DNA of 63,986 bases, filler included, from Dimargaris cristalligena (Eukaryota), in the NCBI GenBank assembly GCA_003614675.1. It is 3 parts of 3 records of this genome, joined end to end, with 100 filler letters (N's around TTAATTAATTAA, not from the genome) between each part and the next. Parts side by side here need not be neighbours in the genome. Positions count along the whole stretch, not along the records: positions 1 to 21,516 come from ML002660.1; 2 more parts are not named here. One strand, given 5' to 3'. Positions 1 to 63,986 of this stretch are shown piece by piece. The position numbers and the translations under genes were made by a program. The notes below the pieces were generated by a model. The model searched no databases. It worked only from the letters and a program-made list of their open reading frames with translations, and was not told where the DNA came from. The stretch's first letter is position 1. Each line of letters starts with the position of its first letter.

Positions 1-223
1 GAGAACTGTCCAGACTGCCAAGAGTATCATGGTCAAACTCATTTATGGATCCAAGCACCAATGGGACCTTGTTCTGCCTTTTGTCCAGTACTGTATCAAC
101 ACCAAGGTCACCAATAGGCACAAGATGACACCTTTTCTGGTCTTCTTTGGACGTCAGCCTAACCAGCTTCGAGAACACCAAGCAGCTACCAAAGCACCCA
201 AGAGACTCACCACTTCATACTAA
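1..223 (+). mobile_element. Ty3/Gypsy-type integrase C-terminal remnant
   Basis: ORF 29..223 reads 'QWDLVLPFVQYCINTKVTNRHKMTPFLVFFGRQP', matching the W..L....A.N.....T..TPF...FGR.P motif after the integrase catalytic E. It is CpG-poor and abuts the LTR-like repeat. Confidence 0.7.
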
Positions 224-649
224 TCACTCAAGTGCTGATCTAAAGACTCTTCCAGCTACCATCAGAGTCTTCCAGATACTAACAGCTATCCAGTTAGCCT
301 ATTTATCCATAACTTAGTCTTAGTAGTATCCTTCCCCCAAGACCTCCCTCTGGAGTGGTCCCTGCATATATATAACTAGGCCCCATTGGGACTAGTTAGA
401 TTCCTTGGCTTATTTTTACACCTAATTTACCCCTAATAAACTCTATATATACTCACCCCCCCCCTTATACTGACTAGTAAGTGTGATAACTGCATCTCCC
501 TTGTATATACCTGCCATAGTCTTTACTAATTAGCACCATGCCCTGTACCTAATACTGGTAGCCTACTTAGCTGAACCTAAGCCCTACCTACCATTAGAAG
601 CCTATCCTCAGGACTTTTGATAGACTAAGAGTAGTTAACTCAGGTGACA
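205..649 (+). mobile_element. LTR-like dispersed repeat, copy 1
   Basis: Reverse complement aligns by eye with 57978..58415 and 63473..63830 (e.g. actcttagtc..gagtcc..aggata..ctaatggtagg). Ends in ...GGTGACA and follows an integrase remnant. Confidence 0.75.
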
Positions 650-777
650 TGTCTGATATTCTTTAGTTTGATAACTTTTTAGCTGAGACCTCTAAGTTAT
701 TGCAGAAACCCACTCCCAACCCAAGGTTTATCTGGGAATTAGTTAAACAGTGGTACAAACTAGCAACAGTGGAATCA

Positions 778-1949
778 ATGGTGGCCTTAACTGAGATACC
801 TCTAGAATTATTCAAATATACAAGCAATGACACACAAGGGGAGGGTGTTGGTGCAGCTTTCTAAGATCAGGCTGACCCCAATAGATAATTTAAACTATTC
901 CTGGATACCTGCCAGGGTAATTTGCACCTAGCCAGTGCTAATTGGAAATACATGGATGTAAACCAATGGAAGGATGTCCAACTTAAAGATGACCTGGGAA
1001 AGTTTGACAGTGCCATGTGCAAGATACCACTGGCTTTCGGCTTGGTCATGGTCCACTTTACTAATGCCCATACCTTGAAGTCACTGAGCATTCTCCATAA
1101 GCTCACCGGATTGAATCCCAAATACATTGATATGGGTGAAGTTCAGCTTGGCTGTATAAGGTTTTAACTGATATGTGCATGGGAAAATCGGTGGGATGTT
1201 TATTTTCAACCAGTAGTATTTGCCTCATCAAATGGATTTTTCGTTATACAGCCTTGTTAAACTACTCCCATATTATGATGGACTGGTTGCATCAAATGGG
1301 GGCCAAACTAGGCCTCGACATGACACTGGTGAGCAAAGAATACATGGCAACTAGACAAACCTTTAGAACCATAGTGAATTTATCTATTCAATTGGCCGTC
1401 GTACAGCTCTACCAGACCAAACAATATTCTGAGATTAGTCAATACTGGCATCTTTATGATGACTCTGCTTGGCCACCGCCGGTGGCGGGAGGCTTTCACA
1501 GTATTTTTCAGGATAGCCGAGTACAATCCGCTTGCCTATTCCTTACTCTTGCCACACTAGATAAAAACAATGAGTTAGTGCGCAAGCTCCTCCGGGTGTT
1601 AAAGACCAGTCCGTGGGTCCTAGGTCTAGGCTGCTATAAAAAGTTATTGGTCAAATTGGGTCTCCGCAAACAGGAAAGCTATATAGCCAACCTGGTCGAA
1701 GATGATAGTATCTGGTCAATTCCGACCAACGAAATTGGTTGCAGTATGTTTAGTATAGGGTCGCAATGGTTTCGCCTATCATCCCAAGGCAAACTGGGAA
1801 TTGGCCTTAATGTGGCGAAGTTTGTGCCGAAACTCAACAAGGGCGCATTTATGACAACTAACCCCGCTGACCATTATCCTATCCATATTCTGGCTTGCAA
1901 TGAAGGCAAAACCTCCCTATGGGGACGGGTCATTTCATCTTTATTCTAA
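778..1949 (+). pseudogene. Decayed lineage-specific protein gene interrupted by a MITE
   Basis: ORFs 922..1167 and 1173..1949 join in frame (..KYID-IMMDWLHQ..) if the 1134..1269 element plus one ATAT is removed. Two TAA stops lie upstream in the same frame. No family recognised. Confidence 0.55.
1134..1269. mobile_element. MITE copy A (136 bp, ATAT flanks)
   Basis: ATAT|GGGTGAAGTTCAGCTTGGCTGTATAA ... TTATACAGCCTTGTTAAACTACTCCC|ATAT, with imperfect ~26-bp TIRs. Homologous to copies at 21434, 46001 and 56208. Confidence 0.85.
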
Positions 1950-2668
1950 CTACCTAGCATATTCTTTAACGCCTTTACTTTTTCGGGTGTTCGATAGGTA
2001 TCGCTGGTTCCTCCAGCCCACTTAGTGTTTCCACGTTATTTTTCTTACTATATATGTGATTGCGATTTTTCCATGACTATTATTCATTTTATCGGTGTTA
2101 TTTAACCAGGGCTTTGAGTTTGGACAATAAAATAAAATTCCGGGTTTTTACAGCCATTACCAAATAATATATTGGCGGAAAATGCCTGTATGAATGGTTT
2201 TCAGAGTTCGTTCGACGATCGGAGATCATAAAACAATAGGCAAATAGTAGAAGGACTAGTTCTAATAACGTATTTGGGGGGGGGGGTCGGACTGCCCTAG
2301 GGAATCGTGGCAACTGGCTACTTGGTCTCCCCAAGGTGGCCCGAAGGACCGACGTGTCTACTAGAATGGGGAGGTGTTTCCCCACCCTCATAAGCCTCTT
2401 TGGTCACTTCAAGACTATAACAAATTTTATCACGCCAACCGTGTGTGATATTATTACCTCTCTCGGTCCTTGCGCAATTTATGGGCATCCTTGTTTCTCT
2501 TATACCTCTTATTCCCTGTCCTTTACTCTGTGGTTCTCCTCCCATTCATTGACCACCACCACCTCCCAACTCTTCGTCAGCTCCTCCGCCAATAACTCCC
2601 ATTCTTGCACCCTCTCTATCTACCCTCTCCCTACACCTCCACTTTTGCCAATTGCACCGTTATTCACT

Positions 2669-4221
2669 ATGGCGACCACTTCATCCGCCTTCGATACCCA
2701 GCATCAGGACATGATCCACGATGCCCAGATGGACTACTATGGCAAGCGTTTGGCTACCTGCTCATCCGACCGCACCATCCGCCTGTTCGACGTCCAGGGA
2801 GATAAGCAAACCCTGATTGAATCCCTCCACGGCCACGATGGCCCCGTCTGGCAAGTGGCCTGGGCCCATCCCCGGTTCGGACCCATTCTCGCTTCCTGCT
2901 CCTACGATGGCCGGGTCATCATATGGAAGGAAATTGAAGGCGAATGGGTGCGTGTTAAGGAACACCAGTCTCATACTTCATCAGGTAAGTCGTGGTTTCT
3001 CCCCAGGGCACCATGGATGGGGATGTACCTCCCCCCTCCCCATTCAATGGGGGCCCATCCATTGGCATGGTGTAGCTTGTTCCCCCTAATTCACCGGCAT
3101 CTACAGAAACTGGATACAGTTATGCTTATAGCAGTGTTCCTATCGCCCACCTATTACCCTGTCCCTATTATCGACCAATCCACGCTTATTTTATTAACCG
3201 GTGATGCCACTTGTCTTGTTTTCCTACCCTGACATGTTGCCTTCAACTCAGTTAACTCCATTGCTTGGGCTCCCCAGGAACTCGGCCCCATCCTGGCCTG
3301 TGCTTCCTCTGATGGCTACGTCTCTATTCTGACTTTCAATGGTAAGCTACCCCGCACTCTATTTAGTTTTCAGTTCCCCTTCTGGATATCCCTATTGGTA
3401 CTTTACTTCCTCCCCGAATCTCGCTGTGTGAATAACACCCACCTATCCCCGTATTTAATGCAATATCCGCCTTATTCCAATACTATTCCTCATACTCCAG
3501 CCGAAGAAGGCGCTTGGGCGAATAAGAAATTCATGGCCCACAAAGTAGGTGTCAATGCTATTTCGTGGTGTTCTCCCGTTCAGCCCGGTACGCTACTGCA
3601 GGGCAACAGCACGACTGCCCCCAACACAGTGAAGCGTCTGGCCACCGGTGGGTGCGATAACCTAATCCGGATCTGGGCGGCCCGCAACGACGAATGGGTC
3701 GAAGAATAAGTTCTGGAACACCATACCGAATGGGTGCGGGATGTGGCCTTTGCTCCCAATTTCGGACTCAGCAAAACCTTATTGGCCAGCTGTTCACAGG
3801 TAAGTTTAAGGCACTCGCCATATCTGGTTATGTATATATATATATATCAGTTGGAAAACCCCTAGGTTAGGTTATAATTAACCCAAGGCCTACTTGAAGC
3901 CAGTGGCACATTCGAATAAGGAGCCTTTCTAATGGCTCCAGTTAGGTCATATTACTAAACATTGTTGTGGAATATTGACATTTTGGACTGCTCATCATTT
4001 AGGACAAAACCGTCGTTATTGCCACTCACGACGCCGAGACTAATACCTGGACTAAAACCCCGCTGAAGGAAGGCAAATTCCCCGATGTGGTCTGGCGAGT
4101 GAGCTGGTCCCTCACTGGTAATATTCTGGCGGTCTCTTGCGGCGACAATAAGATCACCGTTTGGAAACAAAACCTAAAGGGTGCTTGGGAGTGCGTCGAG
4201 GAACTGCAAGAAAAGGTGTAA
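2669..4221 (+). CDS. SEC13: COPII/nucleoporin WD40 protein Sec13 (4 exons, in-frame TAA at 3707..3709)
   Basis: Exons 2669-2984, 3252-3341, 3501-3799 and 4003-4221 with GT..AG introns. Motifs: [82 protein letters not shown]. Confidence 0.95.
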
Positions 4222-5162
4222 CGCTAAGAAAAATCCCTTGATGTATCCCCTCCACATGTTCGTCCGACCTGTTTTTTTTTTCGCCTCCCTCTCATTGTCT
4301 GTGCAAATATATGTGCTTTATAAAGGGAGCTTTTCTACATGTCCTCCGATATTGTGCTTGTTGATAAACTGTCCCATTTTTCTTTCTCAGAAGGTGTTAT
4401 TGGCAAATGACATGTATACATCTGTGCAACTACAAGGGGCGGAAATGAGTTAACTACCCCATGGCTTGGCTGGCTCATTCTTAGGTCATTTCCGAAACAC
4501 TTGGTGTAATTGAGTTTACCGCTAGCAATGCCTAGTTGGGTATTCTTCAATGTGGCTACTTATTTAACATTTCAGTCTTCAGGACTAAACCAATAGTAGG
4601 CCTACCCGTCTGGCTGTGCCACTGGCGTAGATAATCTGCGACTCCGACCACCATTTGCTCCTGTCCACAGTTTGAGTTTTATCTTTATTTTTATTTAAGG
4701 GAATATTGTAATTATATCTCGGGAAATCTTGCCCGGAATTTCCGGTGACAATTTCCCAGTTTAACTTGAGACCAATGAATAGTTTCTGATTGCTTCACAT
4801 CGACCACTTCGTCGAGAAGTTGACTACTATTTCAAGGGTATCCCTGATTCTAATGAGAGATTGCCCGATTATATAATCCCTATTGCACTATTCAATCGTT
4901 TAGTTTATATTTTATATTATTAACAAAGGCAGCCCCATTTATAAGTCTCCTAGCTGTTCGGAACTACAAATGATTCATAGTCTAAAATGCTAACAATGTC
5001 CCTAGTTCCCAAAGACCTGGGGTCACTGGCGTATGGTACCCCCCCCCCTAGACATATACTCAGAAACATGTTAAACAAAATCATGTGATTGTAGCTGTTT
5101 TTTATATATAGTATTTTGTATAAATACGTATACAAATTTACCTCTATTCTCTTCTCTTTGTT

Positions 5163-6496
5163 ATGGTTTTTCTTGTAATACCCAATTTTTATCTACTTTC
5201 TCCCATCTCAAGTATGGTTCCTATTGATTACGATAGATATGTTAAGTACCTTACCAATAGTGACGCTTCTAGTCGCTATGACTCAGACTTAACTGCTGAT
5301 CAAAAAAAGAGTATTCGGACTTTGGCCTCCCAATATAGTACTTTCAATGGCGCACTGTATCGTATTGCCAATAGCAAACACAGAAGCTCCCGCCGAGTTA
5401 TCCGCGAAAGTGAAGTGGTCGAGGCTGTTGGTCGCTTTCACTCCAATCGACCGGGCAGCATTGACCATGGGCCCCACGATGCTACCATCAAAGCCATCGA
5501 GAAGGAACTCTATGATCCGAACCTTCGTCGCCATGTGGTGGAGTTCATTAATGCCTGCCCCGCCTGCCAACTGACCTCCACTGCCCCACCCCGCCAATCG
5601 GAGCCACCGTGTCCTGTCCGTGGCAATGGTCGACCTTGGAATTGTACTGCCGTGGATATCCTGCAACTCCCTGAAACGGAACGCGGTAATAGGTATGCCC
5701 TAACTATTTTGGACCTGTATTCCAAATGGGTCGAGTCATTTCCCCTTAATAATAAGTCCGCAGAATCGGTAGGTGATGCTTTGGAGAGAGCCTTTTGCGA
5801 TTGGGGAACGCCCAGAATCCTACTGTCGGGCCAGGGCCGCGAGTTTAACAACGACCTAATCGATGACCTCCTAGAAAAGCTCGAGATTCACCACCAGCGG
5901 TTTGCCGCCAACACACCGCGCATTAACGGGCAAGCGGGGCGGGCGAACCAAACCCTAAAGCAACAGCTGCAACGAATATGCGGAGTCGATTTGGCCGATT
6001 GGGATAAAGAACTACAGACCGCGCGAATGGCCATGAATCGGGTCACCCACTCCACCACGGGGCTTAGCCCATTCCTATTAATGCACGGCTGGGAACCGCG
6101 GTGTTCATAGGCCCTTCTTCTTCTACGGCCCCTAGTGAGATGGCCTCAACCGAAGAAGTGGTGGCTGCCTATGAACAACAGTTCATCGAAATGGCTAAAA
6201 CCCGCGAAATAGCATTGGCCAATATGGCTCGGGCCCGAGAACGCCAAATGTGGGCGCATGCCCTGCGTAATGACATGCTAATTACCGGGTCGGCCATAAC
6301 GGTGGGCTGTATAGTTAAGCTGTATAACCCGCGTAAAAGAGACATACAGGGCTACGCGGGTCGTTCCTATTTAGGTCCCTATACCCTTATCGAAATTGGC
6401 GAGGATGAGCAATGTACTTTAAAAAATCAGCAGGGTGTAATTCTTAAAAGCAAGCATCCTATTTCTCGTCTGGAAATAATTATTTCTGCCCCCTAA
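5163..6496 (+). mobile_element. Stand-alone Gypsy-like integrase (GIN/Ginger-like), catalytic D and E replaced by Gly, one frameshift near 6100
   Basis: HHCC zinc finger (FH...DHG...CPAC), rve core (AVDIL, ILDLYSKW, WGTPRILLSGQGREF, NGQAGRAN, SPFLLMHGWEPR) and a GPY module (YLGPY) in ORF 6101..6496. No gag, RT or RNase H fits between SEC13 and this ORF. Confidence 0.85.
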
Positions 6497-7009
6497 CACC
6501 AATACCGAAAGGTCTATTCACGGTTTTGAACCGGGTACTCGCCCTCTTTAGTTCTTTTACAAGATTATATATATATATATATAATATACATAATTTAAGG
6601 TCCATTTCTATATATCTGCTTAATATGCTAGGTGAAAATACGTTTTGGTTCCGGGTGTTAAAGTGGGGTATCATATGCCTAGCACACTGGCGATATGCCC
6701 ACACTCCTGGGCCCGGAATTGCAATAGCACGATCTAGCGATGTATTCGATAACTAGACAGGATCGGCAAGTGTTGGCTCAATGCATTCTGGTTATTAACT
6801 ATAAATATAGGGTAATGAGCTAATGTCTCTTAGGAGGTGTGTCGTAAGGTAAACCCAATGATTATGCGCACCATAGTCAGACGGGTGAGGTTCAGTTGTA
6901 GTTGTATACTATAATTGATCGCCCACAGCCAGTCGGTTGTTGAACGTGGCCAGTGTGCTCAATTGATCGATATCCGCTCGTCTTGGGAAACTATCGAGAC
7001 CGGCAACAA

Positions 7010-9651
7010 TTAGGCCCACTAGAAGGACATTTCAGTCGAAATGAAGAGAGGCAGCGGAAAATGGAACATACGCAATACAAACAAATAAATATATTAGTAT
7101 GAAAATGCATTGGGCAGATAAGACAAGGCAGGGCTCTCGGAAAAACCTGCAGCACTATCCCAGACCCTGGGGTTTCCCCAATACCTGTGTCGTATGGCTA
7201 GTAACCAATATCGAATGATAAACAAGCAGTAAGAGGGGATAAAGTAGCCTGTATTCCTCGGCAAACTCCCAGTCGGAAAATGTATGTATAAATAGAATAC
7301 GTCACTTATGGGTGCAATTATTGACTTACCAAATCACGGAGATAACGATGCTCCTGCATCCACTGGACCAGTAGTTTTTTGGCGTCCATTAGGGTGATTC
7401 CAAAATGTGGGTCGTCCTCGTTCTTTTCCGCCTGTACCAGAATTTCCGCCAGGGTTTCGTTGACGTCCCGGGCCATATTGAGAGCATCACCGCAAACGTA
7501 TATAATGGCGTTGTCATGGACTATGAGTCGGTAAATATCGGCCGCGTGGCGACGGAGGTGGTGTTGCACATACCTAGGATGCTCCGCCCCTTCGGTTGCG
7601 GGGGTCGGTGGCGACGACGGCGAGTAGCGACTGTATGCCACCACCAAACGGGACAACACACCGTCGCGTTCGTAGCCTTCCAGCTGGTCCCGAAATAGGT
7701 AGTCTTTGCGAGGGTCGCGGCAGCCATAAAATAGCCAAGTCTCACGCGAAGCTGAGGCAGGGGTCGATCGAGCCAACTGCTCCAAGAAGCCCATAAAGGG
7801 GGCGACACCGGTTCCGGGACCAATCATGACAATGGGCCGGGTGGGATCCCGGGTCAGCTGGAACCCGTGGTGGTTCGGCTTCAGGAACAGGTGAAGGGGT
7901 GCGGTGGGGGTGGGGAATGGGCGACCTAGGGAGAGCCGCTCCAACCAGGGGGTGCAAAGACCCTCCCGCTTAACGACCAGCGGGGCTGGTTGATCGTACT
8001 GAACCACATTAAAGACGAAGCGGAGGTCAAAAGTCGAATGGGAGGCTTCATCACCTTCTGAAGTGGACAACGACGGTGGGGGTGGGGGTGGAGCATTGGC
8101 CACGGAGTAATACCGGGGTTGGTGTGGGGGAAGCGTATCTAACAGGCGTTCCAAAGGAGGTTGGCAGCTGGGGAAAGTCGTCAAGATATCCAATAGAGTG
8201 GGGCGTAAGTCGCGGAATGTTGAGAAAAGGGTGGCCCCCTGTTTGCTACACAAGTATAAGAGCTGTTTCTTCTCCTCGGCATCCGCGGTATAATCCGCCA
8301 ACATACGAATGAAGGCCTTTTTGGGCACCGCCACCAGATCCAATAGATCGGTAAATATGGTTCGGGGTGACACTGGGCCCAGGTGGGAAAGGTAAGTGGG
8401 GATCGGTGTTGTTTCGGCCACGGGTGCGATCGTCAAGGGCGTATCAGCGGTATCGGCGAGTCCCAATCGGACCAGCAGGGCCCCAACCAATGGGGTCGGA
8501 TTAGGACAAATTACACCAAAGGCGTCACCGGGCCAAAAGTCGGCGGATTTTCCGGCCGCCGGAAGAGGTTGGAAAGTCAATGCTAGGGTAGTTTTGAGGG
8601 CATCGGGGGCAGTAAGATACTGTGCCTGGGTAATGCGGGCTTGAAAAACCTGCCCCGGAGCATGCCGTGAATAGAGAGTTCCCCGATCGACGGCCTGGTC
8701 CGAAGTTGGAGTAGCTGATTCGGATTCGGATTTGACTAACTGGCACAACATCGCTGGGACCCGCGGGGTCCCCGTCAAGCTAGACAGCTGGGCCAGGGGA
8801 GCAAAGTCGAGTGGAAGGTGGTGGCCCACCCAGACTGTATCCGAGTCTGATTCTGATTCCGTTTCCGGTGGCCCGTTTACCGCGGGGGAGGTGTTGCCCT
8901 CGGTGGCCGGGGCACTGATGTCTAACTCGGCGAGTTTTTCGGCCATAGGGTCGACTGGACGAACATCGGAGGAGGAGGAGGAGGTGGTGGTGGTAATAGT
9001 AGTGGTAGTAGGAGTGGGGACGGGAACCACAGTCTCGGCCGTAGAGCCTTTCGAAGTTCCCGGCAATACTTTTCCCCCGGATTTAGTCTGGCACACCTCG
9101 GCCAAGGGGGCCCACAGACCCGCGCACCATGGCTCCACCGTCTCTTCCAAGCCGGTAGCATCGTCAGCCAGGGCCCGGGGATAAAACGGCTTCGCCTGTA
9201 ACTCGCGCAGTTTCTCGTCCAGCCGTTTGCCGCCGTTGCAAAAGTTATCGTAATTCGTGTCCCCCAACCCGAGGAGGGTATAGCGCATAAAGGACCAGTT
9301 TTCGGACTGTTTTTTCGCGATGCGACGCAGGTAGCGCCAGAATTTGGTGGCGTTGTCCGGGGGATCGCCATCCCCGGTGGTGGACACGACGAACACATAC
9401 ACCGACTGGGGGTGGAAGGCGACTTTTTCGTAGTCATCCATGACCAAGGCCTGGGCTTGGTAGCCCCGTTGCTGGGCCTGGTCGAGAAGGTTGAGGGCGA
9501 TGGATTCGGCATTGCCCGTCTGGGAACCGTACATGAAAACGACGTCGGTGGCCCGAGGGCCGGTGGTGGAAGTGGCCATGGTGTGAAAAGAACGAATGCG
9601 ACGAAGAAGGCGTTGAAAAGGGGGAAGAGCAGGGAGGAGACAAGCGGGCAT
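7010..9651 (-). CDS. MTRR: Methionine synthase reductase (diflavin reductase); exons 9651(or 9579)-7330 and 7018-7010
   Basis: Flavodoxin motifs YGSQTGNA, STTGDGDPPDNA and LGLGDTNY. MTRR-like segment PKKAFIRMLADYT..LCSKQGA..FPSCQPPL..PRYYS, then IGPGTGVAPFMGF and IYVCGDA. Donor TTG|GTAAGT at 7329 and acceptor CTAG|TGG GCC TAA give the C-terminus RDLWA. Confidence 0.88.
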
Positions 9652-11117
9652 AGTGGGCTGGCTGGTTGGTAACGTGAGACGTGTATCAAAGCACCCAATA
9701 AAAAATTAGGCAGGGGGAGAGTATATTATAGAGGAAAAATCATTATCAGATTGCTGCTGCCGTGTATATCGTTCACGGGAGGTGGTGGTGGGGGATCCAG
9801 TCTAATTTATGTAACACTTTAAGTAAGGTGGTTTTTATTATACTGTTCTATCAATGGGATTGGCCAATTGGTAGAACGAACGCTAGTCACTTCTCATTGC
9901 GCTGGTAAAACGACTTGACGGCGCTTTCCAAAGGAGGCTGGTGATTTGCCTGCAGTACTATTTTATTTGGAAGGGAAACCTACACTTGCTGCGCATTTGG
10001 GGCTTCTTACAGTATGCCAATTACATTGCCCATTGGATATTTACAAGGATGCCCCTCCTCCCTTGCCGTGCCTCTAGGTGGGCGATTCTTATAGAACACC
10101 GTGGTGGCTGGGCCTTGATTATTAATGAGTTCGACCTGAACTGCCTACCAACTCGACAATGCCCCGGACATAATACAGGGTATTTTCATTCGCCCTTATA
10201 AGATAGGTAGGCACTGTGTCAATCCATATAAAATGAAGGCCGGGTATCTGATGTGCATGTGGGAATAATTATCGGAATAGAACGGAGGCTCGTCGATATT
10301 AGGTGTACCTCTGCGATGATTCCATTTGTCAAAGCTCAGCTAATTAATGTGAATATGAAATATCGTGCGATATAAAGCAGCCGGTCCTTTCTTACCAGCA
10401 AGGGATGTCCGGAGCCAATAGTCTTTTACCAATAAACTAATGACAGCTGTTCTGGAGGCTGACAGTCCAATGCCATTGTCCAAAGATAGCTGCTTCTATT
10501 CATTACATCAGCTGCGGTAGTTTTTATGACAGCGGTTCCCTGCCTCGAAATCCACCTACAGGGGCTTTCCAAAGGGCGTTGGCAATGTGACTTTTCGCGC
10601 ATTAATAACTAGCCACCTCTACTTCGTTCACGGTTTAAGGCCAGGGAGGCGCAAAGCAATTGTAGATAAATAAGGCCTAATCAAAAACTTGACAAATGGC
10701 TCCTTAGAGTGGGGCATCTGTTTATTAACACTTATAGGATAGATTGACTGGCTGGCTGCCTGGACCATGTGAGGCGGGAGGTCTCGTTGGGTATACGCCT
10801 AGAAAACTTTCCCAACCAATTGAAGCTGGCACTGAACGTATATGTCACGTGCACTAAACCAGGGTTAGGGTACAGGCTTTGTTCAGTAGGCTGTAAATAA
10901 CCAAAAGATAGTTTAGACTGGAGGCTGCGGGGCCAGCTCTAGGGAGGGCATCGGCAAAGGTGGTTTGAACTTTCGAAGCCTAGGTGCCCCGTATCGTATT
11001 CGGACTTCCATTTGCCACAGGGCCTTCCTTTTCTCGCCTACCCTTTTATTCACCCGGTCTACAACGGCCACCTATTTATTACTTATATATATATATATAT
11101 ATATCGCCTGTTCTCTA

Positions 11118-13426
11118 ATGCCACCCCGGAAAGTACTACCACCATGCGCCAATCCCTTGTTTCTGGAATGGATTGACACCTGGATTCAGGAGGCTCGTTC
11201 CCGCCAGTCCAAACTCCAGTTCGTGTACAGGAAGGCCTACGACGCTATGCTGGCCTGTCCCGAGTGTTTAAACTCCGCCCAAGAAGCCAAGCGTCTTAAC
11301 GGGATCGGGGATGCCCTGGTGACTCGACTTCAAACCCGCTTGGATAAACACTACCTCGAACTGGGTCAAACTCCGCCTTCGTTGGCGGCGTCCGTAGCCA
11401 CGACTAACAACACCACTGCCACTACTACTACTAGCCCTGGGGCCGAATCGGCACAAACCGGAACTGTGGATGCTCGACCCCCTCGACCACCCACTTCAAA
11501 CGCCGAACCTGCACCGCGTCGTCGTCGGACTGCCGCCGAGTATGTTCCGCGGTACCGATCGGGGGCATTTTCTATCCTAATTGCGCTCCATTTGCTCACC
11601 GTCGAGAACCGCTGTCGACACCCTAGGGCTCCGGTGGTCGTATCGGCGTCGACATCAACTGCGGCATCGTCATTATCACCATCACCGGCACTAAGTGACC
11701 CCATTGAGGATCTACCGGAAGTCTGGTTCGCCAAAAACGATATCATTCGCTTGGCCCAAAACTTTTGCGATGCCACCTTTGATCTATCGGCCCGTGGTAA
11801 CCAATACACGGCCTGGTCAACCATGAAAACCTTGGTGGACCGGGAATTGGTGTACCGGTTTGGCAATGCGGGCCAGTACATGTTATCGGCCCCGGGTGAA
11901 GTATTGGCCCTGAAAATGTTTTTGGTGACCCGAACTAGAGACACGGACCTGCACCGTATCTTGACCGCTCTGAATCTGGACGCCGACGGCCGACCCTTAG
12001 ACCTGGGCCCTACTGTCGGGGCCGAGATCCACCCCACCAGGACTACGGGTTCGGGTTCCCATTCCAGGTCGATGGGCTACGGGGGAATGACTGCTTCGAC
12101 ACCCGCCGCTGTCGTGAATCTCCAGGATAAGCCCGTACGCTTTAGCCCCCAGATACATGCCCCCGGATCCTACTCAGTGGTTCTACTCCTGGACACACGG
12201 GAAATCCGCAGCCGCACCGATCGGGACTTTTTTCGAGTGGAGCTTGAAAAGCGACAGGTACCCGTCGTGCTTCGTAGCTTGACGGTGGGTGATATCATGT
12301 GGGTCGCTCGTCCGAACCAATGTAGTGGCTCGGATGAAGAACTCTTTCTAGAGCATATTGTCGAACGTAAGCGCATGGATGACTTGATTGCAAGTATCAA
12401 AGACGGTCGCTATCAGGAACAAAAGGTTTGTACTACTTCTTAAACACTGGATTAGGTGTGGCAGAAATTGGACACTAAATAGAAAGTAGCTACAAACCCG
12501 TCAACTTCTGATTGATTTTCACACGTACTCACACACTCTCCCTCCCTCTTAATCTAAATCCCTTTTGCATGGTTCCATCCTTAGAACCGACTGCGCAGCT
12601 GTGGTGCCGAGCGGGTCACCTATTTAGTCGAAGGCAACCACTCGGAGGAGGATCGTTGGATAGGGCCGGCCACGATCCAAACCGCCATTTCCGAAACCCA
12701 AACCATCCACGGGTTCGCAGTCAAACGCACTCCCACCATCGAAGCCTCCCTGGACTATCTGGCCCTAATGACAAGTCAGCTCCAAAAATACCTCGAGCCC
12801 CAAGCCCTGCACCAAGTCCCCGACGTGCTGGTGGCCGAAGATGGATACCAATGGGTTCCACTGAAGGATGCTCTCCAGGCGGCTTACCCCGAACACACGT
12901 GGTGCCTTTCCTATGCCGCCCTGTCGAATATGAGTACCAAGTCGGGGCATTTAACTCTGGGTGAATTATTTATTAAAATGCTCATGTCCGCCCGGGGAAT
13001 GTCAGCCGAAAAGGCAACTCATTTGGCCAAACGATACCGCACCCCCGCCCAGTAAGTTTGATAAAATTAAAGAGAGTTCTGGATATTGTATCGCTCTCCT
13101 TATTATTACTGTATCTTACCATGGGGCTTCCAATTAGCAGCTTTAATGAATTTAGCCATAACGGATCAGCTTAACCTCAAAATCGCCAAACTGCCCATTG
13201 GATACTACTCATCACACAATATTTTACCTGTTATTTTGTGTATTATCGGCTGAATCTCGTACTTTTTAGGTTTCTGCATGCGTTGACGGACATGCAGTCC
13301 AGCCATCAGCGAGTTCTGGCTATCCAGGACTGTGGGTCCGCTGTGCTAGCTCGGCGCAAAATCGGGCTGGGCTTGGCAGATAAAATAGCTGAAACGTGGT
13401 TTTCCCCGGAATACTCCGACACTTAA
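11118..13426 (+). CDS. MUS81: Structure-specific endonuclease Mus81 (3 exons)
   Basis: Exons 11118-12425, 12585-13051 and 13270-13426. N-terminal CANPLFLEW/HhH, winged-helix YVPRYRSGA, nuclease motifs LLLDTRE, VGDIMW and IVERKRMDDLIASIKDGRYQEQK, C-terminal HhH RKIGLGLA. Confidence 0.93.
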
Positions 13427-14436
13427 CTTATATTTTTCCCTTTGCACACCTAGCCTTTTTCGGTCGACTTGATACCCCCATTTTGCTTACGAGTCGCTCG
13501 TTATCATTGCCATTAAATTATCACTCGCACTTCCATTTTCGGTAATTTATATATATTTAAGGTTTTCACCGTTTCTTGTATTTTATACCATATATTTTCT
13601 AAATAATACTTTACTCTAAAGTCCATTTGGCCTGTTAGCACTTGTCGCAACCTCTCGTTAGCTCCGATGGCAAAATATTACGCCAGTTATGCTGGCGAGG
13701 AAGGGTTTTTGGTGTTTCTTATTTTATTCCAGGGCTATTTATATATCCCCAGCGTAGGTTTCCGTCGGCCCTGACTAACTAGATAGCACTCCTTCAATGG
13801 ACCATATATTGGTATATCTCCAGTGGCTGTGGTTTGAAGTCAAGGTAAAATAATCTTGATTTACACCCCGATTATCTTTGGATGCATAATGTTACTCAAA
13901 TAACCCATTTTTGGTTGATGGATTAATGCCCTACCTATGTGAGAGTGGCTATTTATCACATTTTCAGGTATAGCAAAACCCAGTTGGTTTTTGGATTTCG
14001 CGTATCATTAGAGTCGGAGAAAAGGTCGGGAGATATTGGAGGGCGATTTGGGCACCACCATGAAACTATAGGGATACGATTTTATCAGCCTGAGAGCAAG
14101 GGTGAGGGAGACTGATTAACCCTTTGAGGTTCATTTAAAGCGCTCAGGGGGCGGGGAGTCCCCCAATCCCCACAGTATGGGAAATATCACTACCACTCGC
14201 TTTATTATTGTCTGACCTTACCCTTGTTTGTCTCTCCCCTTCGCTCATTCGCTAATATTCGACCTCTATTTGCATTTCCCGCGTACCACCAACTGTAGCC
14301 CAGGAGTATCCTAATTTATATCCGCTCTTCCTTCAAAGAATTGCGGTTCCCCCCGCATAGCTAGCTGCATCCCTAACCGCCTCCATCCGCCTCCTCGGTT
14401 CGTTAAATACCGTCGTTTCCACAACACTTTGGGACC

Positions 14437-17324
14437 ATGGTATGGTCACGGCCCACGACGACTTGGATCGCATGTGCATTCCTAGGTCTAACGATTGGTG
14501 CCCAGGCCAATGGGTCAGGCTCTCTTTTGGATGCCCAGGAATGGACCAACCACACGCTCATGTGGGGCACCTACCGACCCAACCTCTATTTCGGAGTCCG
14601 TCCCCGCTTACCGCATTCCCTGCTGACCAGCCTGGCCTGGTTCGGCGTAACCGATTTTGAACAGTGGCAAAGTAAGTTAGCCAGGAATACTAGTAGCCGG
14701 GCCTGTTATACCAGTCGCCGTTTTCTTTTTTGGAGTTACAAAGTAGAGTTGGCCCGTAAAAACTTTCGTTGAAGTTGTTGAAGGAGGAGCCGTTGCCATG
14801 GTTTATTTACACTGATCCGATGTATGTATACAATGCTTCATCCTAACTCGTATACCCCAATCCCACCCTGGTAATCCGCTTTTCCCGATAGATATTCGGC
14901 ATGCTTGTAGCATGGACGACAAAATCAAGGGGTATGGCTATCATGTACACGACGGCCGCTCGTTTGGTGAGCAAACCATTCGCGACACCTCCAATAATGT
15001 CCTCATCACCACTGATTTTATTAAACCGGCCGACGGCGAAGGTTGGAGTGCCCGTATCAGCGGTCGACCCATTGATAAGTCCCGGGATGCGGATATCTCC
15101 CTCGTTTACCTCATCGGTTTAGATGCCGAGGAAGGCGGTGAACTATACTTAGCCGATTCAGCGGCTGAATCCTCCTCCCAGGACCATTCACCACCACTGA
15201 TTGGAGAGGCCATTCAGTTCCACGGCCATACCCCTGATTTAGGTGAATTTACGCTGACGGTGGAGGGAGACCCAACTAACCAAGCGGCCACCTTGAGCGC
15301 GGGCCGGACCCTCCCCGGCGGAGTGGATCCGGACCGCGTGGTTGTCGTGGGCGTCCAAGTGCCCGACCATCAGTTATGGCAGGGTAAAGAAGTAATTGAT
15401 CAACTTCTGCTCCGGCAGGTACAAAGCCGCGTCGATCCCCAGGGTCGGACGGCGTATTTACCCCCGTATTTACTCCGCCTCCCGCAACTTCAGGCTCCCG
15501 ACGCTAATTCCTACCTCCTACAATATACCTTGCGGGCTCCGTTTACCCTTCGCGTTCGGTTTGCCCCTCGTGAATCGGAGACCCCGCCACCCTTGGCTCC
15601 TTTGGCTACCGAGCAAGAAACCCAAATCAAGGCACTCACCACCCAATTTACCCGGCGGTTCACCCGTACGTTTCATTTGGATACAAAACAGTTTACCGAG
15701 GCTCAGATCAAAATAGGCCAAGACGCCCTCAGCAACTTGTTAGGGGGGATCGGGTATTTCTACGGAAACCAAATGGTAACTGACGATCACCGTGGGCGGC
15801 CGTGGGATGTTCCCGAGCAGATGAATGACGGTGATAGTGACGACGACGATGATGATGATGATAGGGATGCCGATGACGAGAATGAGGACGATAATAATGC
15901 GAGTCATGAATTCCGGGCCCCCAAAACGAATGAGTACCGCCTGACCCCACCCAGTGCCCTGTTTTCATCCACCCCGTCACGCTCCTTCTTCCCCCGGGGT
16001 TTTCTGTGGGACGAGGGCTTCCTCCAGCTTCTCGTCGGTGCCTGGGATACCGACCTTAGTCTTGAAATCATCCAACACTGGACCAACGCCATTGACGCTG
16101 ACGGTTGGGTGGCCCGGGAACAGATTCTGGGTCCTGAGGCGCGCAGTAAAGTACCCCCGGAATTCCAGGTGCAGAATACGGCGTTCGCCAATCCCCCGAC
16201 CCTTTTGTTCCCCATCATGGCCTTCGTGAAACGACTGGCCATCTACCACAGCACCCCGCCCCCGTTTCCGCCCGTCCTCTCGGCCCGCCCTTTGCAGGGG
16301 TGGGGCGGGTCAGGAGTAGTACCCGCGGCCGTGGCGGAAGTCTGGGCCTCGGCCATGCCCCGGGAATATAACCGTTTCGTCACGGATGCGGCGCTGGGCC
16401 CCGAATTGCTCGAGCATATCTTTCCGGCTCTGCAACGCCAATTCGAGTGGTTCCAAAGGACCCAGGTCGGTGAACTTAAACCCTGGGGCTCGACGCCTCC
16501 CTTCCCCATCCGCTTCGTATCGGGCCGCCTACCGCTGGCGGGGCCGGACCCTCAACCATACTCTGACGTCGGGCTTGGACGACTACCCCCGTGCCACCCC
16601 CCACCGCGGGGAACTCCATGTTGATCTCATGAGTTGGATGGGCTACATGAGTCGGTCGTTAATGACCATCAGTGACATGTTGGGTCGGTCGGAAGACCAA
16701 CTGGAATACCAAACGGTCCATGAACATATTCTGGCCAACCTGGACACTTTGCACTGGAATCCCAACCGCCAGATGTATTGTGATGTCACTGTGGTAGAAG
16801 ATGATAACGATGACGCCGGCGTCGACCCGCGGGATATAATGACCACGGACAACGACGAATCCCCCTCGGTATTGGTATGCCACCGGGGTTACCTCAGTCT
16901 ATTCCCCCTGGCCCTAGGTCTCCTTCCCCCTTCATCGCCGAAACTGGGGGCCCTTTTAAACATGATCCACGACCCCCGTCAACTCTGGTCGCCCTACGGG
17001 GTGCGTTCCCTGGCGAAATCCGACCCCAATTATGACACGGGCGAAAACTACTGGCGCGGTGCGGTGTGGCTGAACCTCAACTACCTGGTTTTGGCGGGCC
17101 TGCACACTTATTATCGGGACCCCCCGGGACCGTATCGGGCCCAAGCGAACGTGATTTACGAGGCGCTCCGCACGAATGTGGTGAATAATGTACTGAAACA
17201 GTACCGTAAAACGGGGTTTTTCTGGGAACAGTATTCGGCTAAAACAGGCGCGGGTTTGCGGGCCCACCCGTTTACGGGCTGGACGTCCCTGGTGCTATTG
17301 ATCATGGCCGAAAAATACGATTAA
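14437..17324 (+). CDS. CWH41: ER processing alpha-glucosidase I (GH63), with apparent +1 frameshift at 16485-16488
   Basis: Exon 1 14437-14671 (hydrophobic N-terminus, WGTYRPNLYFG) and exon 2 from 14892. Motifs PSRSFFPRGFLWDEGF, GWVAREQILG and ANPPTL, then in the next frame YRWRGRT..HTLTSGLDDYPR, NYWRGAVWLN, FFWEQY and HPFTGWT. Confidence 0.93.
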
Positions 17325-20300
17325 AAAGGGGGATATGGCTGTTGGTCGGTGGCGTAGTGGGGTATTCAGTGTTCTCTAGGACTAGGGGCGATGGGTTTAT
17401 CTTACCCATTTATCTGACAATTTACATGACGGACTAGCCATTTTTATTATTATACGGAGTCGTCCGTCTTGCATTTAAAATCTATGTTACTCCGATCTTC
17501 GAAATTCCGATGGTTTCGGGTATTATTGGGTACCGTAATAAATCCATACAAAAACGAGAGTCTTTAGATAGTGAATATTCGTATGGGCAGGAGGGGGAAA
17601 TATTAATGAGCGAATAGTTTTATCGGCGGTGGCCTATCCATTGTCAAGGGAGGAATCATGTCTACTACATTACAATTACTTTATTTTACCCCAACACAGC
17701 ACCGCCATGCAGGTTCATTCCTTCACCATACGGATTTTCATAATATACGAATATATGGTTATACGGTACTGAAAAGATATTTCAGTTGGGCATAATTGTG
17801 GCATGAACCGAGGCGTTACAGCACAAAAATAACTGCCTGTGCGCGTTCCTTACAGAAGAAATTGTTGAATGGCGGCTGATTGAGGAAAGGTGAGGTTTGG
17901 CTGTCGGAAGGTTGACGTCGATATTCCAACTGTACAATACCCACTATTCTATCATTAGTATTTACAGTCCTACTCGGTGAGTTTATAACGGGCCCTTTTT
18001 GTTGTATTACACTTCAGCTGTCAAAGCTGAAGGCATCTAAATCCCTGTTGCACCGCATTATGAGTTATGTAAGTCTAGGGAGTGGCTCCATCGCCTGACT
18101 CTGGGGCCACCGGCCCTCTTGACCATTATTGAGGCCAATGTACAGCTCCCATTTTTCGATTTCTAGGGAAATCTAAACAAATGACATCCCCCCTCGTTCT
18201 TTGTGTAGCACTGGATTGTTCGATCGGCTGACAATAATATCTTGTAGGCCAATTTTAACAATATCCCCAACCCCACTGAAAACCATACCGCCGGCATACT
18301 TATTTACAGCGGCATATCTGCCCGAGTCTAGTAGACATGTAATAACCAAAAATCAGTGATAACCAAAATTCAGCTAGGATCAAGCCACTCGAATCACCCT
18401 GGTAAAAGGCACATGGGCTTGAGCCTCGTGAATACAGAGGGTATGGATATCCCCTTTTTATTTAAGGATTAGGGCAGCTTTAGTGTCTAATTAACAGGAC
18501 TAAACAGGTATGGAATGTCTACGAGAGTCAAAAATGGAAGAATTGGTAGCGGTGATTGAGAACTGCATAGCCGGTTGGCCGTATTAAAAGAAAAGGGGGG
18601 GGGAAAGATTACCTATTTTTATGAATGGGCTATAAGAAAACCCAACCGGTGGTAAATATGACATCTATCAATACATAATGGTAAAATGAAACTCGGCAAC
18701 AGTTTTAGTGAATAGTTGATGCATCGCCGGTGCCTACAGTCAGGATATCGAATGTGGTCGTCTCCTTAGGCAACCCTGGTCACCATAGAAAACCCGACAT
18801 GTAAACTGGCTCTGATACCGGCCTATTAAATAGCCGACCATGCAGGAGAAGTATAGCGCCATCGAGTGTGTTTCTGAGTGGAATGTAAAATAAAATGAAA
18901 TTGGCCAAATGGTTTTTAACCGTGTACAGAATCAAGCCGAGTCAGTCGATTCTATGTCATGTAATTGCGCCTACGATACTCTGATAAAATTCGATAAGAC
19001 CATATGTCTACAGGTATAGTGGGCTCCGGACTATAGTCAGCCATACTAATATTATCCCCAAGGAACGGATAGTGCAAAGTTAGCAAAATCGGCTCTCCAA
19101 AACGACGACATTAGAGCCCAGAGAAAGAGGGTATTCCAAAACAAATAATCAAAAATAAAAAAAGTTGTAGCACCAACTATTCCCAAGTGGTCACCCACCT
19201 CAGTACTAAATTGGCTGATACCAACTTAACTTCGCAGATCTAACGGGATACGGTGCAAACTGGTACATATGGCCACAACTGAAGAAAGTCTAAATTTTTT
19301 GATATTTATTGTCAAAAGATCACGTGACACCAGAAACCGCGGTACTTATCCCACCCCTTTGGTCGAGTTCTTAGTGATACCCTCCTCCATTTGGGTGCAA
19401 TTACTGGGTTGCCCCCCGTTCCGACCATTGATCAACGCTAACACTACCAGCCGATATGCTTACTATATATTTTGGACATTGTTGGCGATTATTATTAACT
19501 ACCAAACAGTCGAGTATAAGAATCGGGTATTTCTATCGTAGAACTGACTGGATTAAGAGGTAGACTGGATGTCAAAAGGTATAATTTTTCTATAATTAGA
19601 TTGAATTTCGCCCACATCCCAGGACAATTGCACCATGGGGTCCGTTATGGGCTTTGCTAACGGGATATGGCCCCACAAGCTACATTAGAATAGTAGCCAA
19701 ATGGTATGCTCTATCCCTTATCCTAGTATAGCCCAGTATAAAGGCCGTTGTACATGTGACTGCTAAACGTTCAATACGATATTGAATGTGAAATGAGAGG
19801 TTCAGCATATAGTAGTATATATCACATATTTCTGGCGCAGAGCACCATTGGGGGAAAATGCCGCCGGCCCCCGAAAGTCGGGCAATTGAATTGCATTTTT
19901 CATCTCCGAAACGGCAATAACGGAACAGCTGCCTTTGGGGGGGGGGGCAATTCACAGATTCACAAATTTGTCGGAGAATGTGATGCCTTCGCCTAGCATG
20001 TACATGGTACGGGGGGCCGAAAAGAAAGTTCTGTTATGGTGCCGGTTTGGGATTGACCTATCTAGAAGTTCTTTTATAGAACCCGGGGCCTTCATATCAA
20101 ATTAACATTCCCCTGACATGAATAATTGGCTATATCAATTTTCCTAGACCTTCGTACCCGCTGCTCCCTACCATTTCATTGAGTTTTACGGGCTTTTTTC
20201 TTACCCGAATTAGATTCACTACTGTTGATGCCATTTGTATAATAAACTCGGAGGCTCTTAAATGCGACTCGAGGCATATTTTAGTCAAGACAGGTCGTGT

Positions 20301-21433
20301 AGATTAGTAAAAACAGGACACTGATAGATCCGACGAATGTCCTATAAAGCTGCAATCTATATAGTCCAGGCCTCGAATGAAATACCGTTGACCAATCAAT
20401 GGGGTAATCCAGTTGCTCTTTTTTTTTTTTTTTTGGTGATGTGTCGGACGACGGTAAAATGTCCAAGGCACCACTTTATCTATTGCAAAAAATGATGTGC
20501 AGCGGATCACCCACAACGATGAACTTTGGTATTGAAGAATCGGGTTAACTATTAACCGTATGGTATTGCCATCGTGGTTATGTTTTTTAGGCTGGCGAAT
20601 CCAAGCTGTCAGCTAAAGCTGTAAAAGAGCCGATTGTCCCTAGCGATATCTCGGCAGAAAGGGATTTCCAAAGAACCGCTGTGGCCTTCGGTGCAATGAG
20701 TTAGCCGCGTTAAGGTGGAATTAGGCAGACCCTTCGTTTTATAACGAGAGTACACCTTGAATTGGGATACCCCCAACACCCGGCCTCTTATTGGGGAGGC
20801 CATTTTACAGGAGTTTCTAAATGGAACTTCGGTCATCCTACACAGAATGTGACGAATCTCCCTCCCCCGTTTCCCGCTGGTGTATTGGGGGGTTCCCAGC
20901 CCCTATGTGTAGCACCTTCCATTGCCCTGTTGGTATATAAAAATCCATATGGCCGAGCTACCGTGGCGGGAGGGGGGGGCTTTACTGTCCGCCGTATTAA
21001 CTACAACCGGTAGTTGCCGGTGCCTTTTATTTTCATCCGGCCATCTCACCAATGGCCAGCCGAACATTGGCATTGAGGGTACTCCAGGGGCAACTACTTC
21101 AGGCAGGTCAAAGTCGATGCGAACCGCGGGTTGTTGTGAAAAAGGGATGCCAAAAGAGGCAATAGCTGCGACGACAAATCATTGTCGTTCTGCGGGGGGT
21201 GATTTCAAAAATCCAGTCAGGGCTATTGAATTGATCGATTGTGAGAGAGAATATCTGCGTGGTTGGCCCCCTTAAGTTTCCATGGAAGCCATCGAATTCC
21301 AAAACAAGGGGCACGGTGGAGTGGGGTCAGAGCGACGGGTACTCTACAAGTAGGCTATTATTACTCCCCCTCACTTGGCTTTTTCTACATTGCCGTATTC
21401 AGGGTTGTGAACCGCGGGCTATGCTGAACATAT

Positions 21434-21516
21434 GGGAGAAGTTTATCCAAGCTGCATAACGAAAAATCCATTTGATGAGGCAAGTACTACTGGTTGAAAA
21501 TAAACATCCCACCAAT
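21434..21516. mobile_element. MITE copy B (truncated by contig end)
   Basis: ATAT|GGGAGAAGTTTATCCAAGCTGCATAACGAAAAATCCATTTGATGAGGC.., nearly identical to the reverse complement of copy A. Confidence 0.8.
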
Positions 21517-21616
21517 NNNNNNNNNNNNNNNNNNNNNNNNNNNNNNNNNNNNNNNNNNNNTTAATTAATTAANNNNNNNNNNNNNNNNNNNNNNNNNNNN
21601 NNNNNNNNNNNNNNNN
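21517..21616. other. Artificial assembly spacer (N44-TTAATTAATTAA-N44)
   Basis: 100-nt N run with a six-frame stop linker, identical to 43120..43219. Confidence 0.97.
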
Positions 21617-24600
21617 GGGGAAGGTTATGTCCGTCCTCTAAAGGTCACGTGACCTAAATATGATGGCCCCCTTATATGGATTTTACCCTATATAGTCGGG
21701 TTGAACTTTACCCACATAGACCCATTGAGATTTCAAAAACAAGTTTAGAATCTAATCTTAAGATGGGGTCTAGGGACCATAGTGGTGGTGAGGTTAGCAG
21801 TCATTCAATATTAAATGATTCCTTTCATTCGAATGGGCTATAGGTGCACATAGGGGGTTTGGGGTAGCATGCCTAAATATTCCTGATGAAACTAGCCTAA
21901 ACCCTGCTCCCAATAATTGCACAGGTTGTAATACACTTACTTATTAACAGGATACCTTGGTCTACTAGGTAATACCAAGGGAAGTTCAATGCTTTCAGCC
22001 ATTGAAGAATACTGTAAATATATATTTTTGGTCTAGTGAGGCCGAGTTTCAGTTGATAAGGGGATATTAGAACTTGGGGTTAGTGCTAATGCCATTGGGC
22101 TTAAGTCTTTGTATATGATATTTTTGTGTCTGCACTGAAGAAAAGTCGGTATATGACTCAGTATGTTGGCATTTGGAGGTACCTTTAGTCTCTGCCCCAT
22201 AGTGGTTTACACTGACTTTGCCTTGCTAATCTTCCAATGGTATAGGTCACAGGGACCCTGATACACTATAGTGAGAGTATGAGCCACACCCCTACGCATG
22301 TCCTTTCAGACACTATTTAAATAACACTGCTGATTTCCGCCACTCACTCTGTATCCCTGTAATCCAGATGACCAGCCACTGTACTGGATAGTAGAGATAC
22401 AACCCAAACTCAAGTTATGTTTTACCAAGGACATAAAGATTCCACACCTGGTAAGCGATTTAAAGACCAGGCAGTATTCCTACTGATTATATTCGGCCTT
22501 CAAAACTGTTTTTCCTGTGATCCCACATTATATGTTCTCCCTCCACTATTGTACATTCTATAACCACCCTAAACCTTCGGACCTTTGGTATATAACTGGA
22601 TGAATCAACCCATTGCCCCACTACTTGAGTTCACCTGCCCAGAATTTCTTGGCTGTAATCGTCCAACTGTGTCTTTAATATTCCTGAAGAGAATCCTATT
22701 TTCAAATGCTGATGAGAGGAAGTCGTATATCATCTAACATAATCTCTCTACGGCATTTAACAATGGTCTCAGATAGACCCCTGGGTTATAAAGAAGATTT
22801 TGCCAATTCAAGTTGAACAACTTTACCCTTGCATAGGTTCAGGTTTTGGAGCTCCTTCGCAGATATCACCGGGAATTTAATTGTCGTTAATGACGTCAAT
22901 GGAAATGTTGCTTCTAGGAACAACAGCCGGGGAATGCCAATATGTACATGTCTTGATTTTCAAGGCACCCTGCAGCCACACCAGTCAGAATAATAAAGGA
23001 AACCAGTCATCTGCTAAGGCGTGGGTGGTTCCAGCCAAACGTTAACTTGACTGGCTTTAAATGAAGTGGTCTAATACCGTGGCTGCATGTGAATTGGTAA
23101 GGGACAAGGCCCATACGTAAGACAGCCCTTTATTTTAATATACCTAAATGGGTTCAATATCGACTTGCTGAATCTATCAGGGTGCCAGAAGCATGGCAAG
23201 GTAGGCGAACTAGGCATAGGCAAAACCCACAGAAGTAAAATTACCCGCCAATAAAATAATACTAAACATGGTAGTACACTAAGGTTACCATTTGTAAAGG
23301 AGGGTTGTGGATATAAAACGATAGAGATGATAGTGCAAGCACGAGCCCGCCCTATGGTATGGCTAAGTAGTTTGAAGGTCAGCAAGTTTGGGTCGTTTCA
23401 ATGGCCCTTAAACTAGGCTATTCCCTATTCATCCGTTCACTTGGAAGTTTTTGCAGTGTTTAGGGAGGGTGTCTGTGTCATACAGTGACAAGAGTGGTTA
23501 GGGCTAAGTTGGCACTGATAAAAATAGCTCAGGGTGTTTAAATGGGTTATAGCTTTTTGGGTGGTACGGTACGTTGTATTGTGGTCATACTCACTGGAAA
23601 GGGACAGGATCATCCCTCCTTCCCTCCCTCCCTTGTTTTCCGCACTATTGCCCAAATACACAACCGAAAATGAAAACAGACCAGAGAACTGTGTCCATCA
23701 TTCTGGCTCGACCAGGGGCCCGGGTGACCAAAGCATTGCGTTATAAATAGGTTTTCCAGCTTAAAATTTACCCATCGGAACAATCGGTGGCAATTGGCAG
23801 TTTAAAATTTATATATATATGTATATGTATAGTTATATATAGCTATATATACCGGTTATCTGGATACACATGTATGTGTCTCGCTCGTTAGTGACCAGCG
23901 CCTAGCCTTTTATAGCTACCAACCAGACGGGCTTTGTTTGCAGTCTGACGCTTCGTGAGCTATTCAGGGAGGCAGCAACAGCAGGTGTCATTTTATGCCT
24001 ACAGCCACGCACGTAGCCACCGACCACTTTCCCTAATGTCGTCGTTGCGCCATTTATTGTAATGTCCGTTATTCGAGTAGAGTTATTTATAGTAAACCCC
24101 TTTTAGATATCAGTTTATTCTATAGAGGGTAGGGTTTAAAAAGGAGACCTTGTCCAGCGACCGGGAGGGAAACGAGCCTGAGTCTTCTGCACCTTGTACA
24201 TTTTAACCAGATGTTTACTGTTATCAATTGAAACTACCTAAGCAACCTTGGCCAACGTCACCTCAGTGAAAAAGCTATACTTGTCTGGTGGCAGATTCAC
24301 CCCCACTTGTTAAGCCCACTCCCTCCTCCTCTTCTTCCTCCCCCCTTTCAACTCTTTCTTCTGTCACCTCGTCCACTTGAATCCCAAACCTTGCGGACTT
24401 TGATAATAGCTACCTTTGATTCCCCTTCGAACGGACCCCGTTACTTCGTTTGCACCTTTAGTTAAAGCCCTGCCTCTCAACCAGGGCCGCCAACCAACTA
24501 ATCGAGCCCACTTTTGAGTCTTTTTTAGCCCCTCCAAACTATTCGACCCTCAAGGTGCTGTAGTGAACCTTGTCCTCCCGATTGCTCTTTCGACTCCGTT

Positions 24601-24747
24601 CCTCACACCACACCCCCACTTTGTTTTCGGTATATTTATTATTATTTTCCTTCCCCCTTTGATTACCTCTACCCAGTGTTTGTTAAAGATTACCATCCGC
24701 CTTTTGTTTTTCCTGCTCCCCAAGTTATATATTTACCCGCAGTGACC

Positions 24748-27264
24748 ATGGCTCACGACCGACAACAGTATATTCCTGAACTATACCAAGAAGCGGGCGA
24801 GCTGGGCCGAGATGGTGAGCCCCACCGCTACCATATCAACGAAGCCACCCGGCGATTCCCCCCGGGGGCTGACCACCACCACCCCGCTGGAGGTGCCCTA
24901 CACCACAAGTCGTCGCACGGTTCTTTCCAGCACCACCACACCCCCGGTCGACCACTGCCCCTGGCACCTTCCCTCGCGCGAGCGACTTCGGGTTCAGGGT
25001 CCGACCCCAACTCGTCCGACTCCGTCACGCGGTCCTACGACATGCGTCTCTCCCAAACCGCCGGACCGACCGCTGGCGGTAATTATCGACCGTTGCCACG
25101 TCCACCCGGCTATCCGGTGCATCTCGCACCCGGACCCGGCGGGGGCCCCCCCGTGCCCCCCAGCCGGAACGGCTATAACCACCGTTCCCGCGCCGGAAAT
25201 CCGGTGATCCCTCCGCCGATTCAGGCCGGGCCGTTCGCCCCCATCAGCAACAGCAACATCCACTCCGCTCAGCCCCAACTGCAGCAGAGACGCAGTCCCA
25301 ATGACTCGGGCCCGTTCAGTCCCGTGGCCGGGTACCATGGACCCATGTCAGCCGACTTCAACAAGGGTCCCCCGCCGCAACCCTATGGCTTGGCCGGTAC
25401 ACAGCCTACTCCGCTTACCCGGGTCTACTCCCAGCCCGAGGCCCTGAATCACGCCCAGGCCTACCCCCGTGGACTTCCTTCCGTGCCCCCTAGCCGAGAG
25501 GGATTCGCCACTTCCAACAATAATAATAATAATGACCCCAGCGGTAACAATACCTACTTGGGTAATAGTCCAAACATCCTCCAAGTCTCTGCCGCCGGCT
25601 CAAGGACCTCCTCCATCGCGGAGTACAGTGACTACCTAGACTCATACTACGAATCCAACCAAGACCCTGAACCCGTGTCCCATAACACCGAGGCCCCAAA
25701 ACCCCAACCAGGCGACGACTCTCGCCCTCCCTCTAATAACCGCCCTCTCTCCCAATACTCCGCCGCCTCCGGCCCTCCGCCTTCCCTTCCCTCTTCCGTT
25801 GGCCGGCCACCCCAGCACCCGCACCCACTTCCACTACCGCCTCAGGCATCGTCCACCTCATTCCAACCACACCCCAACGGCCCCTATCGGCCCGACGCCC
25901 CACGGGACGACTTCGGCGTACCTTACCAGGGTCCCCCTGGCCCCAACGGTTCGCACGACCCCCCTCCACCCCGGCCTTTCTACAACCAGACCCCTCACTC
26001 TTTTTCGCATATACCTCACCAGGGCATGTCCCGCTCGGCCTCCCAGACCCAGCCCTCTTCTATGTATAGCGACACTAACTTCCCGGGCTCTTCGGCAACG
26101 AGCGTCATCGGTGGCCCGCGCCGGCCGGTGACTCCGCCGCCGCCCACCATGGCCTCCATCGACGCCTTCCGTATCAAGGCTACCCAGAGTTCCGACCCCG
26201 GGGTCATGCTCGACTTCGCCAAGTACATTAACAAAGTAGCCGACCAGGTGGTCCTCAATGAAGTGGGGCCCAACGAAGGGGACAAGGTCAAGAACGGCCT
26301 CTATAACGAGGCCATTAAGGTCGTCAAGCGCCTGGCCACCCAGGGTGGTTTCAGCCGGGGGGCCTATGCCGAAGCTCAATTCGTCCTGGCCGACTGCTAC
26401 AACAAGGGCCACCTGGGGCTCGCCCCCGACCACGACAAGGCGTTCAGTCTGTACCAGCAGTCCTCCAAGCAGAGCCACCCCCAGGGTACCTACCGCACCG
26501 CCGTGTGCTACGAAATGGGCGCCGGTACCAAAAAGGACCCCCACCGCGCTGTACAATACTATCGCAAGGCCGCGTCGCTAGGCGACACCGGCGCCATGTA
26601 CAAATTAGGCGTTGTTTTGCTCAAAGGTCTGCTCTCCCAACCCGTCAATCCCCGCGAAGGTACGACCTGGCTGAAACGCGCGGCCGACCAGGCCGACGTC
26701 GAAAACCCCCACGCCCTGCACGAACTGGCGCTCTGCTACGAAAAGGGCGGCGTACCCTCCATCCTGGTCGATGAGCACTACGCCAAAGAACTCTATACCC
26801 AGGCCGCCCATTTGGGCTACGAACCCTCCCAGTTTAAACTGGGCTTTTGCTACGAATACGGGACACTAGCCTGTCCCCAGGACGCCCGGCGGTCCATCGC
26901 CTGGTACACCCGGGCCGCCGAACAGGGGGATCCCGAGGCCGAGCTGGCCCTTTCCGGTTGGTACCTGACAGGGTCCGACGGGATCCTCCAGCAAAGCGAC
27001 ACCGAAGCCTACCTGTGGGCCCGCAAGGCGGCCGACAAGGGCCTGGCCAAGGCGGAATACGCCATCGGTTACTACACCGAAACGGGCATCGGGGTCAAAC
27101 AGGATATGGAGGAGGCCCGCCGTTGGTACATGCGGTCCGCCGCCCAGGGCCACAAGCGGGCCATGAACCGGTTGACCGAACTTAAACGGTTAGGCAATAC
27201 CACCAGTCAGCGGACCAAGCCCAGTCGCAGCGGCAATAAGGATGAAAACTGCACCATCTTTTAA
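24748..27264 (+). CDS. CHS4: Chitin synthase activator Chs4/Skt5 (Sel1 repeats, CAAX)
   Basis: Single exon with a long Pro-rich low-complexity N-terminus. Sel1 repeats (AQFVLADCY, YRTAVCYE, AMYKLG, SQFKLGFCYEYG, ELALSGWYLTG, AEYAIGYYTE) and C-terminal prenylation motif CTIF. Confidence 0.92.
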   Translation: MAHDRQQYIPELYQEAGELGRDGEPHRYHINEATRRFPPGADHHHPAGGALHHKSSHGSFQHHHTPGRPLPLAPSLARATSGSGSDPNSSDSVTRSYDMRLSQTAGPTAGGNYRPLPRPPGYPVHLAPGPGGGPPVPPSRNGYNHRSRAGNPVIPPPIQAGPFAPISNSNIHSAQPQLQQRRSPNDSGPFSPVAGYHGPMSADFNKGPPPQPYGLAGTQPTPLTRVYSQPEALNHAQAYPRGLPSVPPSREGFATSNNNNNNDPSGNNTYLGNSPNILQVSAAGSRTSSIAEYSDYLDSYYESNQDPEPVSHNTEAPKPQPGDDSRPPSNNRPLSQYSAASGPPPSLPSSVGRPPQHPHPLPLPPQASSTSFQPHPNGPYRPDAPRDDFGVPYQGPPGPNGSHDPPPPRPFYNQTPHSFSHIPHQGMSRSASQTQPSSMYSDTNFPGSSATSVIGGPRRPVTPPPPTMASIDAFRIKATQSSDPGVMLDFAKYINKVADQVVLNEVGPNEGDKVKNGLYNEAIKVVKRLATQGGFSRGAYAEAQFVLADCYNKGHLGLAPDHDKAFSLYQQSSKQSHPQGTYRTAVCYEMGAGTKKDPHRAVQYYRKAASLGDTGAMYKLGVVLLKGLLSQPVNPREGTTWLKRAADQADVENPHALHELALCYEKGGVPSILVDEHYAKELYTQAAHLGYEPSQFKLGFCYEYGTLACPQDARRSIAWYTRAAEQGDPEAELALSGWYLTGSDGILQQSDTEAYLWARKAADKGLAKAEYAIGYYTETGIGVKQDMEEARRWYMRSAAQGHKRAMNRLTELKRLGNTTSQRTKPSRSGNKDENCTIF

Positions 27265-27312
27265 ATTTCTTGACCCTGCTTAGCAGCTGGATGGTCGCTT
27301 CCCCTCCCTCAC

Positions 27313-27350
27313 TCACACACACACACACACACACACACTCTCTCTCTCTC
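27313..27350 (+). repeat. (AC)n(TC)n compound microsatellite in the CHS4 3' region
   Basis: tcacacacacacacacacacacacactctctctctctc seen directly. Confidence 0.9.
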
Positions 27351-28656
27351 CCTCACTACTCTATTTCTAATCCTCGTTTCTATTGGGGAAGGGGGAGGCG
27401 ACTTCCGTTAGACTCTCTCTAGCTTACCTTACATCGCACGGAGACATCGATGGGTTTGAAGGCGGGTTGCACCTTGTTACCATGGTATTCCATTCACTGT
27501 CTTCCATCCCCCGTCGGGCTGGTTACCGCTCCCTTAATTTAATGTGCTTGCTAATTGTGCCTATGTTTAGGTCTACATTGCCTGTTCTATATCCGGGCAT
27601 TCGGACTCGGACCTAAGCGTATGGCCGACTGTGTTTGGTTGATCATCATGATCTTTCGGGATTCCTTTCCGCCGGATAGCTCCAGTGTCCCGGCCTACAA
27701 TCTTCCACTAACCAGCAGCACACTCATAGCTGCACCCGTGTCCACTTCACCAATTAGTAGTTTGATTTTCCGGTTTCATTTCCCTGAAATCACTTTGCTA
27801 TATCATTTTGCAGTCTATTCCCTACCAAACCTTCATCCCATCCTAATTCATCTCGCGCCCTCCTTGTCTGCCTTTTTCTACTATTATTATTTTGAATTTT
27901 GGCCATGCATTTCTCCCCTTCCTTCTCCATCCCATGTCTATCAGTACATATATATCTTCTATCCCCATTTCGATTCGGTAGTACATTTTTAATACGAGGC
28001 CATCCCATGCCTCGCTGATACCCCCTCCCCTCCTACTCTACGCCCATCAACCTATTTTATATTACATATCCTCCTACCCTCCCTATTTCACCTAGTCCAT
28101 ACAGCTTAGCTAAATTAATCACCATGATCCAACCCCACACTTGGTGCACCTCTTCCCCTTGAACCTAACGTTCTAATACCAAACTCCAACGGTTGGGGGC
28201 CTTTTTATCTTAATCTAGTCTAGACCTTGACATTATTACTAATAAACGTGCTTAGAAATGTATAACGGCACTTCTATTCGGTTTAAAGTAGAGGTCTCTT
28301 CCACTTCGCTCGGTTATTTCCGACTTAATTCCCCCCCCCCCCCAAAGTCAAATTGCGACAGCCTCTTTTAATACAATCTCCGAATAGGTGACTCTAGTTT
28401 CACTGAAATGTTCGTGCATTCAGTAATTTGTGACCGTTTTTAAGCAAACATTGGGTGTCGTATATCGGCATACCTAAACAATCGATAATGGTTTATTTTG
28501 CATCAATAGGACTGGTGTTCGCACCAAGCAGGATATCATCATTCCTGGACTAAATTAATACTATTAGACATCAGTTGCCGAGGAAACATAAGTAAGTCTA
28601 GAAACCAAGGTTCACGAAAGTTTTAAAAAATCAAATAAGTAATCGTTGGCTTAATA

Positions 28657-31600
28657 CTAGCGGTTTTTCTTTGTCACAGCCAGTTGTAAAGGCGGAATAC
28701 GGATGCCGTTGGTGAAAAGCTGGGACACTAAATAAAGGGCCATGACGAAAAGAACAAACAGGGACGCGATACAGAAATGGCTGATGGTTGTACCGATTTC
28801 CAGCCAACTCCCAGTATCCTTGACCAGGTAAAAGAAGTTGAGGGTCATGATGTCGGTGGTCGCTAGAACCAGTAAAAACATGGCCATAGGCGGTAGGCGT
28901 TTGATCCGGTTAATAACGCCCAGGACAGTGGAGAGGAGGAAGAACGGGATAAGGATCTTGAAGATCAGCAGGGCCCCCATCAGGAAGGGGTCAAAAATAG
29001 TGGTGAGCCGGTAGACGGCCTCGAGGGAAAAACTGCTGATACTGGCCACGTTACCAGTGCCAAAGAAGCCGACGTTGACCAGGAAGAGGAACTGACCAGC
29101 CGTAAAGAGGTCCCCAAGGCCCAGGCGGGTGTAGTGGTTGCCCTTGTAAGTGAGGGTGGCCTGGCGGGGTTCGGCCAATTCGCGATACTGTTCTAAATAG
29201 ACGGCCAGGAGGAGGGTTACCCCCAGACAGAAGTAGAAGAGCACTTCGTAGGAGATGCTGAGGAGAATGAAGGGCGGGGCCAGCGCTAGATAGATGGTGA
29301 CCAGTCGATGGAGGTGGGTCTGGATGGTGCCGAGAGCAATGCCCAGCGGAATAATGGGAGAGGCCAGGACGGCCCAGGCCAATAGTTGGTTCACTTCGGG
29401 TAGACCGGCCTTGGCGGTCAGGCTCCGAATGGTGCTGAGAACCAGGACGCAGGTGAGACCCACCAGAGCCGTCTGGCCGGCCAGTACGGCCGTGGCCAGG
29501 GTGGTCGAGTGGGATCGGGACCGCGACCCGGTTCCGCCGGAAGACTTCGTCTTGTTCATGATCGTATGCCGATAACCCAGGGCTACTATCCCACTGGCAC
29601 AGATTAGGGCGCCCCCGGCTAGAATCTGCCACTGGTCTTCTCCCTTCTCGACGGGGAGTAGCGTAAAGACGGACATCAGCAGGCAAAACAGGGTCCACAG
29701 GTAAGGCACGCGGGTCTGGAAACGAGTGGTTAATAAGGCGGAGTCGACCACATGGGGCCAGAGGGCGAGGAGAACGAACAATCCACTGAGCACGGACCGG
29801 TGGAAATAGCTGACCACGAGGAGCTCCAGGACGAGGATGTAGAGTAAAATACCACCGACCCACCACCAGGGATTACCCCCACCACTGCCTAAGCCCTTAC
29901 CAGCGCCCACACTCGGGGGGCTGAAGGTCAGAGCACTGTGCAGAGCCGAACCGAACACGCGGTGGGTTTTGATGACCTCGCACCAAAAGTATACGGGAAA
30001 GGCCACGTAGGCGTAGTACATTAGCGGGCTTTTCTGGACATAGAGCAGGGTGTAGAGGCCGCCTAGAATGAGGAGGGCAAAGGTATTGAGCAGGTGGGTG
30101 AAGACTAGGGCCGATGTGTCCAGTGGCGGGATGCGGGAGTGTGGGGACGCAGTGGCGGAGCCCAAAACGTAGTGTTGGAGGATAAAGAGGGTGCTGTACA
30201 GAATCCAGCCCAGGTACCCGGCGGTCACGACCGACTGGAGGAAGACCCAATCGTACGTCTGATAGTACCGAAGCCCGTCCAGGGACAGGTCAATAAGCCG
30301 CAGACACAGGGTTTCCGCTTCGGTGTACTGGGCATGTTCAATCAATAGTTCAATTCGTTGGATCAATTGGTCGGGTCGTTGATCCGGTTGGTTCAACTGG
30401 GGGTAGGGCTTAAAAAAGAGCTGGTGGGCCCGTTTGGATTCGCACTTCACTTCGTACTGGGCCAGAATCTGGTGGGCATTGGCCAGGGCACTCCGGGCCT
30501 TGTACTCCGGCTCGTTCTCCAAGTAGCCCAGGGGTAGCACTCCAACGGAGTTTAGGGGGAAGGGAACGCCAATCAGTGAGGTCATTAGGGGGGCAATATC
30601 AGCCTGTTCGATATCCCGACGGACCAAGTCGCTGAACCCCCAGGGTACGGAAAAGGCATCGTGGCCTGCGGCGGGGGCGGGCTGGCGCTCCGGTCCACGA
30701 ACCCCCGCGCCCCAGGCGATGATGGGGGTGCGGGTATTATCGGGGTGGCCATCCCCGTGGGACCCCCGGTTGTTCATACCGTGGTCGGCCGTAAACACGA
30801 AAGCGGTGCGATCGTCCGCGTAAAAGTCCTGAACGCGGTTGACAATAGCCTCGATGCCCTGGTCCACGCTGCGGATATTGTTGAGGTACTCGTTGGAGTG
30901 GGGCCGGTGGGCATGTCCATTGGTATCCAGGCCCAGCAGATGCAGGAAAAACACGATTTGGGGTTGGTGGAGCTGTTCCCGCAGCGTCTGATTACTTTCG
31001 GCCCGGTCGAACAGACCCTGGACGCGCTCAAAGACCCAGGTATCAAGCTGGGAACCATCGGCGGAAAAGTCCTCGCTTTCGTGGGTGTACATGAAGGTTT
31101 CCACATGTTCGGGGTTGGTGGCCCCGTGGGAGAACATGGGGAGAATGTCGGGGGACCCAAACGACCAGGTGTGACGGCTCTGGTTGAACGTTGAGTCGAA
31201 ATTGACGGGGTTCATTTTCCAGCCTATTCCCGGGATTAGAGTGGTTGTGAATAGAGGACAAACAACCCGTTGGGTTAGATTTGGGCATAAACGAAACCAC
31301 CTTAATAAAATATAATTTTTCTAAATAGCGTATGCTCCAGAGTGGTCTGAAGTGGGCATACCTTTGGTGACCGCACTAACGTCCTCGTAGAAACCGGCAA
31401 TCAGGGCGACATGGCCCGGACGGGATTCGGTTGGTACCCGGGTATGTGAAACCCCCCAGCTCCCCTGGGTGCGAATGATATTATGGAGGAAAGGCGCCAA
31501 GTACTCCGTTTCCGGGGCGGCGGACTCGTCGCCCAAAGCCAGCGACTCATTCCGGTAGGGCTCGTAGAGTTTGTCGGCCCGCAGGCCATCCCCCACGAAC

Positions 31601-31758
31601 AAGACCAGGCGGCGGGCGGGACTGGGCAGGTCGGCCCGATGCGGGGTCATGCCATGCACCAAGGGTGACCGGAAGTAGATATCAAAGATGCTCCAAATAT
31701 AGACCACATGGAATATGACCCCTAGGAGCATCAAGGTGCCCCGATGGGAGAGGACCAT
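28657..31758 (-). CDS. MCD4: GPI ethanolamine phosphate transferase 1 (2 exons)
   Basis: Exons 31758-31362 and 31223-28657. Motifs [74 protein letters not shown] and FTADHGM, plus a multi-pass PigN C-terminus ([16 protein letters not shown]). Confidence 0.96.
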
Positions 31759-31759
31759 G

Positions 31760-31788
31760 ATGAGAGAGAGAGAGTGTGTGTGTGTGTG
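31760..31788 (+). repeat. (GA)n(GT)n microsatellite immediately upstream of the MCD4 start
   Basis: tgagagagagagagtgtgtgtgtgtgtg seen directly. Confidence 0.85.
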
Positions 31789-32414
31789 AAGCGGGGCTTG
31801 AATTCAAAGACGGGCTGGAGAGACTATCACCGAAGCGGGTTGGGTGGGGTAGACAAAGACCTAAAGGGGGAGTGCGGCCTACCCTGAAATATTAAAAAGA
31901 AGAGTAGTAGCGCAAAAGGTAAGGCAATGTCAAAAAAAATAACTAAAAGCCAACTTCGCATTCAGCTGGGCCAAGTATTGGAAGCTGGTTTGGGAATAAG
32001 CAGAGATATTCGGGTATGTGTGGGTGAGGTTGGTCTTCTTAATGAAGGGCCCAGATTGGGCAATATATCCACTAATTGGAATATTCCTGAAACTCCGTCC
32101 AGTGAGTTTTTTGAAACCAACTGGATCAAAGGGGAAGACTACGTAAGCCATTTGTAGGCCTTGAAGCCAACATGTATCAATAGAATGGTTGATCATTTCT
32201 TAGGCTACAGCAGGCCCCAATAACCTGCAATATTAATACAACGATGGGCGACCCCATTGCTTATTGGACTAAACTGTTTTTACATTGGATCGAATTAAAT
32301 AATTAGGGTGGTCCATACCGTTCCACATTGTCGGATAAGTAATACAAGAGCCTGTCACGTAATTGGTAGTCATCTTGTTTATTGTACAGTTTGGATATAG
32401 TAGGCAAATAACTA

Positions 32415-33929
32415 CTAATGCTCTGCAGGCTGACTCTCTTGGAGGTAATTTTCCGGTGGACACATTTGGAGGGATTCGACGGGGACGCCCCGCCAGTGGG
32501 CCGGGGGCGGGTACTTAAAGTCCGGGCCAAAATTCAGGCGGATCTGGGCCCCCATATAGCAGGACACTGTCGGATAGTATTTGCCCAGGTACAGGTTGGT
32601 GAAGGCGGTCCCCAAGGGCCGGCCATTAAGGTAATAGGCAATGGCACTATCGGGCACTTCGGGTAGGACCTCCTCCGGCGAGGCCGGATCGGAATCCATG
32701 GGGTCATGCGGGTCTCGGGTGGAGGTGTAATTAAATGACACGTAGCGCCGGTCGCGACCGAGGATGAAGCGGCGGTTGAGGAGGTCCTCGAACTGCTCGT
32801 CGGTGGGGGGAGGGAGATAGATAAGAACGCCTAGGGTGTCTCCAACCTGGAACTTAGATCCGTAGCTATGGCCGATGGACCGGTGAAACCGCGTAGGGGG
32901 GTCGCTGCGAAAACTGTAGCTGTAGTGGTCTAAACCACACGGCCCCTGGAGATCCCCTGAGATTTGGGACCAGCCCATCCGAACCGCCCCCTGTGAATTG
33001 ACGAGCGTGCCCTCGTAATACCATGCGCCTTCCACAACACCATGGCTGGCTTTAGCCATTCGATAGCCCTAGATAATTGAGTAGACATTGCCTTGGCATA
33101 TAATTAGCGAAATTTACAAATCATGGACAGGACGAGGTATATACTAATGGCTAGATCCGGGGAAAATATGGTCAATAGCATAGTACTAGGGGAAAATGGG
33201 TAGGACTTACCTTGTCATTAGTCACTGTCAGATTATCGTCGCCGATTTGGATTTGGGGGGCACGGTGGGTGAGTTCAGTAGTCATGATACACGGGCCCGG
33301 GGGGTTCTCGACATCGGGCCACATATCTATGAGGTGGATTTGGTGAGTTAGGGTCAGACAGAAACAAGGTAGCAACTTGTTAATACCACAAATTCACCCG
33401 GGTCTAGGACCACAGTGGCCTTAAAATGGGGGATGGTGACTGATCTACCTGTTCTCACCAAGAAATAATAGCAAGTCAAGTTTGGATAAGCGCACTTACT
33501 GATGCTTGGCCGGGGGTCATTACGGCTCCGCTTAAAGCGCACAAAGACTTCCCGGCGGGCTGGTGCGCGGCCGGACGCACTGGACTCGGTTTTACGCAGA
33601 GGAGGCAGTCCGGCGTCAGTGGGTACCCGGTGGTCTTTTCCCTTCGGTACTGGGGTGGAATCAGTGGATGCGGCTTCAGGCCGGAGGTCCAACTTAGTGT
33701 GACTTAAGGGAGTCAGGGAGTGACGCCCATGTGGAGACAGCGACCCTGGGGTAGTTGAGGTTGAACCAAGCCCGAGCGACTCTGTAACACGTGGGGGCCC
33801 ATCGAGACTGCCCTCAAAGTCACCCAGGGGAGCGGGGGTTCCGATGGCGGGGGAACGCGTGGCCGCTAGATTGGGGGTCGCGGACTTGGACCTTGTCTCG
33901 GCGGTATTGAGAAGGGAGGAAATGTCCAT
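32415..33929 (-). CDS. BRE2: COMPASS subunit Bre2/Ash2-like SPRY protein (3 exons)
   Basis: Exons 33929-33500, 33326-33211 and 33068-32415. Motifs RAPQIQI..LTVTNDK|GYRMAKASHGVVEGAWYYE, VRMGWSQ, GPCGLDHYSYS, FQVGDTLGVLI and YYPTVSCY..LNFGPDFKYPP. Confidence 0.85.
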
Positions 33930-34512
33930 CGGTGACGGGAATGGGAATGGAGGCGTGGGCGAGTTGACAAACCAATCAACCCAATGTCTCAGTTATGGTT
34001 AAATGGGCGACGTATAAGTAAGGCTGTTGCCATTCATGGGGTCGAGGCTGGTCAGGCGGTAGCAATGGGAAACAATAACTGTGAAAACAGACCAGCGTCG
34101 AAGGTAGTTAATATATGGTATGGTCAAAAGGCACCAAGTTTGGGGATCCCTGAACGAAACCACCGCAATTGGTTTATTTCGGGGGACTAAATCCCTTTGC
34201 TTTAACTTTTACTTCAATTCACCGGTGCTTTTTGCTGTATACTACTTCTTTCGAGCCGTCAGTGGCTCCTTTTACCCCTGGTTGTATTTATCCCCTATCC
34301 GCTCTATTAACCCTTGGCCACTTTTTCTAACAAGGAAGGGTTTTAAGCTGCGGAACTTATTGCTGCGGACCGACCTAGCCTAATCGCCCATTTCCGCCTC
34401 TGGTCCACTTTTTAGCAGGGGGTCTAGTTAATCGCTCTATCCATTAAACTCTCCCATTGTTCTCTTTTCCCTTTACAGTGGCATCCGAGTCTGTCCATAT
34501 TCCTCTCCGGCC

Positions 34513-36842
34513 ATGAACGAAGTAGAGGTTTACCATGCCCCGCTGGCCCATTTCTCAGAGGACATTGTGAGTCTAGTGGGTATAGTAGAGAGCTTCAAAG
34601 AGATAAAGCCCAGCAAAAACAAATATTTCCAAACCGTTAGCCTCCTGGTAATGCCTTCCGATAATTATCCAAACGACTGGGCTAATGTTCGCCAACCCAA
34701 CTTGCAAACAATGAAAGTGATCATATTCCAACCGTCTCGGGATATTTTCCCCATAATTCAGCGACCGGGAGATGTGATTTGTTTCCTAAATATTCGGGTA
34801 AGTCCGCTCTTATTTTTTTATATCCTAGTCTCAATTGGCTAAAACAACGCTCCCCCATCTCTTAAACATATCTACATCGTGTTTAACGGGCCTATATCAT
34901 TTTGGTCCCGGTATCTGGCCGCCCCATTGCCCACCGACCTGTAACTTATCATAAGCATCTCATTTTCCATCTATCCTTTCATACTCCTATGGTATTTAGA
35001 TGGATAAGTTCAACGGCCACCGGCAGGGGCTGTCTTTCCACAAGACCCAATATTTAACGATCTTCCTGCCGAACTGCCCGATCGGGGACGCGGCATTTAG
35101 CAGCCTGGCAGCCTTTAGTCGCAGCTGCCCGCCCTTGAGCTATGGGCACCCCAGGCAAAATGGTATCCCATTGTTGAGTTTCCCTTCCTTAGGGATAGAA
35201 AGTGTCATTCGTTTTTATCAGGCTGCCTGGCTATGGCGGCAACGCGATCATTCGACCAATCCAAAAAGGCCAATCTCGAGCCTTGAACAAATGGAGCCTA
35301 ACAAGCGATTTAAACGCAGCGCTCAAGAGGTCAAAGATATGCGGCCCAGGATGTTTTGCGATTTCTACGGGGAGGTATGTACACCATTCAGGAGAACAGG
35401 TCTTAGTCGTTGATGGATGCTGATACCGGACCACTGGACCTATGTCTGCTATATTTCTCGCAGATACACACCTGACCCGTTATTCTTTAGTCCTTCATTA
35501 TACCAATTCTCTATATTTCAAACCGAATAGGTTGTCGAAAATAGCCCACGATTAAATTCGGGACACCAGTCCAACTGGCACTCGTTTACCGTAACTGATT
35601 ACACCGAAAACCCCGCCCTACGGTAAGAGCGGGGCACTATACCCCACACTATATCTGCCCTTACATTCTGCCTTGATTTAATACAAGCATATACAGTTTA
35701 GGAATCTCCTGCCTCAATATATCTCATACCTAATCTTGTTGTGTATATTATGTAATTGGCCTGTCTACTTCAGAGAGTCGGATGCAGACACTATAAATTC
35801 AAATAATATCGTCGGCCGCCGAGTCATAAAATGCGACGCCTGGGACATTAATGCCGGGCCATCGCGGGCATTGCCTCCGGGCACACTGGTATTTATCCGC
35901 AATTGCTTTGTTACTGAATGGGATAATACCATCGAACTCAAGGTTCGTGCCGATCCGCAGTTCCCCGATAAAGTGAATGTAGTGGCGGGTGCGGCGGACT
36001 GGGCAAGTTTCGAGCCTTTACTTGAGCGAAAACGGGCCTATTTGGTCAACCAACCGCCAATCCCAGAAATACAGATTACCCCAATACCACTCCCGGCTTC
36101 TTCTATAGCTCTACCTCAGACATCCGAACCAGCCCCGGAATCCCCCGCCCCTCCAATTAACCCGCGGGCCTCCTCCGTTCCCCTAGTCCACACTGAACCC
36201 GACCCTGTTGCTCTTGTCGAACCTGAACCCGAACTGGAATCCATTTTCCAGTCCCCCACGGTTATTCGGTTCCCAAACCGGCCCATTACGCCAATTAAAG
36301 AGGTAATGGGTTTCCCCAAACCAATATGGAAATTCCGCATCCGAGCCCGGGTGGTCGCCTGCGCCCCAGTTGAACTCGAACGTTTCGTCCGAATCTATTG
36401 TCACAATTGCCAAGAGGGCGCCACTCCCACTCCCGATCTGGCCCAAAATGGGACCGTCGTATGTCCCGGCTGTGCCTCGGTCCTACCAGATAGTCAGTAT
36501 GTTTATTCGTTTAGCATGCTCCTCGAAGACTCGTCCGGCGACCGACTTCGAGTGATCGCCTACGGCCGAGATGCTGCCCAGTTTCTGCCCGGCCTGGCAC
36601 CCACCAATATGCATTCCAACAATGCTACGCGGCAGAGTTTAGCCCAGCGACTGGGTAAAATCCTACCCCCCTCAATCACTTGTAAATGGCACCAAACCGG
36701 GCCGAAGAGGCACCGTAAAGGAACTCAGTCCGCTATGTCTACGCCTGCCCCCTGGTTCGATTGCTGTATTAAATCCTACGAAGTTGAAATAGTTGGCGAG
36801 TTGGTCCGGCGTTATCAGATATTCGGAACTTCGCTGACATAG
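34513..36842 (+). CDS. POT1: Telomere single-strand binding protein Pot1 (4 coding exons)
   Basis: Exons 34513-34797, 35000-35374, 35531-35622 and 35774-36842. OB1 (VSLVGIV..FPIIQRPGDVICF..KFNG..QGLS), OB2 (FCDFYGEVV..VTDYTENP..CDAWD) and C-terminal OB (KFRIRARVV, CHNC..CPGC, YSFSMLLEDSSG, WFDCCIKSY, YQIFGT). Confidence 0.85.
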
Positions 36843-37575
36843 CTTGGCTGTAAATATATAGAAATATTTGTCCACGTTTAGTGCCCGTTACAACACTGGC
36901 TTAGGCTATTTCCGAAAACCGTGCTTTAATTAACCTTAAGAATAAATTCTGCACTGTCTACTAACTATCCTCCTTCAGGCTTAGTTTGTAATTTATAGAT
37001 ATTCCCTTCAGAGATGTGTAGTCGATCTTGTTTTTTTTTTGGTGGAATTGCATAGTATGCCATTCTGCGCCTTGTGTATATCATGGATAATCAATACGAA
37101 TTGGGAATAGGGCTGCATACAGGTGATGCTACGTTAGTATGGTGTTTATTAGTAAGATGGACATTAGATATCGGATAAGAACAGAAAGGGAACCTCCTAG
37201 ATCCATGGAGGGGAGCAGGGGCCGAGGTAGATGTGCCGCAGGCATTAGGTCGAGTGTCTAGGCCATTCTAATAGGCCGTACCCATTGGTTGGAACTAATC
37301 CCTCCTCTATATAGTAGGATTGTCAGCCTCATAAAGTAATGTACTCTAAGAACGGTTTGGTTGGCTGTTACAATGTAAACAGTAGCTGCGCTTATTGATC
37401 AATTTTACAGCATGAGCCCTGGTGGTCTTCCATCCTGGGTATATGATCTAAAGGGTCTTGCACGTTGCTACGCAAATGGACCTTTGCACCCATTGTTTGT
37501 ACTTATACATAATTATAAACTATTTTCATATCACCCTACTCTACCCTCTTCGAATCGAAACCACCCGCTGTCAAC

Positions 37576-38964
37576 ATGGCCACTATTTCCAACCCCCCTG
37601 CCAACGCCTCCGATGAAATAACCCCGCTACCCTCACCAGGTCTCACCCTTCTCCTCGCCTTGTTTTACCCGAGCCATACACTTGGACCCCAAATGATTCG
37701 ATACTTCAACACCCGGGAACAACTCCGGCTAGCGGCCGTTTGCCGTGAGCTGCGCGCCTGTGTGGCACCGCTATACCAGTGGTCGTTTCATCTCGAACCG
37801 GCCCAGTATTACCCCACTTTTGCAACGTTATCACCCAGGGCTGAGGGTCCTTGAAGTGGACCCAGCACTGGCTGGCCAGCCCGACGAACTCGCGGAACTG
37901 GCCCAGCTCCTGGGGCATTGTTCGCAATGGGGGAATATCAGTATTTGTGTAGGGGATTTGGCAGATTGGTCCCTGCTCGCCGCCCGTTGTTTCACCCACC
38001 TTGCTCGGTTCCCTCGGAGGATATCGCTTACGATATTAGGGCCCTCTGGGTGGTCCAGTCTAGGCAGCGATACCTCATTGGTAAACGAAGATTATTCAGA
38101 GGCCGCTTGTAAGTATTTCGGTCGAATTACCCATTTTGAGCTCGACGGCTATCTAGACCCTTTTGAAACCAACACGGTTTTGCGAGTTCTCGCCCCGTTT
38201 ACATCCCTCCAGCGACTCGAATTAGGGAAACATATGACAACGCACCAATTATACCCAGTCCTAGCTGTCAAATATCCCCGTATCACCCATTTTGAAATCC
38301 ATACCGCAGCAGAATGGCCTTCTCCTCTCTATCATTACAGTGGCCCCATCTTTCAGCATCTTGTATCTCTCACTCTGCACCCTGGCCACCACATCACCAA
38401 TATCGCCTTTAGCTTGGGTGCTTTAGTCACTACGGATTTCCCCAATCTGCGTCACGTAGAACACCGGCCTAGTTGGATAGTTGACCTCCAGGCTCCCGCC
38501 ATTCGGACAGCCTATCTCCACTTTTTGGGGCGAGCCTGGCCTCATATCCGCTCATTAGACCTAACGCTATGCCAATGGACAGACGAAATGGGTACCCTCA
38601 TTGCGCGGAATTTCCCCCGGCTCCAATCGATGGTGGTGGATGGCAACATTGGCGAGAGCTCCATCTGCTCCATAGTACTGTCCCAGTGTTGTCGATAAAA
38701 TTATTTCTGGGTATCCAAACATTCGCATAGAGGCGCCCTTCAGAACCTTTTAAAACACCCCTTGGTATACCCCGACTGTTGCATTTCGGCTATTACGATG
38801 AATATGTTAACTGGGACAGCGTGATGGCCATCCTTGCCCGCTTTCCCAATGTCCGGGAGTTAGATACCCAGATCTACCCTCTTGCCATGCAAAACCGATT
38901 TCAAACGGAATACCCCGATATTCGTATCGTAGAATATCGTGACCCCATAACTACTAGACTATAG
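37576..38964 (+). pseudogene. F-box/LRR(RNI)-like gene with two frameshifts and a TAG
   Basis: F-box-like IRYFNTREQLRLAAVCRELR and LRR-like LQRLEL, FPNLRHVE, WPHIRSLDL, FPRLQSM and FPNVRELD, spread over three frames. Shifts near 37812-37815 and ~38695, TAG at 38728-38730. Confidence 0.6.
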
Positions 38965-40277
38965 ATAGTCGCCGCAATTGCATGATGCCGTAACTATTCG
39001 TCTCCCATAGTATGAATAGCTACCTATTTTTGGATAAGGGGGACCTTGGCAGGCCCCTCTTCATTGAGCAAATTAACGTAACAATGGCTTCTCCAGATGC
39101 GGTAAACTCGGAGTGGATCTGTTACAACTATTAATGCCTTCCTTTTTTTGGAATGCTTATTTTGGCCCCATATTAATTTAATATAATATTTGGGCCACCC
39201 TTCTTCTTTAGAAAATACAAGAAATAATGCATGTGAGGCTTAAATCATATTTAAACCTGCGGTATACTAAACAGACCGACCGACCCCGCTATGCCTAGTT
39301 TTATTACGAACCACATTTTTCCCTGATTTTAATTTGGCTTGCGATACCTAGTCGAAACGATGTCCAGTAGAACTACCAATTTCCCCCAAAAATTGGCGGA
39401 AAATGAAATGTCGGGGAGTTTAGTAAAATCGGAAAATACCTACAGCACAAGTCTTTGGAGTAATCAGCGAAAATATATTAAATGGGAATTCGAAATAAAT
39501 AATGTTCCGTCCTTTTGGTCCGGCGCTGATAACCCCTCCCAAGGATAGGTTTGCCCACTCAGTGCAGACAATTTGCTGTAATTGTGATTGAACCAGCGGG
39601 GTAGATTGAGAGCCGGATCATTATACATGTGCTATACGGGAATTCTAGACTGTTACTTTTCTAGGTTCGCCGATGGAACATTGGCGGGTTCGGCGAATGT
39701 AATACGTGGCCACAAACGACAATATCGCCGGTTCTCCATGACACGGGATCTAAGCAAAAATTGACTGGTAATCGAATAACTTCCAAAGTAGCTACAGTGT
39801 AGATAATACTTCATTCAAATGCAGGTCAGTATAGTAATATTCAATGATCATTTGGGTAACCTGAGGTATTATATAACCTGCGGTTTTGCTTCATTTTCGA
39901 AGGATCATAGAGAGAAGGCTATTGACTTATAACAATTAGTATATATATTAGGTGGTTCATAGTGCTCTTTGGAAGACGAGACCCTCCCATGGGGAAGCGC
40001 TTATTTTATACATTCACTGACCCGGATTCCCCTTCTTATTTTCCTGTTCGTTTCTTGTTCTTCTAATTACTAGCCCGGGTCTCCATATAACCTGTCCTTC
40101 ACCACCCCCATTTGTAACCATTGCTTTGTTTTCAGCTATTGGCTCAGTGACTCCGACTTTCCCTTACTGACCGTTTTCCATTAGCCTTCGCTGCATTCCT
40201 TTACCACACGTATTACTTCTATTTATATACCTTTCTAATACGAGCGTCCACAGTTACCTTTTATTCAGGTCGAAACC

Positions 40278-42082
40278 ATGAGCTCTAACGCCCCCTTCAA
40301 GAACTTCGTCGCCGAAAACGAAGTCACCGACTGGATACCCCCCCAGGACCAAGTTTACCGGTTCGATAGCGAGGCCTACACCCAGTCGCTGAAGGCCAAG
40401 CCATGGAAAGACGAGTAAGTTTAACTATCAGTTCGTATTCTCGGTGCTTCCGCATCAGCCACCTTCGTATATATATCTGTATTTTTGAAGGAAAGGTGAA
40501 AACTTGTGGGGTTATGCCGAAACCCACCACCGTCGTTCTGGTCAATACCAACCATCGGGCCGCCGGCAAATCCCCCCCGGGGGCCCATGCCTCTTTAAAA
40601 CTCCGTCCACGGATATTTGCTAACCCACGCAATCTACTGAATGGAGGAGGTTTCTGTTTTATCCAGCCCCAAATACTTCACTCAGGTACGGATATCCGCC
40701 GTGGCCCTGATTAAAATGGTGACCCACGCCCGGTCCGGCGGCGACATTGAAATCATGGGCCTAATGCAGGGTAAAATCGTGGACCGAACCATGGTGGTCA
40801 TGGATGCATTTGCCCTACCCGTGGAGGGAACGGAAACCCGGGTCAACGCCCAGGACCAGGCCTACGAGTATATGGTGCAATACCTGACCAAGTCCAAAGA
40901 GGTCGGCCGGCTGGAAAACGCCATTGGTTGGTACCATAGTCATCCCGGATACGGCTGCTGGCTCTCGGGGATTGATGTCAATACCCAGACCCTGAATCAA
41001 CAGTTCCAGGACCCTTGGTTGGCTGTAGTGGTCGATCCCAAACGAACCGCCTCGGCCGGGAAAGTAGATCTGGGCGCCTTTCGCACCTACCCGAAAGGGC
41101 ATCGTCCTAAGCAGGAATCCACCCGCACCGAGTTCCAGCCCATTCCTCTGGAAAAAATTGAAGACTTTGGGGTTCATTGCAACGAGTAAGTTTCATGGTC
41201 AACTTTAGGTTATACTACCCAGGTCGGTGGTGATGGGGGGGGGGGAGATTACGCCATTTACTCACTGTTGTTATTTCTCTTAATGGAGAACGATCACTTG
41301 GTGTTTTTTTTTCTTGGTTAGACTATACTAAACATATACTATTTATATGGATGGTAACAACCAATCTATTTCGGACGCTCCCAGGTATTATCCGCTGGAG
41401 GTCTCTTACTTCAAGTCGTCGCTCGATACGGCGATGCTCCAGAGCCTGTGGACTAAGTACTGGGCCTATACACTCTCTCAGTCGTCCCTTATTGCAGTAA
41501 GTACCACCGATGTATCACACCTATTGTGTTTGATCCGAGAGGAATGAAATACCTTGAGCACATATAAGTAGATTCGAAGGGACTCGGTTCGTCTAATATT
41601 CACAACTATATTCATTTATCGTATATGACTGCACCACTATGTGTCCACTCGTAATGTTTTACCGTAGAATCGAGACTTCCTGACTGCCCGAATCACCGAT
41701 GTAGCCCATAAATTTGCCAAGAATAAGGGAGGAATGGTGTCCATTACGCATACCGACGCCTGCAGGCCGAAAAAGAAATCGTCGGAGGATAGCCAGGCGT
41801 TGAAGTTGGCTCAAGAAAGGTAGGCTTCTAATAGAGCGCAGCTTGTTTTTTTAGACCCTGATGTTTTACCATTACAATTATACACTAACTTTATACTAAT
41901 AGTGGTGACTTGTCCTCTTTATCTAACACTTGTTGACCGAACCTCGGTCTAATTCGAACCTTTACGTGGGCTAAAGCACCCAAATGTGCTGCGATACGAT
42001 CCACAGCGCCATGTCCCAGGTAATGAAGGCCATCCTATTTCAACGGCAATCGGGCTCCAAGCCGAATTCCGTCGCAGAGTAG
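40278..42082 (+). CDS. CSN5: COP9 signalosome subunit 5 (JAMM deneddylase, 5 exons)
   Basis: Exons 40278-40414, 40667-41185, 41385-41496, 41668-41819 and 41977-42082. Motifs [67 protein letters not shown] and [14 protein letters not shown]. Confidence 0.95.
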
Positions 42083-42787
42083 CCGTCGTTCCGGGACATT
42101 TGGCCATTTATAGTATGTACATCTATAAACCACTCACATGAACTCTGCCTCGCAACCCTTGTGATTTATTGAGGAAAAGAAGCCACTTCTCCTATTTCTA
42201 TGTGCAATTGAATTTTAACTATAAGGGTTGGAAGCCCTCTTCTGCTGCAGTGGCTTTTTTCTTGAGCTATACACGGAGTACGGTTGTGCCCGCTAACTCG
42301 GCTGTCCGGGTATAGGCGATTTATCGGTATCCATATTAAAAACACCTGGCCCGTCGCTTGTTAGACCCACTAATGGGGGGATGCGGTACCTCAATGATGC
42401 TCGATAGACTTAGGTGCGGGTTTTTGTGTTGCTCATGGTAATATTACTCATTATACCCGCGTATTAGTATCCACCCCACCTATACGCATCGTTTTATAAT
42501 AACACCGGTTAATAGAATTATTTGGGTTTATTTAACCGAATCTAATGTGAAGATTAGCCATATGCTGGCAAGAGAATTATAAGCAACGATTGTGTCGCAT
42601 TTATAACTGAGTGTCGTGAAAAGATACTAACAGGTGGTGGGAATCTCATTGGAGATTCTATCAATAAATAGCTAAACTCAATAATTATTAAAGTACGGGA
42701 ATTTAAAAAATACTAATCATACCAGAGACCGCGAGAGATGCTGCGATTAATGGTGCGGTGTAAAAATGTGAAAATAACGTGAATGCT

Positions 42788-43119
42788 TTAGACACGGGCC
42801 ACAGCGCGGACGTGGGGTAGTTTGCTTATAGCCGTGAAATTTTTGGGGTCGAATTTAAGGACCACGGTATTGTCATTGAGCTGATTATGGGAAGTGCCGT
42901 AGCAGATATGGGTTCGCTGCAATGCCGCAAGGAAAGCCCGGCGATTCTGCTGACCAGTGGACATGGCCAATTTACCATCGATGGTGACGCGGTAGTTGCG
43001 GAAACTAGGTTGGTTCGGATTGCACGATGTTGTGGTTCCAATGGGTTTAGGTTTAGGGGCGACAGCAGCCTTGGGGCTCAAGGGCTTTTGGGGGGGGGCT
43101 GGGCGGGCATGTGGGTCGG
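42788..43119 (-). CDS. 3' part of a small protein: Pro/Lys-rich linker plus possible peptidase-inhibitor I9-like domain (5' end lost in gap)
   Basis: Open frame running into the gap. 'NYRVTI...VVLKFDPKNFTAISKLPHVRAV' loosely resembles a subtilisin propeptide/I9 pattern. Confidence 0.35.
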
Positions 43120-43219
43120 NNNNNNNNNNNNNNNNNNNNNNNNNNNNNNNNNNNNNNNNNNNNTTAATTAATTAANNNNNNNNNNNNNNNNNNNNNNNNN
43201 NNNNNNNNNNNNNNNNNNN
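43120..43219. other. Artificial assembly spacer (N44-TTAATTAATTAA-N44)
   Basis: Same 100-nt linker as 21517..21616. Confidence 0.97.
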
Positions 43220-46000
43220 AGCAGCGAAATATAAACCCGACTGCTTGGCTGTTTAGTAAGTGGTGGTAATGAACCGGGCTGAAGTGGATACTGTTAATAG
43301 TACCGGGATCAGTGACTATTTATATTAACCGGGTTAAAATATAGTGGGTAGCAAGGATCAGACCATGTAGGGAGGCCGTCCCCTACCACCCCATCTCGGC
43401 CCCTAGCTTTCGGCCAGTAGAGGCGTGAAATCGAATCAAAACACGAAGCCAAACTGAAGGCTCAATGAAAGTACTTGCCGACGTGTTGTGTAATTTGGAC
43501 ACCACCAGAAATTGGAGCTGGTTGGCGACACTTTTGCTGATAGGCATTAAGTACCCAACCCCTATATTGTTGATAAAATGGCATGTTCTTGATTCTCCGT
43601 ATCCGATGGGAAATATTATTGACATTGATGTGCCACGATGGAGTAACAGGTATTACCGGAACCTCTTTTCGGCCAAAGTTTTCTACAACTCCCACCTTCA
43701 ATCGGAACTACCAATGTGGCCCACGCACAGTACTGGCCAGGAAACTCCAACTGTACACTAGCTGGTGTTGGAGTAAGCCGATGAATCTTTCCCGTTCGGA
43801 TGGAGAGAAAGGGTATTGAGGGAGTACAAGGAAGCTGCCTCGGCATTCACTCCATGTGCTAGATTTTCCTAATCGGGACCCGCCACCCCCAATATCCTAG
43901 AGTATGTTGGCCCGCTAACAATAATTGAGTAACCGCTGTTCCACTTTACTCTAGCCAACCGCCTTCTAGGCACACTGCATCCTTGCTGATAGGTTGCCGT
44001 AAGTGTTGATAGTATTACCTGGTTGGGGAAGTGATGGTATCCTAGTACCACATCCTCGCATTGGGCTGACTTAATGTGGATATTCTGCCTATAAAGGCCG
44101 CTTAGTCCTATATACCATTTGTCTTGGGGGAGGGTGGGGGTACCTCCTCACCCAACGGTGAACTATATGTTTCCTCGTCATCTTCAAATAACCAAACTCC
44201 ACCTCTACATTAGTCGCCAACGCATTTCTTACGATGATTCTCGTGATAAAAGTTAAACTCAATCGGACTTACTTTCAATTTACACCCAACTTCTTTGTTC
44301 CCGCTGCTGGATGTCCAATTTTGTTAGATTATTGCAGTTTAATGGTATATACCTAACTACAGTGGCATAGTTAGCGAACCATTTTATTGGACTGTCTGTG
44401 TTTTTATATTTGTTAGTCAGAATATATCATCTCATGAACACTTAAGACATATTAAATATAGGTGAGATTAAGCCCAAAGTATAGGGTATTAAATGATAAA
44501 TGTGAGAGATAACATCTGGCATGTTTTTTTTTTTTTTTAGTAGGCAACTTTGTTGAAACTGCCCCATATTGATCGGTGCATTAGCCAGCTTAGTGAATTA
44601 TTCTGGCTAACTTAAGGATATTGTAGACTTGACTAATCACTAGGTATTAGCCATTCACAGCAGTTGATGCTGGTCCTTGGGTAACGGCAATCAATCCCAA
44701 GCTAATTTATGTTAACTGATAAGTACAGCCAACCCCACAAATACGTAAATCTTAGTCATAAAGTTGTGGTCCCTTCTATCCAAGGTCTTGTGAATCCACA
44801 CTAATTTACTGCAGGATGCTCTACCTCACAACCTACCTTGTATTGGTTTAATATATTATTAACCTTGTTAAATATAATGCCAGCATTTTGAGGGGCTCCA
44901 CTGGAATGTCCTTGGGAGGGTTGACAGTTGGAGGAGGAATCTCTGGTTTACCATCCCCAGATGGTTCACCTTTCTTGGTTGAGTGGTGTGGAAGGTTAGG
45001 CTTGATTGGTTTTGAGGGAGTTGAGACTGAGGTGGCTTTGGGGAAGTCACCACTGAGTTCTCTGTCTTCCATTGTGCTGTTGCATTGCTGGCTAAGAAAA
45101 TATAATAAAAATAAAAACATTATAAATAAATGATTATAATCAATTTGGTACTTAGAGATACCAAAACTTTAAACTAAGTGATAATAAAATAAGATAGAAA
45201 TGGTGATAATAATAATCAAGTAAAACTGGGTAAAGGGTAATCATTAGGGTCATCTGGTGAAGTTAATGTAGATGTTTATTCTGAGTAATAGAGGCTTATA
45301 TTGAAAATAATATATCACAAAAACACTTATCTCAAATTTAACTTATCCCTTTAACTGAGGGGATGCTGCTAAGGTCTATATAAAAAATTAACCAAACTAA
45401 ATAACTATGACTAAGATTAATAACTGTAATAATTATAGGTCATAAAAACCTGCAATAGGGAAAAAAACTGACCTACTGGCTAAACTATGGCCATGAATAT
45501 ATTCAATGGAAGCAAAATATAGAAATTGGAAGGTTGGAAGACACAGTCTTCCCAGTCCCCCTTCATATCAGATATTGATAAAACTAAATAAAAAGAATGC
45601 ATGCTACATAGTTGTATGGTACAATCCCAAGAAGGAATCCACTGGAGGCTAGTTATTCCTAAGCCTCACTCATAAACGGATCATCAAATAATAAACATAG
45701 TAATGTGGCCAATCATCATGGGTTAAAATCACCATTGACTTCAATGGCCTATAATTTTGCTAATAATAAATGGAAATATAAATAGAATACTAAGTTGGAA
45801 AGCTGAAGAAAAGGAGAATTAGTTTGTATAAAGAAATGGAATAACACTTTTAGCCCCGGACTGTTCCCATGGAATCAACTTGTCAATTGTCCAGGGACCT
45901 CAAATCTGCCCAAAGTATGCCTACTTCTTAGATTGGTAACTGGTGCCAATGCTTACGCAGCCTTGGCTCAGCTGCCCATGGCAGCATATTAAATCCATAT

Positions 46001-46136
46001 GGGAGAAGTTCATTCAGGCTGTATAATGAAAAACCCATTGGATGAGGCCAATATTGTTGGTTAAAAGCTATTCTCACATATATTCACCCATATATATATT
46101 ATGTAAAACCTTATACAGCTGGTTTGAATTTCACCC
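46001..46136. mobile_element. MITE copy C (136 bp, ATAT flanks)
   Basis: ATAT|GGGAGAAGTTCATTCAGGCTGTATAA ... TTATACAGCTGGTTTGAATTTCACCC|ATAT. Confidence 0.85.
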
Positions 46137-47645
46137 ATATTCATTTTTCGTAATTATCTTCTCAGACTATAGTCTCTCTGGCCAAGTCTTCATTTTCAAA
46201 TGCCCTACTCTGTATGTACGCAACTGTTGATATTTATACTATTAACTACTGGAAACCCTGAGTGACTCTATGCTACCGAGTAACTGGGGATATCTTTCAC
46301 TTCCACAACCGTTTCTATGTCATCGATAAAAATATGGGCAGCTTACTTGCTTCCCAGGACCTATATTTGTTGCACTCCAATAGTGTACCTGTGGTATAAT
46401 TGTCATCTATACATGAAATATGTGCCATGACCCGTGAGTGATTCTCCCTGCTTTTTCCTCGCCTGACCTACTACTGCCTAGAAAGTCGCCTAATTTACAT
46501 CAGTCGAGAGACTGACCTGGTGTGGGCACATTCCCGAGCTCATCCAGTACTGGATTCATCATAGTTCCAGGCCATATAACCCCCGTTATGTAGGTTATTT
46601 TCGGGAGTGGCGAACTCACAGAATCTGGTACTATCTTGCCGTTTTGTCCGGGTTTGTTACCAAACTTACACTTGGACGGTGCTTACTTAGCGGTTAAGTG
46701 GTATTATTAGCAACATGTTTAAAGTCTACTAGTGTGGACAGTGTGTGACGTGGTGTGTCTATTGTAAGCCCTCCATGTTCTGGGGGGGGGACTATGGGGT
46801 AATAGCTAACGTGCCGAGATGTAATCAGTAAAGCACTAATCACTGCCAACGGCCCTACCTTTTGCCCCTGGTATGCTATAGCCATGTGTCAAGGCGGAAA
46901 TCTCCCGTTGATATTGGCGAAAAGCTCGAAGATACTGTTGGCCAGACCAATAAAACAGAACAATGTATGTTTTTTTTTTCAATACGGGACTCTCGGAGGC
47001 CCTCTCATCTGTTTACCCAGTCTAATATGGGCATGTTATTAGGTATGGAATCCAAGGATTCGGATAAATGAACCCCCAAACGCCAGTTAAAAGAATATGG
47101 GCTTTATTATAGGGGAAATGTGTGCATTCCCCTCTCCTCATTGCCCTCCTATATACGCCACACCCCGGCATTGGCATCAATCTATTTGACAGGTAAATAC
47201 CCCACCACACCCGACGTATTAAATGTAGTTGTTGATCGTAGTAAATACGAGAACAGCGTGGATAGTTTTAGTTAAAATGATGCAGGAAATTAAAGTACGA
47301 ATGAGTGTGAAAGAAGCTCGATGAAGGCGGTAGGAGAGAGAAAGTCCTTGAAAGGAATGAATGTATGGTTGGGCTGGGTAAGGGGGGTGATGTTATAGGT
47401 GGGGGAGAGGCCAAGTAACGAACCACGTGAGGCGAGTGGTTACAGGGAGGAGAACCTATCACTTCCAGCCAGATGGAAAAAAATGATGCAAATTTTTCGC
47501 TATTGGGGATAAAGCAGAGAACCCGCTTGCCTATTCGGTTGGCCAGGGTCAATTCCACAGCCGTGGCGTATTACCCACCACACATTGGAAAATCCCCTCA
47601 AAAACACTGCAACTCTTGATACGGCGGCACACTCCTTCTCTGCCG

Positions 47646-47674
47646 GTTTTTTTTCAACCGGGTTGAAAAAAAAC
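47646..47674. promoter_or_regulatory. Perfect 14-bp-arm palindrome upstream of SSB
   Basis: GTTTTTTTTCAACC-G-GGTTGAAAAAAAAC, about 270 nt upstream of the ATG. The regulatory role is inferred. Confidence 0.4.
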
Positions 47675-47941
47675 ACACACACACCAACCAACAGAACGCG
47701 GGCCTGGTTGAATGGGATGGGGTAAAAAAAACCCCTGCCCTGATTCGCGGGCTATATGCGCCCCCCCTGTCCTATATCCCGGCCCACTTCCCCAGCTGCC
47801 CTCCAAGTTCCTTCCCTTCCTTTCCTTCGCTTTCGAGCTGCCTGTGCCCATTTCCTTGTAGACGATCCCCTTCTACTCGACTTTTTTCTCACACTTCCGT
47901 CCTTTTCCTCGATCCCGACCACACACACACACATATTCACT

Positions 47942-49795
47942 ATGTCTGAAGAATACCAGGGTGCCATCGGTATCGATCTCGGTACCACCTACTCTTGCGT
48001 CGCCGTCTGGGAAGGTGAGCGTGTTGAGATCATTGCCAACGAGCAGGGTAACCGTACCACCCCCTCCTATGTGGCCTTTGACGACAAGGAGCGCATGGTT
48101 GGTGACGCCGCCAAGAACCAGAGCGCCCGTAACCCCACCAACACCGTCTTCGACGCCAAGCGCCTGATCGGTCGTCGTTTCGACGACCCCGAGGTCAAGT
48201 CGGACATGAAGCACTGGCCCTTCACCGTGGTTGACAAGGATGGTCAGCCCTCCATCCAGGTCAACTTCCAGGGTGAGGAGAAGCACTTCAGCCCCCAGGA
48301 GATCTCCGCCATGGTCCTCGTTAAGATGAAGGAAACCGCTGAGGCTAAGATCGGTAAGAAGGTCGGTAAGGCCGTCGTCACCGTGCCCGCCTACTTCAAC
48401 GACGCCCAGCGTCAGGCTACCAAGGACGCCGGTTCCATCGCTGGTCTCGAGGTCCTCCGTATCATCAACGAGCCCACCGCCGCCGCCATTGCCTACGGTC
48501 TGGACTCCAAGGTCAAGCGCGAGAAGCAGGTGCTCATTTTCGATCTGGGTGGTGGTACCTTCGATGTGTCCCTCCTGTCCATCTCCGGTGGTATCTTCAC
48601 CGTCAAGGCCACCGCTGGTGACACCCATCTCGGTGGTGAGGACTTCGACAACACCCTCCTCAACTACTTCAAGGAGGACTTCCTCAAGAAGCACAAGCAC
48701 GACATCTCCGGTGACGCCCGCGCCACCCGTCGTCTTCGTACCGCCTGCGAGCGCGCCAAGCGTACCCTCAGTTCCGTTACCCAGACCACCATCGAAATCG
48801 ACTCTCTGTTCCAGGGTATCGATTACCAGGCCAACATCACCCGTGCCCGTTTCGAGGAGCTCAACAGCACCCACTTCCAGAACACCATTGACCCCGTCAA
48901 GAAGGTCCTGGCTGACGCCAAGGTCGATAAGAGCAAGGTCAACGAGATCGTTCTGGTCGGTGGTTCCACCCGTATCCCCAAGATCCAGTCCCTCCTCCAG
49001 GAGTTCTTTGACGGCAAGGAGCTGAACAAGTCCATCAACCCCGATGAGGCTGTCGCCTACGGTGCCGCCGTCCAGGCCGCCGTGCTGACCAACACCTCCG
49101 ACCCCGCCAAGACCCAGGACCTCCTCCTTCTGGATGTCGTCCCCCTGTCCCTCGGCGTGGAGATGCAGGGTGGTATCATGGCCGTTGTGGTGCCCCGCAA
49201 CACTGCCATCCCCACCATCAAGAAGAAGGTCTTCACCACCACCGATGACAACCAGACCCACGTCGAGTTCCCCATTTACGAAGGTGAGCGTACCATGTGC
49301 AAGGACAACAACCTGCTCGGTAACTTCGACCTGAACGGCATCATCCCCGCCCCCCGTGGTGTGCCCGAGCTCGAGGTCACCTTCGACCTGAACGCCGACG
49401 GTATCCTCAAGGTCACCGCCATGGACCGTGCCTCCGGTCGCCAGGCCAACATCACTATCTCCAACTCCACTGGTCATCTGTCCAGTGCCGAGATCGAGAA
49501 GATGATCGCCGACGCCGAGAAGTTCAAGGATGACGACCGGCAGCGCGAGCAGGCCGTCCAGGCCCGTCAGGACCTCGAAGCCGCCATCTACCAGGTGGAG
49601 GGCAACCTGTCCGACATCAAGGTCGAAATGCGCCTGAAGCCCCAGGACAAGGACAAGATCATGGAAGCCCTGGCCGAAGCCACTGAATTCCTCGACATCG
49701 CCTCCGCCGGCCACGCCACCAAGGACGATATCACCACTGCCCAGAAGAAGCTCCAGCGGGTGACTTCCAAGGCCTTCGCCGGTCTGCACAAGTAA
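47942..49795 (+). CDS. SSB1: Ribosome-associated Hsp70, SSB type
   Basis: [48 protein letters not shown] and [10 protein letters not shown]. Ends ..[11 protein letters not shown] with no EEVD or HDEL. Intronless with extreme C/T-ending codon bias. Confidence 0.93.
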
Positions 49796-52056
49796 ACGTG
49801 TGCTCTTGGCTATCGATCTCATCCTTTCCTCCTCCCTGCCCTCCTTTCTCCGTCTACAATTTATGGGCATGTTGAGTGATGGCTTATCCGACTTGTAAAG
49901 ACGATTTTGTTGGTGTGTCGGTTTTTTATTCCTACTTATCCGCTCACCACAATAAAAAGCATCTCAGTGTCTATTTATGTACTCTGCGCTCATTCCCCTT
50001 CTCTCCCCCCTCCCTCCACTCACGCGTCTATTGCATTTCGGGTTTGCTCTGCTCGACATCTCCTATTTAAGGTGCTGCCATCCTGGTCTCACATTTTTCC
50101 CCATCATATCTCTCACCATCGTTTCCTTTGCGTGTAAAGGATCTCTTTTCTTCCCTTAGTAGGAGGATGCTAGCTCTTTCGTTCGTTAAGATGGTGTGTG
50201 CGGCATGTGTATGTGTGTGCGCGTGTGGGACTATGGTGGCTATGGTACTTGTTGTTCACCCACGTGTATGTCGTAAAACTCGAAGGTTTCTTATGAACAC
50301 TCAATTGTATACCTTCCGTATCCTCTTCTCGGTTATGCGTCCGCTATTCCTATCGTAGTCTTTGTTTTTCTCTTTCCTTTAAAATCTTATAAACGCAATT
50401 ATAAAATCCGTAACAATCTATATTATAGTATTGGGTAGTATATGATGTGTATTATCGTAGAATGAAGCAATGTAAATTGTTAAACGTATAAACTGCTTTA
50501 AAGAGTTTAGTAAGAAATGTAGTTTAATTCCATATGAGAGGTTCAACCCAGCAGCAGTATAATGATAAATCAAATTGCATGAGACCCATATTATACTCTA
50601 CTCGTTAAAAACGAACCGCCCGCATAGTTTCCCATACCATTGTTTTTCAAACCTCTATACAATTAGGGTGAATGCCACTCATAGGATCCGCTTAAAGAGC
50701 ACCACGGGTTTTCATCTAGGTTAATCACGCCTATTTTGGGGTGGTTGTCGGCTTAGTGTTGCATGTATTAAACCTACCGAAGCCCTGCAACGTTTAAATG
50801 CATTTCCATTATGTGGGGTATTTGATGGATGGCAACTTTTTAGCTGGTGGCAGTTGCTAATTTCATTGTCGGTGATTCCTACTGAATCAGTCTGGCCCTA
50901 TATGCCACAGATATGTTGAAGAATATATTCCTACGTGTTCTTTATCCTATTGCAACCATCTGAGGGAATCAGTCCCCCTGAACTAGAGTGGTTACCTGAC
51001 TCTCTCAGTGAGAGTGCACCACCAAGTGGGGAGCGAACAGTTACAAGACTTACCATCAATACCAGCATGCCCAGAGTATAAAATAAGGGCTAGCTTGTCA
51101 TAACGTGGGTTCTTTATGTTCTAATAAAATAACTATATATATCTTAAAAAGCCCCACGCCCCACTCAGCTCCCTTAAAAACACTAGTCCACCTCGACCAA
51201 ATGTAACACTATCCTGTTTCACCCAATTATGTTAGTTGATTCTGCTGTTATAAGATCATTCATGTTAGTCACTTATGTTTCACCCCATCAAAATTACAGT
51301 TCAATAAAACTAACCACCTAGAGGCACCTACTGTCCTCCAGCTACTTTCTTCCCTTACTTCCAGTTTTATTTTCTTTACATCCTTAGTATTCCAATAAGA
51401 TGTTAGTCTGAATTTATAAATATATATATTGGCCCCAGCCAAGCCATTTTAGGACAAGCTGTTTTTGTTTTTTTGGTCTGATTATTCTTTATTTTAAATG
51501 CATAAATTATATACCATATCAGTATGCATAAGTACTATAAGTGTCTTTTCAAGTAGTTTAGTGATATCTACAACTGTTTCCTTCCCCCCAGTTTTCACTT
51601 GATTAATGACACAGCCTGTAAACAGTTACTGAAATATACCCCTACAGGGGCATCCCTGGTATTGAGACACCAGAAGGTGTTGTACTTATTAGCCTTGCTG
51701 GTGGGTTTCTTAGTGGGTAGAAATGTCAACACATAGTTTGGGAGAAGGAGAAGATGAAAACTGCAGAGATAGACTATCACATGGTCAAAAACAGTTGTTG
51801 TCAAAGTAAAGCAGTGTACTAGGATTCAAACCCCCATATATTGTCACTGATAGACATTATAGATATATAAGTGCACATATATATATGCAAGAGAAGCAGG
51901 GCCTTCCCCAGGTAGTACCCATTAATTTATCTCTCCCTTGGACCCCATGTAATCCTTCTGCAAACTCAAAAGCTCGAGACATTTCTACACTTATTCGAGC
52001 AACTATATATATAAAATCATACTCTTAACTCTTGTTATTTCCGCGATTAAATTGCC

Positions 52057-63986: not shown

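Follow-up and report, generated by a model that had tools for sequence, protein, structure and literature searches.

In the account of Bao, Kapitonov & Jurka 2010 (PMC2836005), the hallmark of Ginger1 transposons is an integrase that is fused to an OTU or Ulp1 domain and carries YPYY and GPY/F motifs. The elements end in TIRs of 40-270 bp with TGTNR termini and are flanked by 4-bp CCGG/CCGT duplications; one Ginger1 family has neither an OTU nor a Ulp1 domain. The same account places Ginger1 in four animals only, and Ginger2, which lacks the YPYY and GPY/F motifs, in fungi. It also describes the GIN genes, whose definition rests on orthologues throughout the vertebrates, on introns that are conserved and on frames that are open. 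For Muszewska et al. (PMC5751038), 'Ginger' is ubiquitous in fungi, the term being defined there by the rve domain alone. As judged by titles and abstracts, the papers found in a literature search do not report Ginger1 in fungi.

We analysed a stand-alone integrase locus of the fungus Dimargaris cristalligena that lies in a window of 63,986 nucleotides (the whole stretch of DNA analysed, with filler between its three parts). Positions 5214-6496 of the window (+ strand) carry one integrase, consisting of an N-terminal extension, an HHCC finger, an RNase-H-like core and a GPY/F C-terminal part. On balance, we read this locus as a Ginger1-like relic, probably a young pseudogene. Its features and those of its neighbours are as follows:

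2660-4000, + strand: upstream neighbour SEC13, several exons, 3' limit approximate (3.5e-58 to PDB SEC13).
5163-5213, + strand: upstream sequence MVFLVIPNFYLLSPISS, in frame with the integrase and starting at the first ATG; relatives start at the M18 position and have no counterpart here.
5214-6107, + strand: integrase coding sequence in the first frame, with YPYY-like N-terminal extension, HHCC zinc finger and RNase-H-like catalytic core (Pfam, PDB alignments, AlphaFold).
5655-5657, + strand: first catalytic Asp, kept (GAT, D165 of P0001; PDB alignments with Ty3, 7q5b, and PFV, 3l2q).
5829-5831, + strand: second catalytic Asp, replaced by Gly (GGC, G223; SGQG versus SDRD in Ty3 and SDQG in PFV; PDB alignments).
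5937-5939, + strand: catalytic Glu, replaced by Gly (GGG, G259; GQAGR versus GQSER in Ty3 and GKVER in PFV; PDB alignments).
6099-6104, + strand: frame break, one base short of the family frame (CGG TG.. opposite R-V/L in the relatives; aligned to P0005 and P0014).
6104-6496, + strand: integrase C-terminal part in the shifted frame, a linker and an SH3-like GPY/F domain (LGPYTLIEI; alignment with the C-termini of P0005, P0014, P0025 and P0079).
7318-9705, - strand: downstream neighbour, a methionine synthase reductase-like diflavin reductase (MTRR; 2qtl, 6.2e-80).

The first open reading frame (5163-6107, +) comprises 315 codons and is closed by a TAG at 6108-6110, where the frame break brings the coding sequence to its end. 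A second frame (6068-6496, +) is open over 142 codons, and the shifted-frame C-terminal part within it (6104-6496) is open over 130 codons, with its stop at 6494-6496. We take the second ATG, at 5214, as the homologous start because relatives begin with M-x-P-I-x-Y at this point. The extension upstream of it (residues 1-17), over which the AlphaFold pLDDT is below 50, probably lies outside the ancestral protein.

In the first frame, Pfam rve was matched over residues 164-248 (E 2.4e-12, 47.4 bits) and Integrase_H2C2 at 25.3 bits, just under the cut-off of 25.5 bits. The finger residues H93, H102, C132 and C135 are all present and fall in conserved columns. The N-terminal extension aligns with that of integrase-only and OTU-bearing relatives (Y..V.YL...), with a conserved Pro replaced. 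The product of the C-terminal frame (P0002) matched no family in a Pfam search; the G and P columns of its GPY/F motif are conserved at 83-87%. The best solved relatives of the first frame are the integrases of Ty3 Gag-Pol (7q5b, 3.2e-14) and PFV (3l2q, 2.7e-9). The AlphaFold model (pLDDT 87.7, pTM 0.82) has an integrase fold, as was also found by fold search, with a core that fits the one of PFV at 1.7-2.1 A across 155-159 columns; its confidence comes largely from the homologue alignment, so that the model cannot tell whether a gene is live or has died recently.

A sequence-only reading of this DNA had pointed to an HHCC finger, a first Asp, a GPY module and D-35-E spacing, all of which were found where it had placed them. 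Its further claim that the scaffold is retained holds only in part, the Pfam score of the zinc finger being weak (25 bits vs 52-76 bits in relatives). The PDB alignments also confirmed its observation that Gly has taken the place of both the second Asp (GGC at 5829) and the Glu (GGG at 5937). Exactly 35 residues separate G223 from G259. A 64-sequence alignment showed D223 and E259 to be near-invariant columns missing in the integrase ORF, and in a 145-row alignment the D and E columns replaced by Gly are conserved at 99% and 100%, respectively. Contigs of all four public sequencing runs, from two studies, carry no variant letters at either Gly codon. With Gly at two of its three metal-binding catalytic positions, the integrase ORF is predicted to be incapable of DDE chemistry.

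Relationships of the integrase were analysed in two trees. The quick tree had 145 rows, namely the window integrase and 144 of 155 domain-matched hits (near-duplicates and matches covering fewer than 180 query residues were dropped). It joined the window integrase to P0005 (99 SH-aLRT) within a 24-row clade (98) consisting mostly of integrase-only proteins. The careful tree had 59 rows: 23 of the 24 rows of that clade, including the window, as well as P0030 and 35 representatives of the rest. Here the window and P0005 were joined at 100/99 inside a 23-row clade that was itself recovered at 100/99, and P0030, an integrase-only protein, fell outside the window clade. The 23-row clade includes all four integrase+OTU proteins in the set (P0025, P0038, P0079 and P0119; OTU assigned by Pfam), 12 integrase-only proteins and a long-branch subclade of five rows, four of which have RT or RT-type RNase H (Pfam; none in P0041). 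On the other side of the tree, 30 of 36 rows are RT-linked. The rows nearest to the window by path are integrase-only or integrase+OTU proteins, and those members of the clade that have names come from animals, including a Hydra 'gypsy retrotransposon integrase-like protein 1'.

The separation of an OTU-bearing and integrase-only clade from an RT-linked other side indicates that the integrase gene is Ginger1-like by transposase phylogeny and motifs, the grouping being by proxy of OTU-bearing proteins, with named Repbase Ginger1 sequences outside the tree. The suggestion of a Ginger/GIN-like integrase, made from the sequence alone, is thus matched by a 100/99 clade with all four integrase+OTU proteins. 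At the level of the element, none of the structural hallmarks of Ginger1 was found at this locus: there is no TIR, TSD, OTU or intact DDE.

Could the locus instead be an internal fragment of a Gypsy/Ty3-type LTR retrotransposon, with gag, protease, RT, RNase H and LTRs deleted? Its top PDB sequence match is Ty3 Gag-Pol, a YPYY-type N-terminal motif is common to some Gypsy groups (as described in PMC2836005), and the RT/RNase H domains of the long-branch subclade fall inside the window's own clade. Nevertheless, we consider this origin improbable: the Met start lies exactly at the start of the integrase-only relatives, the nearest rows of the tree are of the integrase-only or integrase+OTU kind, and no trace of RT, RNase H, protease or LTRs turned up in the surrounding DNA. 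For the latter, 158 related proteins, among them RT/RNase H/protease-bearing polyproteins and four OTU-bearing proteins, were compared with the whole window by tblastn. This gave 251 HSPs, 47 of them off the locus and all of these at 2-208, which is part of a different integrase relic (2-220). No remnants of RT, RNase H or protease were detected at E<=1e-3, and the four OTU-bearing relatives matched no OTU domain downstream of the integrase, whose ORF stops at 6496, just after GPY/F. No direct or inverted repeats of at least 40 nt, LTRs included, occur in 1-20000. These searches agree with the earlier description of a solo integrase that has no RT, RNase H or LTR.

Transposon ends of the cut-and-paste type were not recovered either. 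Within 4000-7400, the search for TIRs returned only TA-rich inverted matches of 15-21 nt, and an exhaustive scan for TIRs with TSDs of 2-9 bp gave one weak TA-rich candidate (21/30 bases) with a 3-bp 'ATA'. The TA-rich inverted matches at 5090-5123 and 6555-6590 were rejected as TIRs: they are of low complexity, their termini are unpaired and they are flanked by no duplication. The window contains no tRNA genes.

The integrase occupies the 3'-to-3' intergenic space from SEC13 to MTRR, the latter being assigned by its match to 2qtl (6.2e-80), which is better than that to P450 reductase (8.4e-60). The placement between these two genes, already proposed from the sequence, is supported by both PDB matches. 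The CpG observed/expected ratio of the integrase ORF is 0.97-0.98, in comparison with 0.18 in the relic at 2-220, 0.05 in the initial kb that contains this relic, and 0.02-0.17 in a number of further blocks of the window, in line with the earlier remark that the ORF, unlike the other transposon relics, is CpG-rich.

Such a setting is of interest for a rival explanation, namely that the integrase was exapted: having lost catalysis, it would have been kept by selection to bind DNA or chromatin non-catalytically, or to repress related transposons in a dominant-negative way. A lack of TIRs and a seat between housekeeping genes are also reported for candidate Ginger1-derived genes of Ciona, and vertebrate GIN1 and GIN2 show that Ginger1 transposases can be exapted (both in PMC2836005). 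Like its CpG content, the codon usage of the integrase resembles that of host genes (r 0.59, vs 0.62 for two host genes with each other). We nevertheless regard exaptation as rather unlikely, on account of the frame and of the relatives described below. Codon usage and GC3 were tried as a test of relic versus host gene and did not discriminate between the two.

Across the position of the frame break, P0005 and P0014 read unbroken through 'HGWEP(R/Q)(V/L)...', and P0005 continues via 'HGWEPQV...' into a C-terminal domain that matches the second frame of the window (GCIVKLYNPRKRDIQGYAGRSYLGPYTLIEI vs GDRVRLFHARARSRRGFTGPGYYGPFTISSI). Because the relatives continue in the frame of 6068-6496, the break is a loss of one nucleotide at 6099-6104, as anticipated by the sequence-only reading, which had seen a 1-nt shift near 6100 with one G too few. 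That reading had left room for an assembly error, and the missing base does lie in a short G run, with both frames otherwise open, as might be expected if the locus were a live gene or live transposase and the frameshift a sequencing or assembly error. This explanation is scarcely credible and is largely refuted by the public runs. Contigs of all four runs, from two studies, bridge the break without an indel (three of the runs belong to the same study as the probable source sample, and all were used as contigs). The same comparison reported indels at 5038/5039 and 6409, so an indel at the break would have shown. Run X3, the fourth of them, which has nine differences from the window in the 4.5 kb compared, is still broken, and two catalytic residues would be Gly regardless of the frame. 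Thus, the frameshift at 6099-6104 is real: it is in the DNA and is no assembly error.

Confirmation of the frameshift by reads had been named beforehand as an observation that would speak against exaptation, and contigs of all four runs now provide it; the break, moreover, severs the GPY/F domain. To accommodate it, exaptation would require that the frameshift is a recent, perhaps strain-level loss, that it is tolerated, leaving a zinc finger with a dead core, or that it is spliced out. The removal of any one of six candidate GT..AG intervals by splicing would bring the frame back. The introns that can be read from SEC13 and from a glucosidase gene in the window measure ~55-260 nt. The 35-nt candidate intron at 6101-6135 is shorter than these, and the 56-nt candidate at 6103-6158 would delete 'EMASTEEV', a stretch homologous to 'EPASTVEV' in the coding sequence of P0005. 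Inspection of the bases by eye revealed no apparent slippery heptamer upstream of the stop at 6108.

The closest relative of the integrase, P0005, is a protein of 340 aa from a metagenome contig in which D, D and E are all intact. Its identity is 47%, the value of the best match outside the locus itself among 1.84 billion representatives. Among 1230 candidates of near lengths, the locus's own model was the only close annotated kin, and none of 264 candidates matched when the C-terminal part was compared with longer proteins. That no orthologue was found in the protein collections searched is to be set against exaptation. A scan of metagenome DNA with P0001 gave 82 pattern stretches, none of them confirmed. 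The corresponding scan with P0005 gave 29 loci but no close comparator: 28 have 25-40% identity, and the exception, L028, reaches 67% over 21 residues only. The protein atlas returned generic integrase clusters alone, from animals and protists.

In each of the two deeply covered runs (X1 and X3), at least four other contigs match 6365-6450 at ~85-93% identity, followed by weaker similarity, which means that the organism or its culture harbours divergent members of the family. Many near-identical copies with intact DDE elsewhere were another observation that the sequence-only reading expected to weigh against exaptation; the family members seen in these runs are divergent, and the locus is not the only one.

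The deposited gene model, RKP36398.1 (P0003; Dimargaris cristalligena, 212 aa), joins 5214-~5692 to ~6340-6415 and to 6933-7010 across 'introns' of 648 and 516 nt, and in this way splices out both the catalytic core and the frame break. We regard it as a probable ab initio artefact by which the dead core is concealed, and it does not testify to a working gene.

Whether the sequence has decayed freely or passed through selection was assessed by comparison with P0005. In the 73 columns that are conserved at >=60% and in which P0005 is present, seven residues are lost in the window integrase alone and ten in P0005 alone, and overall decay is no greater in the former than in the latter. In the 20 columns conserved at >=90%, the window alone has lost two, exactly the catalytic D and E, and P0005 alone has lost none. 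At >=80% conservation, a third window-only loss is added to these (numbered here D206 and E242), namely Y233, so that all three are in catalytic motifs; Y233 belongs to the E motif, YHPQ..G..E. These counts rest on a single sister sequence and are post hoc, the locus having been picked for this pattern. The loss of catalysis, called selective from the sequence alone, therefore does look targeted, with D and E the sole window-only losses at >=90%, and it counts in favour of exaptation. The window ranks 4th-11th from the bottom among 144 relatives in retention of consensus residues; most of the lost residues are also lost in the intact P0005, so these losses are lineage traits.

Neither frame contains an internal stop codon, which also favours exaptation. 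In a neutral simulation of a 1278-nt coding sequence (426 codons), the probability of no stop together with a change in at least two of the three catalytic residues does not rise above ~0.004 at any divergence; neutral decay would thus yield the observed pattern with P<=0.004, a statistic that is post hoc for the same reason as above. This post hoc nature of the supporting statistics counts against exaptation, as do the zinc-finger score far below that of relatives and the differences of run X3 from the window inside the ORF, both of which (S59N and A88V) are nonsynonymous. Overall, conservation, CpG and codon usage are what a period under selection would leave in a catalytically dead integrase, but they cannot outweigh the reproducible frameshift. 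The proposal of an exapted host protein was not substantiated, given a frame broken in all four runs and divergent paralogous contigs in the same runs. We consider exaptation, whether past or present, to be unlikely.

The explanation that we favour is that the locus is what remains of the transposase gene of a Ginger1-like ('Gypsy-integrase-related') cut-and-paste DNA transposon, now immobile, without catalytic activity and out of frame. The ends of the element, TIRs and TSD, are gone, and the remnant lies between SEC13 and MTRR. It would now be a pseudogene or, at most, encode a 298-residue zinc finger and dead core devoid of the C-terminal multimerisation domain. Its inactivation appears to be fairly recent, because both frames are free of stops and conserved residues have fared no worse than in the intact P0005.

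Dead transposase genes are common, and a relic as such is ordinary. More would follow from a Ginger1-derived integrase of an early-diverging fungus that had been kept by selection after catalytic loss, to serve as a chromatin factor or to repress related transposons by binding DNA, a scenario that we put forward tentatively and think unlikely. If true, it would be the first GIN-like exaptation outside animals: an independent, non-animal domestication of an integrase with a clean loss-of-catalysis signature, caught either just during its loss or while expressed as a truncated or spliced form.

Compared with known systems, the locus shares most with Ginger1. It has an integrase-only ORF with an N-terminal extension that may be of the YPYY type, an H2C2 finger, an RNase-H-like core and GPY/F, and it groups with integrase+OTU proteins and with the Hydra 'gypsy retrotransposon integrase-like protein 1'. 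It differs from Ginger1 in having no OTU or Ulp1 domain, TIRs, CCGG/CCGT duplication or TGTNR termini, in the replacement of two of the three DDE residues by Gly and in its broken frame. Its host is a zoopagomycete fungus, whereas the hosts given for Ginger1 in PMC2836005 are four animals. Like vertebrate GIN1 and GIN2, it is integrase-derived, has no TIRs and is a single locus amid host genes; unlike them, it does not have an uninterrupted open frame, being broken at 6099-6104, and protein searches found no orthologue. With the Ty3 and PFV integrases (7q5b and 3l2q) it shares the domain order and the fold of the zinc finger and catalytic core, but these belong to Pol polyproteins and have kept their DDE, whereas the window integrase is a stand-alone ORF with D-G-G. 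Ginger2/Tdd elements resemble it in being integrase-like, cut-and-paste transposases known from fungi, but Ginger2 lacks YPYY and GPY/F (PMC2836005), whereas the window integrase has GPY/F and the N-terminal extension. The finding of a Ginger1-type relic in Zoopagomycota thus widens the known range modestly and adds no new kind of thing.

The window carries the remains of a second integrase, cut off by its edge, together with several blocks depleted in CpG and a dispersed 5S rRNA gene, as follows.

2-220, plus strand: catalytic-core end of the second integrase relic, truncated by the window edge
1-1000, 22001-23000, 44001-46000, 51001-52000, 56001-59000 and 63001-63986: CpG-poor blocks, by CpG observed/expected ratio
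19162-19280, minus strand: dispersed 5S rRNA gene (Rfam RF00001, 102 bits)

The relic resembles most closely the integrase-only proteins of the Ginger1-like clade to which the focal integrase also belongs (36% identity to the integrase-only protein P0014, E 1.7e-6), but its identity to the focal integrase itself is just 25%. Its CpG observed/expected ratio is 0.18, a strong depletion, and across the first kilobase of the window the ratio is 0.05. Values of 0.02-0.36 were found in several window blocks, compared with approximately 0.8-1.0 in genes, presumably reflecting repeat- or methylation-associated CpG decay. When integrase-family proteins and polyproteins were used as tblastn queries, none of the CpG-poor blocks gave a match except at 2-208.

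Two pairs of 44-N runs, at 21517-21616 and 43120-43219, coincide with the record joints, and the focal integrase locus is in the 21,516 gap-free bases that precede the first pair. The deposited gene model at this locus, RKP36398.1 (212 aa, window 5214-7010), removes the entire catalytic core and the frame break as introns of 648 and 516 nt, and is probably an ab initio artefact.

Contigs from four public sequencing runs differ from the window at places that include the following. The poly-C run at 5038-5039, upstream of the integrase ORF, is one base shorter in runs X1 and X3 and two bases longer in run X2, reflecting either length polymorphism of the homopolymer or an error. At 3707, in the SEC13 region, the window has T and contigs of three of the four runs (the possible source run among them) have G; the T is a possible assembly base error.

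Other contigs of the same runs, among them contigs of 11.5 kb and 18 kb, match the focal gene only in its GPY/F-coding segment, 6365-6450, at approximately 85-93% identity, and weak similarity persists in their loose ends. Divergent integrase paralogues are therefore present in the organism or in its co-culture.
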